A stretch of DNA of 64,000 nucleotides from Bacteroidia bacterium (GTDB taxonomy: Bacteria > Bacteroidota > Bacteroidia > UKL13-3): positions 4,972-68,971 of the forward strand of contig JBAYTR010000015.1 in NCBI GenBank assembly GCA_041675505.1, in the 5' to 3' direction. A program made the position numbers and the translations under genes. Positions within the stretch are counted from its first letter, which is position 1; the number at the start of each line of letters is the position of its first letter. The notes under the pieces were generated by a model. That model was not told the origin of the DNA. It made no database searches and saw nothing but the letters and a program-made list of their open reading frames with translations. Below, piece by piece: positions 1-64,000 of this stretch.

Positions 1-816
1 CGTAACATTCCGTTGTTTTTACTTTCGGCTGTTTTTAGGGAGTCGCAATTGTTTTTTCATCCGTTGGCCGGAGGTTTTTTTGCCGGTTTTCTGCGGAAGT
101 TTACGGCCATTTTTGTGCAGAACGAGGAGTCGTTGTTGTTGGCCCGGCACCTGAACTTAAACGAGGTACACTTTAGCGGAGACACCCGTTTTGATCGGGT
201 AATGCAAACCATTGCAGCAGCTGAAAGCATACCGCAACTGGAGGCGTTCAAATCAGGCAACAGAATAATTATAGCCGGAAGTTCATGGCCAGCAGAAGAG
301 AAGTGGCTGCAGCAGTGGTGGGTAAAACACCAACCCACGGGAGTTAAACTGATTATAGCACCACATGATATTAGCGCGGCACACATTCAGCAGATTCAAC
401 GCCTTTTTCCGCAGGCCGTTTTATTCAGCGAAATCAACGACCACACAACTTCCAAAGTACTCATTATAGACAGCATAGGTTTATTGGCCAGGGCTTACCG
501 TTATGGCGACATAGCCATAGTGGGCGGTGCATTTGGTAAAGGTTTACACAATATTCTGGAAGCAGCAGCCTTTGGCCTTCCGGTTATTTTTGGTCCTAAG
601 CACAGCAAGTTTTGGGAAGCAGCTGCGTTATGCAAGGCAGGCGGTGCGTTTGAGGTAAGTGCATACAATGAACTGGAACATACACTCAATGTGCTAAGCA
701 GGTTTGATGCAAAGTATAATCAGGCGTCAGACGTGTGCAAACACTTTGTGCTTTCACAGTCGGGGGCAACAGATAAAGTAGTGAATGTGGTGAATCGGGT
801 GCCTGCGTTACATTAA
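1..816 (+). CDS. waaA: 3-deoxy-D-manno-octulosonic acid (Kdo) transferase, C-terminal part. The CDS is 5' partial: its reading frame is open from the window edge.
   Basis: The translation shows the C-terminal GT-B domain pattern of KdtA/WaaA (IIAGSSWPAEE...IDSIGLL...GGAFGKGLHNILEAAAFGLPVIFGP). The frame is open from base 1. Confidence 0.7.
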   Translation, partial: RNIPLFLLSAVFRESQLFFHPLAGGFFAGFLRKFTAIFVQNEESLLLARHLNLNEVHFSGDTRFDRVMQTIAAAESIPQLEAFKSGNRIIIAGSSWPAEEKWLQQWWVKHQPTGVKLIIAPHDISAAHIQQIQRLFPQAVLFSEINDHTTSKVLIIDSIGLLARAYRYGDIAIVGGAFGKGLHNILEAAAFGLPVIFGPKHSKFWEAAALCKAGGAFEVSAYNELEHTLNVLSRFDAKYNQASDVCKHFVLSQSGATDKVVNVVNRVPALH

Positions 817-1169
817 AGCTGTGCCTTTTGTGCGGCAAGGGTTTCGTTGGTTATTTCAGCAAGTAAAACCACCACGGTTGAGTCAATATTTCCTTGTTCA
901 GCCATAGTCTCCAGCACCTTACAAACTTCTGCCAAACGGTATGCACCCAGCGAATAGCTGATACCCTTCAGCTTGTGCAACTGAGGTTTTATATCTTTCT
1001 GCTCTCCGTTTATTTCTCTGGAAATTTCCTGAATAAGCTCAGCTGTGCGCAATTCAAACAGCCCCACCATTTCCACAAAAAATGTTTGGTCCGTATCTGT
1101 ATTTTTCAGACGGCTGATGCGTTGATCATCCAACAGCGGCAGGGCAAGTGTTTGCTGACTTAAAACCAT
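813..1169 (-). CDS. Hpt (histidine phosphotransfer) domain protein. The start is uncertain: the ORF could extend to 1223.
   Basis: It contains the HKLKGISYSLG motif, which is the conserved phospho-accepting His context of Hpt domains. Confidence 0.55.
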   Translation of the reverse strand: MVLSQQTLALPLLDDQRISRLKNTDTDQTFFVEMVGLFELRTAELIQEISREINGEQKDIKPQLHKLKGISYSLGAYRLAEVCKVLETMAEQGNIDSTVVVLLAEITNETLAAQKAQL

Positions 1170-1339
1170 AAAGGAAGACAAAAATAAGTAATTTCGGCAT
1201 AACCGCTTCTGCACATACAACACAGCTCGCCCTTAAATGTTGATTTCTGGTGTAAATTATTTTTTAACGGGCCGTTATTTTGCTTTTAAAACACGTAATT
1301 TGCGTACGCTTTTCAAATCATCATTTTCCAAATTACAGC

Positions 1340-2362
1340 ATGAGTGTTTTCACTTTTTTGACGCAGGAATTAGCCATTGACTTGGGTACAGCCAATACGC
1401 TGATTATACATAAAGACAAAGTGGTGGTAGACGAACCGTCTATTATTGCCATTAACCGCACTACCGGAAACGTAATTGCTGTGGGTAACCAGGCCATGCA
1501 AATGCATGGTAAGGTACACGAGGATATCAAAACCATTCGTCCGCTGAAAGACGGTGTTATTGCCGATTTTAACGCTGCCGAGCACATGATCAGAGGGCTG
1601 ATTAAAATGATCAGTACCAAAAATAAATTGTTCAATCCGCAGTTGCGCATGGTTATTTGCATTCCATCGGGCATTACTGAGGTGGAAAAACGTGCGGTAA
1701 AAGATTCTGCTGAACGTGCCGGAGCCAAAGAAGTTTACCTCATTCACGAGCCTATGGCAGCTGCTATCGGTATTGGCATAGATGTGTTTGAACCTATGGG
1801 CAACATGGTGATTGACATTGGCGGTGGTACTACGGAGATTGCGGTAATTGCACTGGCCGGTATTGTGTGCGACCAGTCCATACGAGTGGCGGGAGATGAG
1901 TTTACCGATGATATTGTGGATTACATGCGCAGGCAACACAACCTGTTGATTGGAGAGCGTAGTGCCGAGCGAATTAAAATTGAAGTAGGAGCCGCCTTAT
2001 CTGAATTAGAAAATCCTCCGGCTGATTATGAAGTAAACGGTAGAGATTTGATGACGGGTTTGCCCAAGCAGATTAAAGTATCGTACAGCGAGATTGCTCA
2101 GGCTCTTGATAAATCCATTACCAAAATTGAAGAAGCGGTATTGCGTGCATTGGAGTTAACACCTCCTGAATTGTCGGCTGATATTTACCAAACCGGCCTG
2201 TACCTTACCGGTGGTGGCGCGTTGCTGCGTGGTTTAGACAAACGTATTTCTGCCAAAACCAAACTGCAGGTACACGTGGCCGAAGACCCGCTGAGAGCGG
2301 TAGTACGCGGAACAGGTATTGCTTTGAAAAACCTGCACGTGTTCAAAAATCTGATGACTTAA
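1340..2362 (+). CDS. mreB: Rod shape-determining protein MreB (actin-like ATPase).
   Basis: Carries the IDLGTANTLI phosphate-1 motif and shows full-length MreB similarity. It is the first gene of the mreBCD-mrdA-rodA run. The start was chosen at MSVFTF (1340) rather than the ORF-track extension. Confidence 0.95.
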   Translation: MSVFTFLTQELAIDLGTANTLIIHKDKVVVDEPSIIAINRTTGNVIAVGNQAMQMHGKVHEDIKTIRPLKDGVIADFNAAEHMIRGLIKMISTKNKLFNPQLRMVICIPSGITEVEKRAVKDSAERAGAKEVYLIHEPMAAAIGIGIDVFEPMGNMVIDIGGGTTEIAVIALAGIVCDQSIRVAGDEFTDDIVDYMRRQHNLLIGERSAERIKIEVGAALSELENPPADYEVNGRDLMTGLPKQIKVSYSEIAQALDKSITKIEEAVLRALELTPPELSADIYQTGLYLTGGGALLRGLDKRISAKTKLQVHVAEDPLRAVVRGTGIALKNLHVFKNLMT

Positions 2363-2378
2363 TGCGCACATCCTTTGC

Positions 2379-3224
2379 ATGAGAAACATCATTGTTTTTC
2401 TATACAAGTATTACAATTTCATCCTTTTTCTGGTGCTGGAATTTTTTTCGTTGTATCTGATTTATCAGTACAACACGTATCAGCGCGCCAGTTTCATAAA
2501 TTTTTCCAACGGAGTTTCAGGGCAGGCTTACAGCACAGTAGCCAACTTTAAATCGTATTTCAGACTTCGGCAGATTAATGACAGTTTACAGTTGGAAAAT
2601 GCTCGACTGCGCTCAGAGTTATTTACTTCGTATTACAACAACGAGATAAGAGATTTTAAAGTTAACGATACCATTTACAAACAGCAGTACACTTACATCG
2701 CAGCCAAAGTACTCAACAACTCCATTAACAAACGCAACAACTACATTACGCTGAACAGAGGAGCAGCACACGGGGTTAAAACACAGATGGGTGTAATTTG
2801 CGACAACGGTATAGTAGGTATTGTGATGGCCACCTCAGAACATTTTTGTACGGTACTATCTGTTTTAAACAGCAATGCCAAAATAAGTGCGCGTATTGCT
2901 GATGACAATGCCTTCGGTTCATTGGTGTGGGATGGAAATGATCCCACAGTATGTCGCCTGTATGATGTAAACAAACACGTGCAACTGGCCAACGGAAAAA
3001 AAATTGTAACCAGCGGTTATTCTACCATATTTCCTGAGAACATACCGGTAGGCGAAGTACAGGCCCACAGCCTGGAAGCCGGTGATAATTTTCACACCAT
3101 TAAAGTGCGCATGTCCACCAACTTCAGCAACCTCACCTCGGTGTACATCATCAATAATTTTTTCAAAGAAGAGATGGACTCGCTGGAGGTACTCACTAAA
3201 ATCAAACTTCCCGATGATCAATGA
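2379..3224 (+). CDS. mreC: Rod shape-determining protein MreC.
   Basis: Sits immediately downstream of mreB. It has an N-terminal TM segment followed by a coiled-coil and beta-rich domains typical of MreC. Confidence 0.85.
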   Translation: MRNIIVFLYKYYNFILFLVLEFFSLYLIYQYNTYQRASFINFSNGVSGQAYSTVANFKSYFRLRQINDSLQLENARLRSELFTSYYNNEIRDFKVNDTIYKQQYTYIAAKVLNNSINKRNNYITLNRGAAHGVKTQMGVICDNGIVGIVMATSEHFCTVLSVLNSNAKISARIADDNAFGSLVWDGNDPTVCRLYDVNKHVQLANGKKIVTSGYSTIFPENIPVGEVQAHSLEAGDNFHTIKVRMSTNFSNLTSVYIINNFFKEEMDSLEVLTKIKLPDDQ

Positions 3225-3735
3225 GCTGCTGAAACATACCCTACGGTTGATACTGTTGTTGTTTGTTCAGGTGCTTATCGTGAACAACGTCAACCTGTCG
3301 TCCTATGTTAATCCGTACATCTACATTTTGCTGTTGATGATGATGAAAGTAAATGTACCCAAATGGCAAAGTCTGGTTATAGGTTTTTTATTGGGTGCCG
3401 TAATGGACATGTTCTCCAGTACAGTGGGCATACACATGTTTGCCACTACACTGCTGGGTTACCTTCGTCCGCGTATACTTTCTGCCTCACTCAACAAAGA
3501 AGATTTTGATGCCAACATTGAACCTAACATTGCCAGCAAAGGTTTTATCTGGTTCTTTACGTATGCGGCCTCACTTATTTTTGTGCACCATTGTTCGCTT
3601 TTCTTTCTGGAGATTTACAGCACCAAAGAATTTTTTGCCACCATGCAACGCGTGTTATACAGCTCAGCAGTGAGTTTGCTGATGATAATTCTGGCACAAT
3701 TCCTCTTCTTTACCGTAAAACCTTCCGATGATTGA
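3214..3735 (+). CDS. mreD: Rod shape-determining protein MreD.
   Basis: Small polytopic membrane protein between mreC and mrdA. The start at MINELLK overlaps the mreC stop by 11 nt. Confidence 0.75.
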   Translation: MINELLKHTLRLILLLFVQVLIVNNVNLSSYVNPYIYILLLMMMKVNVPKWQSLVIGFLLGAVMDMFSSTVGIHMFATTLLGYLRPRILSASLNKEDFDANIEPNIASKGFIWFFTYAASLIFVHHCSLFFLEIYSTKEFFATMQRVLYSSAVSLLMIILAQFLFFTVKPSDD

Positions 3736-5599
3736 TGCAGCATCCAAACGTGTTACGTTATACATCATATTTGTTACCATAGGTATCATTTTTTTGCTGC
3801 GCCTGTTCTGGTTGCAGGTAGTGGATGAAACCTATGTGCAGTTTGCGCGCAACAACGTGCTCAATGAGGTAGTGGTATATCCCGCCCGTGGATTGGTGTA
3901 CGACCGCAACGGACAACTACTCATTTACAACGATGCCATTTATGATTTAATGGTAGTGCCGGAGCGGTTGAAAGATTTGGACACCAACAGTTTTTGCGAT
4001 GTATTGGGCATTACCAAAGAAGAATTTATTCGCAGGTTCACTAAAATAAAAAACAGCAAAGGTTACTCGCGTTACCGGGCTTCGGTTTTTGAAAAACAAT
4101 TGACCATACCGGTTTATGCTGCCTTTCAGGAAAAGCTATTTGACTTTCCGGGATTTTACGTAGAAACACGTACCGATAGAAAATACGTGTACAACAATGC
4201 CGCACACGTAATGGGTTACATAGGTGAGGTAACCGATAAAATTATTGAACAATCCAGTGGCTATTACCGCATGGGCGACTATTACGGAGTAAGCGGTATA
4301 GAACGCTCGTATGAAGATGTGCTGCGCGGAACACGGGGTATCAAATATGTTTTGGTAGACGTACACAACCGCACGCAGGGCAGGTACAAAGAAGGTTTGT
4401 TTGACACCGCATCTGTTGCAGGATTAAACATCACCACCACGCTTGACCACCAGTTGCAAGAGTACGGAGAAAAACTCATTCAGAATAAACGGGGCAGTGT
4501 GGTGGCTATTGAACCCTCCACAGGAGAAATACTTGCGCTCATCAGTAATCCTACGTATGACCCCAATTTGTTTATTGGTCGTGAACGAGGAAACAATTAC
4601 ATGCGCCTGTTGCGCGACCCGCAAAAACCCTTGTTTAACAGACCCATTGCCGCACCTTATCCACCGGGTTCTATCTTTAAAATTATCATGGCACTTATAG
4701 GCCAGAAGGAAGGGGTGCTCAATGAGAATACAAGTTATTTTTGCGGAGGCGGTTACCGCATGGGAAGCATTAAAGTAGGTTGTCACCCGCACTCTTCTCC
4801 CTTGCCACTTCGCCCGGGTATTGCGGTTTCCTGTAACGCCTATTTTTGTAATGTGTACCGCTCGGTAATTGACAACAAACGTTACCCCAATTCAGAAGCT
4901 GCTTATAGAAAGTGGAGAGAACACGTAATGAGTTTCGGACTCGGACAACGCATGGGCATTGATTTACCCGGAGAAGGCATGGGCAATGTACCATCGCCTG
5001 AGTACTACGATAAAATTTACGGTCGTTACCACTGGAAATCTTCTACAACTATTTCGTTGGGTATAGGGCAGGGAGAGTTGGGTATAACACCTTTACAGAT
5101 GGCCAACGTTACCGCTATATTGGCCAACCGCGGCTATTACATTACCCCGCACATTGTAAAAGCAATTGAAGGAACCAAACTCAACCGACCGGAGTACACC
5201 AAGCGCCACTACACTACGGTTGATACCGGCTACTACGGTATTATAGTAGATGCCATGCAGGATGTGGTAGAACGAGGTACTGCACGTGTAGCCATGATGA
5301 AAGACATTATAGTGTGCGGAAAAACAGGTACCGCACAAAACCCGCACGGCAAAGACCACTCGGTATTTTTTGCATTTGCCCCGCGTGATAATCCTAAAAT
5401 TGCCATAGCTGTAGTAGTGGAGAATGCAGGGTTCGGAGCCACGTGGGCAGCCCCTATTGCGAGCCTGATGATAGAAAAATATTTAACGGATACCATCACA
5501 CGTGCATGGCTCGAAGAGCGTATGGTGAAAGCCGATTTGATTCACCCCAAACCAGTAACCGATGAAGCAGGAAAGTCAGCTGCAAAGCCAGCACATTGA
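3728..5599 (+). CDS. mrdA: Penicillin-binding protein 2 (peptidoglycan D,D-transpeptidase).
   Basis: Contains the SIFK (SxxK), SCN (SxN) and KTGTA active-site motifs, plus an N-terminal TM anchor. Confidence 0.95.
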   Translation: MIDAASKRVTLYIIFVTIGIIFLLRLFWLQVVDETYVQFARNNVLNEVVVYPARGLVYDRNGQLLIYNDAIYDLMVVPERLKDLDTNSFCDVLGITKEEFIRRFTKIKNSKGYSRYRASVFEKQLTIPVYAAFQEKLFDFPGFYVETRTDRKYVYNNAAHVMGYIGEVTDKIIEQSSGYYRMGDYYGVSGIERSYEDVLRGTRGIKYVLVDVHNRTQGRYKEGLFDTASVAGLNITTTLDHQLQEYGEKLIQNKRGSVVAIEPSTGEILALISNPTYDPNLFIGRERGNNYMRLLRDPQKPLFNRPIAAPYPPGSIFKIIMALIGQKEGVLNENTSYFCGGGYRMGSIKVGCHPHSSPLPLRPGIAVSCNAYFCNVYRSVIDNKRYPNSEAAYRKWREHVMSFGLGQRMGIDLPGEGMGNVPSPEYYDKIYGRYHWKSSTTISLGIGQGELGITPLQMANVTAILANRGYYITPHIVKAIEGTKLNRPEYTKRHYTTVDTGYYGIIVDAMQDVVERGTARVAMMKDIIVCGKTGTAQNPHGKDHSVFFAFAPRDNPKIAIAVVVENAGFGATWAAPIASLMIEKYLTDTITRAWLEERMVKADLIHPKPVTDEAGKSAAKPAH

Positions 5600-6836
5600 T
5601 TGGCTTACACTACTCATTTATTTCCTGTTTGTTTTGGCAGGATGGGTGAATATTTATGCGGCCGTATACGAGGCCGATCATGCCAGTATTTTTGATATTT
5701 CACAAAGCTACGGCAAACAACTTATCTGGATAGGCATATCCGCATTTATTGCGTTAATGATTATGCTGGTGGATGATAAGTTCTTCTATGCATTTTCTTA
5801 CGGGCTTTACGGAGTAATGATTGTGTTGAACATTGCCGTATTGTTTTTCAGTAAAGAAGTGAAAGGAGCACATGCCTGGTTTGAAATAGGCAGCTTCAGG
5901 TTGCAGCCGGCTGAGTTTGCCAAGTTTGCCACCGCGCTTACCCTGGCAAGGTACATGAGCCATTTTGATTTTAGTTTAAAAGATAAAAAACACTGGTGGT
6001 ATGTGGCAGCCATTATTATGTTACCTATGGCAGTAATTCTGGCGCAGAATGATACCGGTTCAGCTTTAGTATACTGCTCCTTTATTTTTGTATTGTACAG
6101 AGAAGGTTTGCCGGGTTGGATTTTATTTATAGGACTAGCTCTAGGAATTATATCTGTACTCGCGCTGGTAGTTCCATCCAATGTACTCATCTACATTCTT
6201 ATCGGCTTAGCGTTGTTGGCTGTGTTTTTATTGCGCGCCTCCAAACAGGGAATGCTGTTGGTTGCAGCAGTACTCATTACCTGCATAGGTTTAATCAAGG
6301 GAATAGATTACCTGTTTTACAAATTGCAACCGCACCAGCAGCAAAGGGTAAATGTATTGTTGGGGAAAGAGGTAGATTTGAAAGGAGCGGGCTACAACGT
6401 GCACCAGTCAAAAATTGCGATTGGCTCGGGTGGCTTGTTGGGTAAAGGATTTTTAGAGGGCACTCAAACCAAATTTAACTTTGTACCTGAACAAAGCACC
6501 GACTTTATTTTTTGTACAGTGGGTGAGGAGTATGGTTTTGTCGGCTCATCTGTTTTGATTGTGATGTTCATTGTTCTTTTTGTACGATTGATTGTTATTG
6601 CTGAGCGACAACGCAACCGATTTAACCGCATTTACGGGTACTGCGTAGCCAGTATACTTTTCTTTCACTTCACCATTAATATAGGAATGACCATTGGTTT
6701 GTTGCCGGTAATTGGTATCCCCTTGCCGTTTTTCAGCTACGGTGGTTCATCGCTCATCAGCTTTACGGTATTGCTGTTTATTCTGTTGCGCTTAGATGCC
6801 AGCAGGGTGTATCAGTTGCGGGGTAGTATTTATTAG
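5562..6836 (+). CDS. rodA: Rod shape-determining protein RodA (SEDS family peptidoglycan polymerase).
   Basis: Polytopic FtsW/RodA-family membrane protein (..NFVPEQSTDFIF..EEYGFVGS..) placed downstream of mrdA. Confidence 0.9.
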   Translation: MKQESQLQSQHIDWLTLLIYFLFVLAGWVNIYAAVYEADHASIFDISQSYGKQLIWIGISAFIALMIMLVDDKFFYAFSYGLYGVMIVLNIAVLFFSKEVKGAHAWFEIGSFRLQPAEFAKFATALTLARYMSHFDFSLKDKKHWWYVAAIIMLPMAVILAQNDTGSALVYCSFIFVLYREGLPGWILFIGLALGIISVLALVVPSNVLIYILIGLALLAVFLLRASKQGMLLVAAVLITCIGLIKGIDYLFYKLQPHQQQRVNVLLGKEVDLKGAGYNVHQSKIAIGSGGLLGKGFLEGTQTKFNFVPEQSTDFIFCTVGEEYGFVGSSVLIVMFIVLFVRLIVIAERQRNRFNRIYGYCVASILFFHFTINIGMTIGLLPVIGIPLPFFSYGGSSLISFTVLLFILLRLDASRVYQLRGSIY

Positions 6837-6850
6837 AATTCCTTGTAGCT

Positions 6851-6913
6851 GTCTGACGCGTAATGCGTCTGACCGCACCGCATCAATTTGGTCAGACGCA
6901 TTACGCGTCAGAC
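6851..6913. repeat. Perfect 24-bp inverted repeat, GTCTGACGCGTAATGCGTCTGACC with a 15-nt spacer. Each arm contains an inner GACGC-N5-GCGTC palindrome.
   Basis: Read directly from the sequence: arm 1 is 6851..6874 and arm 2 is 6890..6913, which is the exact reverse complement. Confidence 0.9.
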
Positions 6914-6940
6914 CAATTGCAAACCATCTATACCTGGTGC

Positions 6941-6961
6941 TGTCAGTTGCTACAACTGACA
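6941..6961. repeat. Second hairpin, with a 9-bp stem TGTCAGTTG / CAACTGACA and a 3-nt loop.
   Basis: Read directly from the sequence. It lies 27 nt after the first palindrome, in the rodA 3' intergenic region. Confidence 0.8.
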
Positions 6962-7058
6962 GTCTTATCGCACTACATATCACAATCAGGCAAATTTTTT
7001 AAATACAGACCTGATTAACACCTACCTTCATCGCTCACAAATTAAACCAACAACTAAA

Positions 7059-7331
7059 ATGGTCAACGTAATTTTATCACATGAAGTAAGAGACTTCGCA
7101 GAGTGGAAAAAAGGATTTGAAGCCGGTGAACCCATGCGCGCAAAAGCAGGAATCAAAACAACGGGAGTATATGCTTCAGTTGAAAACCCTAACCATGTTA
7201 CTATAACCACAGAGTTTCCCAATGTTGAGGTTGTTCAGGGATTTTTAGGGAACACCCAACTGCAAGCCGATATGCAACAGGCCGGTGTAATAGGACAGCC
7301 TGAAATTAAAATTCTGAATAAGATAGATTAA
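7059..7331 (+). CDS. Small hypothetical protein (90 aa).
   Basis: Clean ORF in an otherwise empty interval, followed by a hairpin and T-tract. No family was recognised. Confidence 0.5.
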   Translation: MVNVILSHEVRDFAEWKKGFEAGEPMRAKAGIKTTGVYASVENPNHVTITTEFPNVEVVQGFLGNTQLQADMQQAGVIGQPEIKILNKID

Positions 7332-7354
7332 CCGTAATAAATTTTTTGAAGAGA

Positions 7355-7387
7355 AAGGGTGAGCAGTTTGTTCGCCCTTTTTTATTA
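7355..7387 (+). terminator. Rho-independent terminator-like hairpin. The stem is AAGGGTGA / TCGCCCTT with one G-U pair, followed by TTTTATT.
   Basis: Stem-loop followed by a T-tract between the convergent genes 7059..7331(+) and fcl(-). Confidence 0.5.
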
Positions 7388-8317
7388 CCCTAAGCCTTTA
7401 CTTAAAAAGTCTTCGTAAGCTAAGTGTATGCCTTTCTCTAATGAAGTGGAATACATCCAGCCAATCTGTTTGAGTTTACTTACATCCATCAGCTTGCGCG
7501 GTGTGCCGTCAGGTTTGGTGGTATCAAACACCAGCTCACCTTTAAAGCCGATAATGTGTTTCACCAAATCAGCCAGGTCTTTGATGGAAATATCTTCTCC
7601 GCTGCCAATGTTCACAAACTGCTTTTCATTGTACACTTGCATCAGCAGGTAAGCTGCATCAGCCAAATCATCAGCAAATAAAAATTCCCTTAAAGGTGCA
7701 CCGGTACCCCAAATGGTCACTTCATTTTTGCCATCACGTTTGGCTTCATGAAACCTGCGGATGAGTGCAGGCAACACGTGTGAATTCTCCGGATGGTAAT
7801 TGTCATTGTAACCATAAAGGTTGGTGGGCATTACTGAAATAAAATTGCAACCGTATTGGTCGCGGTAGGCCTCACACATTTTGATGCCCGCTATTTTTGC
7901 AATGGCATAAGGCTCGTTGGTAGGTTCGAGCAAGCCGGTAAGTAGCGATTCTTCTTTTAATGGCTGGGGAGCCATCTTGGGGTATATACAGGATGAACCG
8001 AAGAACATCAGTTTTTTAACCCCGTGTTTGTAACTCTGATGAATCACGTTGTTTTGAATCATCAGGTTTTCATAAATGAAATCAGCACGGTAAGTGTTGT
8101 TGGCAATAATACCGCCCACTTTGGCCGCAGCTAAAAAAACATATTCAGGTTTTTCCTGAGTAAAAAAGGCTTCCACAGCCGCGGCATCTCTCAGGTCAAG
8201 CTCAGCAGAACTGCGCACAACAATGTTGGTATGCCCTTCACGTTGCAATTTGCGGTACACGGCAGAACCCACCATTCCGCGGTAACCGGCAACAAATATT
8301 TTCGAGTTAGATTCCAT
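7385..8317 (-). CDS. fcl: GDP-L-fucose synthase (GDP-4-keto-6-deoxy-D-mannose 3,5-epimerase/4-reductase).
   Basis: N-terminal Rossmann motif [11 protein letters not shown] and full-length similarity to Fcl/WcaG. It sits downstream of gmd. Confidence 0.9.
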
Positions 8318-8346
8318 GTAAAACGTTCAGGAAAATGAAATGATTA

Positions 8347-9483
8347 CTATTCGAAATAGTTTAAGGTTTTGTAACCGCCATCACGCAGGTACTTATCTTT
8401 TTTCATCAGCTTCAGGTCACCTTTCATCATGTCGTTTACCAATGCAGGTAAATCGTATTTGGGTTTCCAGCCTAATTTGGTTTGTGCTTTGGTAGGGTCG
8501 CCTATCAGCAAATCAACCTCCGTAGGGCGGAAGTAACGTGGATCAACAGATACTACTTCTTGTCCTATTTTTAGTTTATCGGGTGAAATTTGCAGGTATT
8601 CCATGCGTGCTTTATCAAAGCCGGCTACTATACCTTTTTCATTTGCTCCCTCTCCTTTAAATTCAAGTTGTACACCCACATCTTCAAAAGCCATTTTCAC
8701 AAAATCACGTACGTGTGTGGTTACTCCGGTAGCTATTACATAATCTTCCGGTTGAGGCTGCTGTAAAATGAGGTACATAGCCTCTATGTAGTCTTTGGCA
8801 TGTCCCCAGTCGCGCTGTGCATTGAGGTTGCCCAGGAAAAGTTTTTCCTGCATGCCCAATACAATCTTAGCTGTTGCGCGGGTAATTTTACGGGTAACAA
8901 AAGTTTCTCCGCGAATAGGCGATTCATGATTGAACAGTATTCCGTTGCAGGCATACATGCCATAAGCTTCGCGGTAGTTTACGGTAATCCAGTAAGCATA
9001 CATTTTAGCTACGGCATAAGGCGAGCGCGGGTAAAACGGGGTGGTCTCACTTTGCGGTACGGCCTGCACCAAGCCATACAGCTCTGAAGTAGATGCCTGA
9101 TACACTTTGGTTTTATTGGTTAAACCGCAAATGCGCAGTGCCTCCAGAATACGCAAAGTACCAATACCATCAGCATTGGCTGTGTATTCAGGTGTTTCGA
9201 AACTTACGTGTACGTGGCTCATGGCCGCGAGGTTATATATTTCGTCAGGCTGTGTTTCCTGTATGATGCGAATTAGATTGGTGCTATCGGTAAGGTCACC
9301 GTAGTGCAGGGTAAGTTTCAGGTTTTTTTCGTGAGGATCTTGGTAAAGGTGGTCAATCCTATCGGTATTAAACAATGAGCTTCTGCGTTTTATACCGTGA
9401 ACGGTGTATCCTTTGTGCAATAAAAATTCTGCCAGATAAGCACCATCCTGGCCTGTAATTCCCGTAATAAGAGCTACTTTCGA
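8347..9483 (-). CDS. gmd: GDP-mannose 4,6-dehydratase.
   Basis: Motif [19 protein letters not shown] and Gmd-type SDR similarity throughout. The start was taken at MSKVALITG. Confidence 0.9.
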
Positions 9484-9563
9484 CATGCGTACAACGAGTT
9501 TAAATTTTTGGTTAAATTGCAAAGCTACAGTTTATCAGCTTAAAATCTACTAAAATTGCGTCA

Positions 9564-10859
9564 GTGCTTATTTTCAGCCCACATATCTCTCCCCGCTTCC
9601 ACTACATTACACAGGAGGTTTTTTTTCACCGTTGGGGTATACCGATAGATTTTACCTCTGAACAGCAGGAGTTTGAGCAATACAGCGGTCCTAAAATCAG
9701 CTATTCAAATCAGGCCATCGGTGGTTTTCAGATTACGCCTTCCGGTTTTTTGGAGGAAACAACACACCGGTTATTTAATCCCGATGCGCAGCAATGGAAC
9801 GGAAGTGCAGTATTGTTTTCAGTAGAGCAGGAAAACTCTTCACTGCCTTTTGATGTGTTGAGTATGGCTTTTTTTCTGCTTTCCCGTTACGAGGAGTACA
9901 ACTCGCTTTACACCGATGAGCACGGAAGGTTTATGGCTGAAGAAAGCATTGCCTTTAAAACGAATAATCTACATCGCCCCTGGTTGGATGAAGTGTTAAT
10001 TCAAGTGCAGGCAGAAATAAAGAAAATCTACCCCGCACTAAACTTTCGTGAACCGCAATACCGTTTTCAACCTACTTTTGATATAGACATGCTGCGTTCA
10101 TTTGAGGGTAAACCACTGTGGCGCATACTTACCGGTGGGATAAGGGAAGTGCTGAGCGGTGAACTTACCCGCAGCAAAAAAAGACTCGATGTGTTACTTG
10201 GAAACTCAACCGACCCTAACGACAGCTTTGAGTACATTCACCAACACACCAAAAACCTGCACCCCATATTTTTTTGGCTGCTCTCAGATTATTCGGACAT
10301 GGATAAAAACCTGCATTGGCAACATTCGTTAATGAAATACACCATCAACCAATGTACAACTTACGGAACGGTGGGCATACACCCGTCTTATTACAGCAGT
10401 GTGAAGTCTGAACTTTTTCAGGAAGAAGCAGAAAGATTGGAACAACTCACCGATGCAGATGTTCAACATAGCCGGCAACACTTTTTAAGATTTACTTTGC
10501 CCCATACTTTTCAGCACTTACTACAGGCGGGAATTAAACACGAGTACAGCATGGGTTATGCTTCACATACCGGTTTCAGGGCATCAACGGCACACCCGTT
10601 TTATTTTTACGATTTAGTGAAGGAAGAAAAAACCGATTTGCTCCTGCATCCGTTTGTTGTAATGGATGTAACGCTCAGGCACTATTTGGAACTTTCACCC
10701 CAAGAGGCCAGGCAACACATAAGTGAATTAATTGCAAGTGTAAAAGCAGTGAACGGACAATTTGTTTCGTTGTGGCACAACGACAGCCTCAGCGAGTTTG
10801 ATGAATGGACCGGATGGAGAACTGTGTTTGAACACTTGTTGCAGGAGGCCAAAGCATGA
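9564..10859 (+). CDS. Hypothetical protein, probably a polysaccharide-deacetylase-like (CE4) fold.
   Basis: A TFDID segment resembles NodB motif 1 (TFDDG) and there is a later LWHND motif. It is translationally coupled (ATGA overlap) to the next gene. Confidence 0.4.
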   Translation: MLIFSPHISPRFHYITQEVFFHRWGIPIDFTSEQQEFEQYSGPKISYSNQAIGGFQITPSGFLEETTHRLFNPDAQQWNGSAVLFSVEQENSSLPFDVLSMAFFLLSRYEEYNSLYTDEHGRFMAEESIAFKTNNLHRPWLDEVLIQVQAEIKKIYPALNFREPQYRFQPTFDIDMLRSFEGKPLWRILTGGIREVLSGELTRSKKRLDVLLGNSTDPNDSFEYIHQHTKNLHPIFFWLLSDYSDMDKNLHWQHSLMKYTINQCTTYGTVGIHPSYYSSVKSELFQEEAERLEQLTDADVQHSRQHFLRFTLPHTFQHLLQAGIKHEYSMGYASHTGFRASTAHPFYFYDLVKEEKTDLLLHPFVVMDVTLRHYLELSPQEARQHISELIASVKAVNGQFVSLWHNDSLSEFDEWTGWRTVFEHLLQEAKA

Positions 10860-11776
10860 TTAAATACCTGACGCACGATCAAATTGACAAGCGGGTGTGG
10901 GATGAAACCATAGCCCGCTCATACAACCAGTTAATGTATGGCTACTCCTGGTACCTGGATGTGGTGTGTGACCGCTGGGATGCTTTGGTGCAGAACGATT
11001 ATGAAGCAGTAATGCCGCTGCCCGTCAGAAAAAAATACGGACAAGCCTATGTGTACCATCCTTTTTTTGCGCAACAGTTGGGCGTTTTTTCTACCAATTA
11101 TTTATCGGGTTTTACAGTGAATAAGTTTGTAACAGCAGTGCCGGACAAATTCAGGGTTGTGGATGTGCAACTCAATGCTGCCTGCGACCCGGAAGATTTT
11201 TTGAGCCACAATACCAGAGAGAGAAGGAACCACGTACTCAATTTGTCACCCGCCTATCAGGAAATAACAGCTGCGTATAACGAAAATACCAAACGCAACA
11301 TCAGCAAAGCCAGAAAAGAAAAACTTACCGTAGAAAAGATTACGGACATTGACAGTGCAATAAATTTTTACGTAACGCATAACGGGCACCGTAGCCCTGA
11401 AGTGAAGCCTGCCGACTATGCACGATTTAAACGTGTACTGCTGGAGGCGCGGCAACGTAGTATGTTAAAGATACTGTGCGTAAAGGAAGCAAACACTGTT
11501 TTAGCCACAGGCATTTTTGGGACAGACGCTAGTAACAGGGCCATTTATTTAATGGGGACCTCATCCGTAGACGGAAAAAATAAAGGGGCAATGCACCTGT
11601 TGATGGATGAGTTTATTCAGCAGCATTGCGGCAAAATTCAGTTGCTCGATTTTGAAGGTTCAGATATTGACGGTATTGCCAGATTCTATAAAGGCTTCGG
11701 GGCGGTTGAACAACCGTATTACCATTATTACCAAAACAGACTTCCGTTTTATTTGCGTTGGTTTAAAAAGAAGTGA
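10856..11776 (+). CDS. FemAB-like / GNAT-superfamily acyltransferase, of the peptidoglycan-bridge-formation-enzyme-like type.
   Basis: About 300 aa with the composition and length typical of BioF2-like/FemAB-family GNAT proteins that are often paired with CE4-like proteins in Bacteroidota. The call rests on pattern recognition, not on a diagnostic motif. Confidence 0.4.
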   Translation: MIKYLTHDQIDKRVWDETIARSYNQLMYGYSWYLDVVCDRWDALVQNDYEAVMPLPVRKKYGQAYVYHPFFAQQLGVFSTNYLSGFTVNKFVTAVPDKFRVVDVQLNAACDPEDFLSHNTRERRNHVLNLSPAYQEITAAYNENTKRNISKARKEKLTVEKITDIDSAINFYVTHNGHRSPEVKPADYARFKRVLLEARQRSMLKILCVKEANTVLATGIFGTDASNRAIYLMGTSSVDGKNKGAMHLLMDEFIQQHCGKIQLLDFEGSDIDGIARFYKGFGAVEQPYYHYYQNRLPFYLRWFKKK

Positions 11777-12347
11777 GCCATCGCTTAGACGAGTTGATGG
11801 TATAGTCAATAAACTTTTCCATTCCGGTATCGTAGGCTGTATTGCCCAAAGAAATTCCGTTTTCATCCAAACACTCTTTGGTAAAGTGTGATTCAAATAT
11901 TTTGGAAGAAACAAAAGTTTCTAATTCAAAAAAGCCGATTATTTTACCCAGAATGTAGGTAAGCTGAACAACAGGTTGACGGCCTCCCTTGCCTGAGGAT
12001 ACACCAACCAAAGCAAACACTTTTTTATCGAACAGGTGAATAAACGGACGGTCGCCCATGCGGTGAATAAAGTTAGCCAGTTCAGCAGGCATGGTCCAAT
12101 TGTATTCCGGCACTACCAACACAACCATGCGTTCTCCGTTTAAGGAGTTAACCAGTTGCTGCTGAAAAGCCGTGAGTTGATTTGGATTAATATCACCCTG
12201 ATTGTATAACGGAATGTCATAATAGGCAAAGTCAATAATTTCAATGTCTGATATTCCTTTGAATCCGGCTATTCGTTTCAAAGCTTTGGCAACGCGCAAA
12301 CTGTTGCTGCTTATTCTTGGGGAGGCCGAAATAATAGTAAGTTTCAT
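11763..12347 (-). CDS. NAD(P)H-dependent FMN reductase / flavodoxin-like oxidoreductase.
   Basis: N-terminal MKLTIISASPR..S.S and the VLVVPEYNWTMPAELANFI signature of the NADPH-dependent FMN reductase family. Confidence 0.7.
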   Translation of the reverse strand: MKLTIISASPRISSNSLRVAKALKRIAGFKGISDIEIIDFAYYDIPLYNQGDINPNQLTAFQQQLVNSLNGERMVVLVVPEYNWTMPAELANFIHRMGDRPFIHLFDKKVFALVGVSSGKGGRQPVVQLTYILGKIIGFFELETFVSSKIFESHFTKECLDENGISLGNTAYDTGMEKFIDYTINSSKRWLTSF

Positions 12348-12384
12348 TTTGTTGTGTTTATCCTTATGGAACGTAATTAAAATT

Positions 12385-13290
12385 TCAGTTGTTCCATTTG
12401 GTTATGTACCTATACAGGTTAAAGCTGCTTTTGTTCATTTGCTCCGCTATTTCATGAATGAGTTGTTGCGTATCAATGTCACGTGTGCGGTAATCACGAA
12501 TCATGTTGAGGGCTTTTTGAGCCAGCAGTATTTTTTTCTTTTCGTTAATACGGTGGGAGTGCAGGTGTTTTTCTATAGCCTCAGCCAATTCTTTGAGTCC
12601 TTCATTTTTTGACGCCACGGTTTTTACCACAGGCGTTTCCCATTCAGCTGTGGCATGGGTATGGGCCAGCACTACCAGGTTTTTGTGAAAACTTATTGCC
12701 CCATCTCTGTCGGCCTTGTTCACTACAAACACATCGGCAATTTCCATCACCCCCGATTTGATGGTTTGTATTTCATCTCCCGCTTCGGGTACCACCACCA
12801 CCACCGTAGTATCAGCCAATCCGGCAATTTCTACTTCTGATTGCCCTACACCCACAGTTTCCACAATCACATAATCAAAACCTGCTGCCTTTAACACGTC
12901 AACAGCTTCATAAATTTTGGGAGCCAGTCCGCCTAAAGAACCCCTGCTGGCCATGGACCGAATGAATACATGGGGATTGGTAAAGTGTTCACCCATTCGA
13001 ATGCGGTCGCCCAGCAAAGCACCATAATTAAAAGGGGAGGTAGGGTCAATGGCCAATATGGCTATCTGTTTGTTTTGTTGCAGAAGCTCATGTATCAGGG
13101 CATTGATAAGGGTACTTTTTCCGGCTCCGGGGGGGCCGGTAATACCTACCACAGCACAATTTTTTGAGAAGTGTAAATTTTGCAACAATTGTTCATACCC
13201 CTCTACACTGTTTTCCACCAGGGTGAGGCAGCGAGCCAAAGCTTTTCTGTCTCCTGCATGCAATTGATTAAGCAGTTGTTCAGGCATCAA
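12385..13290 (-). CDS. meaB: Methylmalonyl-CoA mutase-associated GTPase MeaB/ArgK.
   Basis: P-loop GITGPPGAGKSTLI and ArgK/MeaB-family similarity throughout. Confidence 0.85.
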   Translation of the reverse strand: MMPEQLLNQLHAGDRKALARCLTLVENSVEGYEQLLQNLHFSKNCAVVGITGPPGAGKSTLINALIHELLQQNKQIAILAIDPTSPFNYGALLGDRIRMGEHFTNPHVFIRSMASRGSLGGLAPKIYEAVDVLKAAGFDYVIVETVGVGQSEVEIAGLADTTVVVVVPEAGDEIQTIKSGVMEIADVFVVNKADRDGAISFHKNLVVLAHTHATAEWETPVVKTVASKNEGLKELAEAIEKHLHSHRINEKKKILLAQKALNMIRDYRTRDIDTQQLIHEIAEQMNKSSFNLYRYITKWNN

Positions 13291-13705
13291 TTTTAGTTAC
13301 TCTGCGTTCATGTCTTCCGCCTTCAAAAGCGGTTGTAAGAAAAGTTTCAGTAATGGCAAAGGCTAGTTCCTGAGAAATAAACCGTGCAGGTAAACACAGT
13401 ACGTTGGCATTATTGTGCTGCCGGGCCAGTGCCGCCAGTTCTTCATTCCAGCAAAGTGCAGCGCGTATACCTTTATGTTTATTGGCAGTAATGCATACTC
13501 CGTTCCCGCTTCCGCAAATAAGTATACCCAGCGTTTTTTCCGCCAGCACTTTCTCGGCCAAAGGGTGAGCAAAGTCGGGGTAGTCGCAGCTGTCTTCTGA
13601 AAAGGGTCCGATGTCGGTACAGGTATGACCTGACGATTGCAAGCGGTCAATAATTTCTTTTTTTAACTGGTAACCGGCATGGTCGCCACCAATAATGATG
13701 TTCAT
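13280..13705 (-). CDS. rpiB: Ribose-5-phosphate isomerase B.
   Basis: MNIIIGGDHAGYQLK...ICGSGNGVCITANKHKGIRAA is the RpiB/LacAB signature. The start was taken at MNIII, and the gene overlaps the meaB stop by 11 nt. Confidence 0.9.
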   Translation of the reverse strand: MNIIIGGDHAGYQLKKEIIDRLQSSGHTCTDIGPFSEDSCDYPDFAHPLAEKVLAEKTLGILICGSGNGVCITANKHKGIRAALCWNEELAALARQHNNANVLCLPARFISQELAFAITETFLTTAFEGGRHERRVTKIDA

Positions 13706-13772
13706 GTGCGTTGAATTTGGCGGCAAGTTATTTAAAAAACTTTTAAGGAAGCGGGCAGAGGAAAGAACTTTA

Positions 13773-14774
13773 TCAACCGCTTGATGTGGCGCGTTCAGGT
13801 AAAGGGGTGGGGTTACTTCCCGCAGGCAAGTCAGCAGGCTCATAAAGGCCGATTTTATCCAACTCCAGCACTGTGCCCGTTCCATCTGGCGATGGGTGGT
13901 ACATGGGTGTAAATTTTACTCCCCAGGCAATTTCCTGGTGATGATAAGAATAACGGGTATGCACCTGCTGGGAATAGGTGTCGTCAAAAGCCTTGAAAAT
14001 AAACAGGAATTCTGCTTCTGCATCCCTGTAGTCCTGCTGCCCCCATCCATTGAGCGGACTATCTTTATCAATCGGGTGAACAATGGTCCAACTCATGGAT
14101 AAGCCGGTTACTTTTTCCCGCTCCAATTTCAGCGGGAAAAACTTACGCACAAGGCGTTCTTTTTCCATAACGTTGATGCTAAGGAGAACCTGAGCTTCAC
14201 ATTCAACCAATTGGTTTTTTCGGGCATTGGCAATGCGGAACATAAGTGCGCTGATGTCTTTATAAGGGGCAACAACAGCCTTCTCACTATATAACAGCGA
14301 TGCCTGAGGCCGGGAGAAACGTCCGTACAGCAAACCGGTAGCTAAAGCGAAGGACATTAAACCGGCCAATGATTCAAAGGAGGCCACCATACTGGCCCAG
14401 TGTCCCGTAGGGTTAATTCGCCCGTATCCTACCGTGCTGAAGGTTTGGCAACTGAAGTAAAAAGCCTCCAGAAATTTTTCTGTTGTCGATTCTCCGATTG
14501 TGCCGCTCAACTTTTCTATGCCCAGCATATAATAACTCGCTGCAAAAATCAGGTTGAGGAACAGTTAGGAACCAATTATCAAGAGATTAAACTGCCACCA
14601 AGGCATGGTAATACGGTGGTGAAAGTGGTTAAACTTGTATGTAAAAGGCAAACTGGTGCGCTTTACATTAAATGAACCATCTTTGTTTACCAGCCTGGAG
14701 CCCTGTGTGGTGGCTGAGTTACCAAAGCCGGTATCTGTATCTTCTTTGAAGTTTTTAGATAGTCGTTTTAACAA
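13773..14774 (-). pseudogene. KirBac-like inward-rectifier K+ channel gene interrupted by a single in-frame TAA at 14565..14567.
   Basis: The N-terminal piece (14568..14774: ..HFHHRITMPWWQFNLLIIGS*) and the C-terminal piece (13773..14528, with the TVGYG selectivity filter and a Kir cytoplasmic domain) are in the same frame. The open codons between them (LFLNLIFAASYY) continue the M1 helix. Confidence 0.75.
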
Positions 14775-14860
14775 GTGTTTCTTCGTTTAATTCAGGTTTA
14801 AATGCTTTGAAAAGCCTGTAAACCTGAGTATTTTTGCCGCCACTAAGTTAATACCATTCA

Positions 14861-15436
14861 ATGGAATATTTTGCACATGCTACGGCAGTAATTGATGAAG
14901 GATGCACGATTGGAAAAGACACCAAAATCTGGCATTTTTCTCACATTATGCCCGATTGTGTTATCGGAGAAGGCTGTAACATAGGACAAAATGTAGTCAT
15001 CTCTCCTCAGGTGGTGCTTGGAAAAAATGTGAAAATTCAGAACAATGTTTCGGTGTACACCGGGGTAACTTGTGACGATGATGTTTTTCTGGGTCCGTCA
15101 GCAGTGTTTACCAATGTTATTAACCCGCGCAGTGCAGTTAACCGCAAAGGGGAATATGCGAAAACACACGTGGGTAAAGGAGCCACTATTGGAGCAAATG
15201 CAACTATTGTATGTGGCCATAATATTGGAAAATATGCTTTTATCGGAGCCGGGGCGGTAGTCACCAAAAATATTCCTGATTATGCACTTGTTATCGGTAA
15301 TCCTGCACGCCAAACAGGATGGATGAGTGAATACGGACAGCAACTTAAATTTGACAACAACAATCAGGCTACTTGTGCGGAAAGCGGAGAAAAGTACGAA
15401 CTGCTAAACGGTACGGTACATAAAATAGCATCATGA
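14861..15436 (+). CDS. Left-handed beta-helix (hexapeptide-repeat) sugar N-acetyltransferase (WbpD/WlbB/FdtC-like).
   Basis: Tandem hexapeptide repeats (IGKDTKI, IGEGCNIGQNVVI, IGANATI, IGAGAVV). It has a 4-bp overlap with galE. Confidence 0.75.
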   Translation: MEYFAHATAVIDEGCTIGKDTKIWHFSHIMPDCVIGEGCNIGQNVVISPQVVLGKNVKIQNNVSVYTGVTCDDDVFLGPSAVFTNVINPRSAVNRKGEYAKTHVGKGATIGANATIVCGHNIGKYAFIGAGAVVTKNIPDYALVIGNPARQTGWMSEYGQQLKFDNNNQATCAESGEKYELLNGTVHKIAS

Positions 15437-16458
15437 AAAAAATACTGGTTACAGGCGGAACAGGATATATTGGCTCACACACCGTGGTAGAGCTAATTAA
15501 AGCCGGATATGAAGTGGCAATTACTGATAATTTATCTAATTCGCGCATTGAGGTATTGGATCGTATCAAAGAAATTACAGGCGTTTTACCCTCTTTTCAT
15601 AAAACGGAGTTGTGCGATTTAGCGGAAGTGGAAAAACTTTTTGTCAAAGAGAAAGACATAGATGCAGTTATTCATTTTGCGGCTATACTTTTAGTCAACG
15701 AATCGGTAGATGAGCCATTGAAGTATTACCACAACAACCTGTTTTCACAGGTGAATTTATTGCAAACCATGGTGAAACATGGCGTAAAGCACATTGTATT
15801 TTCTTCTTCGTGCACCGTATACGGTAATCCTGATCAATTGCCGGTAACTGAAACAGCTCCGGTAAAAAAGGCAGAATCTCCTTACGGTAACACCAAACAA
15901 ATGGGGGAGGAAATACTGGAACACACCACCAAAGCAAAAGCCATTGAGGCTATATCTTTGCGTTACTTTAATCCCATCGGGGCGCATGAGTCGTCACTTA
16001 TAGGTGAGGTACAACATGGTGTGCCGCATCATTTAATACCCTACATTACGGAAACGGCTACGGGAAAAAGAACACACCTCAACATTTTCGGAAGCGACTA
16101 TAACACCCCTGACGGAAGTTGTGTGCGTGATTACATTCATGTGGTGGATGTGGCTACAGCGCATATTGCCGCAGTGGAGCGATTGATTAAAGGGGAAAAT
16201 AAAAACAGATTTGAAATTTTTAATATCGGAACAGGAGTAGGTTATTCAGTTCTTGATATGGTTAAAGCTTTCGGGAAAGCAACGGGTATTCACATTCCGT
16301 ATAAACTTGCGCCCAGAAGAAGCGGAGATGTGGAAGCCGTGTATGCCGATACTTCATTGGCTGCAAAAGAACTGAAGTGGAAAGCCAAACACAGCATGGA
16401 AGACATGATGCGCAGTGCCTGGAACTGGGAACAAAAACAAGCAGAACTAATAAAATAA
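15433..16458 (+). CDS. galE: UDP-glucose 4-epimerase.
   Basis: VTGGTGYIGSHT Rossmann motif, the YGNTK catalytic motif, and full-length GalE similarity. Confidence 0.9.
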   Translation: MKKILVTGGTGYIGSHTVVELIKAGYEVAITDNLSNSRIEVLDRIKEITGVLPSFHKTELCDLAEVEKLFVKEKDIDAVIHFAAILLVNESVDEPLKYYHNNLFSQVNLLQTMVKHGVKHIVFSSSCTVYGNPDQLPVTETAPVKKAESPYGNTKQMGEEILEHTTKAKAIEAISLRYFNPIGAHESSLIGEVQHGVPHHLIPYITETATGKRTHLNIFGSDYNTPDGSCVRDYIHVVDVATAHIAAVERLIKGENKNRFEIFNIGTGVGYSVLDMVKAFGKATGIHIPYKLAPRRSGDVEAVYADTSLAAKELKWKAKHSMEDMMRSAWNWEQKQAELIK

Positions 16459-16523
16459 AAACACCGAAATCAGTTGACAGATGGTTCACATCTCAGCGAT
16501 TTCTGAGTCGGATTAAAAAACAT

Positions 16524-17582
16524 ATGAGTAAACACAAAATATTAATCACCGGTGGAGCCGGATTTATCGGATCACATGTAGTGCGCTTGTTTGTTAACAA
16601 GTACCCGGAGTATGACATAGTGAACCTGGATAAACTTACCTACGCGGGCAATCTCGAAAACCTCAGAGACATTGACCAAAGTCCCAACTACACTTTTGTA
16701 AAAGGTGATATTGTAGATGCAGACTTTATTGCCAACCTTTTTAAGGAACATCAGTTTGACGGAGTAATTCACCTGGCTGCGGAGTCGCACGTAGACCGTT
16801 CTATTGAAAACCCCATTGAGTTTGTAATGACCAATGTGGTAGGAACGGTGAACTTACTAAATGCTGCAAGACTCATCTGGAAAGATAACCTGAACGGAAA
16901 ACGATTCTACCATGTATCAACTGATGAGGTGTATGGTTCTCTGGATGACGGAGGCTTTTTTCTGGAAACAACGGCCTATGATCCGCAATCACCTTACTCC
17001 GCATCTAAAGCAAGTTCCGATCATTTTGTTCGCGCCTACCGCAACACATACAAAATGCCGGTTGTGCTCAGTAATTGTTCCAACAACTACGGCCCTAATC
17101 AATTTCCTGAAAAATTGATTCCGCTTTTCATTAACAATATACGAAATAACAAACCTCTGCCGGTTTATGGCAAAGGAGAAAATGTGCGCGATTGGCTGTA
17201 TGTTATTGACCATGCTCGCGCCATTGATGAGGTTTACCACAAAGGGAAAGAAGGTGAAACTTACAACATTGGCGGATTTAATGAGTGGAAGAACATTGAC
17301 CTGATTAAAGTGATCTGTTCCGTAATGGATAAAAAACTGGGTCGTGAAGCAGGCACATCAGAAAAACTGATTACCTATGTTACAGATAGAGCCGGCCACG
17401 ATTTGCGCTATGCCATTGATGCCAATAAAATAATGAACGAGTTAGGCTGGAAACCATCACTGCAGTTTGAAGAAGGTATAGAAAAAACGGTTGACTGGTA
17501 CCTTAGTAACCAGCAGTGGATGGATGATGTAACCAGCGGAGTGTACCAGAATTATTACCAAGCGATGTACAGCAATCGCTGA
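16524..17582 (+). CDS. rfbB: dTDP-glucose 4,6-dehydratase.
   Basis: ITGGAGFIGSH, the YSASKASSD catalytic motif, and RfbB-type SDR similarity. The start was taken at MSKHKIL, since the ORF-track N-terminal extension overlaps galE. Confidence 0.9.
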   Translation: MSKHKILITGGAGFIGSHVVRLFVNKYPEYDIVNLDKLTYAGNLENLRDIDQSPNYTFVKGDIVDADFIANLFKEHQFDGVIHLAAESHVDRSIENPIEFVMTNVVGTVNLLNAARLIWKDNLNGKRFYHVSTDEVYGSLDDGGFFLETTAYDPQSPYSASKASSDHFVRAYRNTYKMPVVLSNCSNNYGPNQFPEKLIPLFINNIRNNKPLPVYGKGENVRDWLYVIDHARAIDEVYHKGKEGETYNIGGFNEWKNIDLIKVICSVMDKKLGREAGTSEKLITYVTDRAGHDLRYAIDANKIMNELGWKPSLQFEEGIEKTVDWYLSNQQWMDDVTSGVYQNYYQAMYSNR

Positions 17583-17613
17583 TTTTTGATGAACTAAACG
17601 TATTTTGCACACC

Positions 17614-18474
17614 ATGAAAGGCATCATTTTAGCCGGAGGAAGCGGCACCCGATTACACCCCTTAACACTTGCTGTAAGCAAACAGTTGATGCCGGTGTAT
17701 GATAAACCCATGATTTATTATCCGCTGTCAACGCTTATGTTAGCCGGCATTCGGGAGATATTGATTATTTCAACACCACATGATTTGCCCGGGTTCAAAA
17801 AGCTATTGGGTGATGGTTCACAGGTGGGATGTCGTTTTGAGTATGCAGAGCAACCCAGTCCGGATGGACTGGCACAAGCCTTCATTATCGGAGAGAAATT
17901 TATTGGTCAGGATAAAGTAGCACTCATTCTCGGAGACAATATTTTCTTCAGTTCAGGTTTGAGTAAATTGCTTCAGGAGAACAATAACCCTGACGGAGGC
18001 GTAGTATTTGCTTACCACGTAAGTGACCCCGAACGTTATGGTGTGGTACAATTTGATGAACACATGAACGCCAAAAGTATTGAAGAAAAACCAACCCATC
18101 CCAAATCAAATTATGCCGTTCCCGGGTTATATTTTTATGACAATGAAGTGGTGAACATCGCTAAAAATATTCAGCCCTCCCCTCGTGGTGAGTTGGAAAT
18201 TACCGATGTAAACCGCGTTTACCTTGAGCGGGGTAAATTAAAAGTGGGTGTTTTGCAACGCGGCACAGCCTGGTTAGATACCGGTACCTTTGCCTCTTTG
18301 ATGCAGGCGGGTCAGTTTGTTCAGGTAATAGAAGAAAGACAAGGATTGAAGATCGGTTGCATTGAAGAAATAGCCTACAAGAACGGCTGGATAAACAAAA
18401 CAGAACTCACTCAACAAGCAGAAAAGCTGATGAAGAGCGGCTATGGAACCTACCTCATTAAGCTAATCAAATAA
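17614..18474 (+). CDS. rfbA: Glucose-1-phosphate thymidylyltransferase.
   Basis: [18 protein letters not shown] nucleotidyltransferase signature. Confidence 0.9.
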
Positions 18475-18492
18475 AGAACAGAAAAGAACGAT

Positions 18493-19479
18493 ATGACTAA
18501 AGAAGAAGCATTGCGTAAGTTTCCGGATCAGATTGAATTCTCTCTTAACAACTATAAAAATCACGGACTGAACATTTCCGATTATACCAACGTAGTTATC
18601 GGTGGTTTGGGAGGCTCAGGCATTGGTGGCAGGATTGCCAGAATATGGTTTGCTGAAAAACTTCCGATACCTGTTGAAATTGTAAGCGACTATCACCTGC
18701 CTTTTTATGCTGATTCGAAAACGTTGTTGCTGTTATGCTCCTATTCGGGCAATACAGAAGAAACGCTCACCATGTACAACGAAGCAATTGCCAAAGGATT
18801 AAAACCCCTTGTACTCACTACCGGTGGAAAAATTCTGGAGAAAGCACAAGCCGATGGAATGTATCATTTAATTGCGGAGAAAGGCTTCCAGCCCCGCATG
18901 GCACTATGTTATCCGCTAACATTTCTCCTGCTCATTTTTGCTGAATTTTTGAACGAACTGGATACAACAAAAACAGAATTGTCTACTATCGCTTCCCGCA
19001 TTCGTGAACGTGCAGCTCACTATGAATCGGAAGCAGAAAATCTTTTGAACCAAGTACAGAAACAAATTACCAATAAAGTAATTATTGTAACTGATGCAGC
19101 ACTTGAGGGGGTAGGTATTCGTTTTGCACAGCAAATACAGGAAAATGCCAAACACGAAGCATTTCAACACACCCTGCCCGAAGCCAATCACAACGTAATT
19201 GAAACTTACTATGGCAATGTGCCGTCTGTATTTTTCTTTTTGCGTAGCGGGAAAAATGATCGCGTAGAGGCCCGTTTCGATTTTCTCACTTCTTTGCTGG
19301 AGGTAGAATACCACAAGGTGCTCAACATTGCATTTGATGAGTACGATTTGGGTTCTATGTTTGCGCTGATTTACCGCTTAGATGCCTTTACACTTAAACT
19401 GGCCGATTTACGTAATGTAAACGCAGTAGAGGTACCCAACATTTCATCCCTGAAAGAGTTTCTTGAAGACGTTGAATAA
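18493..19479 (+). CDS. Bifunctional phosphoglucose/phosphomannose isomerase (SIS domain).
   Basis: About 330 aa SIS-domain protein with the GGLGGSGIGG loop typical of archaeal-type PGI/PMI. Confidence 0.65.
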   Translation: MTKEEALRKFPDQIEFSLNNYKNHGLNISDYTNVVIGGLGGSGIGGRIARIWFAEKLPIPVEIVSDYHLPFYADSKTLLLLCSYSGNTEETLTMYNEAIAKGLKPLVLTTGGKILEKAQADGMYHLIAEKGFQPRMALCYPLTFLLLIFAEFLNELDTTKTELSTIASRIRERAAHYESEAENLLNQVQKQITNKVIIVTDAALEGVGIRFAQQIQENAKHEAFQHTLPEANHNVIETYYGNVPSVFFFLRSGKNDRVEARFDFLTSLLEVEYHKVLNIAFDEYDLGSMFALIYRLDAFTLKLADLRNVNAVEVPNISSLKEFLEDVE

Positions 19480-19582
19480 GTACAGTTCAAAAGATATCAA
19501 AGCTACATCAGCCCGTGTGCCGCTTTTTACACTGCACTATACTATCCCGTCCGTTTCTGCGTTTTAGCCTATTATTGTACCC

Positions 19583-20974
19583 ATGAAATCCATACGGATC
19601 ATATATTTTCTGATTGTGCTGGCGGCATTTTCTGCCTGCAGAAAAGAAGATGATGTAACCACTGATCCTTCAGCAAAGCTGGAGTTCTCACTGGATACGG
19701 TATTGTTTGATACCGTGTTCACAGGTTTCGGTACACAAAAACCGGCCTCTGTTACCAAGCAATTGCGCATATACAACCGAAATAAAAATGCGGTGCGCAC
19801 CACCATTCGCGTGGCAAATATGTTCAGCTCCTATTTCAAAATTAGTATTGACGGAATAGCCGGTCCTGAGGTGCGCGACTACGAAATACGTGGCAAAGAC
19901 AGCATCTTTCTTTTTGTGCAGATTTACATTAACCCCGATAATGCACTGAACCCTTTTGTCATTAATGACTCACTCATCTTTGAAACCAATGGCAATATTC
20001 AAGATGTACAATTGGTAGGCTGGGGACAAAACGCTCATTATTTTAACGGAGAAGAAATAGCCTGTAACACTACGTGGACCAACGATAAGCCCTATGTAAT
20101 TTACAACTCGGTTCTGGTGCCGCAAGGCTGTAAACTCACCATTCAGGAAGGTGTGCGAATACACTCTCACATTGGTTCAACATTTTATGTAGGCGGAACT
20201 TTGGAGGTAAACGGCACCAAGGCTAATCCGGTAACGTTTGAAGGCGACCGTTTAGAAGATGCATACAAAGAAACTCCTTCGCAGTGGGTAGGAATTCGTT
20301 TTTTACCCCGAAGCATTAACAATAAAATTACTTATGCAGTTATTAAAAACGGTATTGTTGGCGTAGAAGCCGATTCCATCCCCGTTAACGGAATAGAAAA
20401 CCTAAATATTTCACACACCATTATCCGCAATATGAGCGGTGCAGGTATGGTAGGTTATACCTCCACCATTAAAGCCACCAACTGTTTGGTGCACAACATG
20501 GGAACCTACTCTTTTGTGGGCGAGTTGGGAGGCAACTACACCCTTTACCATTGTACGTTTTCAGCCTACAATAATTTTCAGGGACGAACAGATCCTTCGT
20601 TTTATTTAAGCAATGCCAACTTTGAACCCGAAGGAGGTCCGGTTACTATCAACAACTTAACGTATGATGTTGCCAACTGCATTATTGACGGCAGTGAAGA
20701 AGATGAAGTAGAGTTAAATACCGAAGGGCAGGGTATAATCACCAAGAACCTGCGTTTTTGCCTGATTAAACAAACCAAAGAGGGCGTGGTACCCACCAAT
20801 GCCAACAACCTTTTTAACCTTGACCCGTTGTATAAAAATTTCAATAAAAACGAGTTCAAACTCTCAGCGGCCTCACCCTGCATCAACAAAGGAACCAACG
20901 TTGGTGTACCAATTGATTTTGACGGAGAAACCCGCGATGCGCAGCCGGATATAGGCTGCTACGAATTCAAGTAA
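19583..20974 (+). CDS. Hypothetical lipoprotein, probably a secreted beta-helix protein.
   Basis: Signal peptide with a lipobox (..LAAFSAC). No catalytic motif was recognised. Confidence 0.5.
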   Translation: MKSIRIIYFLIVLAAFSACRKEDDVTTDPSAKLEFSLDTVLFDTVFTGFGTQKPASVTKQLRIYNRNKNAVRTTIRVANMFSSYFKISIDGIAGPEVRDYEIRGKDSIFLFVQIYINPDNALNPFVINDSLIFETNGNIQDVQLVGWGQNAHYFNGEEIACNTTWTNDKPYVIYNSVLVPQGCKLTIQEGVRIHSHIGSTFYVGGTLEVNGTKANPVTFEGDRLEDAYKETPSQWVGIRFLPRSINNKITYAVIKNGIVGVEADSIPVNGIENLNISHTIIRNMSGAGMVGYTSTIKATNCLVHNMGTYSFVGELGGNYTLYHCTFSAYNNFQGRTDPSFYLSNANFEPEGGPVTINNLTYDVANCIIDGSEEDEVELNTEGQGIITKNLRFCLIKQTKEGVVPTNANNLFNLDPLYKNFNKNEFKLSAASPCINKGTNVGVPIDFDGETRDAQPDIGCYEFK

Positions 20975-21016
20975 TAAGGCGCGTTTAAATACCCGCTTTT
21001 CTTACCTTTGCCCTGT

Positions 21017-22993
21017 ATGGATTTTCAAAAGAAATATTACGACAACGATTTGTTGTTGCGTTTATACAAGGGCATTCTAAAGCCTCGCATGATTGAAGAA
21101 AAAATGCTCATACTGCTGCGTCAGGGTAAAGTGAGCAAATGGTTTTCTGGTATTGGGCAAGAGGCTATTTCTGCCGGAGCCACATTGGCTTTAGAGAAAG
21201 AAGAATACATTTTGCCATTGCACCGCAACCTGGGTGTGTTTACCAACCGCGATATTCCGTTAACCAAATTACTTGCACAATGGCAGGGAAAGTTCAGCGG
21301 TTTCAGTAAAGGGCGTGAACGATCTTTTCACTTTGGCACCAATGAATACCACATTGTGGGTATGATTTCTCACTTGGGTGCGATGCTGGGCGTGGCTGAT
21401 GGTATTGCACTCGCAGGCCTACTCAAAGAAGAAAAAAAGGTGGCTCTGGTTTTTTCCGGTGATGGCGGAGCAAGCGAAGGAGATTTTCATGAAGCGTTAA
21501 ATACTGCTGCGGTATGGGAACTGCCGGTAATATTTTTAGTAGAGAACAACGGTTACGGATTATCTACACCCAGCAATGAGCAGTTTCGTTGCAGGCGATT
21601 TATTGATAAAGGTATCGGCTACGGCATGGAAGTATCACAAGTAGATGGCAACAATGTGCTGGCCGTTTACGATGCTGTTAAAAATCTCGCAGTATCCATG
21701 CGTCACAAGCCTCGCCCGGTGTTGCTGGAGTGCATGACTTTCCGTATGCGCGGGCATGAAGAGGCTTCAGGTACTAAATATGTTCCGCAGGAGTTGTTTG
21801 ATGAATGGGGCAAAAAAGATCCGCTCAGCAACTTTGAAGCATACTTACTGGAACAAAATATTCTTACACCTGAACTGATAGAAACATACCGCAACGAAAT
21901 TAAAAACGAAATTGACCACGCGGTTGAGGAAGTGTTTGCACAACCCGATATTATACCGGATACCGCTTATGAAATGGCCGATGTGTATGCACCACATGTG
22001 CAGGTGGTGAGTGAACCGGCTACGGATAAAAAGAGTCCTAAAAGGTTGATTGACGCAGTGTCTGACGGTTTACGTCAGGCTATGGAGAAACACAATAACC
22101 TGGTGTTAATGGGACAAGACATTGCAGAATACGGAGGTGTGTTTAAAGCCACACAAGGATTTGTTGAGCAGTTTGGCAAAGGACGGGTACGCAATACTCC
22201 CTTGTGTGAAAGTGCCATCATAGGTTCGGCTTACGGACTTTCCATCAAAGGCATGAAGGCGATGGTAGAAATGCAGTTTGCTGATTTTGTAACCTGCGGA
22301 TTTAATCAGATAATCAATAACCTCGCTAAATCACATTACCGCTGGGCACAGCCTGCAGATGTGGTGGTGCGTATGCCCACAGGTGCTGGCGTGGGTGCGG
22401 GCCCTTTTCATTCGCAAAGCAATGAAGCCTGGTTCTTTCATACTCCCGGATTAAAAGTACTTTATCCTTCTACCCCTGCTGATGCCAAAGGTTTGTTACT
22501 TGCTGCTTTTGAAGACCCCAACCCGGTGCTTTTTTTCGAACACAAAGCCATGTACAGAAGTTTTGAGGAAGACGTGTTCGATGACTACTACACCATTGAA
22601 ATAGGTAAAGCCAAAACAGTGAAAGAAGGAAATGAAGTAAGCATTATCACTTACGGAGCAGCCGTGCATTGGGCCCTGGAAGTTTGCAAAGAGTCGGGCA
22701 TTGATGCTGATATTATTGACCTGCGTTCTTTATTGCCCTGGGATAAAACAGCCGTAGAAACCAGTGTAAACAAAACGGGTAAGGCCATAGTGTTTCATGA
22801 AGACTGCGAAACAGGCGGAATAGGTGCCGAGATTGCCGCACACATTGGCAAACATTGCTTTAAGAAATTAGATGCTCCTGTTTACCGCACAGGCAGTTTG
22901 GATACCCCCGTACCTTTTGCTGTTTCATTGGAACAAAACTTTTTACCCAAAGAACGCTTTAAGAAAGACTTGCTGGAGTTGATGAGTTTTTGA
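21017..22993 (+). CDS. Fused alpha/beta E1 component of a branched-chain/2-oxoacid dehydrogenase (TPP-dependent). An alternative start lies at 21008.
   Basis: The N-terminal half is E1-alpha-like (with a TPP-binding GDG..N region) and the C-terminal half is transketolase-like E1-beta. A single ~660 aa fusion is typical of Bacteroidota. Confidence 0.8.
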   Translation: MDFQKKYYDNDLLLRLYKGILKPRMIEEKMLILLRQGKVSKWFSGIGQEAISAGATLALEKEEYILPLHRNLGVFTNRDIPLTKLLAQWQGKFSGFSKGRERSFHFGTNEYHIVGMISHLGAMLGVADGIALAGLLKEEKKVALVFSGDGGASEGDFHEALNTAAVWELPVIFLVENNGYGLSTPSNEQFRCRRFIDKGIGYGMEVSQVDGNNVLAVYDAVKNLAVSMRHKPRPVLLECMTFRMRGHEEASGTKYVPQELFDEWGKKDPLSNFEAYLLEQNILTPELIETYRNEIKNEIDHAVEEVFAQPDIIPDTAYEMADVYAPHVQVVSEPATDKKSPKRLIDAVSDGLRQAMEKHNNLVLMGQDIAEYGGVFKATQGFVEQFGKGRVRNTPLCESAIIGSAYGLSIKGMKAMVEMQFADFVTCGFNQIINNLAKSHYRWAQPADVVVRMPTGAGVGAGPFHSQSNEAWFFHTPGLKVLYPSTPADAKGLLLAAFEDPNPVLFFEHKAMYRSFEEDVFDDYYTIEIGKAKTVKEGNEVSIITYGAAVHWALEVCKESGIDADIIDLRSLLPWDKTAVETSVNKTGKAIVFHEDCETGGIGAEIAAHIGKHCFKKLDAPVYRTGSLDTPVPFAVSLEQNFLPKERFKKDLLELMSF

Positions 22994-23003
22994 GTTGAGG
23001 GCA

Positions 23004-24335
23004 TTAGTGTTTAACAAGAACTTTCATTAAACTTAATGGAGACCCTTTAAGCAAGTAAAGTCCATCAGGTAGTGCAGAGGTGTCAAACGAAGTATAGCTT
23101 GTAGTCTTTTCTTTTGTTGGTACACTCACTATAGCACCGGATGAATTGAACCATTCTACTTTAAGTATGTCTTGTGTATTTTCAACAACTAAAATATCAT
23201 TTGCTGGATTAGGGTAAATTCGACAGTTTAGAGCTTCAGGAGTTTTGTTCAATAGCAATGGATTTTGTAAATAACGAAGTTCGATTTTATAGTAGTTTTT
23301 ATATTCACCATTATCATCAGGCTGCGAATAGGTAACTTGTTTTAAATAACCCGTAATGCTGTCATACTGGTAATTTACCAAATCATTGAAGTTCACAAAT
23401 ACACTATCAATTTTTCTTCTTGATAGAATGGAGTGGCTTTCTATCCGCCAGCCACTGGAGGTTGGGGTGTATGATAATCCCCAAATAGATTCGAAATAAA
23501 AAGTATCGTTTGTTTGATTGTTCAAACGGTAAGATTGATAAGACGATAATCGCCCACTCTCCTCATAATTAAACGTGTAATGATTTGAAAGCCAGTTTTC
23601 ACTAATTGGTTTAGTGGTTATTTGCAGATTAATCAACCTTCCTTCCGAATCATAAATAAAACTTTCTCTCTGTTTTTCTGAGTCTATCCGCTCAACAGCT
23701 TTATTGGCATTGTAGTGATAGATTGTGTTGTCATTTATAGTATCTGCAAAACGTGAGTAAACTCTGCTTTCACTTTTTATTGCAGCTGTAAAGTTGCCGG
23801 GATAATAATAAAAAGTGTCTGCTTTGAATAAAGTCACAGAGTAGTATAGAGGAAAGCCAGGGAAAAGTGATGCACTAAAAATTGAGCGAGTTTTTAAACG
23901 GTTGTTTGTGTAGGTGTAATTTGCTTTGTACTCCTCTGTATTTTGAGGGAATTTGGCCAAGCGGTGCTCGCTCATTAATCGGTTTCCGCTCCATATATAA
24001 ACCGTACTATCGTATAAAGAGTTATTGATAGTAGCACTGGAAACGGTTATGTGTGACTGATTATCGTAGTAGTAAATGTTTTCAAAGAGAGTAGTCCATT
24101 GCTGATTGGTGTTGAGGTTATAATTAGTTTTTAATACAACCACATTTTTATACGGTATAAAAGAATTTACAATAGAATCAAGCGGATGGGGGAACTTATC
24201 AGGCGAAGGATTGAAACGTTGATTGGAACAAACGTAATTATTAGTAATTAATTGGCCAGATAAAATTTGAGCCGATACACTCTTGTTATTATAAAGCAGA
24301 AGTATTAACAGAAATACAAGATGATTTTTTCTCAT
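23004..24335 (-). CDS. Secreted N/Y/S-rich hypothetical protein with a T9SS (Por) C-terminal sorting domain.
   Basis: Signal peptide (MRKNHLVFLLILLL..SAQ). The C-terminus (..CRIYPNPANDILVVE..LPDGLYLLK..) matches the type A T9SS CTD. Confidence 0.7.
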   Translation of the reverse strand: MRKNHLVFLLILLLYNNKSVSAQILSGQLITNNYVCSNQRFNPSPDKFPHPLDSIVNSFIPYKNVVVLKTNYNLNTNQQWTTLFENIYYYDNQSHITVSSATINNSLYDSTVYIWSGNRLMSEHRLAKFPQNTEEYKANYTYTNNRLKTRSIFSASLFPGFPLYYSVTLFKADTFYYYPGNFTAAIKSESRVYSRFADTINDNTIYHYNANKAVERIDSEKQRESFIYDSEGRLINLQITTKPISENWLSNHYTFNYEESGRLSSYQSYRLNNQTNDTFYFESIWGLSYTPTSSGWRIESHSILSRRKIDSVFVNFNDLVNYQYDSITGYLKQVTYSQPDDNGEYKNYYKIELRYLQNPLLLNKTPEALNCRIYPNPANDILVVENTQDILKVEWFNSSGAIVSVPTKEKTTSYTSFDTSALPDGLYLLKGSPLSLMKVLVKH

Positions 24336-24419
24336 TACAGGGCAACAGTTAATTCAAAGATACAAGAATGATTTTATAGGTTGCTTGTTAATACAAATGT
24401 GACATTTTAAGTTCAAGTG

Positions 24420-24860
24420 TTACCTCACCAACCTGCGGTGGTAGTTAATTTGTCCCAAGTGGTAGTTGAAGTGCGACACCAAAAGCAGCAGGTACCATTC
24501 GGTAGTTTGTTTGCCTTTAAAATCAAAAGGGTATTCTTGTTTCAGTTGTTCCGCAGTCAGGGGGGGAAGCACTTGCCCCATCATTGTTTTGGTAGAAGCA
24601 ATTGCAGAAAGTAATTCTGTACGCGTAATGTTCTTGTTACTGAATTCTGCATCACGGTTACGCACATAAGCTGTGTGACCCAGTGTTGTCCCGATGTAAT
24701 GGTTGAGGTTACCCAGAAGGTGCAGGCAAAGGTTGCCACCTGAATTGCTGATACCCTCCGTTGTTAACCAAAGTTGTTCTTCGTTGGTGTAAGCAGCAAT
24801 TTCTGTTTCCAGTTGCTGAAGGCCGTTGAGGTAAATTTCTGTTAAAGCAGTTGTATTCAT
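24420..24860 (-). CDS. DinB/YfiT-like (DUF1572) family protein.
   Basis: Its size and the pattern of conserved His residues (HLLGNLNHY, HFNYHLGQI) match the DinB_2 four-helix-bundle family. Confidence 0.55.
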   Translation of the reverse strand: MNTTALTEIYLNGLQQLETEIAAYTNEEQLWLTTEGISNSGGNLCLHLLGNLNHYIGTTLGHTAYVRNRDAEFSNKNITRTELLSAIASTKTMMGQVLPPLTAEQLKQEYPFDFKGKQTTEWYLLLLVSHFNYHLGQINYHRRLVR

Positions 24861-24874
24861 GGTTGTTTTGTGTT

Positions 24875-25774
24875 TTATGCCCTTGGGTGAAACTGCATCA
24901 GGGTTTCGCGCAGATACTCGCGGTCCAGATGCGTGTAAATCTCAGTAGTGGTTATGCTTTCATGTCCCAGCATTTGTTGTACGGCACGCAGGTCGGCACC
25001 GCCTTCTACTAAAGCTGTAGCAAAAGAATGCCTGAAGGTGTGCGGGCTGATATTTTTCTTTAACCCGATTTCTTGAGCCAGTTGTTTGATGATGTAAAAG
25101 ATCATTCCACGGCTCATTTTACTTCCTCTGCGGTTAAGAAAAAGAATGTCGGAGTTGCCTGCTTTTATTTCCAGGTGATTGCGCACGTTGTCTTTGTATA
25201 AACGAATAGCCTTAATAGCTGATTGGCCAATAGGCACCAAACGTTCCTTGTCACCTTTTCCGGTTACCTTCACAAATTCATCATCAAAAAAGATGTGACT
25301 TATTTGCAGGTTCACGGTTTCACTCACCCGCAATCCGCAGCTGAACATGGTTTCTAAAATAGCCTTATTGCGCATGCCTTCCGGCTTGCTCAAATCAATG
25401 GCAGCAATCAGCAGGTCAATCTCACTTACGGCCAGCACATCAGGTAAGTGCCGGATGGTTTTGGGTGCCTCCAGCAATTCAGTGGGTGTTTTTTTCAGTA
25501 CATCTTCAATCAACAGGTATTTGTAAAAAGATTTTAATCCGCTGATGATACGGGCTTGCGAAGTAGCTGTCATGCCCAGTTCATTAATCCACCTAATAAA
25601 TTCGGTAAGGTCTTCGTAGGTTACATTCTCAGGCGTGCGTTCCAGTTTTTTGTGAGCAAAAAATTGCAATAGCTTTTCTACATCATGCAGGTAAGCTTCC
25701 ATACTGTTGTGTGAAAGCGATTTCTCCAGCTGCAACCAGGAGCGGTAACCTTTGAGGTAACTTTGCCAGTTCAA
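24875..25774 (-). CDS. xerD: Site-specific tyrosine recombinase XerD/XerC.
   Basis: C-terminal catalytic region HTFRHSFATALVEGGADLRAVQQMLGHESITTTEIYTHL, with the catalytic R, H-x-x-R and Y. Confidence 0.9.
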   Translation of the reverse strand: MNWQSYLKGYRSWLQLEKSLSHNSMEAYLHDVEKLLQFFAHKKLERTPENVTYEDLTEFIRWINELGMTATSQARIISGLKSFYKYLLIEDVLKKTPTELLEAPKTIRHLPDVLAVSEIDLLIAAIDLSKPEGMRNKAILETMFSCGLRVSETVNLQISHIFFDDEFVKVTGKGDKERLVPIGQSAIKAIRLYKDNVRNHLEIKAGNSDILFLNRRGSKMSRGMIFYIIKQLAQEIGLKKNISPHTFRHSFATALVEGGADLRAVQQMLGHESITTTEIYTHLDREYLRETLMQFHPRA

Positions 25775-25842
25775 TGTACAGGTGATTATTTTTGTAACGT
25801 GTATGCGAAGTTCGGGTTTTTCAGTACTATTGTTTAACGATA

Positions 25843-26265
25843 ATGAAGATAATAATCATCAACGGACCCAACCTCAATTTATTGGGTAAACGTGAACCGG
25901 ACATTTACGGTAGCGAAACCTTTGAGTCTTTTTTTGAAAAACTCAGCAAAGAATTCAGCGGTGTAACATTGGAGTATTACCAAAGTAATGTAGAGGGGGA
26001 GCTCATCAACCAATTGCAAGCAACGGGTTTTAGCTATGACGGTATTATACTGAATGCAGGCGGGTACACCCACACTTCAGTAGCTTTAGCCGATGCTGTA
26101 GCGGCTATTTCGACCCCCGTCATTGAGGTACACATCAGCAACATTTTTGCGCGGGAAGAATACCGACATATTTCCTTGTTGTCTAAACACTGCATTGGCA
26201 TTATCAGCGGGTTGGGTTTAAACGGCTACCGGTGTGCCCTGCAACATTTTATTTCCTTAAAGTAG
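25843..26265 (+). CDS. aroQ: 3-dehydroquinate dehydratase, type II.
   Basis: MKIIIINGPNLNLLGKREP...YGS N-terminus and full-length similarity. Confidence 0.9.
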   Translation: MKIIIINGPNLNLLGKREPDIYGSETFESFFEKLSKEFSGVTLEYYQSNVEGELINQLQATGFSYDGIILNAGGYTHTSVALADAVAAISTPVIEVHISNIFAREEYRHISLLSKHCIGIISGLGLNGYRCALQHFISLK

Positions 26266-26312
26266 GAATTTCAACGGATTACCCTATTTTTGATAGACCA
26301 AATCCCAAGTCT

Positions 26313-27005
26313 ATGTTACACAGATACTTGTTCTTAGCTTTAGGCTGTATGCTTTTCAGTTTCTCCGCAGCATTTGCGCAGGCTTTTCGTAAGGGCTCCT
26401 TACTGGTGAGTATATCCGGAGGCGATACGTATGCCAACTTTAGTACCTGCAACAGAGGTAACGGTGAAGTTAAAGGGGAAAATCAGAATATGGATGGCAT
26501 ACGCGATCCGCTCATCATTGAATATGGTATTACCGACCAGATAGGTATTGGTTTCAGTTCAGGAGTGGATTATTATAAAGTTGACCCGGTTGCCTTTTAT
26601 GGATTTCAATCTGCACATGAAAAAGTGAGAATAGCCACTAAAGAAATTACCGGAGATGTGAACTACCACTTTTTTACCAGCAATGTAATTGACCTTTCCT
26701 GCTATGGTTCTTTAGGATTGTTTAACACCTCATTTGAAGACAAAACAATGGGCAACAACAAAAACAAAAGTACCGGAGGTATTGCCCGTGCCGGTACACG
26801 TGCCAGAGTGTATGTTTACAAAGGTTTAGCTGTAATGTTTATGTTCAGTACATTTACCTCATCCGCTACAGCAAAATACAGCAACAGCACTGAAACCACA
26901 GCAGGAAAAGCATACAATACCAACATTAAAGGATATGCAACAGAGTTTGGCCTCAGCTACCACATTAAGCCCAAACTGCCCAAAGGTCCCGCGCTGAAAA
27001 AGTAA
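26313..27005 (+). CDS. Hypothetical outer-membrane beta-barrel-like protein.
   Basis: Signal peptide (MLHRYLFLALGCMLFSFSAAFAQA) and alternating amphipathic beta-strand character. The start was taken at MLHRY. Confidence 0.5.
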   Translation: MLHRYLFLALGCMLFSFSAAFAQAFRKGSLLVSISGGDTYANFSTCNRGNGEVKGENQNMDGIRDPLIIEYGITDQIGIGFSSGVDYYKVDPVAFYGFQSAHEKVRIATKEITGDVNYHFFTSNVIDLSCYGSLGLFNTSFEDKTMGNNKNKSTGGIARAGTRARVYVYKGLAVMFMFSTFTSSATAKYSNSTETTAGKAYNTNIKGYATEFGLSYHIKPKLPKGPALKK

Positions 27006-27006
27006 A

Positions 27007-27741
27007 CTATTTTTTAATGTCTGCGGGTAAACTGAACTTGACCGAAATAAAATAGGTTGACTCTACCGGAATACGGTTTCTTTTAGCAGGTTCAAAAGGA
27101 GGGAGCGATTTTATCAGACGCATAGCTTCCTTATCGCACTCTTTGCTTATCCCTTTTAAAATCTCAATTTTTATCACCTTACCCTTAGCATCAATTACTG
27201 CATTGGCGATAACAGTTCCTTCTGTACTGTCCTTACGGGCCTTTTTAGGGTACTTGAGGTGGTCATCCAGGTAATGTGCAAGGGCTGTTTCGCCTCCTAT
27301 AAACTTCGGCCCGATGAAATTGTCTTTTGTTGCATTGCTGTCTTCTCCCTGCAATTGAAAGGCAACAGGCAGGTTAAACTGTACACGTACCAGTTTTCCG
27401 TTTTGTTTGCCAGGTTGCCACAACGGCATTTTCAGCAGTACACGCTCAACTTCTTCATCACAACCCCAACCCAGTTTTTTCAGCAATTTAATATCACTCA
27501 AACTCCCATCGGTATTTACAATAAAAGAAGCTACTACACGACCTTGTATAGAGTTTTCAATAGCCGCTTTGGGGTAGCGGATGTTGGAGGAAATAAATTT
27601 CATCATGGCCTCTTGTCCTCCGGGAAACTCAGGCATATTTTCTACCAACAACAACACAGTTGTATCAGCAGTAGGTGCCCCTTGTGCCTGTATTTTAGCA
27701 GACACAGTTATACCTAACAGCAACAGAAAAAAATATTTCAT
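27007..27741 (-). CDS. Periplasmic protein with two tandem TonB C-terminal domains.
   Basis: Signal peptide followed by two repeats of the TonB_C pattern (MPEFPGG..Y P..A...GxV.v.F.V..dG.....l). Confidence 0.65.
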   Translation of the reverse strand: MKYFFLLLLGITVSAKIQAQGAPTADTTVLLLVENMPEFPGGQEAMMKFISSNIRYPKAAIENSIQGRVVASFIVNTDGSLSDIKLLKKLGWGCDEEVERVLLKMPLWQPGKQNGKLVRVQFNLPVAFQLQGEDSNATKDNFIGPKFIGGETALAHYLDDHLKYPKKARKDSTEGTVIANAVIDAKGKVIKIEILKGISKECDKEAMRLIKSLPPFEPAKRNRIPVESTYFISVKFSLPADIKK

Positions 27742-28769
27742 AAACTTTTAAATGTATGTTTTTGGAGAATAAAATAACGGAACACAATACTGAAATGGTA
27801 TAATCCGGATAATGGGGCAGATCTTTTTTTAAGCGGGCGTATTTTTTCTCTCAGTTGTTGCCACTTTTTCAGCTGAAAGAAAAAATCAGCATGAGCGCGG
27901 TGCACGGCCCAACTGTGGTCGCGCTCACCTTTTGAAAGAAAATGTATCGAAGCCAACAGGTCAAGCCAGGAGCGTACAAAAATGACCCACCACAGTTTTT
28001 GTGCAGGCAGATTTTTGTAAAGCATAATCAGCGAATTGCGAAAGTTGAGGTAGGTTTTGTGCGCATTGATTTTATCCAAAGTTCCTCCACCCACATGGTA
28101 CACCTGCGATTGGGGAATTGCCCAAATCTCATGTCCCATCAGTTGCAGGCGCCAACACAAATCAATCTCTTCCATGTGTGCAAAAAAGTGTTCGTCAAAT
28201 CCACCGGCAGCATGAAACAACTCTGCGCGTATAAACAGGCAAGCACCTGTTGACCAAAATACAGGTGCAGCTTCATCATACTGATTCAAATCGGCTTCCA
28301 GTGTGTTGAATATTCTTCCCCTGCAAAAAGGAAAGCCGTAAGCATCAAGCATACCTCCGCTGGCACCGGCATATTCAAAACTTCCTTTGTTGTGGTAATC
28401 GAGCATTTTGGGTTGAGCAGCGGCAATGGCTTTATTTTTTTCCATGGCTTCAATTACCGGTTCTATCCAGTTGGCAGGTACTTCAATGTCGTTGTTAAGC
28501 AACACATAGTAGTCTGCCTGCACGTGTTTAAGCGCGTGGTTGTAGCCCCCGGCATAGCCGTAGTTCGCATCGTTGCGCACAACAGTTACTGTGGGAAAAT
28601 GCTGTTGCACATATTCAACCGAACCATCATCAGATGCATTATCAGCCAATACAATTTCCAGATTGGGGTAAGAAGAAGCCACTACTGACGGAAGAAAATT
28701 TTCCAGCAGGTGCTTACGGTTCCAGTGAATAATTACTACAGCTACTTTTGGATAAGGCATGTTGAACAA
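27738..28769 (-). CDS. Family 2 glycosyltransferase.
   Basis: N-terminal GT-A fold (VVIIHWNRKHLLENFLPS...LADNASDDGS) with a DxD-like motif. Confidence 0.8.
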   Translation of the reverse strand: MFNMPYPKVAVVIIHWNRKHLLENFLPSVVASSYPNLEIVLADNASDDGSVEYVQQHFPTVTVVRNDANYGYAGGYNHALKHVQADYYVLLNNDIEVPANWIEPVIEAMEKNKAIAAAQPKMLDYHNKGSFEYAGASGGMLDAYGFPFCRGRIFNTLEADLNQYDEAAPVFWSTGACLFIRAELFHAAGGFDEHFFAHMEEIDLCWRLQLMGHEIWAIPQSQVYHVGGGTLDKINAHKTYLNFRNSLIMLYKNLPAQKLWWVIFVRSWLDLLASIHFLSKGERDHSWAVHRAHADFFFQLKKWQQLREKIRPLKKRSAPLSGLYHFSIVFRYFILQKHTFKSL

Positions 28770-28861
28770 TTACTGCGAATCTGCGAAAAAAAAGGGGAAG
28801 CAGCAAGAGGGAAAGAGAAAGACCACTGATTACACAATCTAAATGTAATCAGTGGTAAATA

Positions 28862-30568
<1,707 letters not shown>

Positions 30569-30818
30569 GTCAGCACAATATCAAAATGAGTGAATATGTT
30601 TGGTTGAATAAAAAATACTTGGGTATGTTGTTTGAATTCTCGCTGCGTAAAATGTTCCGGTAAATGGGGTGAGATTTTATTGCGGGAGGAATTCAGAACA
30701 GAATTCGTATGCAATAGTAAACAATAGTTTTTACAATACAAAGGAAAGTTTGCGGCACATGGCCAAACGCTTTATTTAAACACATAAGCACCTGAACACA
30801 CCAGCACCCTACGTTCAG

Positions 30819-32057
30819 CTACACCAAAAGTTTTACCGGATTTTCCAGTAACTCTTTCAGGGTTTGCAGGAAGGCTGAGCCTACAGCTCCGTCAACCGAG
30901 CGGTGGTCGCAACTTAAAGTTACCTTCATTACGTGAGCAGCCTTAAACTGGCCATTCTCCACAATTACGGTTTCTTTAGCGGCACCTACAGCCAAGATGC
31001 AGGAATCGGGCGGGTTAATAATAGCAGTGAACTCGTCAATACCAAACATACCCAGGTTAGAGATAGTAAAAGTATTGCCTTCAAATTCCTGCGGTTGAAG
31101 TTTTTTGTTCTTTGCTTTATCAGCCAGCTCTTTCACCTCAGCACTGATGTGCGAAATGGATTTGTTGTCAGCAAATTTCACAACGGGTACAATCAGTCCG
31201 TCTTCAATAGCTACCGCTACGCCCACATGTATGTGGTGGTTCATGCGTATTTTATCTCCTAGCCAGCTGCTGTTGGCTTTGGGGTTTCTGCGAAGGGCAG
31301 CGGCAACAGCCTTGATGATGATATCATTGACAGAAATTTTAACAGGGCTGAATTCGTTCATGGACTTACGCGCCTCCATTACCTTATCCATTTGAATGGA
31401 CATGGTGAGGTAGAAATGCGGAGCCGTATTTTTACTGTCGCTCAATCTGCGGGCAATGGTTTTACGCATTTGAGTAAGTGTGATGTCTTCATAACTTTCA
31501 GTACCCACTATCGAAGGCAGGCTGATGGTGGTTTTGTTGGCAACAGCTGCAGGAGCAAAATTTTCCACATCACGTTTCACTACACGGCCATTTTCACCAC
31601 TACCGTGTACCGATGTAAGGTCAATACCCTTATCCTGAGCTAATTTCTTGGCTAATGGTGACGCTTTTAGGCGGGCATCTGAAGTTGAAGGAGTATTTAC
31701 CGGAGCAGCAGGCGCAGGGCTTGATGAGGCAACCGGGGTACCGTTATTTTGAGGAGCAGTTTCTTTTTTGGCTTCAGCAGCAGGTGGAGCAGCAGATAAT
31801 AAGGCGGATATATCTTCACCCGGAGTACCCACTACAGCTATAATGGAATCAACAGGAACGGATTGTCCTTTTTCGATACCAATGTGTAACAGGGTGCCTT
31901 TCACGTAGTTTTCCAACTCCATGGTAGCCTTATCGGTTTCTACTTCAGCCAGTATATCGCCTGATTTAACGGCATCGCCCACTTTTTTATGCCAGGCAAC
32001 AATCACACCTTCGGTCATGGTGTCGCTCATTTTGGGCATGCGTATTACTTCTGCCAT
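30819..32057 (-). CDS. Dihydrolipoamide acyltransferase (E2 component of a 2-oxoacid dehydrogenase complex).
   Basis: Lipoyl domain (ETDKATMELE), an Ala/Pro-rich linker, and a C-terminal catalytic domain with a DHR..DG motif. Confidence 0.9.
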   Translation of the reverse strand: MAEVIRMPKMSDTMTEGVIVAWHKKVGDAVKSGDILAEVETDKATMELENYVKGTLLHIGIEKGQSVPVDSIIAVVGTPGEDISALLSAAPPAAEAKKETAPQNNGTPVASSSPAPAAPVNTPSTSDARLKASPLAKKLAQDKGIDLTSVHGSGENGRVVKRDVENFAPAAVANKTTISLPSIVGTESYEDITLTQMRKTIARRLSDSKNTAPHFYLTMSIQMDKVMEARKSMNEFSPVKISVNDIIIKAVAAALRRNPKANSSWLGDKIRMNHHIHVGVAVAIEDGLIVPVVKFADNKSISHISAEVKELADKAKNKKLQPQEFEGNTFTISNLGMFGIDEFTAIINPPDSCILAVGAAKETVIVENGQFKAAHVMKVTLSCDHRSVDGAVGSAFLQTLKELLENPVKLLV

Positions 32058-32171
32058 AATATTTTTTCAATTTTCAAGTGAGCAAAAATAAGCAGTATTT
32101 TGATTTTAACTACCTGTTGAAAACATAGCAGCCATTTTTATCCTCGAATTCCTCAATTTCGGAACATTATT

Positions 32172-32966
32172 ATGAATCAGTACGAAACCCTCCTTCGCCA
32201 TATATACGAAAACGGAACGCTGAAGAGCGACCGCACCGGTACCGGCACCAAAAGCATTTTCGGGGCGCAGTTGCGCTTTAATTTACAGGACTGTTTCCCT
32301 ATGGTAACTACTAAAAAAGTGCACCTCAAGTCCATTATTTATGAGTTGCTGTGGTTCATTAAAGGTGAAACCAACACTAAATTTCTTACCGATAACGGGG
32401 TAAGCATTTGGGATGAGTGGGCCGATAAGGATGGAAATCTGGGCCCGGTTTACGGTTACCAGTGGCGCAGTTGGCCATCGCCAGATGGGAAACACATTGA
32501 TCAGTTGACGGAAGTGGTGGAGACTATAAAGAAAAATCCAGACAGCCGCAGAATGATTGTGAGTGCATGGAACGTGGCCGATTTGTCAAAAATGGCGCTG
32601 ATGCCCTGCCATGCTTTTTTCCAGTTTTATGTGGCTGACGGAAAGTTAAGTTGCCAGTTGTACCAACGCAGTGCAGATATGTTTTTGGGAGTGCCCTTTA
32701 ATATTGCTTCCTACGCTTTACTTACCCTGATGATGGCGCAGGTGTGCGGATTGCAACCCGGAGATTTTGTACATACTTTTGGTGATGCACACATTTATTC
32801 CAATCACTTTGAACAAGTGGAATTGCAACTCAGCCGCGAGCCGCGAGCTTATCCCACCATGCGCATTAATCCCGATGTAAAAAGTATTTTCGATTTTCAG
32901 TATAGTGATTTTACTTTGGAGAACTACGATCCGCACCCTTCCATTAAAGCACCTGTGGCGGTTTAA
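32172..32966 (+). CDS. thyA: Thymidylate synthase.
   Basis: [26 protein letters not shown] and the PCHAFFQF active-site Cys region. Confidence 0.95.
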
Positions 32967-33006
32967 GGCCGCTTGCACAATTAAGCCGAAGCCTTATCTT
33001 TGAGGC

Positions 33007-34137
33007 ATGAGGCACTTCGGGCTTTTCATTTTTATTGTTTTAGCAGCACTGCAACCGGTAGCTGCGCAATACGATACTTATTCTGTAAATGAGCCACAGG
33101 AAATTAATGCAGCTGATTCCGGTAAACTCGAATTACGCTTTAACAGCCTAAGTTACTTTAGAAACCATGAATACTTTAACCAAATATGGGACGGGTACAC
33201 GCTGTTCGGTAACCAGTTTAATCCGCAGTTGAGTTTTTCACCCAATGCCCGTTTGCGTGTGGAGGGTGGTATTTGGATAGACCAAACATTTGGCAAAGAA
33301 AAGCTGCAGCTGCAGCCTACTTTTTCAGTAAAATGGAAAACAGCCAATCATAAAAACACATTTCTGTTTGGTAACATATCCGGTAATATCAACCACGGTT
33401 TTGTAGATGCCATTTATAACTACGAACGATTAATTACTCACCGCAATGAGTACGGAGTGCAATGGCTGCACAACAGTAACAACCTATCTCACGATTTATT
33501 TATCAATTGGGAAAAATACATTGCACGTGGTGACAGCACACAGGAAGAATTTACTGCAGGTTATTCTGGTAAAATCCACCTGCTTAACAAAGAACGGTGG
33601 AACATTGATGTGCCTTTGCAAGGGTACCTTAATCACAACGGGGGGCAAATTAACCTCACCACCAAGAACCTCACCACCTTTGCCAATGCAGCCACAGGCA
33701 TAAGTGTAAAAAAGAAAAACAGCCCCAATGCATTTGTTAAAGAAACGCGGGCTGAAGTGTATTACGTTACCTACACTGATTTATCACCCAACCCGGGACA
33801 GTTGTATAAAAACGGAGATGCCTTAATGGGTAACCTGTTGTTTAAATCAAAGCATCAGGTTGACCTGATGTTAACCTACTGGAGCGGAACAGATTTTTAT
33901 TCATCTAAAGGAAATCCCTTGTATCAAAACTACTCGGCTATTGGAGAGTCATACTCGCAAAAACAACGCGACTTACTTTTCGTTCGCCTGTTGTGGGACA
34001 AGAAACTGTTCGATAACTTTTACGCACACTTTCGCTTAGAGCCTTATTACGATATGGAGGCTTCATTGTTTGAATATTCGTATTCACTTTTTCTTACTTA
34101 CCGCCAGAATTTTTTGTTGAGGGGTAAGGTGAAGTAG
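33007..34137 (+). CDS. Hypothetical secreted/outer-membrane protein.
   Basis: Signal peptide (..ALQPVAAQ). Beta-rich with no recognisable catalytic motif. Confidence 0.5.
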   Translation: MRHFGLFIFIVLAALQPVAAQYDTYSVNEPQEINAADSGKLELRFNSLSYFRNHEYFNQIWDGYTLFGNQFNPQLSFSPNARLRVEGGIWIDQTFGKEKLQLQPTFSVKWKTANHKNTFLFGNISGNINHGFVDAIYNYERLITHRNEYGVQWLHNSNNLSHDLFINWEKYIARGDSTQEEFTAGYSGKIHLLNKERWNIDVPLQGYLNHNGGQINLTTKNLTTFANAATGISVKKKNSPNAFVKETRAEVYYVTYTDLSPNPGQLYKNGDALMGNLLFKSKHQVDLMLTYWSGTDFYSSKGNPLYQNYSAIGESYSQKQRDLLFVRLLWDKKLFDNFYAHFRLEPYYDMEASLFEYSYSLFLTYRQNFLLRGKVK

Positions 34138-34214
34138 TTTTCAAGTCTCGACTACTGAAATTACCACTTGTCCATTCCAAAACTCTATTTACCTTTGTGC
34201 TGTCCAATTAATCT

Positions 34215-34310
34215 TGGGGGTGCTGTAAAGTGGTAGTTAATATTACCACCAATACGGCTGAGATTACACCCTTTGAACCTGAACAGGATAATACCTGCGA
34301 ATGGGAAAGA
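34215..34310 (+). ncRNA. TPP (thiamine pyrophosphate) riboswitch (THI element) in the 5' leader of a TonB-dependent receptor gene.
   Basis: Contains GGGGUGC...CUGAGA..ACCCUUUGAACCUGAACAGGAUAAUACCUGCGAAUGGGAA. Both conserved cores of the THI-box are present in the right order: the CUGAGA J3-2 region and the pyrophosphate-binding helix GAACCUGA..GGAUAAUACC..GCG.AGGGA. Confidence 0.85.
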
Positions 34311-34422
34311 AGCGAAACACTTACGTTCCGTAGGTGTTTTCCATCTGAACAAAAGGGGGTTTAATTCACGCGGCTGTCAGCCCGGGCAGTTGCAATGTTT
34401 TAGCCTTTAATGTTTTAGTTTT

Positions 34423-36813
34423 ATGCGTTCTTATGTTATCTTTTTTCTTCTGCTGTTTTTTGCCGGCAGAAATGTTCACGCGCAATTTGTTTTGAGTGGT
34501 ACAGTTCAACACAGTGCAAACAGCCAACCGCTGACAGATGCGACTGTGGTGCTTTCCTCGCCAGGCAAAACCGCACAAAGCACACTTACGGATGTGCAGG
34601 GAAAATTTTCTCTTAGTGTTGCTGAAACAGGAAGGTATGTACTCAACATTACTTATGTGGGATACAAAACCTTGTCAGACACCATTGAGTTGACACAAAG
34701 CATGCAAAAAAACTACCGACTGGAATGGGCAGCATTGCTCAGTGACGCAGTGATTGTAAGTGGTATTCGTGCTAAAGACAAGTCAGCAACAACGTTCACC
34801 AACCTCAACAGGGAGCAGTTGAATGAACGGAATTTCGGGCAGGATATGCCGGTATTGCTCGTGCTCACCCCCTCAACCGTTGTTAACTCAGATGCAGGAG
34901 CAGGCGTGGGTTACACGGGCATCACCATTCGGGGGGTTGACCAAACCCGCATCAACGTTACCATCAACGGTATTCCGTTAAACGATGCTGAATCGCAGGG
35001 ATTATTTTGGGTAAACACACCCGACTTTGCCTCATCAGTAGAACAGGTGCAGATACAACGTGGTGTGGGTACCAGTACCAATGGTGCAGCCGCATTCGGC
35101 AGTAGCATCAACATGCAAACCACGGCCCTGCACCCTAAAGCATATGCTGAATATGCTACCGCAGCGGGCTCTTTCAACACATTTAAAAACACCGTGAGAT
35201 TTGGTACGGGTTGGTTAAACGGAGGCTGGACCATTGACGGAAGATTATCCAAAATTACTTCCGATGGTTTTATTGACCGGGCTTCTTCTGATTTAAAATC
35301 GTATTATCTCTCAGCAGGACGTTATACCGAAAAAAGTATTCTGCGACTGGTTTCATTCAGCGGTGCAGAGAAAACCTATCAGGCGTGGAACGGAATTGCG
35401 GAAGATGTGCTTGACACCAACCGCACCTACAATGAGTTCACTTACAAAAACCAAACAGATAACTACCAACAGGATCATTACCAGTTGTTGTACAGCTATC
35501 AGCTGAGCAAAAAAACCACCTTGAACACGGCATTGCACTACACTTACGGACGTGGGTATTATGAAGAATACAAGCAGGGCGAAAGTTTTGCAGATTACCA
35601 TTTACAGGATGTAATAATAGGTACCGACACCATTACGACAACCGATTTGGTTCGCAGGCGCTGGTTGGACAATGATTTTTACGGAGCTACTTTTTCTGTT
35701 ACACATGAGCCCGATAACAAAAGCACATTTATTGCAGGAGGCGGGGCAAGTTATTATGAAGGGCGACACTTTGGTGAAGTCATTTGGTCGCAGTTTGCTT
35801 CCAACAGTTTTATAGGTGATAAGTATTACCGTAACAATGCGTATAAAACGGATGCAAATATCTATGCCAAATACAACCGTGAATTAGGCAAAAAATGGAA
35901 CGCATTTGCTGATTTGCAATACCGTTATGTTGATTATTCGTTCTTGGGGTATGACCAGAATCTGAATAACGTTCAACAGAATGCACGCTTCAATTTCTTT
36001 AATCCGAAGGCCGGGATAGTATATTCAATAAGTGATTCCAGTAATGTATATTTAACACTAGCCGTTTCTAACAAAGAGCCCAACCGCAATGATTTTGTGA
36101 ACTCAACTCCATCCAGCAGACCGGAGTCTGAACAACTGCAGAACATAGAGCTGGGCTGGAGAAAAAACTGGCAGCGAGCATCATTACAGGTTAATTATTA
36201 TTTGATGTATTATCGCAATCAGCTTATTCTTTCAGGAAAGATAAATGATGTAGGCGCGTATACCCGTTTGAATGTACCTGAGAGTTATCGTACCGGTATA
36301 GAGTTGAGCGCTTCAGTAAACGTGACTAAAAAAATTCAGTGGAGCGGAAACCTGACTTTGAGTGAAAACAAAATTTTGTCCTTTACAGAGTATGTGGATG
36401 ATTACGATTGGGGAGGGCAGTGGAGTACCAAGTACAGAAATACTTCCCTGGCATTTTCGCCAGCTATGATTGCTGCCTCACAATGGAGATTTTTACCGCT
36501 TAAAAATGCGACTATAGACGTAATTAGTAAATACGTTTCAAGGCAGTACATGGACAATACGGAGAACAAGGACAGAAGTCTGGATGCTTTTTTGGTAAAT
36601 GATTTACGTTTCTCGTACACACTTAAAACAAAAAAATCAGGTTGGTTCAGGCAACTGAATGCAGGTGTATTGATTAACAATGTACTGGGCGAAAAGTATG
36701 AACCCAATGGGTACACTTACAGTGGCATAAGCGGAGGTGTAAGGAGTGATTACAATTATTATTACCCGCAGGCAGGCCGAAATTTCCTGATGCAACTCAC
36801 GTTTGCTTTTTAA
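34423..36813 (+). CDS. TonB-dependent outer-membrane receptor with an N-terminal carboxypeptidase-D-like regulatory domain.
   Basis: Signal peptide, a CarbopepD_reg-like domain (SGTVQH..TDATVVLSS..TDVQGKFSL), a plug domain, and a C-terminal beta-barrel ending in an aromatic residue (..LTFAF). Confidence 0.85.
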   Translation: MRSYVIFFLLLFFAGRNVHAQFVLSGTVQHSANSQPLTDATVVLSSPGKTAQSTLTDVQGKFSLSVAETGRYVLNITYVGYKTLSDTIELTQSMQKNYRLEWAALLSDAVIVSGIRAKDKSATTFTNLNREQLNERNFGQDMPVLLVLTPSTVVNSDAGAGVGYTGITIRGVDQTRINVTINGIPLNDAESQGLFWVNTPDFASSVEQVQIQRGVGTSTNGAAAFGSSINMQTTALHPKAYAEYATAAGSFNTFKNTVRFGTGWLNGGWTIDGRLSKITSDGFIDRASSDLKSYYLSAGRYTEKSILRLVSFSGAEKTYQAWNGIAEDVLDTNRTYNEFTYKNQTDNYQQDHYQLLYSYQLSKKTTLNTALHYTYGRGYYEEYKQGESFADYHLQDVIIGTDTITTTDLVRRRWLDNDFYGATFSVTHEPDNKSTFIAGGGASYYEGRHFGEVIWSQFASNSFIGDKYYRNNAYKTDANIYAKYNRELGKKWNAFADLQYRYVDYSFLGYDQNLNNVQQNARFNFFNPKAGIVYSISDSSNVYLTLAVSNKEPNRNDFVNSTPSSRPESEQLQNIELGWRKNWQRASLQVNYYLMYYRNQLILSGKINDVGAYTRLNVPESYRTGIELSASVNVTKKIQWSGNLTLSENKILSFTEYVDDYDWGGQWSTKYRNTSLAFSPAMIAASQWRFLPLKNATIDVISKYVSRQYMDNTENKDRSLDAFLVNDLRFSYTLKTKKSGWFRQLNAGVLINNVLGEKYEPNGYTYSGISGGVRSDYNYYYPQAGRNFLMQLTFAF

Positions 36814-37494
36814 CTACAAGGCTGCAGCTATAGTAACCACACTTACGCTGCAGCCTGTTTTATCCAACAATAATTGCGCACAGGATTCCAGTGTGGAGCC
36901 GGTGGTTACCACATCATCCACCAGCAACACATGTTTGTTACGTAATTGCTCAGGCTGTTCTACAGTAAATACTTCCTGCATATTTATAAATCGGGCAAAG
37001 CGCGATTTACGCGTTTGAGAAGAGGTGGCTGTAACCCGAAGTAAATTGGAGTGAGCAATTTCTTTATTTAATCCGTTACCCAAACCTTTTGCAAACAGTA
37101 AACTCTGGTTATATCCGCGTTGCCTTTCTCTGCTGATGTGAAGAGGAACAGGAATAATTACATCAACCGATTGAAACAATTCTGATTGATTAAGCTGTTG
37201 TGCATACAACTCACCCATGTATGTACCCAGCTCAGTAGCGTTTTGATATTTGATGGCGTGTAAAATATGTTGTGTTCGTCCTCCCTTTCTGAACTGCAGA
37301 AATGCAGCGGCACCTTGCAGGTTTACGCGACCCCAGAATAATTTATAAACCGGATTATCACTCCAAAGGTGGTAATTGGTATGCGGAAGATGGTAATGAC
37401 ATACAGTACACAAAAGCGATTCAGCCTGTAGCAGAGGTGTTTTGCAACCGGCACATATGCGGGGATAAAACAGGTCAAGTAATGAGTTAATCAT
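36814..37494 (-). CDS. comF: ComF family protein (phosphoribosyltransferase-like). The ORF could extend to 37539.
   Basis: N-terminal Cys-x2-Cys pairs (CAGCKT..CTVCH) and a C-terminal PRTase signature (VLLVDDVVTTGSTL). Confidence 0.75.
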   Translation of the reverse strand: MINSLLDLFYPRICAGCKTPLLQAESLLCTVCHYHLPHTNYHLWSDNPVYKLFWGRVNLQGAAAFLQFRKGGRTQHILHAIKYQNATELGTYMGELYAQQLNQSELFQSVDVIIPVPLHISRERQRGYNQSLLFAKGLGNGLNKEIAHSNLLRVTATSSQTRKSRFARFINMQEVFTVEQPEQLRNKHVLLVDDVVTTGSTLESCAQLLLDKTGCSVSVVTIAAAL

Positions 37495-37550
37495 AGTAAG
37501 CAGATACTCAAAAATAATAGAGTGCATTTTACTATGCAAATAATTCTGAC

Positions 37551-38651
37551 TTAATTAATGCTTCGTCCAACTCTGAAATCAATAAAGTTGGCTACGTGGC
37601 CATGTGCTTTCAGATTAAAACCGGTAAACCAACGGGAGTTAATTTTATACAAGAGGCTATAACGTTGGTACAATAATGTATTGTAGCCGGAGGGGTTGTA
37701 TACATACCACCCCATATGCTGACTAAACAGAAACCTCCCCATCAGAAATTCATGACCTAAAAGTATACCTGCCCGATGAAAGTGGTTGGGGTTGCTACCA
37801 CTTCTGCGAAGTCTTTCCTGTAGGGCATAATCAAAGGTCCACTCAGCACCTGCACGCAGGCTGTTCAGCAAACCAATTTGTTTACCGGCTGAAAGTTGCA
37901 ACCCACCTATAAAATACCGGTTTTTTTCACCCGGCAAAATACTTTTAGAAGAGCCATACACTTCTCCTCTGAAATTGAGCTTGTCACTGCTTTCATTGTT
38001 TCGAACGGGCCAGGTAGGCAAAGAAGGTTTTTCAAGATAATAATGGAAACCACCTGCAACTGTCGGGTAGTTGAGCCCTTTGTTAGGTTCCTTAACTCCT
38101 CCGTTAGAAATGTGGTTGTATTGAGCACTCATATTGAACCAGAGCCTGTCGCTTGTGCGTATATGAAAACCTGTTCCCAGGGCCAGGTATCCTCCAACTG
38201 GCATACTGTATGATTGATTAGCAGGGTTACTCAGCGCATCATACGGATGGGTAAGGTAAGAAAGTCCTAATGCACCCTTTACTGTGAAATGAATGCTCCG
38301 GTTAATTTTAAAAACAGGCTCCAGGTAAGGAGCAGCAGTTACTGATTTTCCTACAATACTATTATCGTAATCAAAGTAAGAAAAAATAAGCCCCACATGC
38401 GGAAAACAATGGCACTGATCCCATGTTTTTTGGGAAATAAGTCGTTTGCTTAGGTTAACTTCTATGCCCGAAGGATAAGAATTGGCCAGATTACTTACGT
38501 CCCGTGAATGAGCGAAAATAAATCCGTAGTGGGCCTTTATCCCTGCATGAGAAAGCGATGAACCCTTGTTGGAAGAGGAGTCTTCCTGTGCTTTGGCCCA
38601 ATTAAATATGCCCGATAGAAGGCTTATTAAACACACAAAATGAAGTTTCAT
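37551..38651 (-). CDS. Hypothetical outer-membrane beta-barrel protein, possibly an acyloxyacyl-hydrolase/PagL-like protein.
   Basis: Signal peptide (..NWAKAQ) and a repetitive amphipathic beta pattern. The functional call is weak. Confidence 0.4.
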   Translation of the reverse strand: MKLHFVCLISLLSGIFNWAKAQEDSSSNKGSSLSHAGIKAHYGFIFAHSRDVSNLANSYPSGIEVNLSKRLISQKTWDQCHCFPHVGLIFSYFDYDNSIVGKSVTAAPYLEPVFKINRSIHFTVKGALGLSYLTHPYDALSNPANQSYSMPVGGYLALGTGFHIRTSDRLWFNMSAQYNHISNGGVKEPNKGLNYPTVAGGFHYYLEKPSLPTWPVRNNESSDKLNFRGEVYGSSKSILPGEKNRYFIGGLQLSAGKQIGLLNSLRAGAEWTFDYALQERLRRSGSNPNHFHRAGILLGHEFLMGRFLFSQHMGWYVYNPSGYNTLLYQRYSLLYKINSRWFTGFNLKAHGHVANFIDFRVGRSIN

Positions 38652-38725
38652 GCTTTATCCTAAAACAAAAACGTTAGCTTACAGTTTATAAGTAGCACAA
38701 TTTAGTAAAACGGCACTTATTTTAT

Positions 38726-39646
38726 ATGAATACTCCTTTATGGCTTCGCAGATTTTTCCTTGCAGCAGGTATATACAATATACTGCTGGGGGGAGGAATG
38801 TTGTTTAGTCCGCAGATTTTTTTAAATTTTTTCAGTCACTCCATAGATGAACACACGTTTATATTTCAATTGTTAGGCGGAGTGGTGGCATTGTTTGGTG
38901 CGGGATATGTTATTGCCTCTTCCAACCCTTATAAACACTGGCCCCTGGTGCTACTTGGTTTACTGAGTAAGTTGTTGGTGCCATTGGTTTTTCTTTTTGA
39001 CAAAGTGAGCCTGATAGAATTCAGCAATGCAGGTTACATAATGATTTTTGATGATATCGTCTGGATCATTCCTTTCATTATCTCGCTGTATGAAACCTAC
39101 CGTCTGGCAACGCTAAACGAAGAATGGACCTTACAAGCCGATGAGGAAGTTTTGGAGAACATGTATACCCAAACAGGGGAAAGTATAGCGGTTTTATCCT
39201 TTCGTTCACCTGTACTTTTAGTTTTTCTTCGACATGTCGGATGCCCCTTCTGTCGCGAAACACTCAGCATAATCAAGGAAAGCAAACAGCGTATAGAACA
39301 ACGAGGCACCCGTATAGTACTTGTGAGCATGAATGAGCCCAAAGCAATTGATGCCCTTTTGGAATCGAATAACCTTGTGGATTTGGAATACGTTAGTGAT
39401 ACTGACCGCATGTGGTACAAACTTTTCGGTCTGCAAAAAGGCAGTTTGAACCAGATTGCGGGTATAAGCTTGTGGTGGAAATTCTTTTCAGCTGTAGTAT
39501 TAAAGCGGCACGGCATCGGGTGGACAGAAGGAGACGCCTTTCAGTTGCCGGGTGCTTTTCTGGTGCACAAAGGCAGGGTAATAAAACAACACATCAGCAA
39601 CAACGCAGCAGATCATCCTGATTTCACAGGACTTTCAAGAGCATAG
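38726..39646 (+). CDS. Membrane protein with a C-terminal thioredoxin-fold (AhpC/TSA-like) domain.
   Basis: Three or four N-terminal TM helices, then ..VLLVFLRHVGCPFCRE.. with a peroxiredoxin-like placement of the redox Cys. Confidence 0.55.
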   Translation: MNTPLWLRRFFLAAGIYNILLGGGMLFSPQIFLNFFSHSIDEHTFIFQLLGGVVALFGAGYVIASSNPYKHWPLVLLGLLSKLLVPLVFLFDKVSLIEFSNAGYIMIFDDIVWIIPFIISLYETYRLATLNEEWTLQADEEVLENMYTQTGESIAVLSFRSPVLLVFLRHVGCPFCRETLSIIKESKQRIEQRGTRIVLVSMNEPKAIDALLESNNLVDLEYVSDTDRMWYKLFGLQKGSLNQIAGISLWWKFFSAVVLKRHGIGWTEGDAFQLPGAFLVHKGRVIKQHISNNAADHPDFTGLSRA

Positions 39647-39705
39647 TTTTTTCGCCAAACGCTTGTTTATTTCAAAAATCTTCCTAATTTTACTTTATGT
39701 AAAAC

Positions 39706-42700
39706 TTGGAGGTCACTATGAAAAGAACATTACTTCTAACCTGCCTTTTAATTCTTTCTACCTTTGCTGTTAGAGCTTCGCACATCGCGGGTAGCGACAT
39801 GGAGTTTCAGTGTTTAGGCAAAGACACGTTCAAAGTCGTTTATCGCATATATAGAGATTGCCGGGGAGTTCCTTTAGGTAATTTTCTTCCAATTACGCTT
39901 AATACTGTGGGATGTACTCCAAATAGAATGGCAACAACAAATCTGGTGAAAGACTCTGTCGTTAAGTTAAGGTACTTGTGTGATGACAAAACAACAATTT
40001 GTGAAGGAGGTAGTTTCCAATTCGGTATCGAAGAACATATTTTCTCCGGTATTATAATTCTTTCACAGCTTTTTCCCGGAGGTTTAGACTCCAATTGTTG
40101 TCGGGTAAAAGCAACCTGGACCGACTGTTGTCGCAATGGTGCTATTAATAATATAGTCAACCCGGGTACCACAGGTTTTATGATTGATGGAGAAATTAAT
40201 AGATGTATAAAACCCTGCAACAGTTCTCCTACTTTTACCAATAAACCTGTCGCAGTAATCTGCACAGGTGTCCCATTTTGCATGAACATGGGTGTGGTAG
40301 ATAACATTGACAGAGACTCCATTTCATATGAACCTACCACACCATTAAATTCAAATGGCCAACCGGTTCAATTTATCCCACCCTATTCTGCCAACATGCC
40401 GACTCAAGTTTTGGGAGGCAATGCTAGTCTGCCTTATCCTGCAGGGTTTCATGTAGACTCTGTAACAGGAAATATTTGTTTTACTCCTACAGCCACACTG
40501 ATGACATTTGTTTTGGCTGTAAAAGTTATTGAGTGGAGGAAAATAGACGGGGTATATGTGAAAATCGGAGAAACCAGACGTGATATGCAGATGTTTGCAT
40601 ATCAGTGCCCGGCAAATGCATCGCCAAAAATCGAAGTGAACGGAAGTACCACAGGACCTTGGTCGTTCCAAGCGTGTGTAGGTGAAGCTTTATGCCTAAG
40701 CATTCGAGCTTTGGATACTGACACAGGACCAGCAAAGTATGACTCTACCCGTTTGAGTTGGAACCGAGGCATTCCAACGGCATCATTTACTAATTCAAAT
40801 ACACCTAACTTTCAAATTCGTTGGGATGAGGCACAATTCTGCTGGACTCCGGGTGATCAGCATGTAAGTTCACTACCCTATTATTTTATTTTAAAAGCAG
40901 AAGATGATAATTGCGAAGTGCCGGCAACAACTCAGCGACCAATATCTATTTTCGTTCGCCCACGCCCATTAGGTAACAGAACCTACCAGAAAATATCTTG
41001 TAGTAAATATTCGCTGAATGTTCAACTAACAAATACGCAAAATGTAGACAGTACTAAGGTTACTTATGAGTGGCGAGTCGCTAATGCAGGTAACGGGACA
41101 TTTAGCTTGTTAACCTCAACAATGTACACCACCAAATATGCTGAGCACACTTTTACTAACGGAGGCTACTTTGTTATACGTGCACGTTTGGTAGCACCTC
41201 CCTGCACTACCTTTTATTTCGATACAGTTTATGTGGATACCCCAGTAAAAGCCATCGCACAGCCCGATACTTTTGTGTGTGCCGGAAAATCTGTACAATT
41301 ATCAGCGTATGCTACAAACGGTGATTCACCCTACAAATATAAATGGACACCGGCCGGAGGTAATGACTCCTCGCTTCAATATTCTTTTTTACCCACAGGT
41401 AATACCGTATGTGTGTTTGAAGTGACGGATTCAATAGGGTGTAAAGCTTATGATACCGTTAATGTGGAAATGAAAGCCTTGCCAAATGTTAATCTGGGGC
41501 CCGACAGACGAATCTGTTTTAAAGACAGTATTTTATTTGATGGGGGAGATAACAATGGTGCTGGCCTCATTCGTTTTACGTGGAGTTCACCAAGGGGAAC
41601 GGCTAACGAACGAATGATTTACGCGCCTGATTCAGGGCAATACGCTGTTGAGGTAACCGATAGTTTTAACTGTGTAAATGCCGATACAGCTTTATTATTT
41701 ATCAATAGGGAAGTAAAAGCACAAGCAGGTCCCGATGATACCTTATGTATTTATGATACGGATACACTCAGAGGTTCAGGTGGTGAAACATACGAGTGGC
41801 ACGAGGTAAGTAATCCTTCAGTAATTCTTTCTAATCAAGCCCTACTGCCATTAAACCTTTTGCAGGTTGGAGTTAAGGCATATGTACTTAAAGTGGGTGT
41901 TACTTACAACGGAGTTACCTGTTATGATTACGATACAGTTTTTATTACCACTCGGCCACTACCGGTTATTACATTCTCCAACAGAAATGTCAAATTCTGT
42001 CTTACTGATTCATGGTTAAACCCGGGAACAAAAACAGGAGTTCAACCGGTTTCAAATACAGCAACAGGAGATTACGGGTACTGGACCATTAGTGATGCGA
42101 CAAAACAAAACTGTTTCGAAAAAGACAGCACCAAACAGGAATTTGGCTGGGTGAAGCTAAATTGTTTAGGTGTTAACCAAGCACCCAATCCTCCATCATG
42201 GAAATTGGTATATGTATTCCGCGACCGTTTTGGTTGCATCAATAGCGATTCTGTTGATGTGGTAATATTGCCTTTGCCAATAGTGTGGGCAGGTATTGAT
42301 CGGGTGGAATGTGGTAACAAAGACTCTATTGCTATTATTCCGTACCCTAATTTTGGTGTAGGAAGCGAGTGGTTGTCACCACCTTCACCTAACACTAATG
42401 TTCCTAACCCGGTTTTAGAGTACCTGCCATTAACTCGTAAGCACACGTATTATCCAAGCAGAGCGCAGCAGAACCATTACGATACCCTCGTGTATAAAGG
42501 AACCGATAATAATGGTTGTGAAAACACAGATACAGCCATAATCTACATTAAGCCTGTACCTGAAGTTGACGCGGGTAAGTTATCTGCGGTTTGTCATTTT
42601 GATAATCCGGTTAACTTGAATACCGTAGCAGGAGCAACACCATCGGGTGGGATGTGGAATGCTGAAATTCTTTCGCCTCCGGTTACAGGATTGGATACCA

Positions 42701-44181
42701 ATGGAATTTTTGACCCATCAAAGGCAACACGATTAGGAAAAGGCTTGCCCAATATTCTGAAGTATACTTTCACCAACACATACAACTGCACTGCTGCTGA
42801 TACCGTTCATCTGGTAGTTTACCCGCTTCCTGCAACCCGATTGACTGCTCCTGACTCAGCTGTTTGTGAAAACCATGCTCCCGTTGCATTTAACGGTACC
42901 CCTAAAGGAGTGGGAGGAGTGTATTACCTTAATGATAAAAATTTAGGGCCGGCACAGCCATTTTTTGAGTTTGACCCCAACAAACAGAACAATCCGAATG
43001 TGTTGGAAGGAATAAATTGGGTGAAGTATTATTATACCGATGTGAACGGTTGTAAAAAAGCGGATTCACTCAGAATACGTGTTCAGTTGATGCCTGATGT
43101 AACATTGATTTCGCCACCCGGAGCATTGTGTGAAGGAGATACATTCACTCTTCGAGGAACCATGAGTAAAACAAATTCATTCAGATGGTCAACATCAGGA
43201 GATGGTAAATTCACCGGACAGTTTTCTAATATTACGGATTCAACTTCAACAGACAGTGTTGTCAATTACACACCCGGAGCAAATGATATTTTCAATCAAG
43301 GCTGCTTCGTGAGATTGATATCAACCGACAATGGTATATGCCCCGCTGATGTAGAACAAAAGCCGATAAAAATTGAGGTTAAGCCTTCAGGAGACTTTAC
43401 TGCTATTCAGGAAGGGTGCGAGCCTTTTACTACTTTCTTTGACGGGGCGTTCACCGGCTATCAATACATTCGGTGGAATTTCGGAGACCTAACTTCACCT
43501 TTGGTGGGGGATGAAGATCCTGTTCATACCTACGTGAAGAAGGGCTTGTATGACGTATCGGTTTATCTTCGTTCTCCTGCCGGATGTGAACAAACCATCA
43601 CTAAACCACAGTTTATAAAAGTGAACCCAACACCGGTAGCCTATTTTGAACCCGATAAAAAGAAATCGACTATTGCACTGCCTCGTTTCACGTTCTTTAA
43701 CAAGAGTACGAATTATACAGAGAAAGACAGTGTAACCCTGATGTGGAATTTTGGAGACCCCAAGTCGGATGTAGATACTTCAGGTACAAACAATCCAACC
43801 TACACCTATGAGCCGTCTATTGGTAAATACATAGTTACATTGAACGTAACTACAAATAAAGGTTGCACTTCTGATTACTCAGATACCTTGCTTTTGGAAC
43901 CTGATATTACTGTATTTGCTCCCAATGCTTTCAGGCCACAAAGTGCTCAGGACCGTAACCAGAAGTTTTACATTGTGGTTGACGGAGCAATGACCTATCA
44001 CTTGGATATATTTAACCGTTGGGGAGAATTGGTGTTCAGCTCTGATGATCCGGAAGAAGGCTGGGACGGCCGTTATCAGAATATCAACAGCCAGCAAGAT
44101 GTTTACGTGTGGCAGGTGAATGTAACCAGCTACAGCGGAAGGCCGTATAAATATTCCGGAACAGTTACCCTGATCAGATAA
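39706..44181 (+). CDS. Giant (1491 aa) SprB-repeat/PKD-like cell-surface protein with a type B T9SS C-terminal domain (gliding-motility-associated CTD).
   Basis: Signal peptide. Multiple ~90 aa repeats end in a G/N-C-x2-x-D-S/T-x-x-V/I-x-V motif (SprB-repeat-like). The C-terminus (..FAPNAFRPQSAQDRNQKFYIVVDG..DIFNRWGELVF..GWDG..YVWQV) matches the CHU_C/type B T9SS sorting domain. Confidence 0.8.
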   Translation: MEVTMKRTLLLTCLLILSTFAVRASHIAGSDMEFQCLGKDTFKVVYRIYRDCRGVPLGNFLPITLNTVGCTPNRMATTNLVKDSVVKLRYLCDDKTTICEGGSFQFGIEEHIFSGIIILSQLFPGGLDSNCCRVKATWTDCCRNGAINNIVNPGTTGFMIDGEINRCIKPCNSSPTFTNKPVAVICTGVPFCMNMGVVDNIDRDSISYEPTTPLNSNGQPVQFIPPYSANMPTQVLGGNASLPYPAGFHVDSVTGNICFTPTATLMTFVLAVKVIEWRKIDGVYVKIGETRRDMQMFAYQCPANASPKIEVNGSTTGPWSFQACVGEALCLSIRALDTDTGPAKYDSTRLSWNRGIPTASFTNSNTPNFQIRWDEAQFCWTPGDQHVSSLPYYFILKAEDDNCEVPATTQRPISIFVRPRPLGNRTYQKISCSKYSLNVQLTNTQNVDSTKVTYEWRVANAGNGTFSLLTSTMYTTKYAEHTFTNGGYFVIRARLVAPPCTTFYFDTVYVDTPVKAIAQPDTFVCAGKSVQLSAYATNGDSPYKYKWTPAGGNDSSLQYSFLPTGNTVCVFEVTDSIGCKAYDTVNVEMKALPNVNLGPDRRICFKDSILFDGGDNNGAGLIRFTWSSPRGTANERMIYAPDSGQYAVEVTDSFNCVNADTALLFINREVKAQAGPDDTLCIYDTDTLRGSGGETYEWHEVSNPSVILSNQALLPLNLLQVGVKAYVLKVGVTYNGVTCYDYDTVFITTRPLPVITFSNRNVKFCLTDSWLNPGTKTGVQPVSNTATGDYGYWTISDATKQNCFEKDSTKQEFGWVKLNCLGVNQAPNPPSWKLVYVFRDRFGCINSDSVDVVILPLPIVWAGIDRVECGNKDSIAIIPYPNFGVGSEWLSPPSPNTNVPNPVLEYLPLTRKHTYYPSRAQQNHYDTLVYKGTDNNGCENTDTAIIYIKPVPEVDAGKLSAVCHFDNPVNLNTVAGATPSGGMWNAEILSPPVTGLDTNGIFDPSKATRLGKGLPNILKYTFTNTYNCTAADTVHLVVYPLPATRLTAPDSAVCENHAPVAFNGTPKGVGGVYYLNDKNLGPAQPFFEFDPNKQNNPNVLEGINWVKYYYTDVNGCKKADSLRIRVQLMPDVTLISPPGALCEGDTFTLRGTMSKTNSFRWSTSGDGKFTGQFSNITDSTSTDSVVNYTPGANDIFNQGCFVRLISTDNGICPADVEQKPIKIEVKPSGDFTAIQEGCEPFTTFFDGAFTGYQYIRWNFGDLTSPLVGDEDPVHTYVKKGLYDVSVYLRSPAGCEQTITKPQFIKVNPTPVAYFEPDKKKSTIALPRFTFFNKSTNYTEKDSVTLMWNFGDPKSDVDTSGTNNPTYTYEPSIGKYIVTLNVTTNKGCTSDYSDTLLLEPDITVFAPNAFRPQSAQDRNQKFYIVVDGAMTYHLDIFNRWGELVFSSDDPEEGWDGRYQNINSQQDVYVWQVNVTSYSGRPYKYSGTVTLIR

Positions 44182-44204
44182 AATAATGTACGTGTAATAA
44201 GTGA

Positions 44205-44239
44205 ATAAGACGAGGTAATTTATCTCGTCTTATTTTTTT
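44205..44239 (+). terminator. Rho-independent terminator, with stem ATAAGACGAG / CTCGTCTTAT followed by TTTTTT.
   Basis: A perfect 10-bp stem and a T-tract lie directly after the stop of the 1491-aa gene. Confidence 0.75.
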
Positions 44240-44250
44240 ATACTTGAAGC

Positions 44251-45642
44251 ATGAAATCAGCTAATCGGGTAAAACCAATTTTTCTATTATCACTTTTTCT
44301 CAGTGTATTTGCGGCACCCATTTATGCGCAGCAGCATAATGATTCACTTGTGGTGAAGCAACTGTTTAATGAAGCACTAAATAAAGGTAAAGCATACGAA
44401 AACCTCAGGTATTTATGTAAAAATATCGGGCACCGCTTGAGTGGTAGCGCAAATGCACAAGCTGCTGTTGAATACACCAAACGATTAATGACAGAGTATG
44501 GGTTTGATAAAGTATACCTGCAACCTGTTTCAGTTCCTAAGTGGGTAAGAGGTGAAAAAGAACAAGCCAAAGCGATACTTTCAAACGGGAAAAGTGTACC
44601 CTTGAGAATACTTGCCTTAGGCAATTCAAAGGGCACCGGACCAGAGGGAGTCAAAGCACAGGTTGTAGAAGTAAAAACACTTAAGCAGTTGGATTCGTTG
44701 GGTGAAAAAGAGATTAAGGGCAAGATTGTATTTTTTAACCGACCAATGAATCCTTCTTTCATTACTACTTTTGAGGCGTATGGAGATGCAGTTGACCAAC
44801 GCTCTATAGGGGCGAGTATGGCGGCAAAGTACGGTGCTGTTGCGGTAATCGTAAGGTCCATGACTCTTGCTCATGATACTTTTCCGCACACGGGGGCATT
44901 GCGGTACATTGATTCCCTGCCTCAAATTCCTGCAGTTGCTATCAGCACAAATGATGCGGATGTTCTAAGCATTTTTGTTAAAAAGGATAAAGGAGTGGAG
45001 GTGTATTACAAAACACTTTGCGAAATGCAGGGCGAGGTAATGTCATACAACGTGGTGGGAGAAATAAAGGGAAGCAAATACCCCGAAGAAGTCATAGCAG
45101 TTGGCGGTCACCTCGACTCTTGGGATGTGGGAGAAGGGGCACATGATGACGGAGCCGGCTGTATACAATCAATTGAAGCATTGCGCCTATTCAGGTCGCT
45201 GGGTATAAAACCTGCGCGCACTATAAGGTGTGTTATGTTTATGAACGAGGAAAATGGTTTAAGGGGTGGTAAGGCATACGATGAGCAAACCAAGGGAGAA
45301 AAGCATATTGCGGCAATTGAATCAGACCGAGGAGGGTTCACACCCAGAGGATTTTCAATTGATACGGATAATGCAGCGCACGTTCAAAAGATTAAAAGCT
45401 GGAAACAAACACTGAGTGCTTTTGGTTTAGATAAAATAGAAGCAGGAGGGGGAGGAGCCGATATAAGTTTTCTGAAGCAACGCGGGTGCACATTAATTGG
45501 TTTTGTTCCTGACTCGCAACGGTATTTTGATTTTCATCATGCGTCAACAGATGTATTTGAAGCAGTAAACAAAAGAGAACTGGAGATGGGCGCTGCCTCA
45601 ATGGCTGCGCTTATCTGGTTACTTAGCGAGAACGGGCTCTAA
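44251..45642 (+). CDS. M28 family zinc peptidase (aminopeptidase) with a signal peptide.
   Basis: Signal peptide. HLDSWD..GAHDDGAG..NEENG.. is the M28 metal-binding pattern (H, D, E, D, H). Confidence 0.8.
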   Translation: MKSANRVKPIFLLSLFLSVFAAPIYAQQHNDSLVVKQLFNEALNKGKAYENLRYLCKNIGHRLSGSANAQAAVEYTKRLMTEYGFDKVYLQPVSVPKWVRGEKEQAKAILSNGKSVPLRILALGNSKGTGPEGVKAQVVEVKTLKQLDSLGEKEIKGKIVFFNRPMNPSFITTFEAYGDAVDQRSIGASMAAKYGAVAVIVRSMTLAHDTFPHTGALRYIDSLPQIPAVAISTNDADVLSIFVKKDKGVEVYYKTLCEMQGEVMSYNVVGEIKGSKYPEEVIAVGGHLDSWDVGEGAHDDGAGCIQSIEALRLFRSLGIKPARTIRCVMFMNEENGLRGGKAYDEQTKGEKHIAAIESDRGGFTPRGFSIDTDNAAHVQKIKSWKQTLSAFGLDKIEAGGGGADISFLKQRGCTLIGFVPDSQRYFDFHHASTDVFEAVNKRELEMGAASMAALIWLLSENGL

Positions 45643-46023
45643 TTTTGATTGCAGCGTATTCATATTTAAAGGCTTCGATAACATAGCCTCAATGTTCTTA
45701 ATGTTGGCAGCATTTAGTTTATCTTCCAAATCAATGGAAGAGGAGAGTATAAATATTTTACTTTTCTCCACAAAAGCAGGGTTTTGAAGCGTAAGTTTTT
45801 CAGCCAGTTCAAACCCGTTCATGTCAGGAATTTGCAAATCAATCAGGAATATTACATCAGTTAGTTTTTCCTTGTTTGTTTTGATGAACTCAAGCGTAGG
45901 TTGTGATTCTGTAAACGTGTAAACATCTTTGCACAGTTCCGACAGTTCAATGAAACGCTTGTTAATCAAAAGATCTATATCACTGTCATCTACAAGAACG
46001 AAGGTGTATTTTTGTGTTCCCAT
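45619..46023 (-). CDS. Stand-alone response regulator receiver (CheY-like) protein.
   Basis: REC-domain pattern: acidic pocket VLVDDSD, the phospho-acceptor Asp region (..IFLIDLQIPDMNG), and the conserved Lys. Confidence 0.8.
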   Translation of the reverse strand: MGTQKYTFVLVDDSDIDLLINKRFIELSELCKDVYTFTESQPTLEFIKTNKEKLTDVIFLIDLQIPDMNGFELAEKLTLQNPAFVEKSKIFILSSSIDLEDKLNAANIKNIEAMLSKPLNMNTLQSKLEPVLAK

Positions 46024-46031
46024 GTATTGTG

Positions 46032-47114
46032 TTAATCTAATGCAGGAATTAATATTTTAAAGGTTGTCCCCATGGTTTGATTTGATTCAACATCTATACT
46101 GCCTTTCAGTTTAGTTACGGCTTCTTTTACAATATATAAACCAATTCCTGAGCCGCTGTTGGGGTTATTTCCTCTGAAAAACATTTTAAATATATTGTCT
46201 TTTTCTCCATCCTTCAGGCCGATACCGTTATCTGATATAACGATGCTACATTCTTTTGAAGTGCAGGTAATATTTACATCAATAGTACTTTTCACTTTGT
46301 CCTTATCGTGGTACTTTACAGCATTGGATATAATATTACTGAGAATAATGCGGAGTTTGATGGGGTCTGATTTAAAGTTCGATACCTGATTGATATGAAT
46401 ATTGAAATCAATTTTGCTGAAACCCGGCATAAAGTTGAGTGATTCAGTAATATCTCCTATGAGTTTATTAAAGTCAATAGCACCAATATGAAAATCACTA
46501 CGGGAGTTTTTATAATAATCAATAATACTCAGAATAAACTTGTCAAGTTTGTGAACTGACTGCTCAATGAGTTTAAGGTACTGGTTGCTGTTTCCTGTTT
46601 CTAATTCTGATAACTGCACAATTCCGAGTATGGACATAAGCGGTGCGCGTAAATCATGCGAAGCACTGTAAACAAATTTATCCAGCTCATCGTATGCTTT
46701 TTGTAGCTCAGTATTTCTTTCCCTTAATTCTTTCCGGGTTTTGTAAATATCATAAGCATTTTCAATGGCAGTTCTTACATAACCATTATCCCAGGGTTTA
46801 TCAATAAAGCGGAATACTTCTCCTTTGTTGATGGAGTCAATAGCGGCATTTATATCACTGTACCCGGTGATAAGTATTCTTAGCGGCTCTGAGTACTGGT
46901 GACGTATTTTCTCAAAAAACTGCACACCCGTCATTACCGGCATACGTTGATCTGCCAGAACTATATGAATTTCATGTTTTGCAAGAATTTCTTCAGCTTC
47001 TGCAACAGAGGTTGTGGTGTAGATATTATACTCTTTGCGGTATTCCGCCTTAAAGCCGTTAAGGTTTGCCTCCTCATCGTCAATATAAAGAAGATTGATA
47101 TGCGGTTTTGGCAT
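46032..47114 (-). CDS. Hybrid response-regulator/histidine-kinase (N-terminal REC, then HisKA, then HATPase_c).
   Basis: REC (LLYIDDEE..ADQRMPVMTG), an H-box (SASHDLRAPL), and an ATPase G-box (GSGIGLYIV). Confidence 0.85.
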   Translation of the reverse strand: MPKPHINLLYIDDEEANLNGFKAEYRKEYNIYTTTSVAEAEEILAKHEIHIVLADQRMPVMTGVQFFEKIRHQYSEPLRILITGYSDINAAIDSINKGEVFRFIDKPWDNGYVRTAIENAYDIYKTRKELRERNTELQKAYDELDKFVYSASHDLRAPLMSILGIVQLSELETGNSNQYLKLIEQSVHKLDKFILSIIDYYKNSRSDFHIGAIDFNKLIGDITESLNFMPGFSKIDFNIHINQVSNFKSDPIKLRIILSNIISNAVKYHDKDKVKSTIDVNITCTSKECSIVISDNGIGLKDGEKDNIFKMFFRGNNPNSGSGIGLYIVKEAVTKLKGSIDVESNQTMGTTFKILIPALD

Positions 47115-47128
47115 GGTGAAAGGTAATA

Positions 47129-49288
47129 TTATTTGAGCAATTTAGGAAGTTTTATAACAAATTCAGCACCTTCGCCCGGAGAAGAGTTTACCTGTATGCT
47201 TCCCTTGTGCATTTCAATAATCTTGTACACAATAGATAAGCCCAGCCCGGTACCTTCTCCCACTTCTTTGGTAGTAAAGAAGGGGTCAAACATGTTGGAC
47301 TTTACCTCATCGGTCATGCCCATGCCGGTATCAGCAATTTTCACTACCACCATATCGTTCTCGAAAGAAGTGCTTACCGTTATTTTTCCATGCCCGTCTT
47401 TAAAATTTCGTATGGCATATATACTGTTATTGAGCAGGTTCATAAAAACCTGGTTGAGCTTGCCCGGATAACATTCTATATCAGGAAGACTACCCAATAC
47501 TTTTTCAATTTTTACTTTATCTCCCAGCTGGTTGTTAAGCAATATGAGTGTGGAAAGAATGCCTTCATTAATGTTGGCGTGTTTTATCTCCGCTTCATCA
47601 AGTCGGGAGAAGTTCTTGAGGCCCTTTACAATTTCCACAGTTCTGGATGCGCCCTCTTCCATTCCTTTGAGCAGCATTTCAATTTCTTTGCGTATATAAT
47701 CGTAATCAATTTCTTCTTTGAACTGCTTAATGTTGGTCATTAGAGATTTGATTTCATCTGCGGTGAAATTCTCTTGAAGCAGATCATATTTTTCCAGAAT
47801 GGCAATGAGGTCGTCCACATCCCTTCTTAACGGACGGATGTTGGAGCTCACAAAGTTGATGGGATTATTTATTTCATGTGCAATACCCGCTGTAAGTTGT
47901 CCAAGCGAGGCCATTTTTTCTGCATCTACCAGTTGTGTTTGTGCGTCTTTTAATTGCGTAAGTGCGTTGCTTAAATCAGTGTTCGTTTCCTGAAGTTCAA
48001 GGGTTCTTTCCTCTACTTTTTGTTCCAGAATAATGTTTTGTTCGCGCACTATACGCTCATTTTCCCTTAGCGCCATCAAGGCCTCTTCTTGCGATTTTTC
48101 TTTTTCTATCTTCAGAATATTGATTCTGTCAGCAAGTGCAATGGAGAGCAAAATGGCCTCAATAGCAGAGCCAAACTGGATGGACGATGAGGTGATGTTA
48201 TTAAAAGGCAATACACCCACATCCTTTAACACAAAAACAACAATACTCAGCAGAAAAGCCGACCAGGCAATAATGAAGAAAAGTGCCGGACGAGAATTAA
48301 ATTTGATTCTCACATATATGGCAGCAAAGAGCATGGCAAATGTTAGTCCCAGAGCAAAAAGGTTGAGCAGGTTATAGGCAATGTGTTTTTGTTCGCCCAG
48401 CCCCACAAAAAGCGGAATAAAATAGAGCACGCAAAACGTAAGTAACAGCTTATTGATTTTTGGCGTGAGGTTTTTTATATCCAGAAATTCGCGAAGAAAT
48501 CCGATAGAGGTGAATGCCGTGAGACAAGAGAAAAGGAACATGCTGTACTTTTCAAAAGCAGGCCACTCAGGCCACAGGTATTTGAAGCCGTACCCTTTTA
48601 TACTTATTTGTGTCAATGCAACGGAAAGAATGTACACGATATAAAAGAAATAGATGCGATCTCGTACACTAAAAAGGAGAAAGAGGTTATAAAGAAAAAT
48701 CACCAACATTATGCCGGCATATAATCCAAAACCCATGTCATCAACCAATCCGGCTTTATAACCTGCCTTGGCAGACCCGAAATAGACGGGTACCTGCATT
48801 TCACTATAGGAGTTGAGCAGTAAATAGCACTCAAACACAGTTGGGGTGTCAGTCACGGGCAAATCAAAGACATAGTTCGGGTTATCGTACGTTCTTTGGC
48901 TGTAGAAATTATTTTTGCTGATAGTAGTTGCGGAAAACGGATTGCCTGCTGAACGAGTATAGAATGTAATATTTTCCAGCATGGGGTTGGCAACATTTAT
49001 CACCATTCTGTTTTGCGCGCTGTTGCTGGCCATAAACTTCACCCACAGGTTAAAAGTTGAAACCTGCTCATGTGGTATTTCCGTTTTAATTTCTTTAAAA
49101 CTTTGCCCGTTCTTACTTACTGCTTCAATGTCGAGCAGGTTTGTTGTATCCTGAAATACCAGCAAATGATTTTTGTTCAATAGAATAAACGGATCATTGG
49201 CAGCAACAGAGACAATATCGGTTTGAGAAAAAACAAAAAATGAAGTAAGACTGAATACTAATGCAAAGTAGAGTTTAAGTGTTTTCAT
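47129..49288 (-). CDS. 7TMR-DISM family sensor histidine kinase (periplasmic DISMED2 domain, 7-TM module, HisKA, HATPase_c).
   Basis: Signal peptide, a periplasmic beta-rich domain, seven predicted TM helices, a coiled coil, an H-box (GIAHEINNPINF) and a G-box (GTGLGLSIVYKI). Confidence 0.85.
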   Translation of the reverse strand: MKTLKLYFALVFSLTSFFVFSQTDIVSVAANDPFILLNKNHLLVFQDTTNLLDIEAVSKNGQSFKEIKTEIPHEQVSTFNLWVKFMASNSAQNRMVINVANPMLENITFYTRSAGNPFSATTISKNNFYSQRTYDNPNYVFDLPVTDTPTVFECYLLLNSYSEMQVPVYFGSAKAGYKAGLVDDMGFGLYAGIMLVIFLYNLFLLFSVRDRIYFFYIVYILSVALTQISIKGYGFKYLWPEWPAFEKYSMFLFSCLTAFTSIGFLREFLDIKNLTPKINKLLLTFCVLYFIPLFVGLGEQKHIAYNLLNLFALGLTFAMLFAAIYVRIKFNSRPALFFIIAWSAFLLSIVVFVLKDVGVLPFNNITSSSIQFGSAIEAILLSIALADRINILKIEKEKSQEEALMALRENERIVREQNIILEQKVEERTLELQETNTDLSNALTQLKDAQTQLVDAEKMASLGQLTAGIAHEINNPINFVSSNIRPLRRDVDDLIAILEKYDLLQENFTADEIKSLMTNIKQFKEEIDYDYIRKEIEMLLKGMEEGASRTVEIVKGLKNFSRLDEAEIKHANINEGILSTLILLNNQLGDKVKIEKVLGSLPDIECYPGKLNQVFMNLLNNSIYAIRNFKDGHGKITVSTSFENDMVVVKIADTGMGMTDEVKSNMFDPFFTTKEVGEGTGLGLSIVYKIIEMHKGSIQVNSSPGEGAEFVIKLPKLLK

Positions 49289-49294
49289 ACAGTT

Positions 49295-50017
49295 TTATTT
49301 TGCAGCGGCTCTTTTTAAAGTGAGATCAATATTTACACAGGCCTTTCCCTTTGGTCCTTCAGCAAATATCTGTTGTATCGGTTTATTCAGCAAATTCACC
49401 ACCTCTTGCCGCTGTTCTTCCGCTGCAGTGCTTAATAAAGGCACATCATTTATAACCAGCGAGGTGGCCACCAGGTCAAGTTTCGGGTAATAGAATGTAC
49501 CCTCTTTACCTATAGAAGTTTCAATCACAAATCCATAGGTTTTGGCCATAGCCACAGTGTAGGGCGCACATAAAACAAACAGGGAGCCCATGTCAAGCAT
49601 TCGTGCCAAAGTTACTCCCATGCGGGTAAGTAAAATGCTCAAGCCATGGCCGGCTATGTCTTTGGAGTTCCATAGTCCGCATAATTCTCCGGTTTTATTT
49701 TTGGCATATTCTGCCACCAGCGGGTATATCTTGGTATCTACTATTCCTATGGCTTCTTCAATAGGTAAGGGTTGGGTGTCATTGGCAATATGTACTCTCT
49801 CCCCACCATAAGTATGTTTTCCATCTTCAGATTCTACTATGATAACAAAAACTCCCGGATTATAAAACCAGTCGTTTTTTGCTGAGGTAACTTTGGTTAC
49901 GCCATAGTCACGTAAAACATTCGCATGTCCTTCCGCAAAACGCCTGCACGATTCAACATCATCAGGTGCTCTGAATACTCTTACGCGTATGTTTTTTTCC
50001 CTTTTCTGATCTTTCAA
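49295..50017 (-). CDS. GNAT-fold acyltransferase-like protein (240 aa) of unknown specificity.
   Basis: Motif A-like KDIAGHGLSILLTRMGV and motif B-like TVAMAKTYGFV. It has a 4-bp ATGA overlap with the upstream E1-like gene. Confidence 0.5.
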   Translation of the reverse strand: MKDQKREKNIRVRVFRAPDDVESCRRFAEGHANVLRDYGVTKVTSAKNDWFYNPGVFVIIVESEDGKHTYGGERVHIANDTQPLPIEEAIGIVDTKIYPLVAEYAKNKTGELCGLWNSKDIAGHGLSILLTRMGVTLARMLDMGSLFVLCAPYTVAMAKTYGFVIETSIGKEGTFYYPKLDLVATSLVINDVPLLSTAAEEQRQEVVNLLNKPIQQIFAEGPKGKACVNIDLTLKRAAAK

Positions 50018-51150
50018 TGGCGATTTTGTTTGATGGCTAGGTCAATATCAAAATATAATCTGCCAGACAGTGTTGCTTGTTTTAAAAGTATTTGCCTGCA
50101 CGCTTCAGTAGTTATTGCTCCTCCGAGGAATACTGCTGAAGAAAGCTGAGGCCAGGAAACAATAGTTTTACCGTATTCCTTCATGGAGAATTTTAATCTT
50201 TCCGAGATATTCTCCGCACTGATTATTTTCATCACTATCGGAAGTTTTTCCTGTGGTGTGAGGTTGCTCAACTCCTGATAAGAAATATCTCCGACCAAAC
50301 CATGCAGAACGGGTAATGTATTGTCCAGATCAAATCGTTCAATGTCCAGCATTCCGCGGTCATTGGTATCCATTACTACCGGTATTCCATGTTCACGTGC
50401 TTTGAGTCTGCACAACAATTTAATATCGAGGCTATCACATTCATCTACCAATATATCCAATTTTCCCCCGTCACACAAAAACGATTCTATATTGTCTTCG
50501 GTAACCCCGTTTTTAAATATTTTGAGTTGAATAAAGGGGTCCAGCTCTGATATTCTTCTTTGTGCAATAACCCATTTGGGCAGGCCTATTTCATGTATAC
50601 CGGCCTCCAGTCTGTTCATGTTGCTCAGGTCGAGCGAATCAAAATCAGCAATTCTGATTTCACTGCACACACGTTCCATGGCCAAACAAACGGCAATGGT
50701 CATTCCTACCGATAAGCCAATTACACCTATCTTTTTTGATTGCAATTCGACTTGTTCTTCCCGGGTGATTTTATACAGATTTCTGCTGGTTCGCAGCTCC
50801 ATATATTCTTCCTCATCAAGCAAATGAACCAGTTTCTTGCTCCAGGGGTAATATACCCATACCCCATATTCCTGTAGTGAGGTACCTTTAAGAAGGTCTG
50901 AAAGAAAATGTTCTTTATTTAATTGAACAGGAGGAATGTGTGGATTACGAATTCGTTGCAACTCAAAAAGCTGTTCTTCTATAGTGTCATATACTTCGCA
51001 ATCCGTTACAGATTGAAAGAGTTCTGACAAGCGAGCCTTGTCCTGTTCCTTGCTCAAACGGAAAAATTGAGGGGTATCCTCAGTAGAAAATACACTATCC
51101 TTTGCCGCACCTCTTTTCAGACAGACGGTAATATCGTCCGACATTTTCAT
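50014..51150 (-). CDS. E1-like (ThiF/MoeB/HesA fold) adenylyltransferase with a ~125 aa N-terminal extension.
   Basis: Rossmann nucleotide loop with the Mg-binding Asp and the SNxNR arginine-finger region (IGVIGLSVGMTIA..IRIADFDSLDLSNMNRL), then a Vxxxd.vDxxD...Ln..c motif. It lacks the C-terminal CxxC zinc motifs of MoeB/ThiF. Confidence 0.7.
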   Translation of the reverse strand: MKMSDDITVCLKRGAAKDSVFSTEDTPQFFRLSKEQDKARLSELFQSVTDCEVYDTIEEQLFELQRIRNPHIPPVQLNKEHFLSDLLKGTSLQEYGVWVYYPWSKKLVHLLDEEEYMELRTSRNLYKITREEQVELQSKKIGVIGLSVGMTIAVCLAMERVCSEIRIADFDSLDLSNMNRLEAGIHEIGLPKWVIAQRRISELDPFIQLKIFKNGVTEDNIESFLCDGGKLDILVDECDSLDIKLLCRLKAREHGIPVVMDTNDRGMLDIERFDLDNTLPVLHGLVGDISYQELSNLTPQEKLPIVMKIISAENISERLKFSMKEYGKTIVSWPQLSSAVFLGGAITTEACRQILLKQATLSGRLYFDIDLAIKQNRH

Positions 51151-51258
51151 TCGCTTAATTTTTCAGCAAATTAGAAATTATTCGATGAATTATTGTATGA
51201 AGGCCATGAATATTTGAAATTTTAGTAAAAAATTGTTTTAAGACCTTTAATTTTGTGT

Positions 51259-51732
51259 ATGGAGTTGGACGAAAAAACGAAAGTTAACATACTGTATGTG
51301 GACGATGAAGAAAACAATCTTCAGTCGTTTAAAGCAGCATTCAGAAGGGATTATAATGTTTTTCTGGCTTCGTCAGGCTTTCAGGGGCAGGATGTTTTGA
51401 AGCAACACACCATTCACATTATTGTAACCGATCAACGCATGCCGGGGATGACCGGTGTAGAATTTTTGGAGTCTATTTTAGATGAATACCCTGATGCTAT
51501 GCGCATTTTGTTAACGGGTTACAGTGATATTGATGCCGTGGTGGATGCAGTAAATAAGGGCAAGATTTATCATTACCATCAAAAACCGTGGGATGAAAAT
51601 CTTTTGAGAACAGTTTTCAAAAACGCCTATGCGCATTACCGTTTAGTTGAGGACAATAAAGAGCTTACTCAAAAACTTATTGTGGTCAACAATCAATTGG
51701 AGTTTATGCTGCGTCAAAAATTGCTGGATTAA
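51259..51732 (+). CDS. Stand-alone response regulator receiver protein, paralogous to the REC domain of the 46032..47114 hybrid kinase.
   Basis: ILYVDDEENNL..IVTDQRMPGMTG..LLTGYSDIDAV..KPWDEN is near-collinear with INLLYIDDEEANL..LADQRMPVMTG..LITGYSDINAA..KPWDNG. Confidence 0.8.
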   Translation: MELDEKTKVNILYVDDEENNLQSFKAAFRRDYNVFLASSGFQGQDVLKQHTIHIIVTDQRMPGMTGVEFLESILDEYPDAMRILLTGYSDIDAVVDAVNKGKIYHYHQKPWDENLLRTVFKNAYAHYRLVEDNKELTQKLIVVNNQLEFMLRQKLLD

Positions 51733-53082
51733 TTAATCCTTTTGATTTACCCATTCGGCTATGTTGTTTATAACGTAGTTCGGAACGTTAGCTCTTATTT
51801 CATAGTCCTTGGGTGAGCTTTTCTCAGGGCTTTCTGTGAATACATGATTCAGATTCGGGTATAAAATAAGTTGCACGTTTCGCCAGATTTTTTTCAATTT
51901 GTTTTCCCAAATGTTAAAATCTTTTATTGTTACCTGATAGTCGCGGGCACCTTGCAGCAGCAGAATTTTTTTATTGAGTTTGCCTGCTGTAGCTACCTGA
52001 TTGTAGTGCATTAAATCTACCCAGTAAGCTGTGGGTAAGCCCAGTGGCAACTCATCCGGTGATGCCAAAGCCAGCCGAACACTGTCTTTGAGTATGGCTG
52101 TACTTGCTTTGTATTTATTCAACGTTTCTTCCTCCTCAGTGCTTAAGGTGTCATTCAGCATAAAAATATACTGGAGTTGTTCTTCCACCAAAACTTCCAG
52201 CGGGCGGGCATTGGCTGCCATCATAATAATACCCTTCACTTTTTTATTGTTTGTGGCTATACGCGGGGCACACATACCGCCCAAGCTGTGGCCAAGTACA
52301 TAAATTTCTTTTTTGTTAATACCTTTTTGAATGCTCATCAACTCAACTGCTTCTTTAGCATCATTTATTACTTCTTCATCAAGGTTGAGCAGTTCAATAT
52401 CATCTACACTTTTACCACCGTATACTTTGGTGCGTTTATCGTATCGGAAAGTGGCTATTCCCTTTGCGGCTAAACCTAAGGCCAGGTCTTTAAAAAGTTT
52501 GGTATTACCCAGTGTTTCATCTTTATCATTGGGGCCCGAGCCATGAACCATAATGACAACGGGAACTTCTTTTGCCGCTACCGGAAGGGTTAGAATACCC
52601 GGCATTTTATATTTACCGTTGACTAAGGTGAGTTTGATTTCCGAATAATTTTTTACGTCAGGAGCATAAGAGGGCCATATATAATCAGCCTTGGGTCTGG
52701 ATGGAATAATCCGAATCATGTTCACATACCCGCTGCTGTCATACGTTAACATCAGCTCGTATGCAGCTTTTCTATACCTGCACAGTTGAAAATAGGTGAT
52801 GTTATCCTGAAACAATTCAACTTCTGGTGAACCAATCGAATCAAGTTCGCCACTTTCGCGTTCTATATTGCTCCATATAAGTCCTAAACGCTTAGCACTT
52901 AATGCGTCTTTCGTTTCCTCATTAAAGGCGGAGTAAACAGAGTCGAACTGATGCAGCAGAAGGTACTGCAGGATACGGGCACTCTTCATTTCCTGTTGCG
53001 CAAAACCAGCACGAGTGAGCAACAAAATGAAAATTACAGTTATGCTTAAACGGATTTTTCTTTTTTGTGTTAATGGTTTCAT
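51733..53082 (-). CDS. Secreted alpha/beta-hydrolase (prolyl-oligopeptidase/dienelactone-hydrolase-like).
   Basis: Signal peptide. Nucleophile elbow GHSLGG, with downstream Asp and His. Confidence 0.75.
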   Translation of the reverse strand: MKPLTQKRKIRLSITVIFILLLTRAGFAQQEMKSARILQYLLLHQFDSVYSAFNEETKDALSAKRLGLIWSNIERESGELDSIGSPEVELFQDNITYFQLCRYRKAAYELMLTYDSSGYVNMIRIIPSRPKADYIWPSYAPDVKNYSEIKLTLVNGKYKMPGILTLPVAAKEVPVVIMVHGSGPNDKDETLGNTKLFKDLALGLAAKGIATFRYDKRTKVYGGKSVDDIELLNLDEEVINDAKEAVELMSIQKGINKKEIYVLGHSLGGMCAPRIATNNKKVKGIIMMAANARPLEVLVEEQLQYIFMLNDTLSTEEEETLNKYKASTAILKDSVRLALASPDELPLGLPTAYWVDLMHYNQVATAGKLNKKILLLQGARDYQVTIKDFNIWENKLKKIWRNVQLILYPNLNHVFTESPEKSSPKDYEIRANVPNYVINNIAEWVNQKD

Positions 53083-53100
53083 ATCTTCGCGAAGTTAGTC

Positions 53101-54036
53101 ATGAAAAAGAACCTTTACCTTACCTTCTTCCTGTTAATTTCGGGGTTGTGCAGTTTTGCTCAGGATTCGCTTATTGAGTGGGATCCGGCCGGTACGCGAT
53201 TCAGCATGCAGTTGTTACCGTATTACATTGAAACCAACGGAGCCAATCAGGTGAATTTTGGTATGGGTGCTAAAGCAGATTATTATTTTCCCAAAGTATT
53301 GTCGTTACATGCAGGATTTAAGCAGGCCCTTTACGATTTGAATAACTACAATGCCAACGTTAAAGGATTTAAGACCTCTGAAAATACCACCAACCTTTTT
53401 CAGCAGTTTGATTTTGGTGCGGGATTGTATTTTAATATTGACGGGAATACAAATGCCAGAGTTTATGCCTGGCCCGGTACGGCTTACGTTGATCCGGTTG
53501 AAAAGGACACCCTGTACGACTATACCAAAGAAAAGTTACCCTGCAGAACCATGATAGGTTTGCGCGGAGGTTTTTACCAATGGAGACAATCTGTAGATGC
53601 AATCAGCGCATCAAAGGGCACATTGGTTGCTAAGGACGGTTACGAGTTTAATGACTCTATGGATCTTTACACTAACATCACTTCAAGCGGTTACTATGCC
53701 GGCATTTCCCTTTCCAAATTGGTAGATGTTTTTTATTATTCAGCTGAAGGCGAGCAAAAGAATGTATCTTTTATACGTAATCTGTACCTCGATATACTCT
53801 ATGCACCCACTATCACCATTGATAACATTGTATTGAACGGTGTGTCGCATGATATTACCGGAGTTGGTGGTTTGAGCAAGAAAAATATGGGTGGCAGAAT
53901 TGTATACGAAAAAACAGGCACCCGCGATTTTCCCAAGCTGAATTTCTCTTACCGCGTAGAAGCGGGTATCCGTCCGGGGCTGGCTGATAAAGGTTTTTAC
54001 ATTATGCAAACCATAGGATTGGGTTTTGCCCGTTAA
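53101..54036 (+). CDS. Hypothetical outer-membrane beta-barrel protein.
   Basis: Signal peptide (..GLCSFAQ). Amphipathic beta-strands and a C-terminal ..GLGFAR. Confidence 0.5.
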   Translation: MKKNLYLTFFLLISGLCSFAQDSLIEWDPAGTRFSMQLLPYYIETNGANQVNFGMGAKADYYFPKVLSLHAGFKQALYDLNNYNANVKGFKTSENTTNLFQQFDFGAGLYFNIDGNTNARVYAWPGTAYVDPVEKDTLYDYTKEKLPCRTMIGLRGGFYQWRQSVDAISASKGTLVAKDGYEFNDSMDLYTNITSSGYYAGISLSKLVDVFYYSAEGEQKNVSFIRNLYLDILYAPTITIDNIVLNGVSHDITGVGGLSKKNMGGRIVYEKTGTRDFPKLNFSYRVEAGIRPGLADKGFYIMQTIGLGFAR

Positions 54037-54060
54037 TATTTTCCTTACCTTTGTGCACTT

Positions 54061-54597
54061 ATGGTAGTTACCCGCCTTCGTAATATTTTTATTGGCATCG
54101 GATTATTGATGCTGGCCGTTTTTCTGCTTTCACTTTTTTTTGAGCGCACTTATTTGGTTAAACGCGAAGTGACCATATCAGTAGCACCCGCAAAGGTTTT
54201 CCCGCTCATAAATACACCGGCTTTGTGGGACGAATGGATGAGTTGGGGTGCGCCCGACAGTTCTTATACATATATTTTTATGGGGCCTCCTTCCGGCCGC
54301 TTTGCCAAAAAAATTATGAAAGGTCCGCAGGTAGATATAGTTTTCAAAATCATACAAAGTCGTAAGGATACAGCTATTCGTTATGAAATTTCTACAGCTG
54401 ATGTGGAGTTTACCACTGACGGGGACATTCTGCTTTCTCCGGTTCCCAATGGCACCTTGGTGAGTTGGATTGACTCAGGTGATGTGGGCTACAATGTTTT
54501 TGCCCGCTTTAGTCTGAAGGGTATTCAGCAACGCATAGGTGATGATATGGACCAGAGTTTGTTGCGGCTCAAAAACGTGGCTGAGCAAGCCCGCTGA
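54061..54597 (+). CDS. SRPBCC (polyketide-cyclase/START-like) domain protein with an N-terminal TM helix.
   Basis: TM anchor, then the ..ISVAPAKVFPLINTPALWDEWMSW.. pattern typical of the SRPBCC ligand-binding fold. Confidence 0.6.
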   Translation: MVVTRLRNIFIGIGLLMLAVFLLSLFFERTYLVKREVTISVAPAKVFPLINTPALWDEWMSWGAPDSSYTYIFMGPPSGRFAKKIMKGPQVDIVFKIIQSRKDTAIRYEISTADVEFTTDGDILLSPVPNGTLVSWIDSGDVGYNVFARFSLKGIQQRIGDDMDQSLLRLKNVAEQAR

Positions 54598-54673
54598 TAA
54601 TCGTAAAAATTCTGACTTTTTTCGTTTCCCTTTCTGTGTAAAGGGTTAGTTTTGCCGCTTATTTCAACAGAGT

Positions 54674-56197
54674 ATGAGCGAGACTAAAAAAATTACCAAC
54701 GCCTTAATTTCAGTTTTCTATAAAGATGGTTTAGAGCCTGTTGTGAAAGAGTTGCACCGTTTGGGTGTTACAATTTATTCTACCGGAGGAACACAGGAGT
54801 TTATAGAGAAGTTGGGTATTCCGGTAATTGCCGTAGAGTCTCTTACAGGATATCCTTCTATTTTGGGCGGAAGAGTAAAAACATTGCACCCTAAAGTTTT
54901 TGGTGGTATTCTGGCCCGAAGAGAAAATGCTTCTGATATTTCAGAGGCTGCTCAGTTTGAAATTCCAATGCTTGATTTGGTGATTGTTGATTTATATCCG
55001 TTTGAGGAGACAGTAAAGTCAACCACAGATGAAAGCGCTATCATTGAGAAAATTGACATTGGCGGAGTATCACTCATTCGTGCCACTGCAAAAAATCACC
55101 GCGACACCATTATTGTTGCGCACAAAAATGACTACGCATTTTTGCTCAACCTGCTGCAAACTAAAAACGGCAGTAGCATGGATGACAGGAGAGAATTGGC
55201 CCGCAGAGCATTTAACGTTACGTCACACTACGATACACATATTTTCAACTACTTTAACGGAAACCGCACCGACAGTTTTAAAGAAAGCATACTCACGGGT
55301 ACTACTTTGCGGTACGGTGAAAACCCGCACCAGAAAGGAGTTTTTTACGGAGATTTAAGTGAAGTGTTTGACCAGCTGCACGGCAAAGAGTTGTCGTACA
55401 ACAACCTGGTTGATGCGGAAGCGGCACTACAGCTTTCGGCTGAATTCACCCAACCCGCCTTTGCCATTATCAAACATACCAACCCCTGTGGTGTAGCAGA
55501 GCGCGATACCTTGTTGCAAGCCTGGAATGATGCATTAGCCGGTGATCCGGTTTCAGCATTTGGCGGTGTGATTGCCTCTAATCGGGTTATTGATGAGGCC
55601 ACCGCAAAGGCAATGGACAGCCTATTTTTTGAACTACTCATTGCCCCGGGTTATGATGCCGCAGCTTTAGAAATACTGAAATCAAAAAAGAACCGCGTTT
55701 TGCTGGTACAGAAAAAAACTGATTTTGGTAAGATGCAGTTTAAATCCTTGCTTAACGGTGTGCTGGCACAGGACAAAGACAGCATGCAGGAAAAAGCAGG
55801 TGATTTAGTTTGTAAGACCCAAACACAACCTACCTCATCAGCACAGGTTGACGATTTGCTCTTTGCCGCTAAGCTGGTGAAGAATGCAAAATCCAACACC
55901 ATTGTACTGGCCAAAAACAATCAGTTAATCGGCATAGGTTGCGGACATACTTCCCGAATTGACGCATTACACCATGCTATAAAAAAAGCGGCTGAATTCG
56001 GGTTTGATTTGAACGGTGCTGTAATGGCTTCGGATGCGTTTTTCCCTTTCCCTGATTGTGTGGAAGTAGCGCATAAGGCAGGGATTAAAGCAGTGATTCA
56101 ACCCGGTGGTTCTATCAAAGATCAGTTGAGTATTGATTACTGCAATGCACACGGTTTAGCTATGGTATTCACCGGCATTCGTCATTTCAAACACTAA
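54674..56197 (+). CDS. purH: Bifunctional AICAR transformylase / IMP cyclohydrolase.
   Basis: N-terminal MGS-like domain (ALISVFYKDG..) and a C-terminal AICARFT domain. Full-length PurH similarity. Confidence 0.9.
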   Translation: MSETKKITNALISVFYKDGLEPVVKELHRLGVTIYSTGGTQEFIEKLGIPVIAVESLTGYPSILGGRVKTLHPKVFGGILARRENASDISEAAQFEIPMLDLVIVDLYPFEETVKSTTDESAIIEKIDIGGVSLIRATAKNHRDTIIVAHKNDYAFLLNLLQTKNGSSMDDRRELARRAFNVTSHYDTHIFNYFNGNRTDSFKESILTGTTLRYGENPHQKGVFYGDLSEVFDQLHGKELSYNNLVDAEAALQLSAEFTQPAFAIIKHTNPCGVAERDTLLQAWNDALAGDPVSAFGGVIASNRVIDEATAKAMDSLFFELLIAPGYDAAALEILKSKKNRVLLVQKKTDFGKMQFKSLLNGVLAQDKDSMQEKAGDLVCKTQTQPTSSAQVDDLLFAAKLVKNAKSNTIVLAKNNQLIGIGCGHTSRIDALHHAIKKAAEFGFDLNGAVMASDAFFPFPDCVEVAHKAGIKAVIQPGGSIKDQLSIDYCNAHGLAMVFTGIRHFKH

Positions 56198-56204
56198 TTC
56201 ATAG

Positions 56205-56498
56205 TTAAGAATTATCTGTATTCAGATAACTTTTTAGTGCTTTCACATAGTTCTCAAAAGCAGTTATGCCTTTGGGTGTTATTTTACATGTAGTAAGCGG
56301 ATACTTCCCTTTAAATCCTTTTGTTACTTCAATGTAGCCGGCCTGTTGCAGTTTTTCAATCTGCACACTCAGGTTGCCTGCTGTGGCCGCAGTTTTTTCT
56401 TTAAGGTAGCCAAACTCAGCCTCTTTAACAGCAATGAGTAGTGATACAATGGCCAGCCTGAGTTGCGAGTGAAGAAGCGGATCGAGGTCTTTAAACAT
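56205..56498 (-). CDS. Winged-helix transcriptional regulator (97 aa).
   Basis: Small basic protein with a helix-turn-helix core (..TAATAGNLSVQIEKLQQAGYIEV..). It has an 8-bp overlap with the upstream membrane-protein gene. Confidence 0.55.
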   Translation of the reverse strand: MFKDLDPLLHSQLRLAIVSLLIAVKEAEFGYLKEKTAATAGNLSVQIEKLQQAGYIEVTKGFKGKYPLTTCKITPKGITAFENYVKALKSYLNTDNS

Positions 56499-57120
56499 GC
56501 TTGGCTAGTCTGTTATTTAATAAATGGCCGGGAATAATGAAGCCTCCCATAACCCCGATGGCAATGAGTAACAGATGTACTTCTGTACCCCTTCCCAATG
56601 CCTGTGCTATAAACGACTCTGGTAATTGTTTGGCTATTTCGGGATAGATAAAACCAATCAGCGCACAAGTCCAGTTGAGTATTCCACCCCATTTCAAGGG
56701 CTTGAATTTTAATAACCCGCCAGATACAAATAACCAAATCGCATACACCACCATAATGGTGGGATAGAAAGCTTTCCATTGCGCTCCTACAGGCATTGCA
56801 AAACAGATTACAAACATGGAAATACTGAATGCTTTTATCACCTCGTTCATGCTTTCTGATACATACGTTTTTACCTCTACTTCTTTTTTCTTTTCACGCA
56901 TGCCGTATATCATGGTTACTATACCGCCCAATGGCATCAGTATCATCCAGGGTAATCCGTGTATTTCAAATGTTGTAAAACCAATGATATATAAATCGGC
57001 AAGCGCAGCAATAAATACCAACCAGCCCCAGAAATAATAATAAAAACCGTTGTCTCTTATTTCTTCTTTTGTTTTGCTGATCATTTCTTCAATCAGCAGG
57101 ATAGCGTCTTTTTCATTCAT
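56491..57120 (-). CDS. Hypothetical polytopic membrane protein.
   Basis: Five to six hydrophobic helices. Co-transcribed with the small wHTH regulator. Confidence 0.5.
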   Translation of the reverse strand: MNEKDAILLIEEMISKTKEEIRDNGFYYYFWGWLVFIAALADLYIIGFTTFEIHGLPWMILMPLGGIVTMIYGMREKKKEVEVKTYVSESMNEVIKAFSISMFVICFAMPVGAQWKAFYPTIMVVYAIWLFVSGGLLKFKPLKWGGILNWTCALIGFIYPEIAKQLPESFIAQALGRGTEVHLLLIAIGVMGGFIIPGHLLNNRLAKHV

Positions 57121-57173
57121 AACATTAAAAGTTTTGCAACGGATTTTGCTTTAGACAAAATCCGTTGCAGGTT

Positions 57174-58088
57174 TTATTTCTTAATTACAATTCTGTGTTT
57201 TGTGGTACTTTTATCTGCATGGTGAAGCACTACAATATACACACCTTCTTTTAATCCTTCACAGTCAACATTTATTTCTGATGTTTCTGCTTTTACACTT
57301 TTCACTACTTCTGCCTTCACATTGTATAGCTCTATCAGGTCCACCGTTTTTTCAGCATAAATGTTAAAACTTTCTTTTGCAGGGTTAGGGTAGATCTTAA
57401 TTAGTTGTGCTGCATTTATGTGTTTTACTGAGGTGTGTTGGTAACTGAAGCTGATGTCGTCCAGGTATAGTTTACTTCCTACTACGGGGTCAAAACCGTT
57501 TATGCTGGAGGAGAATAATACAGCTAAAGAATCAGGAGTGTAATTGCTGCGGTAGTTAATAGTTACTTCTGCCTGCACATATTGACTGATGGTTTGATGG
57601 TTTTCCCAGTCAGCATAGCCTACAGTATCTCTTTGTAAAGTTGTAGTGTTCCATCGGGTCAGGAGTAAGGTCATGGCGTTTGTGTCTCCGGTCATGGGGT
57701 TGGCTTTGAAGAAAAATTTCAACGACACCGGCCGCGAACTGAACGGGATAAGGTTACGCTCCATTACTGGTTCCCATTGTTCAGTCAGAATAAGGTTGGT
57801 GGTCAATAAACCGGGAGTGTTGGACATGGTACCCGATTTGGTTTCGAGCAATACTGCTGATGTGCCGCTGTGAGCATCTCCAGTTTTAAGTGTGGTTTGC
57901 GGGTAACTGACCAGTGACAGTATGTTCAGCGAGAACCAACCCTGCGGCTCCTGGAAGGTGATGCCGTTACTTGTTTTCTGTAGCCAGTTTTCCAGTCCAC
58001 CATTGATGGGTTGTTCCTGCGCTTGTGCACCCAGCCACAACCCGGTTGTGACCATTAGTGCGAATAATTTTGTACGTTTATTAGACAT
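57174..58088 (-). CDS. Secreted hypothetical protein with a T9SS C-terminal sorting domain.
   Basis: Signal peptide (..GAQAQ). The C-terminus (..KIYPNPAKESFNIY...GVYIVVL..) matches the type A T9SS CTD. Confidence 0.7.
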   Translation of the reverse strand: MSNKRTKLFALMVTTGLWLGAQAQEQPINGGLENWLQKTSNGITFQEPQGWFSLNILSLVSYPQTTLKTGDAHSGTSAVLLETKSGTMSNTPGLLTTNLILTEQWEPVMERNLIPFSSRPVSLKFFFKANPMTGDTNAMTLLLTRWNTTTLQRDTVGYADWENHQTISQYVQAEVTINYRSNYTPDSLAVLFSSSINGFDPVVGSKLYLDDISFSYQHTSVKHINAAQLIKIYPNPAKESFNIYAEKTVDLIELYNVKAEVVKSVKAETSEINVDCEGLKEGVYIVVLHHADKSTTKHRIVIKK

Positions 58089-58231
58089 GGATTTGAAACA
58101 TTTGATTTGCGATACAAATGTAAAGTAGTTTATATTATAAACTGAAATTTATTTTCAAAGTTTAGTATTAAAGTACTGAAAATAAGTCTGATAAATGGTA
58201 ATTATATACTTGACAGACCCATAATTGAGGG

Positions 58232-58771
58232 TCAGAACTTTACACCGTAAGCGGCAAGTTCTCTTCTTATGTCCTTAATTACCCCAAAATACACACCTTG
58301 AATTTTAAGCAGGTCTTTGGGTTTTATGGTTAGCAGGTCGGCAACGGTTTCAAACTTTAGGAACTTCATAACCTTCATGGTGCGTACGGTTATGTCTAAG
58401 TCCTCTAACCGTAGTTTTAAAACAGATTGTAGGTGTTCAGATGGTTCAGGCTTTTTGTGGAGTTTAGCAAGTTGCTGGGTTAGGTTATAGTTTACCTCTT
58501 TAAGTGTTTCATAGTGTTTATATTTCTCAAAGAAGTACTCTATTGAGGATATTATGTGCATTAAAGAGGTCTTGTATATCTGTTCTACGCGCTGTGTCGT
58601 TATTCCTATGTCTTTCGCTACTGCATCGTATGTATGTCTGAATAATAGTATCCGTTTTAAAACTTCACCGTTACGCTCGTCAATATTGAACAGGTTCAAA
58701 CGCTCATCAAGAGTAATGAGGTTCATTAAAAGGACTTGGTCAGACTTATGTAGGAATTTCAGGTCAGTCAC
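58232..58771 (-). CDS. Transposon cargo: putative transcription factor with a sigma-70 region-4-like HTH and an RNA polymerase alpha-subunit CTD-like domain. The annotated start codon is GTG.
   Basis: Residues ~35-75 (EVLKRILLFRHTYDAVAKDIGITTQRVEQIYKTSLMHI) match the sigma-70 r4 / LuxR-type HTH. Residues ~115-179 (LRLEDLDITVRTMKVMKFLKFETVADLLTIKPKDLLKIQGVYFGVIKDIRRELAAYGV) match the RpoA alpha-CTD helix-hairpin-helix pattern. Confidence 0.55.
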   Translation of the reverse strand: MTDLKFLHKSDQVLLMNLITLDERLNLFNIDERNGEVLKRILLFRHTYDAVAKDIGITTQRVEQIYKTSLMHIISSIEYFFEKYKHYETLKEVNYNLTQQLAKLHKKPEPSEHLQSVLKLRLEDLDITVRTMKVMKFLKFETVADLLTIKPKDLLKIQGVYFGVIKDIRRELAAYGVKF

Positions 58772-58772
58772 A

Positions 58773-58910
58773 TTAGTGCTTTTTTAGTGGCATGGGTTTA
58801 ACCCTTACAATGCGTTGTATTACCTCTCCAAAGCTGGGTTTTTGCTCTTGCTCTGTATCGGGTTTCTTTTTTTCGCCTGACTTGGGTTTTGGAACTATTT
58901 TTTTTGACAT
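58773..58910 (-). CDS. Possible 45-aa Lys-rich micro-protein (MSKKIVPKPKSGEKKKPDTEQEQKPSFGEVIQRIVRVKPMPLKKH) immediately upstream of the HTH cargo gene.
   Basis: An ATG-initiated ORF ends 1 nt before the GTG start of the next gene. It is below the ORF-track length cutoff and rests on a manual translation only. Confidence 0.25.
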   Translation of the reverse strand: MSKKIVPKPKSGEKKKPDTEQEQKPSFGEVIQRIVRVKPMPLKKH

Positions 58911-58960
58911 AATACAAAGTTACCGAAAGTTTATATATTGCCGTTCTAAATTATATCCCA

Positions 58961-59473
58961 GTGAAAACATTCTGCATAAATTCATCTATTGAAATAGAGG
59001 TAAGTTATAATACTAAATCCAAAACAAGAGCAAGATTATATGAACACATTACAGAGTATCTAAAAGATGTTAGCCGTTACCTACATGGTAGGCCAGAGTC
59101 TTCTTCGGTGTCAACAGACACTGTTTTACATTTTGTTAAAAGTCAAATATCAAACCTCAATTCGCAAATACAGGAATTTGATGGTATTGAAAATATTGCA
59201 CAAGCAGACCTAAACAGAAAGGTCAAAAACTGTAAGATAAATAAAGACTCTTTAAGTATAGAATCAAACCTGATTGATATATTTGACTTCAGGCTTAATC
59301 ACCAAACTAATATAATAATAAACTACGAATCCGTTGTTTACGCAGTAGAGTCAGAAGACGTTGATAAAAGCGGAAATACATTATTAGTTTGTTATCAGAA
59401 AAAAGAGCCATTTGAAAGTAGAATACAAATACCTAAAAACTCGAACGTCCCCTATCATTTGCGTTCAATGTAG
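58961..59473 (+). CDS. Transposon cargo: hypothetical protein (170 aa).
   Basis: A long ORF in a 33% GC region, which is unlikely to arise by chance in AT-rich DNA. No motif was recognised. Confidence 0.4.
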   Translation: MKTFCINSSIEIEVSYNTKSKTRARLYEHITEYLKDVSRYLHGRPESSSVSTDTVLHFVKSQISNLNSQIQEFDGIENIAQADLNRKVKNCKINKDSLSIESNLIDIFDFRLNHQTNIIINYESVVYAVESEDVDKSGNTLLVCYQKKEPFESRIQIPKNSNVPYHLRSM

Positions 59474-59753
59474 TGTCGAAATCTCCATTAACTAAACAAC
59501 CTGTAAAGTATTCAATCATTGAGTCAACAATGTATGTGGCGAACTTAACGTCAAACTTCTCCCAATTTACGACAGCATAAGCCAACTCAAAAGGGGGTTG
59601 TTGTTGAAAGTCTATTGAACACGCTTTTAAATTACCCGAATTTTTTAACCTTCGTAAGTAGTCTATTATTATGACAGTCCTTTTTATATTAGACAATTCC
59701 CCATTTGGGGAATAGATTGTATCCAATTCTGATTCTTCTACGGTGGTATTCAT
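59433..59753 (-). CDS. Transposon cargo: hypothetical protein (106 aa).
   Basis: An ORF in AT-rich DNA that overlaps the 58961..59473 ORF by 41 bp on the opposite strand. One of the two may be spurious. Confidence 0.3.
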   Translation of the reverse strand: MNTTVEESELDTIYSPNGELSNIKRTVIIIDYLRRLKNSGNLKACSIDFQQQPPFELAYAVVNWEKFDVKFATYIVDSMIEYFTGCLVNGDFDTTLNANDRGRSSF

Positions 59754-59891
59754 ATTTATACTTATTAATCCAAACTCTTATATATGCAAATATAAACATA
59801 TATTCATATTTATCAAAACAAACAAAACACATTAATTCAATCTTAAAATAAACCTGTATGATGTTCTACTGAGTCAACCCAAAAATAGACT

Positions 59892-60885
59892 TTATTTCCC
59901 TTGCTTTCCTATCAGAGTTATATACTCCAAATTCCCTACATTCGACTGTAACAGGAGTAAATCAAACCTGTCACTTTCACTCATTTTCCTGTTATTGAAC
60001 CTGTAAGCGAACTCCTCCAAATAACGCTGTAAGTGCTTCTTACTTGTGAAGTGATAAATACCCAAAATCCCCCGTTTTAATAGCGACCAAAAGTTTTCAA
60101 TTGTGTTCGTGTATATCCCCGACTACATATTGTTTGGCTGCGTGTTTAATGGTATCGTGCGAAAACCCTGACTTGCCTAAATCTTGATATGCGTACCATT
60201 CATCAGAAACCACCCTTGCAAACTCTTTTACGTTCTGAATGATTATAGGCTGTAATGTGTTCTTTTTGGTGTTATCAACGTGCTTTGCAATAACGTTTCC
60301 TTTGCGCTCAATCATTCCAAAGACCGCTTTAGGCTCTTCACCTACCTTGTTGCTCTTATAGCCCCCTAATCCGTTCTTACCGCCTCTTTTGCTCTTGTGC
60401 TTATTCTTTTCCTTGCCCTGTAAGAATGTTTCATCAACTTCTACAATGTTCTCCAAAGGTTTTTTATAGTCTTCGTTCTCCATGCCGAACCTTAAACGGT
60501 GCAACATGAACCATGCACTTTTTTGAGTAACCTTTATATCTTTTGCCAATTGCATTGAACTTATGCCTTTTGAGTGTGATGTAAACAGGTAGATAGCAGG
60601 AAACCACTTAACCAACGGTATTTTGCTGTCCTGAAATATTGTACCAACCCGAACCGTGAACTTTTTACGGCACGCACCACACTTGTAATAAATACCGTCT
60701 GAGAATGCGTAAACATTATTGTCATTATTGCAATGTGGGCAAACAGGCTTGTCACCCCAACGCTTTGCAGCTATATACCGTGAGCACTTCTCCTCTGTGT
60801 TGAACGTGGTTATTAAGTCAATCAGATTCGTGAACTTTTCTATACTTTCCATGTCTTCCATGTCGTTTGTATTTCTCGGGTACAA
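59892..60885 (-). pseudogene. IS1595-family transposase interrupted by a frameshift near 60100.
   Basis: The N-terminal 262 aa have the IS1595 zinc-ribbon region (CPHCNNDNNVYAFSDGIYYKCGACRKKF..IFQDSKIPLVKWFPAIYL..SKGISSMQLAKDIKVTQKSAWFMLHRLR) and DDE core (..VEVDETFLQGKEKN..) and end at ..VVGDIHEHN*. The conserved C-terminus (YTNTIENFWSLLKRGILGIYHFTSKKHLQRYLEEFAYRFNNRK..) continues downstream in another frame, down to the stop at 59892. Confidence 0.8.
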
Positions 60886-60935
60886 ACTTACAACATTTAT
60901 TTGGGTCTGTCAAGTATATAGTTACCTGATAAATT

Positions 60936-61544
60936 TTATGGAATGAACCGTTCGCTGGTTTTGTGCTTGCCGGTGAGGTCGTGCCCGCTGATGTCGAGGT
61001 ACTCGATATTGGGTACCCAAAAGGAGCCCCCTACAATGTGAACATAAACCCGGTCGAGCTGACTCAACCTCCCGTTGATGTAAGTGTACACATGGTATTT
61101 ATGGTCGTGTTCTGAACGGATAAGGTAAAGATTTTTTTTGCGGTAACTCACAAACGTAAGCAGGTACGATTGTTTTTCGGCATTTACCAGCGTAGCATTT
61201 AAACCGTAAGCATACTTTTTCTGAATGATGGTAAGGTCTTCCTTCTGGTTTTGTTCGGCATAACACTGCCAGTATATTTTCACCGGCATTTGAGGGTTTG
61301 GTTTTCCATCAGGCCGCAGGTTTACTTCGTACATAATGGTATTGGTATTTACACTGCGCTGTATGTAAAACAACTGGTGCTCAAATCGGGGAACAGGAAA
61401 AGAATCAGGAACAGTTTTTACACTTTTTTGTACGGGAGAAACAAGGTGAGTAGCCGGTTCTTTAACCAACCACCACACAGACATTGCAGACATGGTCCCG
61501 ATACTGAAAATAAGTGTACGAAAAAAAATCATGAAAGGCTGCAA
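60936..61544 (-). CDS. Hypothetical protein with an N-terminal TM/signal segment.
   Basis: N-terminal hydrophobic segment (..LIFSIGTMSAMSVWWLV). Its stop codon lies 1 bp from the transposon TSD. Confidence 0.5.
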   Translation of the reverse strand: MQPFMIFFRTLIFSIGTMSAMSVWWLVKEPATHLVSPVQKSVKTVPDSFPVPRFEHQLFYIQRSVNTNTIMYEVNLRPDGKPNPQMPVKIYWQCYAEQNQKEDLTIIQKKYAYGLNATLVNAEKQSYLLTFVSYRKKNLYLIRSEHDHKYHVYTYINGRLSQLDRVYVHIVGGSFWVPNIEYLDISGHDLTGKHKTSERFIP

Positions 61545-61599
61545 ATTTAAGATTATGCTTTTACAAAGTACTCATAAAATTTGCAAGGGCCATAAAGCA

Positions 61600-61628
61600 A
61601 GAAACCCCGCATAAAGCGGGGTTCTTGT
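61600..61628 (-). terminator. Terminator-like hairpin downstream of the acyl-CoA dehydrogenase gene, with stem AACCCCGC / GCGGGGTT.
   Basis: A perfect 8-bp GC-rich stem with a 5-nt loop, followed on the minus strand by a moderately U-rich tract. Confidence 0.5.
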
Positions 61629-61671
61629 GCAAATCAAATGTTCAAATCCTTTTTAGGGGATGTCTTAATTC

Positions 61672-62811
61672 TTACCGGAGTATCTCGCGGGAGATAACTA
61701 TTTTTTGTACTTCAGAAGTACCCTCGTAAATCTGGGTGATTTTGGCATCACGCATCAAACGCTCCACGTGGTACTCTTTAACGTAACCGTAACCACCGTG
61801 AACTTGCACGGCTTCTGTAGTTACGTTCATAGCAGTGGTAGAGGCAAACAACTTAGCCATAGAACTGGCCAGGGCATATTCTTTATGTTCGTCTTTTAAC
61901 CAGGCCGCTTTTAAGCACAACAAACGAGCTGCTTCAATCTCGGTAGCCATATCAGCTAATTTGAATTGAATTGCCTGGTGGTTTTTGATTTCAGTACCAA
62001 AAGCTTTACGCTCTTTAGAATATTTTACGGCCAGTTCATAAGCACCGCTGGCTATACCTAAAGCCTGAGAGGCAATGCCTATTCGGCCACCTGCCAGTGT
62101 TTTCATGGCAAAAGTGAATCCGAATCCGTCTTCACCAATGCGGTTTTCTTTAGGCACCTTCACATCCTGAAACATGATGGAGTGTGTATCGCTGGCGCGA
62201 ATACCCATTTTTTGTTCTTTTTTACCAACGGTAACACCGGGCCAGTTTTTCTCTACAATAAAGGCGTTAATACCTTTGTGTTTTTTATCGGGATGCGTTT
62301 GTGCAATTACCAGATACGTATCGGCAGTATTGCCACAGGTAATCCAATTTTTGGTTCCGTTGAGCAGGTAGTAATCACCCTTGTCTTCAGCAGTGGTGCG
62401 TTGTGAGGTTGCATCAGAACCGGCTTCGGGTTCTGAAAGCAAGAATGCTCCGTGAACCTTTCCGCTGGCCAATGGCACTAAATATTTCATCTTTTGCTCT
62501 TCATTGGCAAAGGTTTCTAAGCCCCAGCATACTAAAGAGTTGTTAACGGATATAACTACTGAAGTGGATGCATCCACTTTTGAAATTTCTTCCATCACCA
62601 ATACATACGATACCGTGTCCATGCCTGCACCGCCATACTTCGGATCAACCATCATTCCCATAAAGCCCATTTCGCCCAGTTTGCGAATTTGTTCCATTGG
62701 GAAAATCTGCTCCTCATCGCGCTCAATCACACCCGGCAGTAACTCAGTTTGTGCAAAGTCTCTGGCGGCTTGTTGAACCATTAATTGTTCTTCGGTTAGT
62801 TCTATGTTCAT
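61672..62811 (-). CDS. Acyl-CoA dehydrogenase (short/medium-chain type).
   Basis: Full-length ACAD pattern, including the ..YLLNGTKNWITC.. FAD/substrate region and a C-terminal ..VQVHGGYGYVKEY..ERLMRDAKITQIYEGTS catalytic Glu region. Confidence 0.9.
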   Translation of the reverse strand: MNIELTEEQLMVQQAARDFAQTELLPGVIERDEEQIFPMEQIRKLGEMGFMGMMVDPKYGGAGMDTVSYVLVMEEISKVDASTSVVISVNNSLVCWGLETFANEEQKMKYLVPLASGKVHGAFLLSEPEAGSDATSQRTTAEDKGDYYLLNGTKNWITCGNTADTYLVIAQTHPDKKHKGINAFIVEKNWPGVTVGKKEQKMGIRASDTHSIMFQDVKVPKENRIGEDGFGFTFAMKTLAGGRIGIASQALGIASGAYELAVKYSKERKAFGTEIKNHQAIQFKLADMATEIEAARLLCLKAAWLKDEHKEYALASSMAKLFASTTAMNVTTEAVQVHGGYGYVKEYHVERLMRDAKITQIYEGTSEVQKIVISREILR

Positions 62812-62906
62812 ATCAATATGTATTGTTAAGTAAAGGGTGCGAATTTACGTCTTTCTTAAAACATCGCAAACAGGTAAAGGTTCCGTATAGTTGAGGCCGT
62901 TTCCGG

Positions 62907-63398
62907 CTAACTTTGTTTAATTTTTTGCTCTATAGCCGAGGTGGAATAACCGGGCAGGTAATCAATAGTGGTTACTTTGCCTCCTTTGGCTGTTACTACA
63001 TCATAGCCCACAATATTTTCAGGCTGGTAGTCGCTGCCTTTTACCAAAACATCGGGCTGAACGGTTTTGATGAGTTCATACGGGGTAGGTTCGTCAAAGA
63101 GAATTACCGCACTCACACATTCCAACGCAGCGAGCAAATGCAAGCGGCTGTTTTGGTCCTGAATGGGGCGGTTGGGTCCTTTTAGTTTACTCACGCTGGC
63201 ATCGGTGTTTACGCCTATAAACAAGCGGTCGCCTAAGTCGGCAGCCTTGGTAAGGTAATCTATGTGGCCAAGGTGCAACAAATCAAAGCAGCCGTTGGTG
63301 AAAACAATTTTTTGGTTGGCATGTCTCCATTTATCAAGCAGTGCTGCGAGTTTATCGGGGGTAATAATTTTTTCTGCGGCAGCTTGCTGGTGGGTCAT
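62907..63398 (-). CDS. rfaE: D-glycero-beta-D-manno-heptose 1-phosphate adenylyltransferase (RfaE domain II-like cytidylyltransferase).
   Basis: FTNGCFDLLHLGHIDYL HxGH nucleotidyltransferase motif. Size is 163 aa. Confidence 0.8.
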   Translation of the reverse strand: MTHQQAAAEKIITPDKLAALLDKWRHANQKIVFTNGCFDLLHLGHIDYLTKAADLGDRLFIGVNTDASVSKLKGPNRPIQDQNSRLHLLAALECVSAVILFDEPTPYELIKTVQPDVLVKGSDYQPENIVGYDVVTAKGGKVTTIDYLPGYSTSAIEQKIKQS

Positions 63399-63400
63399 AT

Positions 63401-64000
63401 CTATGCTGATTTTTTTCTGTGTTGCAATAAAACCATCACAGAAGCAGCGGCTCCCAAAGCAAGCAATAAAATCATTTGTGCCCCGTGAACAATGGTAGCG
63501 TAAGCAATTCCATCGGCCTCAGGTACATTGAACAATAGCATGGATTGCATCACAGCAAAGTGGTAAGTACCGGCTCCGGCTCCGGGTGCAGGAACCACCA
63601 CGCCAATGGTACCAATGGCAAAAATGGTTAAACAACCTATAAAGTTAATGTGTGCGGTAGCTTCCATAGCAAACAGGCAGAAGTACATCATCAGTACATA
63701 ACATACCCAAATGGCAAACGATTGCAGAATAAACACCACCGGACGTTTCACCTTTTTCACACTCATCAACCCCTCGGTAAAACCTTTTACCACCTGCATC
63801 AGTTTTTTAACAATGCCCAGTTGCATCAAGCGCTTGCGTAAGGCAAAGAATAAAATTCCGCCTAACGCAATGGCAGAGAGTAAAACAGTTTTAACAGTAA
63901 TGAAGCTGTTTCCCGATGTGCTGGCTTCTTTGGGAGCAAACCTTTCTGATAGAAAAGCAGAGAGCATATCAAACTGCAGAAAGAATACAATAATCAGCAA
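63401..64000 (-). CDS. Flippase-like (UPF0104 / lysylphosphatidylglycerol-synthase TM-region-like) membrane protein. The CDS is 5' partial and continues past the window end.
   Basis: Polytopic membrane protein with Gly-rich TM helices (..VVVPAPGAGAGTYHFAV..). The ORF is open to the window edge. Confidence 0.5.
   Translation of the reverse strand: MLIIVFFLQFDMLSAFLSERFAPKEASTSGNSFITVKTVLLSAIALGGILFFALRKRLMQLGIVKKLMQVVKGFTEGLMSVKKVKRPVVFILQSFAIWVCYVLMMYFCLFAMEATAHINFIGCLTIFAIGTIGVVVPAPGAGAGTYHFAVMQSMLLFNVPEADGIAYATIVHGAQMILLLALGAAASVMVLLQHRKKSA

Follow-up and report, generated by a model that had tools for sequence, protein, structure and literature searches.

A conserved enzyme and receptor-kinase module in Bacteroidota suggests an undescribed quorum-sensing-like system

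Related systems and layout of the locus

Bacterial N-acyl oxazolones are made by TrzA/TrzS (Rv1356c/Rv1355c) of Mycobacterium tuberculosis, OxzA/OxzB of Pseudoalteromonas rubra and TyzACB, in which an ATP-dependent cyclase of the Rv1355c family adjoins an N-acyltransferase with a GNAT fold. Rv1355c (TrzS) has been shown biochemically to cyclise and then desaturate the N-acyl-Trp made by TrzA, and a variant with an inactive flavin-oxidase (FDO) half still yields the cyclised, saturated product (PMC12856293). Similar chemistry is known from the tRNA t6A dehydratase TcdA, an E1-like enzyme that adenylates an N-carbamoyl amino acid at a carboxylate and cyclises it to an oxazolone (PMC12596934), although its substrate is a tRNA nucleoside. 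The published homologue clusters of the oxazolone enzymes are rich in Actinomycetota, and characterised systems also come from Pseudomonadota; in the literature that we searched, no paper ties these enzymes to kinases or to Bacteroidota.

Among signalling systems, the phcBSRQ operon of Ralstonia solanacearum/pseudosolanacearum encodes, in this order, a synthase, a membrane sensor kinase, a soluble protein with REC and HK domains and a protein with REC alone; grouping by signal type is seen for PhcB and PhcS but not for PhcR and PhcQ (PMC8578825). PhcS has been proposed to feed several receivers that lack DNA-binding domains (PMC11960443). Bacillus comQXPA and Staphylococcus agr combine a conserved backbone with a hypervariable block, deep types of which are exchanged among close relatives. 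To this block belong the enzyme that modifies the signal and the kinase's sensor part. Polymorphism of comQXP has been described (PMC4408185). The domain order DISMED2, 7TM, HisKA and HATPase_c occurs in RetS and LadS of Pseudomonas aeruginosa. Both of these kinases bear C-terminal receiver domains, and neither is known to be encoded beside a ligand-synthesis gene.

We analysed a 64,000-nucleotide stretch of DNA from a member of the Bacteroidota (the window), which carries a predicted enzyme pair of the oxazolone type embedded in a kinase/receiver operon, an arrangement undescribed in the oxazolone papers. Its features are as follows.

50014..51150, minus strand: E1, short-form ThiF-like cyclase of the Rv1355c/TrzS family, 378 aa
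49295..50017, minus strand: X240 (the 'GNAT' gene), 240 aa, TTG start, GNAT-fold
47129..49288, minus strand: 7TMR-DISM kinase, 719 aa (Pfam 7TMR-DISMED2, 7TMR-DISM_7TM, HisKA, HATPase_c)
48125..49171, minus strand: sensor half of the kinase, hypervariable, putative ligand-specificity region (PF07696 and PF07695)
47129..47926, minus strand: kinase core with stop codon, residues 455–719 (Pfam HisKA, HATPase_c)
46032..47114, minus strand: REC-HK, 360 aa (Pfam Response_reg, HisKA, HATPase_c)
45619..46023, minus strand: REC134, 134 aa, final gene of the operon (Pfam Response_reg)
51253 or 51259..51732, plus strand: REC159, divergent (Pfam Response_reg)
51151..51258, no strand: divergent intergenic region between E1 and REC159, 108 bp, presumably holding both promoters

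A sequence-only reading had described this locus as five tightly packed minus-strand genes with a divergent REC gene, and the ORFs and Pfam confirm its coordinates, gaps and domains; ThiF, the DISM kinase, REC-HK and the RECs all have Pfam matches, and GNAT is borne out by fold only. The ORF calls leave gaps of -4, 6, 14 and 8 bp between the five genes, the first of these because the start of X240 is taken as a TTG codon, which overlaps the E1 stop (cATTGA); X240 has no alternative ATG. The five genes are probably co-transcribed. The E1/REC159 intergenic region contains a perfect match to the Bacteroidetes -7 motif, TAATTTTG, at 51248–51255 on the plus strand and a partial match, TAATTTG, on the minus strand about 20 nt upstream of the E1 ATG, but the motif is not enriched over chance. 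At the other end of the operon, the 3' end of REC134 overlaps a convergent M28 peptidase gene by 24 bp.

The enzymes, the kinase and the receivers

E1 matches NCBIfam NF005901 ('Rv1355c family') with an E-value of 1e-136 over model positions 9–341 of 722, which correspond to the N-terminal half. Since half of the model is absent from the window protein, the score of 457 bits lies just under the full-length cut-off of 476 bits. Full-length orthologues in related loci reach 776 bits, above this equivalog cut-off, and contain an Acg-type FMN oxidoreductase half. In contrast to TrzS, the window enzyme lacks the flavin-oxidase half, and a search with an HMM of FDO halves found no FDO homologue in the 64 kb.

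The ThiF core of E1, with its Pfam match, spans residues 122–259 (nt 50374–50787). GLSVG145–149, D169/D171, N179-R180, K192 and C238-D239 are near-invariant among short and long orthologues; the DxD, NxNR, K and C-D239 motifs align to both TcdA and ThiF, the TcdA alignment includes DxxDS, and the ATP-site residues are kept in both forms. TcdA is also the best match by sequence among solved structures (6e-6), although it lacks the N-terminal domain of about 120 residues that is common to the Rv1355c family. The AlphaFold (AF2) model of E1 (pLDDT 86.7) has AclA, ThiF, UBA5, MoeB and TcdA as its top folds. The family match, the motifs and the fold together mark E1 as an adenylating cyclase of ThiF type whose ATP site is intact.

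X240, which differs from the oxazolone systems in having no detectable sequence similarity to annotated families, has no match in Pfam, NCBIfam or PDB sequences. Its AF2 model (pLDDT 88.4) adopts a GNAT-type fold; among PDB folds, FeeM (N-acyl amino acid synthase; E 9e-8, TMt 0.75) comes first, followed by the CoA-dependent LuxI-type synthases BjaI, MesI and RpaI. We therefore predict from the model that X240 is a synthase of N-acyl amino acids. The family comprises 542 clusters at 50% identity, and its invariant residues include E111-x-C113-G-L-W-N117 and A122-G123-x-G125. The neighbour of a short E1 in Brevibacillus is not significantly similar to X240.

The sensor half of the kinase consists of a periplasmic DISMED2 domain (residues 40–170, nt 48779–49171; PF07696, E 3.6e-18) and a 7TM bundle (residues 185–388, nt 48125–48736; PF07695, E 3.6e-46). 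DISMED2 is a Pfam family predicted to bind carbohydrate. In the kinase core, the H-box residue His471 lies in an AHEINNP motif at residue 470, and HATPase_c covers residues 610–716. Mean identity across the kinase orthologues is 25% for DISMED2, 42% for the 7TM bundle and 61% for the kinase core. The domain order is that of RetS and LadS, but the window kinase has no receiver and sits within an enzyme operon.

REC-HK is a soluble protein with an N-terminal receiver (residues 9–117, Asp55) followed by HisKA (His153) and HATPase_c. REC134 (Asp62, without an output domain) and REC159 (Asp60 in the 159-aa numbering) are stand-alone receivers. As the sequence-only reading had it, the divergent REC is a paralogue of the N-terminal REC of the hybrid kinase: REC159 and residues 3–139 of REC-HK share 47% identity over 137 residues (E 8e-48), whereas REC134 and REC159 are only 25% identical. 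The two paralogues also have in common an alpha-1 surface, 'DDEExNLxxFKAxFR', from which REC134 differs. REC159 is the best-conserved protein of the module, and its conserved C-terminal helix ends in N-(D/N)-QLEF-(L/M)-LRQKLL. On these sequence relations, a branched relay or a phosphate sink is plausible. The conserved module contains no DNA-binding regulator or output, and no exporter gene is found in the module.

Conservation and co-variation of tailoring enzyme and sensor

We compared the best 80 of 478 loci from a collection of species-representative genomes. In 77 of these 80, the gene of the DISM kinase comes immediately after those of the enzymes, and the remaining three stop at a contig edge; the arrangement is far beyond chance. 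It spans Chitinophagales, Sphingobacteriales, Flavobacteriales and Cytophagales, with flanking genes that vary by lineage. The sequence-only reading had made its operon depend on conservation of the gene order in related genomes, and the order is strongly conserved, in 77/77 informative loci. REC-HK is present in 66 of the best 80 loci, REC134 in 58 and REC159 in 69, the last arranged divergently or, where the locus is of the Sphingobacteriales type, convergently at the opposite end. The same set of five was also recovered by independent gene calling in the isolate Chitinophaga sp. XS-30.

Kinase core, REC-HK, REC159, ThiF and X240 form a constant backbone beside a variable tailoring enzyme and sensor. 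As tailoring enzyme, the best 80 loci carry a long ThiF-FDO fusion, the full TrzS-type architecture (37 loci), a short ThiF (25), a SAM methyltransferase of small-molecule type in place of E1 (9) or an FAD oxidase (1). Among modules whose kinase cores are at least 78% identical, sensor identity is bimodal, at 29–34% or 57–98%. Loci L044 and L065, for example, are 91% identical in the kinase, 93% in REC-HK, 89% in X240 and 88% in ThiF, but only 29% in FDO and 32% in the sensor, and the conserved X240 gene sits between the two divergent segments. The isolates Pedobacter superstes (L067) and Paradesertivirga mongoliensis (L062) likewise share 78% identity in the kinase and 89% in REC-HK, against 33% in the sensor. 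Conversely, modules with the same sensor type on different backbones are 58% identical in the sensor and 53% in FDO versus 65% in the kinase, and this holds across gene orders. The methyltransferase is paired with sensor type 1 in 8/8 loci.

Sensor and FDO remain correlated when kinase, ThiF, X240 and REC-HK are controlled for (partial Mantel r = 0.70, reached by 0/5000 permutations, kinship being ignored); the ThiF control gives r = 0.02. The 7TM part co-varies most strongly with FDO (partial r 0.70), and DISMED2 alone also co-varies (partial r 0.58). Within the E1-X240-HK order, short and long forms of E1 do not separate sensor identity after controls. Loci L005 and L015 are a counter-example, since they fall into a common sensor cluster at 57% and yet have an FDO identity of only 32%. 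Synthase or tailoring enzyme and sensor thus co-diversify, as a statistical association that ignores kinship.

Proposed mechanism and alternatives

Co-variation of the sensor half with the tailoring enzyme indicates that the ligand of the kinase is probably made by the enzymes. On balance, we lean towards reading the six genes as a self-contained signalling module in which the enzymes produce what the kinase senses. The concerted change of sensor and tailoring enzyme suggests that Bacteroidota have a quorum-sensing-like system not described so far. The substrates and product of the enzymes, the secretion and binding of the ligand, the routes of phosphotransfer and the output are inferred as follows. 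By homology with TrzA/TrzS, OxzA/OxzB and TyzACB, X240 would N-acylate an amino acid from acyl-CoA or acyl-ACP, and the short ThiF-like enzyme would adenylate the carboxylate and close a 5(4H)-oxazolone. As the window enzyme has no flavin-oxidase half, this product would be saturated; with no FDO in the 64 kb either, a labile saturated azlactone is to be expected, provided that no other part of the genome encodes an oxidase. Orthologous modules may instead make a desaturated oxazolone (ThiF-FDO), a methyl ester (SAM methyltransferase for ThiF) or another oxidised form (FAD oxidase). The neutral, hydrophobic product would exit the cell or enter the membrane and be recognised by the DISMED2 and 7TM sensor half. 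His471 of the kinase could then phosphorylate the two paralogous receivers, at Asp55 of REC-HK and Asp60 of REC159. Phosphorylated REC-HK would switch its own kinase (His153), leading to phosphorylation of REC134 at Asp62, and the receiver-only proteins may act by protein–protein contacts, like PhcQ on PhcA in Ralstonia.

A signal-transduction operon headed by enzymes had been considered unusual, a view that phcBSRQ contradicts with its series of synthase, sensor kinase, REC+HK and REC-only protein (PMC8578825). The likeness extends to the lack of a DNA-binding domain in the operon, to the grouping of synthase and sensor, but not of the downstream proteins, by signal type, and to the methyltransferase of nine Bacteroidota loci, a SAM-dependent tailoring enzyme like PhcB. 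The differences lie in the signal (methyl 3-hydroxy fatty acid esters versus a predicted N-acyl amino acid derivative), in the 7TMR-DISM type of the window sensor and in the extra paralogous REC gene. The conserved backbone with a hypervariable block recalls comQXPA and agr, but their signals are peptides rather than a predicted acyl-amino-acid derivative, and our comparison is between species or MAGs, not strains of one species; the specificity groups are putative.

Of the alternatives, private feedback is unlikely but deserves the most weight: the enzymes would make an N-acyl lipid of the membrane, and the 7TM bundle would sense its level in the cell's own bilayer, in envelope or lipid homeostasis. 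Tryptazolones in actinobacteria are mostly intracellular and enriched in cell pellets (PMC12856293), which counts against a released signal, and Bacteroidota commonly contain N-acyl amino acid lipids (PMC12479983). The strong co-variation of the 7TM part with FDO and the lack of an exporter gene point the same way. Nevertheless, the periplasmic DISMED2 co-varies as well, the layout parallels a known quorum-sensing operon, and the shuffling of deep sensor types among near-identical backbones resembles pherotype diversification, for which a housekeeping homeostat would have no need.

A little more doubtful is control by an external cue, for example a carbohydrate bound by DISMED2, through a cascade that governs production of, or tolerance to, an N-acyl antibiotic or stress metabolite. 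The predicted carbohydrate binding of DISMED2 and the probable co-transcription of the module genes are consistent with this. So is the induction of oxazolone production by antibiotics in proteobacteria (bioRxiv 10.1101/2020.06.11.147165). However, since enzymes and receptor form one transcription unit, the cascade cannot readily turn on the enzymes without turning on itself as well; moreover, a DNA-binding regulator is missing from the conserved module, and an external cue would leave unexplained why sensor types follow the tailoring enzyme from backbone to backbone and from one gene order to the other. The sequence-only reading had likewise proposed that a signal controls the production of a modified metabolite or immunity to it; on the last two grounds, its causal direction is probably to be reversed.

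Recombination tracts or chimeric MAG assemblies might have produced the co-variation as a side effect without functional meaning, with enzymes and kinases merely sharing an operon, but we consider this improbable. Many loci do come from MAGs, X240 identity drops slightly beside the sensor in the non-Sphingobacteriales-type order, and one tract could replace both variable parts in Sphingobacteriales-type loci because the variable enzyme gene there directly adjoins the sensor-encoding 5' end of the gene for the kinase. In the E1-X240-HK order, though, the divergent segments are parted by a gene conserved at 75–89%; the same FDO–sensor pairing is found again with other backbones and under either gene order, and the isolates Pedobacter superstes and Paradesertivirga mongoliensis show the pattern too.

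Lastly, the C-termini of proteins or peptides are what ThiF/E1 enzymes usually adenylate (PMC12596934) and PADLOC gives weak E1-E2 domain matches, but modification of a signalling protein by the E1/GNAT pair (ubiquitin-like activation or acylation) is very improbable, given that no E2, JAB or beta-grasp genes occur in the module or its conserved neighbourhoods and PADLOC yields only weak E1-domain hits, that a small-molecule-type methyltransferase replaces E1 in nine loci, and that E1 belongs to the TrzS/OxzB family of small-molecule cyclases acting on N-acyl amino acids and is not a ubiquitin-type activating enzyme.

The physiological role of bacterial N-acyl oxazolones has been called a major unresolved question by their discoverers (PMC12856293). 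A signalling role had been suggested only from loose hints; here, a predicted biosynthetic pair is locked to a receptor-kinase operon in at least four orders of Bacteroidota, with a sensor that tracks the tailoring enzyme, which gives a testable ligand–receptor hypothesis. Cultured carriers include Chitinophaga sp. XS-30, Pedobacter superstes, Paradesertivirga mongoliensis, Hufsiella ginkgonis, Flavihumibacter soli, Daejeonella oryzae and Dyadobacter spp. More tentatively, signalling of this kind may be phylum-wide, with N-acyl-amino-acid-derived oxazolones as the autoinducers that 7TMR-DISM kinases read (some lineages would also use methyl esters or other oxidised forms) and with communication groups ('pherotypes') arising by co-replacement of the tailoring and sensor domains. 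To our knowledge, dedicated autoinducer systems in Bacteroidota are poorly defined and the ligands of 7TMR-DISM receptors mostly unknown. The module is a candidate native quorum-sensing system for the phylum and would supply a ligand class for these receptors; if the reading is true, it would provide the first physiological role for oxazolones and a dedicated quorum-sensing chemistry native to Bacteroidota.

Genes of the module

We recovered six genes by a scan for open reading frames. These are exactly the genes proposed from the sequence alone, and Pfam agrees with the domains assigned to them.

Genes of the module in the window (open reading frame scan; Pfam domains in brackets)
50014-51150, minus strand: E1, a ThiF-type enzyme (ThiF)
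49295-50017, minus strand: X240, a protein of 240 aa
47129-49288, minus strand: the sensor kinase, 719 aa (7TMR-DISMED2, 7TMR-DISM_7TM, HisKA, HATPase_c)
46032-47114, minus strand: REC-HK, a receiver and histidine kinase protein, 360 aa (Response_reg, HisKA, HATPase_c)
45619-46023, minus strand: REC134, a receiver, 134 aa (Response_reg)
51253/51259-51732, plus strand: REC159, a stand-alone receiver, 157-159 aa (Response_reg)

The five minus-strand genes are separated by -4, 6, 14 and 8 bp; the -4 gap depends on a TTG start of X240 that overlaps the stop codon of E1, and there is no alternative ATG. All phospho-acceptors are present (kinase His471, REC-HK Asp55 and His153, REC134 Asp62, REC159 Asp60), and by its domains the kinase is a bona fide 7TMR-DISM receptor.

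Scans of the locus for sigma-70 promoters, Bacteroidetes-type promoters and terminators gave no more hits than chance and are no evidence for or against internal promoters. A perfect Bacteroidetes -7 motif, TAnnTTTG (TAACTTTG), lies inside X240 (49607-49614, minus strand), with a -33-like TTG, and the kinase start follows some 320 bp downstream; it could be a candidate internal promoter for the signalling genes, with a motif frequency at chance level. An Rfam search found no RNA elements in the operon locus.

At its 3' end, REC134 overlaps a convergent gene for an M28/PA-domain peptidase (44251-45642, plus strand) by 24 bp (45619-45642), so that no terminator would fit between these transcription units. 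The close relatives L001-L003, L008 and L009 have the same overlap. Directly upstream of the peptidase gene, a 1491-aa protein (39706-44181, plus strand) carries PKD repeats and a CHU_C type IX secretion signal, which marks the genome as that of a T9SS-bearing member of the Bacteroidota. Further away, a TPP riboswitch (Rfam RF00059, 60.9 bits; 34206-34323, plus strand) directly precedes an open reading frame (34423-36813) for a TonB-dependent receptor with a CarboxypepD_reg domain, which suggests outer-membrane uptake regulated by thiamine.

Predicted biosynthetic enzymes

E1 matches the NCBIfam equivalog 'Rv1355c family protein' (1e-136) over model positions 9-341 of 722, that is, its N-terminal half, and NCBI names short proteins of Daejeonella, Niabella, Dyadobacter and Chitinophaga that are 50-55% identical to E1 after the same family. 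Rv1355c is TrzS, which was demonstrated in 2025 to make N-acyl tryptazolones together with TrzA (Rv1356c). TrzA acylates the amino group of tryptophan from acyl-CoA; the ThiF domain of TrzS then uses ATP to cyclise the N-acyl product, which the flavin-dependent oxidase (FDO) domain of the same protein desaturates. In a variant with a dead FDO domain, the cyclised saturated compound still accumulates (PMC12856293). OxzAB of Pseudoalteromonas rubra and TyzACB of M. tuberculosis perform the same chemistry on tyrosine or phenylalanine.

E1 retains GLSVG145-149, D169xD171, N177xN179-R180, K192 and C238-D239. Orthologues of both lengths keep these motifs almost without change, and the motifs line up with those of the ATP site in TcdA, an oxazolone-forming E1-like dehydratase that is the best solved relative of E1 by sequence. 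The AlphaFold model of E1 (pLDDT 86.7) matches ThiF-type folds. Its top structural match is AclA (PDB 9egb), a ThiF-type protein of Tenacibaculum discolor (Bacteroidota) solved with substrate in 2025; a literature search on AclA found no paper on its reaction. An HMM of FDO domains detects no oxidase anywhere in the 64-kb window, and by sequence the window E1 belongs to the Rv1355c/TrzS family in its short form, without the FDO half. The E1/X240 pair resembles a pathway to oxazolones or N-acyl amino acids and not a ubiquitin-like system; ubiquitin-like and defence readings of the pair were dropped, as genes for E2, JAB and Ubl proteins are absent.

X240 gives no match in sequence-family searches (Pfam, NCBIfam, PADLOC and a PDB profile search), and a fold search was the only informative one. 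By that search, X240 is a GNAT-fold protein of undefined family, so that the earlier 'GNAT' call holds at the level of the fold. The family comprises about 540 clusters at 50% identity, and the exact X240 sequence was not found in public assemblies. In two metagenomic proteins, P0260 (570 aa) and P0270 (662 aa), an X240-family domain forms the C-terminal part and is preceded by a region with a match to TIR domains (retron/Thoeris-type models) or to leucine-rich repeats; these fusions could be real or could be run-through gene calls.

The second enzyme, E1 in the window, varies among related loci. In the best 80 of 478 loci (see below), 37 carry a long E1 (∼740-782 aa; ThiF plus a nitroreductase-type FDO), one of which reaches 776 bits against the Rv1355c model across its full length (cut-off 476). 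A short E1 (∼360-390 aa), the window form included, is found in 25, and a 254-aa SAM-dependent methyltransferase takes the place of E1 in nine. In L064, a 525-aa FAD_binding_4 oxidase lies between X240 and the kinase. L064 (5920-13878) and L043 (10874-12241) have a variant module with this type of oxidase after X240, a truncated E1 and a REC-PAS-HisKA_3 kinase instead of REC-HK. For all of these variable enzymes, the site of action would be at or beside the carboxylate or alpha-beta position of an N-acyl amino acid. Sets of NAS, ThiF, nitroreductase and methyltransferase genes occur in N-acyl tyrosine clusters of other phyla (PMC12479983).

Conservation of the module and co-variation of sensor and tailoring enzyme

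A scan with one genome per species yielded 478 relatives of X240, and we analysed the best 80 of these 478 loci, many of them from MAGs. By record title or gene content, all 80 belong to the Bacteroidota, with Chitinophagales, Sphingobacteriales, Flavobacteriales (Cryomorphaceae, Owenweeksia, Vicingaceae) and Cytophagaceae represented. The sequence-only reading had made its operon dependent on conservation of the gene order in relatives, and the order is indeed kept: in 77 of the best 80, the gene immediately after the enzyme genes is that of the DISM kinase, and the other three loci stop at a contig edge. REC159 is present in 69, E1 in 67, REC-HK in 66 and REC134 in 58 of these 80, the absences falling mostly at contig ends. 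The full order, REC159 on the opposite strand followed by E1, X240, kinase, REC-HK and REC134, is found in 37 of the 80, and independent gene calls give the same five-gene string in the isolate Chitinophaga sp. XS-30. In Sphingobacteriales-type loci, X240 precedes E1 and REC159 is convergent at the far end. A Pedobacter MAG (L073) has REC159 twice (5619-6083 and 11853-12317): one copy precedes X240, and the other separates the DISM kinase from REC-HK. We found no exporter, transcription factor or other extra partner shared by the flanks of the 80 loci; the flanks hold lineage-specific housekeeping genes, and the six genes thus form a self-contained unit.

Conservation within the kinase is uneven. 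Mean identity across orthologues is 61% for the kinase core, 42% for the 7TM bundle and 25% for DISMED2. When kinase cores are at least 78% identical, identity of the sensor half (DISMED2 and 7TM) is bimodal, with 14 pairs at 29-34%, 21 pairs at 57-98% and none between. Single-linkage clustering gives 18 sensor types, which cross kinase-core clusters. Type 1 occurs in all eight methyltransferase loci analysed and type 3 in all seven short-E1 loci of the Sphingobacteriales type. Types also differ on a common backbone: Pedobacter superstes (ThiF-FDO) has type 9 and Paradesertivirga mongoliensis (methyltransferase) type 1.

Sequence identity (%) in two pairs of loci
Pedobacter superstes (long E1) and Pedobacter MAG (short E1): kinase core 87, REC-HK 90, REC159 93, X240 84, ThiF part 62, sensor 31
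L044 and L065 (both long E1): kinase core 91, REC-HK 93, X240 89, ThiF part 88, sensor 32, FDO 29

In the Pedobacter pair, the identity break falls at kinase residues 360-380, which is the end of the 7TM bundle. Both L044 and L065 have the order E1, X240, kinase, so the FDO half co-varies with the sensor despite X240 in between. Close pairs of the same sensor type (n=7) show 67% identity in the FDO half and 72% in the sensor, compared with 33% and 31% in close pairs of different types (n=15); the ThiF part is 85-88% identical in both groups alike. A partial Mantel test of sensor against FDO, given kinase, ThiF, X240 and REC-HK, yields an r of 0.70, reached by 0 of 5000 permutations, which ignore shared ancestry; the ThiF control gives 0.02. 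By sensor region, the partial r with FDO is 0.58 for DISMED2 and 0.70 for 7TM, and the cytoplasmic linker (0.08) does not participate. One pair, L005 and L015, is discordant, and among loci with E1 first, sensors do not divide by E1 form (short or long) once controls are applied. The window sensor belongs to type 4, which is common to L001, L002, L003, L008 and L009, all of them short-E1 or truncated, and is nearest to type 0 (41-43%).

Conversely, loci with sensor type 5 on two different backbones keep 58% identity in the sensor and 53% in FDO, against 65% in the kinase and 51% in X240, and type 8 is common to loci of different gene orders. An artefact of assembly or pure recombination would be an improbable source of this pattern: the co-varying segments are not contiguous, and they turn up together again on other backbones and in other gene orders, which such an artefact would hardly produce.

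Receivers, output and the proposed circuit

REC159 is 47% identical to the REC-HK receiver (E 8e-48), which bears out the paralogy noted earlier, and REC134 is only distantly related to REC159. REC159 and the REC-HK receiver have in common the alpha-1 motif DDEExNLxxFKAxFR; REC134 has DDSKLDCFIAEK. This fits an arrangement in which one kinase would serve REC159 and the REC-HK receiver, and a second kinase, REC-HK, would serve REC134. No protein of the module is more conserved than REC159, which is often 85-97% identical between close modules. Its tail (51637-51732) is a nearly invariant helix, N-(D/N)-QLEF-(L/M)-LRQKLL, across orders and is likely a partner-binding element. The conserved module contains no DNA-binding domain. 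The REC-PAS-HisKA_3 kinase replaces REC-HK in two Flavobacteriales loci, and a NarL/GerE-type response regulator beside REC159 in L064 is the only DNA-binding output near any module in the best 80 of 478 loci.

The best explanation, which we consider somewhat more probable than all others together, is that the enzymes would make a ligand that the kinase would sense. Its closest rival is a private version of the same circuit in which the cell senses its own membrane lipid, a possible but unlikely arrangement. Next comes the direction taken in the sequence-only reading, in which an external cue controls production of, or immunity to, a metabolite; it too is unlikely and leaves both the co-variation of sensor and tailoring enzyme and the absent transcriptional output unexplained. 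Modification of a protein by the E1/GNAT pair is very improbable, with every one of the E2, JAB and Ubl partners absent.

A circuit of ligand synthesis and sensing has precedents. Pherotype polymorphism is known from comQXP (PMC4408185) and agr, and the pattern of variable blocks found here recalls it. In function, the closest system appears to be phcBSRQ of Ralstonia, an operon that encodes a methyltransferase synthase, the sensor kinase PhcS, the soluble REC and HK protein PhcR and the REC-only PhcQ, and no DNA-binding domain; PhcB and PhcS group by signal type, and PhcR and PhcQ do not (PMC8578825). PhcS has been proposed to feed several receivers (PMC11960443), and PhcQ is reported to act through PhcA binding (PMC13320629). 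A signalling operon headed by enzymes, previously called unusual, is normal for quorum sensing, as phcBSRQ illustrates.

In Brevibacillus (Firmicutes; L081/L082, 8115-10128), a short Rv1355c-family E1 that is 55% identical to the window E1 adjoins a 283-aa unannotated protein upstream of parE/parC, and kinases are absent nearby. This suggests that the enzyme spread horizontally without the signalling genes; coupling to a kinase thus seems to be a feature of the Bacteroidota and not a property of the enzyme family. The 283-aa protein was considered as a bridge from X240 to other synthases and rejected, as its similarity to X240 is not significant (BLASTP E 0.002, hhalign probability 0.7%).

The literature that we searched on oxazolones, NAS-ThiF clusters and ThiF chemistry calls the role of oxazolones unknown and does not mention kinases, two-component systems or Bacteroidota in this context. 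New here are the conserved joining of the enzymes to a receptor cascade and the co-variation of sensor and tailoring enzyme; the enzymes themselves are new members of known families. By analogy, the module would be a variant of the two-component quorum-sensing kind.

Follow-up and report, generated by a model that had tools for sequence, protein, structure and literature searches.

The 64-kb stretch of Bacteroidota DNA analysed here as a whole (hereafter, the window) carries an operon on its reverse strand that begins with genes for an E1-like protein and a GNAT-fold protein and continues with a sensor histidine kinase, a hybrid kinase and a stand-alone receiver; a further receiver gene is divergently oriented (Table 1). 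An initial annotation, made from the letters alone, had reported two same-strand ORFs of 378 aa and 240 aa leading a signal-transduction operon. Both points were confirmed, the genes downstream specifying a 7TMR-DISM kinase followed by a REC-histidine kinase hybrid and then a receiver. These genes are closely spaced, with gaps of 6, 14 and 8 bp along the series from acyltransferase to kinase, hybrid and receiver. A scan found no intergenic terminator inside the operon, the sigma-70 consensus used for promoters being unsuited to Bacteroidota, and an Rfam scan of 45.0-53.5 kb returned no RNA family. By Pfam, no receiver of the cluster has a DNA-binding output. The first two genes overlap by 4 bp, as originally described, but the overlap reads TTGA and not ATGA: the E1 stop codon overlaps a TTG start of the acyltransferase gene, and there is no ATG in the 240-aa ORF before residue ~133.

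Table 1. Features of the locus, with positions in the window
Feature	Position	Strand	Description
Divergent receiver, 159 aa	51253..51732	+	Response_reg, E 2.8e-18 (Pfam); no DNA-binding domain
Micro-ORF MAFIQ	51193..51207		In the leader upstream of the E1-like gene
ATTCATCGAAT motif	51180..51190	-	~40 nt upstream of the E1 start
E1-like gene, 378 aa	50014..51150	-	TrzS/Rv1355c-type ThiF-like cyclase, ATP-dependent, without FDO (flavin oxidase) domain; family-specific N-terminal extension ~23-120, adenylation core ~122-375
Acyltransferase gene (P240), 240 aa	49295..50017	-	GNAT fold, unannotated family; predicted N-acyl amino acid synthase
Sensor histidine kinase, 719 aa	47129..49288	-	7TMR-DISMED2 (extracellular), 7TMR-DISM 7TM, HisKA, HATPase (Pfam)
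Hybrid kinase, 360 aa	46032..47114	-	Receiver-HisKA-HATPase (Pfam); fourth operon gene
Stand-alone receiver, 134 aa	45619..46023	-	Response_reg, E 4e-12 (Pfam); last operon gene

The E1-like protein and its GNAT-fold partner

On sequence grounds the 378-aa protein is a member of the Rv1355c/TrzS family and not an orphan. It matched the NCBIfam model NF005901 ('Rv1355c family') with an E of 9.8e-137 and 457 bits, the match beginning at residue 23, spanning profile positions 9-341 of 722 and ending where the FDO domain begins. The score falls slightly short of the 476 set for a full-length match, as the protein has no counterpart to the FDO half of the profile. The N-terminal extension, initially put at ~125 aa and described as of unknown fold, is present at ~120 aa and is part of this family profile. 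The ThiF domain occupies residues 122-259 (Pfam, E 1.3e-16), and this match agrees with an alignment to TcdA in bearing out the intact ThiF/MoeB-type core that had been read from the letters: the SNMNRL motif (S176-N-M-N-R180) and D236/D239 align to TcdA TNTNRQ and D-x-x-D. Since D239 and R180 are also conserved without exception across 36 homologues, the adenylation motif of Asp plus Arg finger appears, from its sequence, to be intact. By the TcdA alignment, the E1 Asp would be the equivalent of TrzS D217. AclA (9egb) was the top structural neighbour of the protein, and superposition on MccB was limited to the core (218 residues).

The models for ThiF, MoeB, TcdA and UbaA scored 27-60 bits on the protein, against cut-offs of 150-650, so that the homology check proposed at the outset places it outside the ThiF/MoeB/TcdA housekeeping clade. 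Inspection of the sequence found no CxxC motif, in agreement with the zinc knuckle noted earlier as lacking, and a scan of the genes that lie nearby, at 39.7-56.2 kb, turned up no ThiS/MoaD, JAB or E2 domain, which bears out, for those neighbours, the reported lack of a ubiquitin-like, JAB or E2 partner. Family scores and gene context thus agree that this is not an enzyme of thiamine, molybdopterin, tRNA or ubiquitin-like housekeeping. PADLOC gave weak E1-E2 matches on the Rossmann region (best E 6e-7); with only these matches and no partner genes among the scanned neighbours, a Bil or Cap2 (CBASS) E1 system was rejected.

The 240-aa protein had no match in Pfam, NCBIfam, PADLOC or PDB sequences, RimI being among the NCBIfam models that failed to match, and the RimI-type housekeeping check raised in the initial annotation therefore came out clear. 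A 65-sequence profile of the acyltransferase gave marginal GNAT matches only against the PDB. In the predicted structure the fold is that of a GNAT, and the pyrophosphate-binding loop of motif A is present. Its closest solved structure is FeeM, followed by the AHL synthases, and this FeeM/AHL-synthase-like fold is the one expected of an N-acyl amino acid synthase adjoining an E1. Judged from the model, the protein resembles N-acyl amino acid synthases and not the detoxifying MccE, and the MccE-like role first considered for it is not upheld. It differs from FeeM, the N-acyl amino acid synthases and the LuxI-type AHL synthases in sequence (8-13% identity), in an extra C-terminal helix plus hairpin of ~50 residues, and in having the motif E-L-C-G instead of E-L-S-R. 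Assignment as a LuxI-type AHL synthase was rejected: the likeness is one of fold, no Pfam family, those of NAS and AHL synthases included, gave a match even at E up to 10, and a histidine kinase stands in the place of a LuxR partner. The family is without a Pfam or NCBIfam model and its named members are called 'hypothetical protein', and would therefore be missed by annotation-based neighbourhood analyses. TIR, LRR or Mrr domains were found fused to distant relatives of the acyltransferase domain, which hints at other roles for the fold.

Conservation of the locus

Across the Bacteroidota, 478 matching stretches were counted in species-representative genomes. Cultured carriers of the locus include Chitinophaga sp. 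XS-30, Daejeonella oryzae, Pedobacter superstes and Flavihumibacter soli; in the first of these, the orthologues of the two genes lie at about 409.4-411.2 kb of CP043006.1. The functional pairing of an E1 with a GNAT-fold protein that had been suggested for the window is kept in relatives: the two genes are adjacent, in either order, in 66 of 80 related loci, and natural fusions of the two occur (P0216, P0345). In another lineage an E1-acyltransferase fusion adjoins an MFS exporter and lacks the kinase.

An orthologue of the 7TMR-DISM kinase directly follows the acyltransferase, or the acyltransferase and a second enzyme, in all 76 of the loci with enough sequence to be assessed, and these span the Chitinophagales, Sphingobacteriales, Flavobacteriales and Cytophagales. 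The hybrid kinase is syntenic in nearly all related loci, the stand-alone receiver comes after it in most, and an orthologue of the divergent receiver (50-64% identity) flanks the cluster in most. With E1 homologues as the starting point, the kinase arrangement was seen in four of six. E1 homologues of Brevibacillus and Dyadobacter are without the kinase. The unannotated neighbours of these two E1 genes gave hhalign probabilities of 3% and 9% against the 240-aa family, which are not significant; a suggestive 'VELSRVAV' motif occurs in the Dyadobacter protein only.

While the kinase and acyltransferase are constant, the second enzyme alternates among loci between an E1, an E1-FDO and a SAM methyltransferase. 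Among the 80 related loci, 35 have the FDO, a flavin-dependent oxidase of the nitroreductase superfamily, as a fusion with the E1, and about 28 lack it altogether; counted over the 66 related loci having an E1, it is present in 36. CP043006.1 and OZ260100.1 are examples of FDO-less genomes. In the window the E1 ORF does not extend past the cyclase domain, its end lying within the acyltransferase gene, and tblastn found no match to the FDO domain at E up to 0.01 anywhere in the 64 kb. Because FDO-fused and FDO-less loci interleave on the acyltransferase tree, the FDO-less loci represent a recurrent, maintained state. The oxidase, to judge from these sequences, turns out to be dispensable and to have been dropped or exchanged repeatedly.

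The leader of the E1-like gene contains a short motif, ATTCATCGAAT, that is identical at -40 to -44 in the closest relative (L002, 92% identical) and in three relatives at 54% E1 identity (L003, L008 and L009), despite diverged flanking intergenic DNA. The motif was absent outside the clade of the window, and a leader motif search over all clades gave AT-rich k-mers only. It is a candidate promoter or operator element.

Relation to known oxazolone pathways

Pathways to N-acyl oxazolones were discovered only in 2020-2025, and experiments have established for OxzB (2020-21), TyzB (2023) and TrzS (2025) that the enzyme uses ATP to cyclise N-acyl amino acids to oxazolones. The nearest counterpart of the window locus is TrzAS (Rv1356c-Rv1355c), the N-acyl tryptazolone pathway of Mycobacterium tuberculosis, in which the TrzS cyclase alone yields a saturated cyclised intermediate (Kleetz et al., JBC 2025, PMC12856293). 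The match of the window E1 to the Rv1355c profile takes in the entire cyclase half with its N-terminal extension, an operon-linked N-acyltransferase adjoins the cyclase gene, and signalling genes lie nearby, the neighbours of trzAS being c-di-GMP turnover genes. The window locus differs in having no FDO domain, and hence no desaturation step, and in drawing its acyltransferase from an unannotated Bacteroidota family. The hosts are also dissimilar: those of TrzAS are mycolic-acid Actinomycetota, whereas the window host is a member of the Bacteroidota with a 7TMR-DISM phosphorelay.

The tyrazolone pathways TyzACB of M. tuberculosis and OxzAB of Pseudoalteromonas rubra (PMC10404671; bioRxiv 10.1101/2020.06.11.147165) share with the window the order predicted for it, an N-acyl amino acid synthase followed by ATP-dependent ThiF-like cyclisation. 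A model of TyzA finds the same closest solved structures as the window acyltransferase, and the cyclase is a stand-alone protein in the window, as is TyzB. In these pathways, however, a flavin oxidase is always present, either separate (TyzC) or fused (OxzB). Kleetz et al. (PMC12856293) assign TrzS to another network subcluster than TyzB and OxzB, and the window enzyme matches the Rv1355c/TrzS family model. The initial proposal of a candidate new kind of modification module does not stand, as N-acyl oxazolone enzymology had already been described; the FDO-less form and the kinase link of these loci appear not to have been described before.

Proposed pathway, alternatives and implications

On balance, we favour the view that the pair constitutes a two-step pathway of the N-acyl-oxazolone type that lacks the usual oxidase and is built into a phosphorelay operon. 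From its fold and context, the 240-aa enzyme would move an acyl group from acyl-CoA or acyl-ACP onto the alpha-amine of a free amino acid, giving an N-acyl amino acid. The 378-aa enzyme, from its family membership, would adenylate the carboxylate of this product with ATP, and attack by the amide oxygen would close a 5(4H)-oxazolone (azlactone) ring with release of AMP. These two steps, acylation and then cyclisation, are probable on the sequence evidence. Desaturation by a flavin oxidase would not follow. With the oxidase absent from both the operon and the window, the oxazolone would therefore remain in its saturated, more reactive form, barring an oxidase encoded at an unlinked site elsewhere in the genome.

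Conserved synteny suggests that the product, as such or after hydrolysis or derivatisation, would be functionally coupled to the co-transcribed kinase, the hybrid kinase and the receivers, most likely as the ligand of the kinase. The locus would then combine signal synthase and sensor in one self-contained system. That the pathway product is the kinase's signal is a real possibility, if one that falls somewhat short of probable, and the signalling reading overall is plausible. The physiological role of oxazolones is a major open question, for which signalling has been proposed by the discovering groups. A precedent for such an architecture is LuxM/LuxN of Vibrio, an acyl-signal synthase paired with a membrane histidine-kinase receptor. 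By analogy, the window also appears to link the synthase of an acylated molecule to a multi-pass sensor kinase and phosphorelay, with a receptor that is not of the cytoplasmic LuxR type; the families differ throughout, however, so that the likeness is of architecture only. A broader proposal, which is tentative and as a whole rather doubtful, is that these loci are a Bacteroidota signalling cassette composed of an N-acyl amino acid synthase, which would make the core of a small acylated signal, a swappable enzyme (ThiF cyclase, ThiF cyclase-oxidase or methyltransferase), which would lend it a lineage-specific 'dialect', and a 7TMR-DISM kinase as receptor. The oxidase-less form of the window would then produce a saturated azlactone or derivative as a short-lived, reactive messenger. 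Saturated 5(4H)-oxazolones readily hydrolyse and racemise. They were undetected in vivo by Kleetz et al. (PMC12856293). For both reasons a stable, diffusible signal of this type is questionable.

The synteny cannot tell a kinase that senses the product from one that merely controls or accompanies its synthesis. It is conceivable, though unlikely, that the same enzymology yields an antimicrobial or a lipid with a role in the envelope or in stress, and that the phosphorelay senses some other cue, such as a carbohydrate bound by the DISMED2 domain of the kinase, and regulates or accompanies production. Oxazolones were first framed as oxidative-stress lipids and are induced by antibiotics, N-acyl tyrosine derivatives are antimicrobial, and both the kinase-less fusion beside an MFS exporter and the kinase-less contexts of Brevibacillus and Dyadobacter would be at home in such a scheme. 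Yet the linkage to the kinase in 76 of 76 loci has survived exchange of the second enzyme and permutation of gene order, a persistence more typical of a synthase-receptor pair, and the cluster has no DNA-binding regulator through which transcription of the enzymes could be driven.

Rather less likely is that the FDO-less E1 makes an acyl-adenylate or azlactone that is not the end product but an activated intermediate, for epimerisation or transfer, leading to N-acyl-D-amino acids after hydrolysis or to acylation of some other nucleophile, for instance a protein, an amine or an alcohol. Azlactones are well known as acyl donors that racemise, and about 28 loci lack the oxidase, which would bring the ring into conjugation and so stabilise it. 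However, the operon offers no conserved candidate for an acceptor or a further transferase, and relatives about 50% identical have the FDO and can be presumed to make the usual unsaturated oxazolones.

Very improbable is a system resembling microcin C, which the initial annotation had taken as the closest known logic, in which the E1 would modify a small ribosomal peptide at its C-terminus and the GNAT protein would be a self-immunity acetyltransferase. MccB/MccE likewise places a GNAT-fold protein beside an adenylating E1-like enzyme that is extended at its N-terminus, but the window enzyme is of another family, its GNAT partner is synthase-like, a small N-acyl amino acid is presumed to be the substrate, and the locus has no conserved precursor peptide. 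The Gln-ended micro-ORF noted at the outset does exist in the leader, but it is not a conserved tiny ORF: it reads MAFTQ in the closest relative and is absent in the three at 54% E1 identity, and no shared sORF was found in the leaders of 48 related loci in which the divergent receiver gene is directly upstream of the E1. It is, on this comparison, a chance feature. The leader check and the family match together largely refute the microcin-C reading. A housekeeping ThiF/MoeB/TcdA enzyme with a RimI-like acetyltransferase, or an E1 of ubiquitin-like conjugation or defence, has next to no probability, for which the generic ThiF match and the weak PADLOC matches might speak, but which is refuted by the low family scores, the lack of CxxC and a gene context of signalling genes.

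In the searchable literature, the related N-acyl tyrosines have been placed in Pseudomonadota, Actinomycetota and Planctomycetota, and no mention was found there of Bacteroidota producers, cyclase-only clusters or a link to a sensor kinase. The loci described here extend the pathway to a large part of the Bacteroidota. To our knowledge, the ligands of 7TMR-DISM kinases are mostly unknown, and the tie to a kinase in every assessable locus makes the question of an oxazolone signal directly testable in the cultured carriers. If the link proves merely regulatory, the result would still be a useful annotation of two widespread gene families that are unannotated or mis-annotated. If the signalling-cassette proposal is true, oxazolones would gain the physiological role that they have been missing, and the Bacteroidota a native system of the autoinducer type.

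Assignment of the E1-like protein and layout of the operon

[quoted passage not shown] In the published pathways, TrzS (Rv1355c) together with the amino-acid N-acyltransferase TrzA (Rv1356c) produces N-acyl tryptazolones (Kleetz et al. 2025, PMC12856293), and the same logic is followed by TyzACB (Grigg et al. 2023, PMC10404671) and OxzAB (bioRxiv 10.1101/2020.06.11.147165). Cyclisation by TrzS requires ATP and Asp217 and precedes desaturation; the cyclase without its oxidase gives a saturated cyclised intermediate (PMC12856293).

Pfam recognised only a generic ThiF domain in E1 (residues 122-259), while the NCBIfam model NF005901, "Rv1355c family protein", matched with an E-value of 9.8e-137 (457 bits), residues 23-375 aligning to profile positions 9-341 of 722. 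Judged by this alignment, E1 is the counterpart of the N-terminal half of Rv1355c. The N-terminal extension, described in the initial annotation as of unknown fold, lies within the alignment and is thus a hallmark of that family. The adenylation core is intact, as had been claimed: in an alignment with TcdA, the Arg finger of SNMNR(180) and the acidic residues D236 and D239 find their counterparts, and R180 and D239 were invariant in 36 stand-alone homologues. Superposition on solved structures covered only the core (about 215-245 residues), leaving the extension outside, and the closest was AclA (PDB 9egb/9egc). AclA is a 250-aa ThiF-type protein of Tenacibaculum discolor (Bacteroidota), solved with substrate in 2025, and its chemistry might bear on the Rv1355c/TrzS family.

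Both minus-strand ORFs, of 378 and 240 aa, were present as annotated, except that their 4-bp overlap is TTGA and not ATGA. The sequence reads ...CGC CAT TGA AAG..., with TTGA shared with the E1 stop codon, so the 240-aa ORF starts at TTG; its frame has no ATG before about residue 133, and the closest homologues (P0002, P0003) start at the same position. Given the short gaps on one strand and the divergent receiver, the locus forms a compact operon of five genes, with one divergent gene as its partner.

Features of the locus and its surroundings in the window
Feature	Position	Strand	Basis
E1-like gene, 378 aa	50014..51150	-	ATG start; ORF listing and raw sequence
Acyltransferase gene, 240 aa	49295..50017	-	TTG start; ORF listing and raw sequence
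7TMR-DISMED2/7TMR-DISM histidine kinase, 719 aa	downstream of acyltransferase, gap 6 nt	-	Pfam
Receiver-HisKA-HATPase hybrid, 360 aa	after kinase, gap 14 nt	-	Pfam
Stand-alone receiver, 134 aa	after hybrid kinase, gap 8 nt	-	Pfam
Receiver protein, 159 aa	102 nt upstream of E1 gene	divergent (+)	Pfam
ATTCATCGAAT, 11-nt element	51180-51190	-	
Secreted alpha/beta hydrolase, 449 aa (DUF3887 and S9/S33-type domain)	51733-53082	-	
PKD-repeat protein with CHU_C type IX secretion sorting domain, 1491 aa	39706-44181	+	
M28 peptidase, after the PKD-repeat protein	44251-45642	+	

The 3' ends of the convergent M28 peptidase and 134-aa receiver genes overlap by 24 nt (45619-45642). In the leader, the MAFIQ micro-ORF pointed out earlier exists but is not conserved in related loci, and no Rfam family was found in the region. 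The element ATTCATCGAAT, about 40 nt upstream of the E1 start, is identical in loci L002, L003, L008 and L009 at -40 to -44, although the E1 proteins are only 54% identical and the intergenic DNA around it has diverged. It was absent from other clades, and may be a promoter or operator specific to the window's own clade. The 449-aa hydrolase gene adjoins the divergent receiver gene and keeps this position in the same four loci, all four of which belong to the oxidase-less clade. The enzyme may act on what the pathway makes, or its position may simply reflect common descent.

The 240-aa acyltransferase

The acyltransferase had no match in Pfam (even with the E-value limit raised to 10), in NCBIfam or PADLOC, or among PDB sequences, and among its 1090 homologues those named by their source are labelled "hypothetical protein". 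An AF2 model from a 36-sequence alignment (pLDDT 91.2, pTM 0.89) had FeeM as its first fold neighbour, followed by the acyl-homoserine-lactone (AHL) synthases RpaI (15.3), LasI (15.2), TofI (14.6), MesI (13.4) and EsaI (12.4), with ordinary GNATs interleaved. FeeM and an AHL synthase are also the closest structural relatives of TyzA (Grigg et al., PMC10404671). The family conserves the A-G-x-G loop of motif A and the strand-4 Glu, and E111 is invariant even at ~30% identity. The proposed GNAT fold was thus borne out by the model's neighbours and the motif A loop, with marginal support from sequence: a 65-member profile matched serotonin N-acetyltransferase over motifs A and B (E 0.017), and Acetyltransf_1 matched one fused homologue (E 0.009). 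The model places the protein with the N-acyl amino acid synthase (NAS) and AHL-synthase-like GNAT-fold proteins, in a family that has no model in current libraries. In distant relatives (P0257, P0278, P0348, P0276) the domain has other fusion partners: TIR, leucine-rich repeats, a winged HTH or an Mrr-type restriction endonuclease domain. Such architectures recall conflict or defence proteins and have no connection with the kinase operon.

Conservation of the locus and absence of the oxidase

A scan with the 240-aa family, using one genome per species, gave 478 matching stretches, and neighbourhoods were counted in the best 80 by tblastn of the window proteins against each locus. All 80 are from Bacteroidota (Chitinophagales, Sphingobacteriales, Cryomorphaceae and other Flavobacteriales, Cytophagaceae). 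The pairing is conserved: E1 adjoins the acyltransferase in 66 of these 80 loci, upstream or, in Sphingobacteriales, downstream, and natural fusions of the two occur (P0216, P0345). P0216 (651 aa; L087 3150-6708) is followed by an MFS transporter and not by a kinase. Among the 80 loci, the 7TMR-DISM kinase follows the acyltransferase, or the acyltransferase and second enzyme, in all 76 long enough to assess, with the hybrid kinase after it in nearly all and a stand-alone receiver in most. L003 and L049, from MAGs titled 'Bifidobacteriaceae' and 'Bifidobacterium', carry the whole locus in its Bacteroidota form, at 51-63% identity to the window; these contigs are probably mis-binned or mis-labelled.

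The 66 loci differed in the flavin oxidase domain (FDO): it is fused in frame to E1 in 35 and separate in one, while 28 have no FDO and an E1 end 0-90 nt from the acyltransferase, like the window; the other two have an unexplained gap of 0.9-1.2 kb. The window's E1 ORF ends exactly where the cyclase domain ends, and tblastn found no FDO-like sequence in the whole 64 kb. P0125 (L085 1617-3329), with a cyclase 75% identical to E1, has only ~185 FDO residues and ends 44 nt from the end of a 3.4-kb contig, which may mean that the oxidase is decaying or that a frameshift or the assembly has produced an artefact. Of the N-acyl dehydrotyrosine producers examined to date, each has both the ThiF and the nitroreductase gene or neither.

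Nine of the 80 loci (L028, L029, L038, L040, L051, L053, L062, L071, L076; Sphingobacteriales or Chitinophagales) have no E1 within 10 kb; instead, a ~260-aa class-I SAM methyltransferase (Methyltransf_25/11, UbiE-like) lies between acyltransferase and kinase, at ~10.8-11.6 kb in each locus. A UbiE-like methyltransferase accompanies the NAS-ThiF-nitroreductase genes of Stieleria. On a neighbour-joining acyltransferase tree, drawn without support values, E1-only, E1-FDO and methyltransferase loci were interleaved, so the second enzyme was repeatedly exchanged or trimmed while acyltransferase and kinase were retained.

Viewed from E1, four of six contexts (Chitinophaga sp. XS-30, Sphingobacterium, Daejeonella oryzae and one uncultured) repeat the order E1, acyltransferase, kinase, hybrid kinase. 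The other two, from Brevibacillus and Dyadobacter, have no 7TMR-DISM kinase nearby and a different unannotated protein upstream. These neighbours, of 261-283 aa, are unrelated (L081 7115-7966; L089 5150-5935, Dyadobacter sp. LJ53). The Dyadobacter one carries "VELSRVAV", a motif typical of NAS and AHL synthases. It lines up with "GELCGLWN" of the acyltransferase, but at an hhalign probability of just 9%; an SDR and an AraC regulator lie downstream. Both E1 homologues are ~53-55% identical to that of the window, and because the Firmicutes protein is as close as Bacteroidota ones, horizontal transfer is suggested for Brevibacillus.

Possible product and role

Computation establishes which family E1 belongs to, how the acyltransferase folds, how the operon is laid out, that an FDO is missing and that the synteny is conserved; the chemistry is inferred from these. 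The acyltransferase would supply an N-acyl amino acid, the carboxylate of which E1 would adenylate, closing a 5(4H)-oxazolone ring; with no desaturation, the product would stay a saturated azlactone. Such compounds are hydrolytically labile, prone to racemisation, and acylating. We hypothesise that the co-encoded 7TMR-DISM kinase senses this product or something derived from it. Alternatively, the phosphorelay may merely regulate or accompany the making of a lipid or antimicrobial, or the azlactone may be an activated intermediate that is epimerised or passed on to a different nucleophile. The microcin-C-type analogy drawn earlier failed on the leader ORF, the structure superposition and the family scores. 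E1 is not a housekeeping ThiF/MoeB/TcdA enzyme, the ThiF, MoeB, TcdA and UbaA models of NCBIfam scoring 27-60 bits against cut-offs of 150-650, and its partner, which no NCBIfam model matched, is not RimI. The reading as a ubiquitin-like or defence E1 fails as well, with no ThiS/MoaD, JAB or E2 domain among the genes scanned at 39.7-56.2 kb.

Four aspects appear undescribed in the searchable literature, outside which most subscription-journal papers lie: that the pathway occurs in Bacteroidota, that its acyltransferase is of an unannotated family, that the oxidase is missing recurrently, leaving cyclase-only clusters, and that the locus is invariably coupled to one specific 7TMR-DISM phosphorelay. 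This coupling makes the question of what oxazolones do, which the literature itself raises, directly testable.

Follow-up and report, generated by a model that had tools for sequence, protein, structure and literature searches.

The 64,000-nucleotide stretch of an uncultured Bacteroidia bacterium analysed here (the window) contains, within positions 58189-60934, a transposase gene accompanied by several small genes, and the question raised by this locus is how such an assemblage came to lie between two ordinary host genes: whether it arrived as one mobile unit or was put together in place, whether its transposase is still functional, and whether its small genes are all passengers of the same kind. 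The answer given here with high confidence is that a 2730-bp transporter insertion sequence (tIS) of the IS1595 family was inserted as a single unit and that its transposase was later inactivated by a 2-nt deletion, and that it consists, apart from this gene, of a conserved module and a variable slot.

The boundaries of the element are defined by 25-nt inverted repeats at 58197-58221 and 60902-60926, complementary in 24 of 25 positions and delimiting 2730 bp, with the same octamer TGATAAAT on both sides (58189-58196 and 60927-60934), as had been proposed in the first-pass annotation. The repeat far from the transposase, IRR (plus strand, GGTAATTATATACTTGACAGACCCA), is found as an identical 25-mer at the element ends in seven genome loci, and the 20-nt core of the transposase-side repeat, IRL (minus strand), which contains TTGACA and is followed 17 nt inward by TAAGTT(TG), which precedes the ATG of the transposase, is matched exactly in 102 metagenome loci. 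With up to three mismatches allowed, the 19-nt core of the repeat has only two sites in the 64-kb window, both being the element ends, while 0.03 matches are expected from shuffled sequence and none of 100 shuffles contained two. The element end reads GGTAATTAT. The compositional contrast described earlier (about 33% G+C in the cargo against 45% in the flanks) is real in that the element is AT-rich, but smaller than claimed, with 36.4% in the element, 34.3% in the cargo, 40.0% in the transposase part, 41-44% in the flanks and 42.2% in the whole window.

Assignment to the IS1595 family is based on the short terminal inverted repeats, the AT-rich 8-bp target duplication, a match to the ISXO2-like DDE domain and an N-terminal zinc ribbon, and the four ORFs in the interval from the stop of the transposase (59892) to the far repeat (58221) give the element the composition of a tIS; the first reading of the locus as an IS1595-family element with passenger genes inside a single repeat pair and an 8-bp duplication is thereby borne out. 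The ISNwi1 group of this family is characterised by the end consensus 'ggnnatTAT', a 'DDEK' motif and an 8-bp duplication (ISfinder table). The end of the present element and its E-x7-K motif fit these forms, and the element is a candidate member of the group.

The 20-nt end is shared by no fewer than 100 further loci, which belong to several phyla, and the transposases of these elements diverge to 38-51% identity while the terminal 20-mer stays exact. About 13 complete siblings of 2.4-5.6 kb were delimited with AT-rich 8-bp duplications, perfect in 12-13 cases (L002, L005, L009, L014, L026, L030, L035, L053, L066, L071, L101, L109, L110) and matching in seven of eight positions in L091, and L073, a 780-bp derivative devoid of the transposase, shares these ends and is flanked by an 8-bp duplication. 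Among the sibling passengers are an N6_N4 methylase with an MvaI/BcnI nuclease, a D12 methylase with a PD-(D/E)XK nuclease (three elements), PIN_10 with DUF433, SocA/Panacea (two elements) and GmrSD_N with HEPN; about half of the passengers received no assignment, and PADLOC found nothing in the unassigned ones. At most two of the 62 loci with enough sequence in the clade could be passenger-free, and the passenger slot is therefore to be regarded as an ancestral state and not as a recent accident, so that the typical IS1595 element of about 1 kb, against which this copy had been measured in the first-pass annotation, does not hold as a comparison within the clade. No copy of the end sequence was found in viral contigs; in plasmid collections the best transposase relatives were at most 45% identical, and the two best plasmid matches were without matching ends (none in L139, only a candidate with eight mismatches in L140).

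The passengers had been counted as three or four cargo genes, and passengers they are, but not equivalent ones: two form a conserved module and only two are specific to this element. The second gene of the module (58232-58771, minus strand, with a true start at GTG 58771) encodes a 179-aa protein with an N-terminal sigma-70 region-4-like HTH, a linker and a C-terminal domain like that of the RNA polymerase alpha subunit (alpha-CTD), as judged from PF03118 (E=1.3e-7), Sigma70_r4 (E=0.004) and PDB matches that were confined to RpoA CTDs. It is 37% identical over the full length to a 183-aa protein of L014 and has C-terminal homologues in L009, L011, L120 and L122; among its distant relatives RNA_pol_A_CTD was detected in 58 of 58 and Sigma70_r4 in 47 of 58. 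A word-index search of 5.8 billion proteins returned only the protein itself, and there was no match in phage and plasmid collections. The first gene of the module (58773-58910, minus strand), which was missed by gene callers, encodes a lysine-rich 45-aa peptide with the motif SFGEhhxRIVRVKP, and its stop codon is separated by 1 nt from the GTG start of the 179-aa gene. According to the alignment, seven elements keep the peptide and six of these have it immediately upstream of the alpha-CTD gene, and the complete module is present in six of the eight closest elements, in which it adjoins the far repeat. For this combination of a peptide with a sigma-r4/alpha-CTD protein no description was found in the literature searched.

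For the module, the role of an element-encoded regulator of transcription or transposition is the most likely one. Nearly as probable as not is the plainer view that it is ordinary passenger DNA common among the mobile elements of Bacteroidota, all four small genes being simply cargo. This view is consistent with the absence of the module from L121 and from every locus of the broader clade (more than 100 elements), because of which it cannot be required for transposition in the family; with its occurrence in either orientation, being inverted in L009 and L011; with the wide distribution of the sigma-r4 plus alpha-CTD architecture, for which 103 representatives were found; and with one distant relative, P0124, located on a 999-bp contig in which neither an IS end nor the peptide is present. 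Against it, the module is retained by six elements that share only 55-73% identity in their transposases and whose genes between transposase and module are all different, and in L122 it stands directly after the transposase. The interpretation of the module as a regulator can be extended, tentatively and with rather less than even probability, to a Bacteroidota subclade with a backbone of three genes, namely the transposase and an accessory pair, a lysine-rich peptide of 41-52 aa with the SFGEhhxRIVRVKP motif and the alpha-CTD protein, which may regulate transposition, target choice or passenger expression, plus a slot with fast-exchanging content among the backbone genes. Alpha-CTD domains bind AT-rich UP-like DNA. 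The IS elements of this subclade are inserted in AT-rich spacers next to promoters.

The slot of the present element is occupied by two convergent genes with a 41-nt overlap, which encode proteins of 170 aa (58961-59473, plus strand) and 106 aa (59433-59753, minus strand). The stop-free run of the former, 186 codons, exceeds those in all 2000 shuffles (maximum 154), and for the latter, with a run of 114 codons, in none of the 2000 shuffles did a second ORF reach 106 codons. Both are orphans: the 170-aa protein matched only itself among 5.8 billion proteins in the word-index search, the 106-aa gene had no similarity in any of the fetched loci, and neither protein had a match below E=0.01 in Pfam, NCBIfam, PADLOC and PHROGs. 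When all four passengers were compared by tblastn with 672 kb of fetched loci (minus L008, the duplicate of the window), only homologues of the module were recovered. Single-sequence AF2 modelling reached a pLDDT of 41 for the 170-aa protein and 44 for the 106-aa protein, too poor for a fold search, and no sequence match connects the pair with anti-phage defence or toxin-antitoxin systems. By analogy, since the slots of the siblings hold restriction-modification, toxin-antitoxin or GmrSD plus HEPN genes, the two orphans would most likely constitute a small addiction or defence pair.

The transposase itself is split between two frames of the minus strand, in which 60097-60885 and 59892-60065 match profiles of the IS1595 family. 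The N-terminal part (60097-60861, minus strand, 254 aa, from the ATG at 60861 to a premature stop at 60097-60099) includes the zinc ribbon (PF12760 at residues 30-74, containing CPHC...CGAC), an HTH and the DDE domain over its first two thirds, with E-values of 1.8e-12 for PF12760, 2.4e-22 for PF12762 and 4e-42 for NF033547, the latter two matches exceeding the curated cut-offs. The out-of-frame C-terminal part (59892-60110, minus strand, ...TNTIENFWSLLKR...) corresponds to the ends of the profiles (positions 131-153 of PF12762 and 191-215 of NF033547) and contains the predicted catalytic E...K, which in the window copy lies downstream of the frameshift. The candidate catalytic motifs VEVDET, VSDEWYAY and NTIENFWSLLKR, read directly from the sequences, are kept in the relatives. 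When the DNA is aligned with that of the five closest relatives, all uninterrupted, a single gap of 2 nt is present in the window copy only (60109-60117, minus strand, GATAT^ACAC, where the relatives have GATATTCACAC), and the frameshifted transposase reported in the first-pass annotation is thereby supported. The transposase is accordingly predicted to be inactivated by a 2-nt deletion just before the E...K motif; the lack of a single uninterrupted reading frame marks a defective copy and gives no ground for its exclusion from the IS1595 family.

An intact function would be retained if the frameshift were programmed or an error of the assembly, which appears improbable. The deletion is backed by one assembly and was seen in one sample (ERZ27247358), and because L008 and L123 duplicate the contig and the sample of the window, an assembly error is not set aside by them. 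Against such an intact function, the relatives (120 among the matches listed, excluding the truncated copy of the window) have single uninterrupted ORFs of 300-351 aa, and the five closest have two extra nucleotides exactly at this place. Direct reading of the site itself, GATATACACG, reveals neither a slippery heptamer nor a homopolymer, and recoding is not known in the IS1595 family.

The first-pass annotation had suggested a composite or one-ended capture and had pointed to a degenerate end copy inside the element, near 59850. In such a capture a simple IS1595 element of about 1 kb would have lost or bypassed its own far end and taken up 1.7 kb of adjacent DNA with the use of a solo or surrogate end. 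The lower G+C content of the passenger part (34%, against 40% of the transposase part) and weak end-like similarities at 59866-59886 and 59913-59937 would agree with such a history. However, these similarities are no better than those in shuffled sequence: for the local alignments to 59700-60000 and 59754-59891, 77-92% of the shuffles score at least as high, and the internal end copy near 59850 was rejected. The capture is thus not supported. Moreover, the far and near repeats agree in 24 of 25 positions, the closest relatives share the layout with the alpha-CTD module beside the far repeat, and the siblings are likewise composed of transposase, passengers and far repeat within perfect duplications; together with the rarity of possibly passenger-free loci in the clade, this makes the capture very unlikely. 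Nor is the element a composite transposon, as it has one transposase gene, and the window holds no further copy of the end at up to three mismatches.

The history of the site is documented by related contigs. The target was a spacer of 109 nt that is bounded by a DUF4833 gene (60936-61544, minus strand) and the gene of a T9SS-sorted protein, the duplication lying 1 nt past the stop codon of the former and the element ending 108 nt before the ATG (58088) of the latter, in agreement with the position relative to both neighbours as originally annotated; of the sequence preceding the T9SS gene, 100 nt are retained, a TAnnTTTG motif among them. The empty site was found in L124, with flanks 97-98% identical to the window, as ...CCATAAA ATTTATCA GACTTATT..., and its junction is an exact match to the reverse complement of the predicted sequence AATAAGTCTGATAAATTTTATGG. 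The blastn breakpoints (window positions 60926 and 58196) overlap by 9 nt, which correspond to the 8-bp target, present once in this contig, and one base matching by chance. That a cargo island already occupied the site and a simple IS was then inserted beside it is practically precluded, since what is missing from L124 is exactly the 2730 bp together with one 8-bp target copy, the contig being otherwise collinear at 97-98% identity, and ten further related contigs (L129-L138) without the element have the same 109-nt spacer. Hence the insertion is strain-specific and was a single unit of 2.7 kb, and the suggested recent acquisition by this strain is upheld by empty sites, which number at least 11 among the related contigs and include one with the exact predicted sequence. 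An ancient orthologous insertion common to the window and L122 was also considered and was rejected because the duplications (ATTTATCA and TAATAAGT, respectively) and the upstream neighbours differ. No match at E<=1 was obtained with Rfam in 57000-62000, and no tRNA is located in 56000-62000.

In the mechanism expected from knowledge of the family, the zinc-ribbon DDE transposase would recognise both 25-bp terminal repeats and link them to AT-rich target DNA at cuts staggered by 8 bp, and all the DNA between the repeats would travel along. The 2-nt deletion after the insertion would have left the copy immobile, barring help in trans from a related transposase.

Among the known systems, the closest is the tIS of the IS1595 family (ISNwi1+ and ISPna2+ groups), described by Siguier, Gagnevin & Chandler 2009 (Res Microbiol 160:232, as cited in PMC3129680 and in the TnCentral preprint 10.1101/2021.05.26.445724), with which the element shares a single zinc-ribbon DDE transposase, one pair of repeats, an 8-bp AT-rich duplication and passengers inside; it differs by its dead transposase and by passengers represented by two orphans and the peptide/sigma-r4/alpha-CTD module. 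Transposon-like restriction-modification units with inverted repeats and 8-bp duplications were described by Furuta, Abe & Kobayashi 2010 (NAR; PMC2853133) and are exemplified here by the siblings L002, L003, L004, L026, L030 and L071, in which a methyltransferase and an endonuclease lie inside the repeats (the 8-bp duplications are perfect in L002, L026, L030 and L071, the flanks mismatch in L003 and the far end was not found in L004). However, the published units are mostly without an intact transposase (PMC2853133), while the siblings encode one, and in the window element no restriction-modification genes are recognisable. In combining a constant transposition backbone with a variable slot, often filled in the siblings with defence or addiction genes, the element is reminiscent of cargo-carrying transposons such as Tn7-like elements, which differ in belonging to another transposase family, whereas the present element has a far simpler, one-gene machinery, a much smaller size and no dedicated attachment site. 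Finally, mobile insertion cassettes (MICs) and MITEs are approached by the window copy, which is functionally non-autonomous, and by the transposase-less L073, although the former keeps the whole transposase gene, broken by the 2-nt deletion only. The element is, therefore, an ordinary, well-delimited member of the known tIS kind, and its conserved module is a modestly interesting lead.

For the host genome the finding means little, as it concerns one dead, strain-specific IS in a spacer, with the downstream promoter region intact. Its significance belongs rather to a widespread IS1595 lineage with an exact terminal 20-mer and hosts across several phyla, a Bacteroidota branch of which keeps the uncharacterised peptide plus sigma-r4/alpha-CTD module. 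If the backbone of three genes is real, the unassigned occupants of the slot, namely the 106/170-aa pair of this element and, in L014 and L120, three and two genes, respectively, would be candidates for new defence or addiction genes. Because the lineage is almost always found with passengers, often restriction-modification or toxin-antitoxin modules, it may be used as a 'bait' for small defence or addiction genes, and it may also lend itself, as a simple system, to the question of how cargo is gained and swapped by a transposon with a single gene.

The 2730-bp insertion is a well-delimited, defective new member of the transporter insertion sequences (tIS) of the IS1595 family, of an ordinary kind, in which the tested defining features of both the family and tIS were found. 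Its 2730 bp, at 58197-60926, are counted between and including the 25-nt inverted repeat GGTAATTATATACTTGACAGACCCA at 58197-58221 (IRR, the far repeat) and its complement, with one mismatch, at 60902-60926 (IRL, beside the transposase), and the target duplication TGATAAAT stands directly outside both repeats, at 58189-58196 and 60927-60934; the repeats, their spacing and the 8-bp duplication were thus located as the first-pass annotation had described them. No further copy of the 19-nt repeat core occurs in the 64-kb window with three mismatches allowed, while 0.03 core matches are expected from shuffles and two occurrences were reached in 0 of 100. The low G+C content, earlier put at about 33% against about 45% in the flanks, is a real contrast but a milder one, with 36.4% for the whole element (passenger part, 34.3%; transposase part, 40.0%) versus 41-44% in the flanks and 42.2% in the window. 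The end (GGTAATTAT...) and the E-x7-K motif presumably fit the ISNwi1 group of the ISfinder table.

The transposase is encoded by two minus-strand ORFs in different frames, as had been claimed: ORF 1 at 60097-60885 (262 aa from TTG, or 254 aa from the likely ATG at 60861), with the Pfam matches Zn_ribbon_IS1595 (E=1.8e-12) and DDE_Tnp_IS1595 (E=2.4e-22), and ORF 2 at 59892-60065 (57 aa), matching the DDE_Tnp_IS1595 profile positions 131-153 (E=1.1e-6); the NCBIfam match is NF033547 (E=4e-42), and the switch of frame falls within ...VVGDIH/TNTIENFWSLLKR... The search with a repaired query, in which the two parts were joined, retrieved thousands of relatives, and among the matches listed these are uninterrupted and of 300-351 aa, except for the copy of the window itself, truncated at 254 aa; the closest are 69-73% identical. 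When its DNA is aligned to that of the five closest relatives, the window copy alone has a single 2-nt gap, at GATAT^ACAC (60109-60117). Since the break falls just before the catalytic motif E-x7-K, the 254-aa product, as judged from its sequence, cannot be active; all assemblies containing the element derive from a single sample and do not differ from the window, so that the 2-nt deletion has the support of that sample only.

Exact look-up of two flanking proteins (198-aa DUF4833 and 97-aa HTH_34) in public assemblies returned many contigs of related strains. In the database contigs L124 and L129-L138 the element is absent and the T9SS-substrate gene follows 109 nt after the DUF4833 gene (60936-61544, minus), the two genes that the insertion parts in the window. 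The flanks of L124 are 97-98% identical to the window, and its empty site reads ...TTCCATAAA ATTTATCA GACTTATTTTCAG..., with the 8-mer present once, so that the predicted empty site was recovered there as the reverse complement of the expected sequence. Of the two blastn segments, one stops at window 60926 and the other at 58196, and on L124 they share 9 nt, made up of the 8-bp duplicated target and one base matching at the junction by chance; more distant strains (89-96% identity) read AATTATCG in place of the target 8-mer. The exact empty site, together with the absence of the element from L129-L138, indicates that the whole 2730 bp came in one event, recently and in one lineage, in agreement with the recent horizontal acquisition proposed at first. 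A two-step origin, with the island first and the IS later, is excluded for this locus by the empty sites. Capture of the cargo by one-ended or composite transposition, for which a degenerate internal copy of the end near 59850 had been adduced, is unsupported: alignments of the two ends to 59700-60000 and to the spacer 59754-59891 are no better than those to shuffled sequence (an equal or higher score in 77-92% of shuffles), ungapped 25-mer matches within the element reach 15/25 at best, and internal ends were found neither in the window element nor in its siblings. Across window 56687-58196, which covers the T9SS-substrate gene and the beginning of the gene after it, identity to L124 drops to 90%, with 19 gaps, against 97-98% in the sequence to either side, so that hypervariability is local to this surface-protein region.

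The insertion leaves in place the 100 nt that precede the T9SS-substrate gene ATG (58088), with a TAnnTTTG motif (58115-58122, minus) and the palindrome AGTTTATAATATAAACTA, a palindrome shared by the orthologous spacer of L122. Between the 179-aa gene of the element and the T9SS-substrate gene there is no terminator-like hairpin, so read-through out of the element into the latter would be possible. In L122 (4865-9258) there is a related element, with a transposase 62% identical and its own duplication TAATAAGT; some 105 nt separate it from the T9SS-substrate orthologue that lies downstream, and the proteins of the genes on that side are 39-72% identical to those of the window. The different duplication and upstream neighbour make it an independent insertion into the same spacer, and the two insertions may reflect a regional target preference. 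A tRNA-Ala(tgc) is predicted inside the L122 element as well, at 6873-6947, ending 54 nt ahead of the start of its transposase gene.

The exact 25-mer end is present in seven representative genomes, labelled Hyphomicrobiales, Pyrinomonadaceae (two), a cyanobacterium, Chloroflexota, Margulisiibacteriota and Dehalococcoidales, labels that depend on binning because the genomes are MAGs; its 20-nt core occurs in 102 metagenome contigs and has zero matches in viral contigs. The transposases of the elements sharing the end are merely 38-51% identical to that of the window, which argues that the end is under much stronger constraint than the gene, and their G+C content, from 27% to 58%, roughly follows the flanks. 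TTGACA lies within the terminal 20-mer and, in the window, TAAGTT(TG) 17 nt inward, before the transposase ATG (both motifs within 60883-60926), and a promoter embedded in the end may be one plausible cause of the constraint.

A tIS is an IS copy with passenger genes, as defined on the IS1595 family (Siguier, Gagnevin & Chandler 2009, as cited in PMC3129680), and the window element shares with tIS the passenger genes inside the repeats; Furuta et al. 2010 (PMC2853133) described restriction-modification units that have inverted repeats and 8-bp duplications at their borders. The siblings with both ends on one contig measure 2368-5640 bp, with perfect 8-bp AT-rich duplications in twelve, 7/8 in L091 and two non-matching flanks in L003; the siblings thus move as complete units. 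Their passengers, identified by Pfam except in L004 (by close resemblance to L002) and L003 (by eye), comprise an N6_N4 methylase with an MvaI/BcnI nuclease (L002, L004); a D12-class methylase with a PD-(D/E)XK nuclease (L026, L030, L071); a Dam-like methylase with a DPPY motif and a 159-aa ORF (L003); PIN_10/DUF5615 with DUF433 (L005); a SocA/Panacea antitoxin with an unknown partner (L053, L091); GmrSD_N with HEPN (L009); Replic_Relax with a 1029-aa class I aminoacyl-tRNA synthetase (L035); and a weak PIN match (L110). About half of the sibling passengers are without a family match in Pfam or, for those unmatched, in PADLOC. The literature searched contained no account of this exact end being systematically linked, in different phyla, to passengers for defence or addiction. 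Among the 62 loci whose sequence continues for 1.4 kb or more past the end, at most two show an end-like sequence 0.9-1.4 kb away, so passenger-free copies are rare or absent in this IS1595 lineage. The 780-bp L073, with the same terminal repeats and the perfect 8-bp duplication CAACCATA, is a transposase-less, MITE/MIC-like non-autonomous relative. The 5.6-kb sibling with the Replic_Relax-like protein (L035:4129-9768) could carry its synthetase as an extra, possibly inhibitor-resistant copy moved by the IS. In L011 (3859-3916) an IRR-like end, 8 bp (CTATATAT) and an IRL-like end directly abut, which could be two tandem insertions or a junction as in IS dimers or circles, and in L120 (1-9766) related elements have piled up locally, with three IS1595-family transposase genes (309, 312 and 339 aa) inside 8 kb.

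When the loci of the closest transposase relatives were looked up and compared all against all, a recurrent two-gene module emerged, in which a small ORF is paired with a gene whose protein has an RNA-polymerase alpha-CTD-like domain at its C-terminus; the pair is present in 6 of the 8 closest distinct elements. It encodes 45 and 179 aa in the window; 51 and 183 aa in L014, where it adjoins the far repeat in the same order and strand and the 183-aa protein is 37% identical to that of the window over the full length; 52 and 174 aa in L120; 41 and 138 aa in L122, immediately after the transposase; and, inverted, 44 and 179 aa in L009 and 48 and 109 aa in L011. L121 retains the small-ORF homologue alone, and L119 is cut by the contig end. 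The peptides have in common the motif SFGEhhxRIVRVKP and the proteins their C-terminal 60 residues, while the genes between transposase and module differ in every element; the module was not found in the more than 100 broader-clade loci. Thus, the claimed cargo of three or four small genes holds as to the genes, but half of these form a module conserved in the clade and are not arbitrary passengers. In the 179-aa protein, similarity to sigma-70 region 4 (E=0.004) is seen in the N-terminal half, and the C-terminal half matches PF03118 (E=1.3e-7), with PDB matches to RpoA C-terminal domains only. Scanning all of 1.84 billion representatives with HMMER gave 103 relatives, and in the 58 aligned RNA_pol_A_CTD was found in 58/58 and Sigma70_r4 in 47/58, so that the two-domain architecture is widespread. 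The protein alignment puts the true start at the GTG of position 58771, 1 nt past the peptide stop codon; in this region (58726-58910) the public annotation (P0001, 164 aa) begins at a later internal ATG and has no call for the conserved gene of the 45-aa peptide, which immediately precedes it. No description of this peptide and sigma-r4/alpha-CTD module was found in the literature searched.

The variable slot is occupied by the convergent 170-aa (58961-59473, plus) and 106-aa (59433-59753, minus) genes, overlapping by 41 nt. They run without a stop for 186 and 114 codons; in 2000 shuffles of the 31% G+C stretch the longest ORF averaged 68 codons and peaked at 154, and a second one of 106 codons or more occurred in none, so it is very probable that the two ORFs are genes. 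For the 170-aa protein, a large protein collection gave no homologue, both proteins have none in the fetched loci or family libraries, and the single-sequence AlphaFold models are unusable (pLDDT 41 and 44, respectively). From their position in the slot, held in siblings by restriction-modification, toxin-antitoxin or GmrSD/HEPN genes, the best guess would be a small addiction or defence pair. The conserved module and this orphan pair are to be regarded as leads of moderate interest rather than as discoveries.

Follow-up and report, generated by a model that had tools for sequence, protein, structure and literature searches.

A sigma region-4/alpha-CTD protein and its coupled micro-protein form an optional module, possibly regulatory, of an IS1595-family transposon

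Within the 64,000-nucleotide stretch of a Bacteroidia bacterium contig analysed here (the window), positions 58,232 to 58,910 hold two genes that belong to an IS1595-family transposon: one for a 45-aa basic micro-protein and, directly downstream, one for a 179-aa protein that joins a sigma-70 region-4-like helix-turn-helix (HTH) to a domain resembling the C-terminal domain of the RNA polymerase alpha subunit (alpha-CTD). We tentatively read the pair, with somewhat less than even confidence, as an optional accessory module that acts as a DNA-binding regulator of its transposon. Related transposons have this unit at the corresponding end, which makes a role in regulating the element through DNA binding the most likely one, rather than that of a polymerase subunit. 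The 179-aa protein would then be a free-standing regulator made from two RNA polymerase-derived modules, the sigma region-4 HTH and the alpha-CTD helix-hairpin-helix. A short transcript of its own would carry its gene together with the translationally coupled micro-protein, probably its partner. The targets would lie in the element's own DNA, at cargo or transposase promoters or at the terminal repeats, and the outcome would be control over the element's expression or movement. DNA binding, dimerisation, the targets and the complex with the micro-protein are what we infer from the evidence below.

The preliminary description of this DNA had called both a sigma-70 region-4-like HTH and an alpha-CTD in the larger protein, and by Pfam, AlphaFold and the family profile both calls hold up, that of the HTH clearly so at family level. 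The gene is organised as follows.

58232-58771, minus strand: gene for the 179-aa sigma region-4 / long helix / alpha-CTD protein, GTG start at 58769-58771
58547-58693, minus strand: sigma-70 region-4-like HTH, residues ~27-75 (Pfam Sigma70_r4, family profile)
58457-58546, minus strand: linker formed by a long helix, residues ~76-105, that runs on from the HTH recognition helix
58247-58441, minus strand: alpha-CTD-like domain, residues ~111-175 (Pfam, Foldseek)

The GTG start is favoured because the first 15 residues are conserved in the proteins P0002 and P0004; the 164-aa call of NCBI, which starts at M16 and labels the protein 'alpha C-terminal domain-containing protein', is probably too short. 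The C-terminal domain has the fold and belongs to the sequence family of the RpoA alpha-CTD. Pfam RNA_pol_A_CTD (PF03118) matches residues 111-160 with 31.6 bits against a cut-off of 23.8, and phmmer against the PDB returns RpoA chains almost exclusively (best 1.9e-5). As AlphaFold gave a poor model from the single sequence (pLDDT 49), we used one built from an alignment of 37 homologues (mean pLDDT 93.7). The structure check proposed earlier for the C-terminal region yields an alpha-CTD fold, which superposes on isolated alpha-CTD chains solved experimentally at 0.9-1.2 Å with target-normalised TM-scores of 0.88-0.90 (Foldseek: 1z3e_B, rmsd 1.2 Å; 9dvt_A, 0.9 Å). Pfam Sigma70_r4 stays below threshold for the 179-aa protein alone (17.1 bits against 24.1) and matches 34 of 37 relatives. 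Searched against the PDB, the family profile has RpoA for all its top matches and also finds region 4 of SigA/RpoD (5e-11 to 3e-9) and of RpoH. In the AlphaFold model a single helix spans residues 59-105. Heptad periodicity in the linker reaches significance in 16 of the 37 family members and falls short of it in the window protein (p=0.22); the long helix probably dimerises, at least in many relatives.

Two conventional identities were considered and rejected. For an RpoA paralogue, the alpha N-terminal domains PF01000 and PF01193 are absent in Pfam and NCBIfam searches, and the NCBIfam rpoA models reach 16-36 bits against cut-offs of 228-523 (equivalogs 31-36 against 228-277). For a sigma factor, there is no Sigma70_r2 match and only ~25 residues precede the HTH. 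The protein cannot assemble into polymerase because it has no alpha N-terminal domain; as sigma region 2 is missing along with this assembly domain, it does not qualify as a polymerase subunit.

The window protein is a full-length, colinear member of a sigma4/alpha-CTD family that we defined by an alignment (A1), in which HTH, long helix and alpha-CTD follow one another within 160-290 aa. With a cut-off of E<=1e-3, a full HMMER scan yielded 103 clusters (50% identity), most of them matching residues ~18-177; by our count about two-thirds cover both domains. The architecture, earlier described as unusual, is not unique; the family is not a characterised regulator family. RNA_pol_A_CTD is matched by all 37 members tested, HHH_5 by only two, and the family HTH carries the region 4.2 signature of sigma-70 region 4 (PF04545). 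No curated family covers the architecture, and the literature search returned no experiment on any member and no paper dealing with the two-domain arrangement, with PF03118 in proteins other than RpoA, with TIGR04255 or with MzaA. The cluster of the window protein occurs on a single contig in a collection of 5.8 billion proteins. A word-indexed protein search found only the query itself, and few matches, mostly true RpoA, when alignment A1 was used. No relative was detected by tblastn in 50,697 phage or 72,556 plasmid records. PHROGs and PADLOC searches gave nothing meaningful, the only PADLOC-DB match being a partial one of 14 bits to the alpha-CTD-like segment of PglW. Where genomic contexts can be read, family members sit in what resemble mobile elements or variable accessory regions; some directly follow a fused HTH_3/Peptidase_M78 (ImmA-like) gene and head long runs of small genes on the same strand. 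Many relatives lie outside transposons and have no micro-ORF.

Two known groups come close. The KorA/TrfB regulators also use a region-4-like HTH, and KorA is a dimeric plasmid repressor; Pfam KORA is sub-threshold in the window protein (16.9 against 26.7 bits) and matches 4 of 37 relatives at E<=0.01. Stand-alone alpha-CTD proteins of phages in BFVD (A0A6J5MNY7; A0A2P1JY10 of Rhodococcus phage Finch), which are labelled 'RNA polymerase, alpha subunit, C-terminal', are likewise free alpha-CTD-like domains encoded by mobile elements, but their full-length match to the window protein is weak (E about 1e-2) and most measure 110-140 aa.

How far these domains could still bind DNA was judged from the contact residues, those of the alpha-CTD being given in the numbering of E. 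coli K-12 RpoA. Among 38 family members, the alpha-CTD contacts are kept at R265 in 35, N268 in 31, G296 in 37, K298 in 23 and S/T299 in 29, and equivalents of the sigma region 4.2 contacts E585, R586, R588 and Q589 are present in most. This conservation in both domains favours DNA binding in the wider family. The window protein itself departs from the pattern. Whereas the family as a whole keeps the '265 determinant' of RpoA (R265, N268, G296, K298, S299), here R130, the R265 equivalent, is its sole survivor, with K133 in place of N268, Y161 of G296, G163 of K298 and V164 of S299; Tyr at the G296 position is found in no other member, the remaining 37 of 38 having Gly there. The equivalents of the acidic pair D259/E261 are retained (D124, D126). 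In the recognition helix (T59 Q60 R61 V62 E63 Q64), the residues that read the -35 hexamer, R584, E585 and R588, are replaced by T59, Q60 and E63. With most of its alpha-CTD contacts replaced, DNA binding by the C-terminal domain of this particular protein is doubtful.

The second member of the pair is a real gene too.

58773-58910, minus strand: gene for the 45-aa Lys-rich micro-protein (11 Lys), TAA stop at 58773-58775
58915-58922, minus strand: TAACTTTG, which fits the Bacteroidota -7 promoter consensus TAnnTTTG and lies 4 nt ahead of the micro-ORF ATG

Its coordinates were verified, and a single base (58772) separates its stop codon from the GTG of the 179-aa gene, as had been reported. 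The related elements L006, L129 and L130 have homologues directly upstream of the sigma4/alpha-CTD gene, and L077 retains a vestige; the micro-proteins range from 41 to 59 aa. The motif E..xRIVRV..P.KK is invariant in the micro-proteins of five related elements and is kept through different synonymous codons, which rejects a chance ORF. Conservation is thus seen at the amino-acid and not at the DNA level, and the micro-ORF is under selection as a protein; neither it nor the 179-aa frame is a chance ORF. PADLOC-DB models do not match it. In related elements the micro-ORF stop abuts or overlaps the downstream start, and together with the conservation of the micro-protein this arrangement supports the coupled expression that had been suggested, which we regard as probable. 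A box in the same arrangement directly precedes the micro-ORF in L006 (TATCTTTG). Since TAnnTTTG is not enriched across the window (73 matches against 75 expected), the promoter call is positional and suggestive only. Scans for sigma-70-type promoters and terminators found nothing above shuffled sequence, and Rfam lists no RNA family within 56000-62000.

The placement of the pair in a transposon, already proposed in the preliminary description, is evident from the inverted repeats, the 8-bp duplication and the IS1595 transposase around it.

58189-58196, strand not applicable: left copy of the target-site duplication, TGATAAAT, the same 8-mer lying outside both inverted repeats
58197-60926: IS1595-family transposon, 2,730 bp
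58197-58221, plus strand: transposase-distal terminal inverted repeat, GGTAATTATATACTTGACAGACCCA, 25 nt, 96% complementary to 60902-60926
58961-59473, plus strand: orphan ORF of 170 aa, variable cargo, divergent from the micro-ORF
59433-59753, minus strand: orphan ORF of 106 aa, variable cargo, putatively coding, no family match
59892-60116, minus strand: C-terminal part of the IS1595 transposase, in another frame (tblastn, Pfam/NCBIfam)
60097-60852, minus strand: N-terminal part of the IS1595 transposase, Zn-ribbon and DDE (Pfam, NCBIfam, tblastn)
60902-60926, minus strand: transposase-proximal terminal inverted repeat, 25 nt
60927-60934, strand not applicable: right copy of the target-site duplication, TGATAAAT, 8 bp, a perfect match to the left copy

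This is a bona fide transposon with the sigma4/alpha-CTD gene as its passenger. Its 25-nt inverted repeats show one mismatch, where shuffled sequences lead one to expect no such repeats, and the window contains two terminal-repeat matches against zero expected. That repeats and duplication are perfect or nearly so indicates a recent insertion. The transposase matches Pfam DDE_Tnp_IS1595 (80 bits, cut-off 27; 2.4e-22), Zn_ribbon_IS1595 (47.4 bits, cut-off 25.4; 1.8e-12) and NCBIfam transpos_IS1595 (144.5 bits, cut-off 75; 4e-42). The intact 315-aa transposase of L006 served as reference for a switch of frame: in tblastn its residues 1-247 align in frame -2 (68% identity) and residues 246-314 in frame -3 (71%). 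In the window the reading frame breaks near 60105, where a CACAC run carries a -2 frameshift that leads to a premature stop. This could be a real mutation or an assembly error in the metagenome-assembled genome; with its transposase frameshifted, the window copy may be decaying. The 170-aa ORF finds only itself among 5.8 billion proteins (P0124, 'hypothetical protein') and has no family match; neither it nor the 106-aa ORF resembles the cargo of the sister elements.

Passenger-carrying 'transporter' IS1595 elements (tIS) are an established category, according to PMC3129680, which cites Siguier, Gagnevin & Chandler 2009. The window element resembles them in its transposase, a Zn-ribbon with an ISXO2-like DDE domain, in its short terminal inverted repeats and 8-bp target duplication, and in the passenger genes between the repeats; unlike an autonomous tIS, it has a frameshifted transposase. 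The literature that we searched contains no paper describing a conserved end module of micro-protein and sigma4/alpha-CTD protein.

The module recurs. Three complete elements, independently inserted and each with its own 8-bp duplication, carry it: the window element, L006 (AATTATTT) and L129 (TATTTATC). All three run from the transposase through unrelated cargo, the micro-ORF and the sigma4/alpha-CTD gene to the distal repeat; the sigma4/alpha-CTD proteins are only 29-38% identical, while the repeats are nearly identical. The final unit ahead of the distal repeat is in every case the pair, whose gene ends 10-16 nt from the repeat. The terminal-repeat core was found in at least 118 metagenome and 49 genome stretches and adjoins IS1595 transposases in dozens of other loci. 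The pair is present at none of the 49 genome loci, and its sole carrier among the 118 metagenome stretches is the L007 contig, found again. The more than 160 repeat-core loci without the pair make the module dispensable for transposition. Sister transposons with the same repeats carry defence-type cargo, namely restriction-modification, PIN-like and TIGR04255 genes. Searches for related loci with the L006 transposase in genomes gave no confirmed match, and those with P0106 and the window protein in viral contigs gave none.

In weighing the regulator, we counted in its favour the domain identity, the contact residues conserved in the family, the linker heptads and the weak KorA matches of several members. 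To these we added the layout recurring in three elements, the promoter-like box before the micro-ORF, the amino-acid conservation of the micro-ORF, family members in apparently regulatory positions of mobile elements, and the fact that passenger-carrying IS1595 elements are already an accepted category. Against it we counted that the terminal-repeat core is the only shared non-coding sequence and no binding site was found, the replaced contacts and non-significant heptads of the window protein, the loci without the module and the transposase frameshift.

The question of where such a protein would bind leads to a more specific alternative. InsA of IS1, a related IS family, is a small repressor encoded by the transposon, whose terminal repeats it binds. 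By analogy, the pair might be a transposition-control factor that binds the ends and represses transposase transcription or modulates synapsis or target choice, which we consider unlikely. The analogy would be one of function, that of a small accessory DNA-binding protein; fold and gene position differ from InsA, and most elements that share the repeats lack the module. The fixed place of the pair before the distal repeat fits a role at the ends, as does its travelling with the repeat/transposase lineage while other cargo swaps. The search for operator-like repeats that had been suggested revealed none that the elements have in common apart from the terminal repeats, which also fits: of the 7-8-mers that occur repeatedly in non-coding DNA of all three complete elements, only the terminal-repeat core emerged, inverted and direct repeats inside the window element are short and unconvincing, and an upstream k-mer comparison gave AT-rich 'ATATAA'-type words and the TAnnTTTG box, nothing else. 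L130 has a repeat ~50 nt upstream of its micro-ORF, and TTGACA, which is the hexamer that sigma-70 region 4 reads, is part of the terminal repeat. Yet the residues that would read it are those replaced in the window protein, the 49 genome loci all lack the pair, and cargo-bearing elements transpose without it, as the paired repeats of L025, L071, L076 and L123 show.

The origin of both domains allows for a different kind of activity, in which the protein is an RNA polymerase mimic whose copies of sigma region 4 and alpha-CTD are offered to proteins that usually bind these polymerase surfaces, for instance phage take-over factors, host activators or the beta-flap. It would re-route host transcription or serve as bait for sensing phage proteins directed against polymerase, with the micro-protein as partner or trigger. 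We hold this to be improbable. Both domains are specifically polymerase-derived and no generic HTH or helix-hairpin-helix, as the RNA_pol_A_CTD and HHH_5 counts and the RpoA matches in the PDB indicate. The second DNA-binding hairpin is degenerate in the transposon subclade, but the acidic pair (D124, D126) is kept, and in E. coli it is through D259/E261 that alpha touches sigma region 4. Defence-type cargo is present in sister transposons of this repeat group, and the model of the BREX kinase PglW contains alpha-CTD-like segments. On the other hand, the defence-family matches are limited to that weak and partial one, the pair has no effector domain, the neighbouring cargo is unrelated between elements, and the family-wide conservation of contacts suggests DNA binding as the ancestral job. 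To a narrower form we would give slightly less credence again: that the pair mimics the promoter-upstream (-35/UP-element) face of polymerase through protein contacts and is no ordinary repressor. In one version it would be a bait guarding polymerase, sensing phage factors that seize sigma region 4 or modify the alpha-CTD; in another it would, as an adaptor, attach to host sigma or activators and redirect transcription around the insertion site. The decoy or adaptor role put forward earlier finds no direct support here, and the contacts conserved in the wider family favour DNA binding.

There is a slim chance that the window copy is a decaying passenger without present function. The frameshifted transposase, the unique Tyr at the G296 position and a cluster confined to one contig would agree with this, but both ORFs are intact, the invariant micro-protein motif is retained, the near-perfect repeats and duplication point to a recent insertion and the frameshift may be an assembly error. 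Slimmer still is the prospect of an addiction or toxin-antitoxin-like cassette, in which the basic micro-protein would neutralise a growth-inhibiting DNA- or polymerase-binding protein and so stabilise the element or abort phage infection; a compact coupled pair with the small gene upstream on a mobile element, and the selfish or defence cargo of sister elements, would suit it, but no toxin-antitoxin or defence model is matched, the micro-protein has no recognisable antitoxin fold and many relatives outside transposons do without the micro-ORF.

Should the module regulate its transposon, as we tentatively prefer, it would be the first accessory regulator described for the IS1595 family and a clear case of promoter-recognition parts of polymerase being re-used by mobile DNA as a free-standing factor. 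With no studied member in about 100 clusters, characterising one protein would annotate the whole family. The coupled 41-59-aa micro-protein represents a class of genes that annotation pipelines can miss. Bacteroidota have atypical promoters and an atypical sigma factor, and if the mimicry were true, the pair would provide a new handle on how mobile elements and defence meet the transcription machinery of this phylum.

The gene pair lies at one end of a transposon, whose parts are arranged in the window as follows:

58189-58196 and 60927-60934: target duplication of 8 bp, TGATAAAT, identical copies just outside each repeat
58197-58221 and 60902-60926: terminal inverted repeats of 25 nt with one mismatch, enclosing 2,730 bp
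58232..58771, minus strand: 179-aa ORF fusing sigma region 4 and an alpha-CTD (sigma4/alpha-CTD), GTG start
58773..58910, minus strand: 45-aa micro-ORF directly upstream of the 179-aa ORF
58961-59473, plus strand: orphan ORF of 170 aa between transposase and pair, annotated 'hypothetical'
59433-59753, minus strand: orphan ORF of 106 aa between transposase and pair

No further copy of the inverted-repeat pattern exists in the window, and shuffled sequence never produced it; the identical 8-bp flanks mark a true insertion event. The element's right repeat is adjoined on its inner side by a transposase that Pfam and NCBIfam place in the IS1595 family; it combines a Zn-ribbon with an ISXO2-like DDE domain and is 68-71% identical to an intact 315-aa relative. 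Its frame changes near 60105 (-2 frameshift, 60095-60116), at a CACAC run that seems short of two bases and after which GDIH continues as TNTIENFW in another frame. The copy in the window is thus dead or trans-dependent, or else mis-assembled; the frameshift reflects a genuine inactivating mutation or a fault in the assembly of the metagenome-assembled genome. Passenger-carrying IS1595 elements ('transporter ISs') are presented as an established category in a passage of PMC3129680 citing Siguier et al. 2009, and the window element is one of them.

The element is poorer in G+C (0.30-0.36) than its flanks (0.41-0.48). The two orphan ORFs, putative genes, are convergent, overlap by 41 nt and fill the element's middle at 30-34% G+C; family and defence/phage model searches found no relatives of either, and the 170-aa ORF has none among 5.8 billion proteins. 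The inserted transposon has a DUF4833 gene on one side, its stop codon 2 nt away from the right duplication, and a PCMD/type-IX-secretion-tail gene on the other (57174-58122 and 60927-61544). The element's genes point toward the PCMD gene, whose own TAnnTTTG box (58115-58122) is intact about 75 bp past the element end, and read-through could alter its expression. Nearby, 8 nt are shared by a 97-aa ORF (56205-56498) and the 3' end of the 209-aa ORF upstream of it (56491-57120); the product of the longer ORF is hydrophobic and probably membrane-located.

Reading of the ORFs and DNA bears out every coordinate of the preliminary description for the pair: the TAA stop of the micro-ORF (58773-58775) is followed by one spacer base and then by the GTG. 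The version deposited at NCBI, MFA7381499.1, has 164 aa and begins at Met16, and P0123, from another source, is called at 179 aa. Because the first 15 residues (58727-58771) are conserved in the related proteins P0002 and P0004, the GTG start is more likely. It fixes the abutment of stop and start, which makes translational coupling of micro-ORF and 179-aa gene likely, in keeping with the coupled expression proposed earlier. In front of the micro-ORF, 4 nt ahead of its ATG, lies TAACTTTG, with TATCTTTG as its counterpart in the sister element L006, both matching the Bacteroidota -7 consensus TAnnTTTG. Since this motif is not enriched across the window, it is by position only that the box is suggestive as a putative promoter. 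Sigma-70-type promoter and terminator matches in the region are no more numerous than in shuffles, and Rfam has no family there.

Both domain calls made for the 179-aa protein proved right. In Pfam, RNA_pol_A_CTD matches residues 111-160 with 31.6 bits (gathering score 23.8), and Sigma70_r4 matches residues 31-72 with a sub-threshold 17.1 bits (gathering score 24.1). NCBIfam rpoA models are matched in their C-terminal parts only, at scores far under the full-length cut-offs, and phmmer against the PDB returned RpoA chains almost exclusively. When 1.84 billion cluster representatives were scanned in full with HMMER, 103 clusters came out at E<=1e-3. About two-thirds of them, by our own count from the table, align across both domains; these proteins are typically 160-290 aa long and matched by query residues ~18-177. 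In an alignment of 37 of these clusters, Pfam finds RNA_pol_A_CTD in 37/37 and Sigma70_r4 in 34/37, and PDB hits of the resulting profile lie at 3e-25 for the RpoA alpha-CTD and at 5e-11 to 5e-9 for SigA/RpoD/RpoH region 4. With this alignment AlphaFold2 modelled the window protein at a pLDDT of 93.7, compared with 49 from the single sequence. The predicted fold consists of a small helical N-terminal domain, its final helix unbroken over residues 59 to 105, and a compact C-terminal domain (residues 112-173). The latter has the alpha-CTD fold anticipated in the preliminary description, deviating in Foldseek from isolated alpha-CTD chains of the PDB by 0.9-1.2 Å at target-normalised TM-scores of 0.88-0.90 (1z3e_B, 9dvt_A, 7vpd_S). 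Heptad periodicity of the linker is significant in 16/37 members (~2 expected by chance) and not significant in the window protein. The window protein has no alpha N-terminal domains and no sigma region 2, which rules it out both as an alpha subunit and as a sigma factor.

For residue mapping, the alignment (38 family members) was extended by the alpha-CTD and the sigma-70 region 4 of E. coli, whose positions are consistent with known motifs. The alpha DNA-binding set is retained at R265 (35/38), N268 (31/38), G296 (37/38), K298 (23/38) and S/T299 (29/38). The family also retains the acidic pair D259/E261, and the majority of members keep E585, R586, R588 and Q589, which are sigma region 4.2 contacts. 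Retention of the alpha and sigma DNA-contact residues argues that the family binds DNA through both domains. Divergence is seen in the transposon subclade, which has K/R at position 268 and has lost K298. Only in the window protein is the otherwise near-invariant G296 position occupied by Tyr, and its recognition helix reads T-Q-R-V-E-Q versus R-E-R-I-R-Q.

The fusion is real, and the earlier claim that it is unusual is softened by about 100 related clusters. It does not represent a common, characterised regulator family: no Pfam or NCBIfam model checked on family members covers the architecture, and a literature search on it found no paper. A tblastn search of phage and plasmid collections gave no relative of the window protein, and BFVD contains phage proteins annotated as stand-alone alpha-CTD. 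Several members are found beside an HTH_3/Peptidase_M78 gene (L001 6975-8552; L003 829-2457; L009 376-1979; L005 1290-2750). At the first three loci, the genes for P0106, P0105 and P0064 directly follow a fused HTH_3/Peptidase_M78 (ImmA-like) gene and stand first in an extended series of small unknown genes, all on the same strand, next to restriction/abortive-infection-type genes; the setting resembles an integrated mobile element's control region. In L005, two genes that contain an alpha-CTD lie in tandem. Members of 270-290 aa carry an extra N-terminal HTH_17/MerR-like domain, and one sits among Fic, DprA and helicase genes. The query matched P0006 (736 aa) in 4 separate stretches, by eye a long tandem run of alpha-CTD-like repeats, and P0007 (433 aa), which is made up of sigma-region-4-like HTH repeats in tandem, in 8 stretches.

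Similarly placed pairs occur in sister elements. P0002, the nearest relative (38% identity), is encoded on three contigs (L006-L008) in the order intact IS1595 transposase, three opposite-strand genes, 51-aa ORF, 183-aa protein and repeat, the 51-aa ORF overlapping the next start through ATGA. Its repeats differ from those of the window by one or two bases, and the element in L006 has a separate 8-bp duplication, AATTATTT. P0004 (about 30% identity) is encoded in L129 (duplication TATTTATC), where the order is RadC, DUF2158, 53-aa gene, IS1595 transposase, two genes, 41-aa ORF, 159-aa protein and repeat; here too the 41-aa ORF overlaps the start of its neighbour. The remaining cargo, compared between the window, L006 and L129 elements, shows no similarity. 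On the short contig L130, terminal repeat, micro-ORF and sigma4/alpha-CTD protein (P0083) follow one another; the repeat is ~50 nt upstream of the micro-ORF with no transposase between (887-1633 of 2.4 kb), an arrangement that may represent a cassette devoid of transposase or an element that has been rearranged. L077 retains transposase and micro-ORF and has lost the downstream gene. Five aligned micro-proteins share an invariant E..xRIVRV..P.KK motif in lysine-rich sequence (11/45 residues in the window). Because the RIVRV codons differ synonymously between elements, selection acts on the peptide, and on this codon evidence the micro-ORF is a real gene.

An exact scan located the repeat core in at least 118 metagenome stretches and 49 stretches of species-representative genomes, the latter spanning many phyla (among them Mesorhizobium, Saccharibacteria, Chloroflexota, Planctomycetota and Bacteroidota); it is also present on IS1595 elements in a Methanomassiliicoccales archaeon MAG. 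At many loci an IS1595 transposase lies 30-50 bp from the repeat, and at several, paired repeats are 2.4-5.6 kb apart. Cargo includes a D12 adenine methyltransferase with a PD-(D/E)XK nuclease (PDDEXK_11; L025 8020-10735, L076 7318-10440), a TIGR04255 protein (L071 126-3110, likewise L006), a PIN-like protein (L123 1301-4080), and a Replic_Relax-like gene with a 1,029-aa gene (L031 4128-9770). The group thus seems to be a shuttle for defence- or selfish-type cassettes. Just one of these loci has the sigma4/alpha-CTD gene, the L007 contig again; since the pair is absent from the others, it is not required for transposition, and the module is optional and rare. The terminal repeat holds a perfect TTGACA hexamer (58197-58221 and 60902-60926), the sigma-70 -35 consensus. 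Operator-like repeats, suggested earlier, did not emerge: among the three complete elements, the terminal-repeat core ACAGACC is the sole 7-mer that is repeated in the non-coding DNA of each.

The best supported reading, which we hold tentatively, is that the module is an optional accessory regulator of the transposon. The window protein would probably be a dimeric DNA-binding protein built from polymerase-derived modules, co-expressed with its basic micro-protein partner from the pair's own promoter, and may act on the element's promoters or ends. Control of transposition through terminal-repeat binding would fit the pair's fixed position beside the repeat, but is unlikely given that most elements with the same repeats lack the module and that the recognition residues are changed. 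A polymerase mimic or decoy, in favour of which speak the decayed DNA-contact residues with a retained acidic patch and the defence-type cargo of sister elements, is rather doubtful. We consider it improbable that the pair is a decaying passenger of no current function, and an addiction cassette is the least probable.

The pair noted in the preliminary description is borne out and extended, and its structural reading there proved right. What is new is the conserved two-gene end module, previously undescribed and from an uncharacterised protein family.
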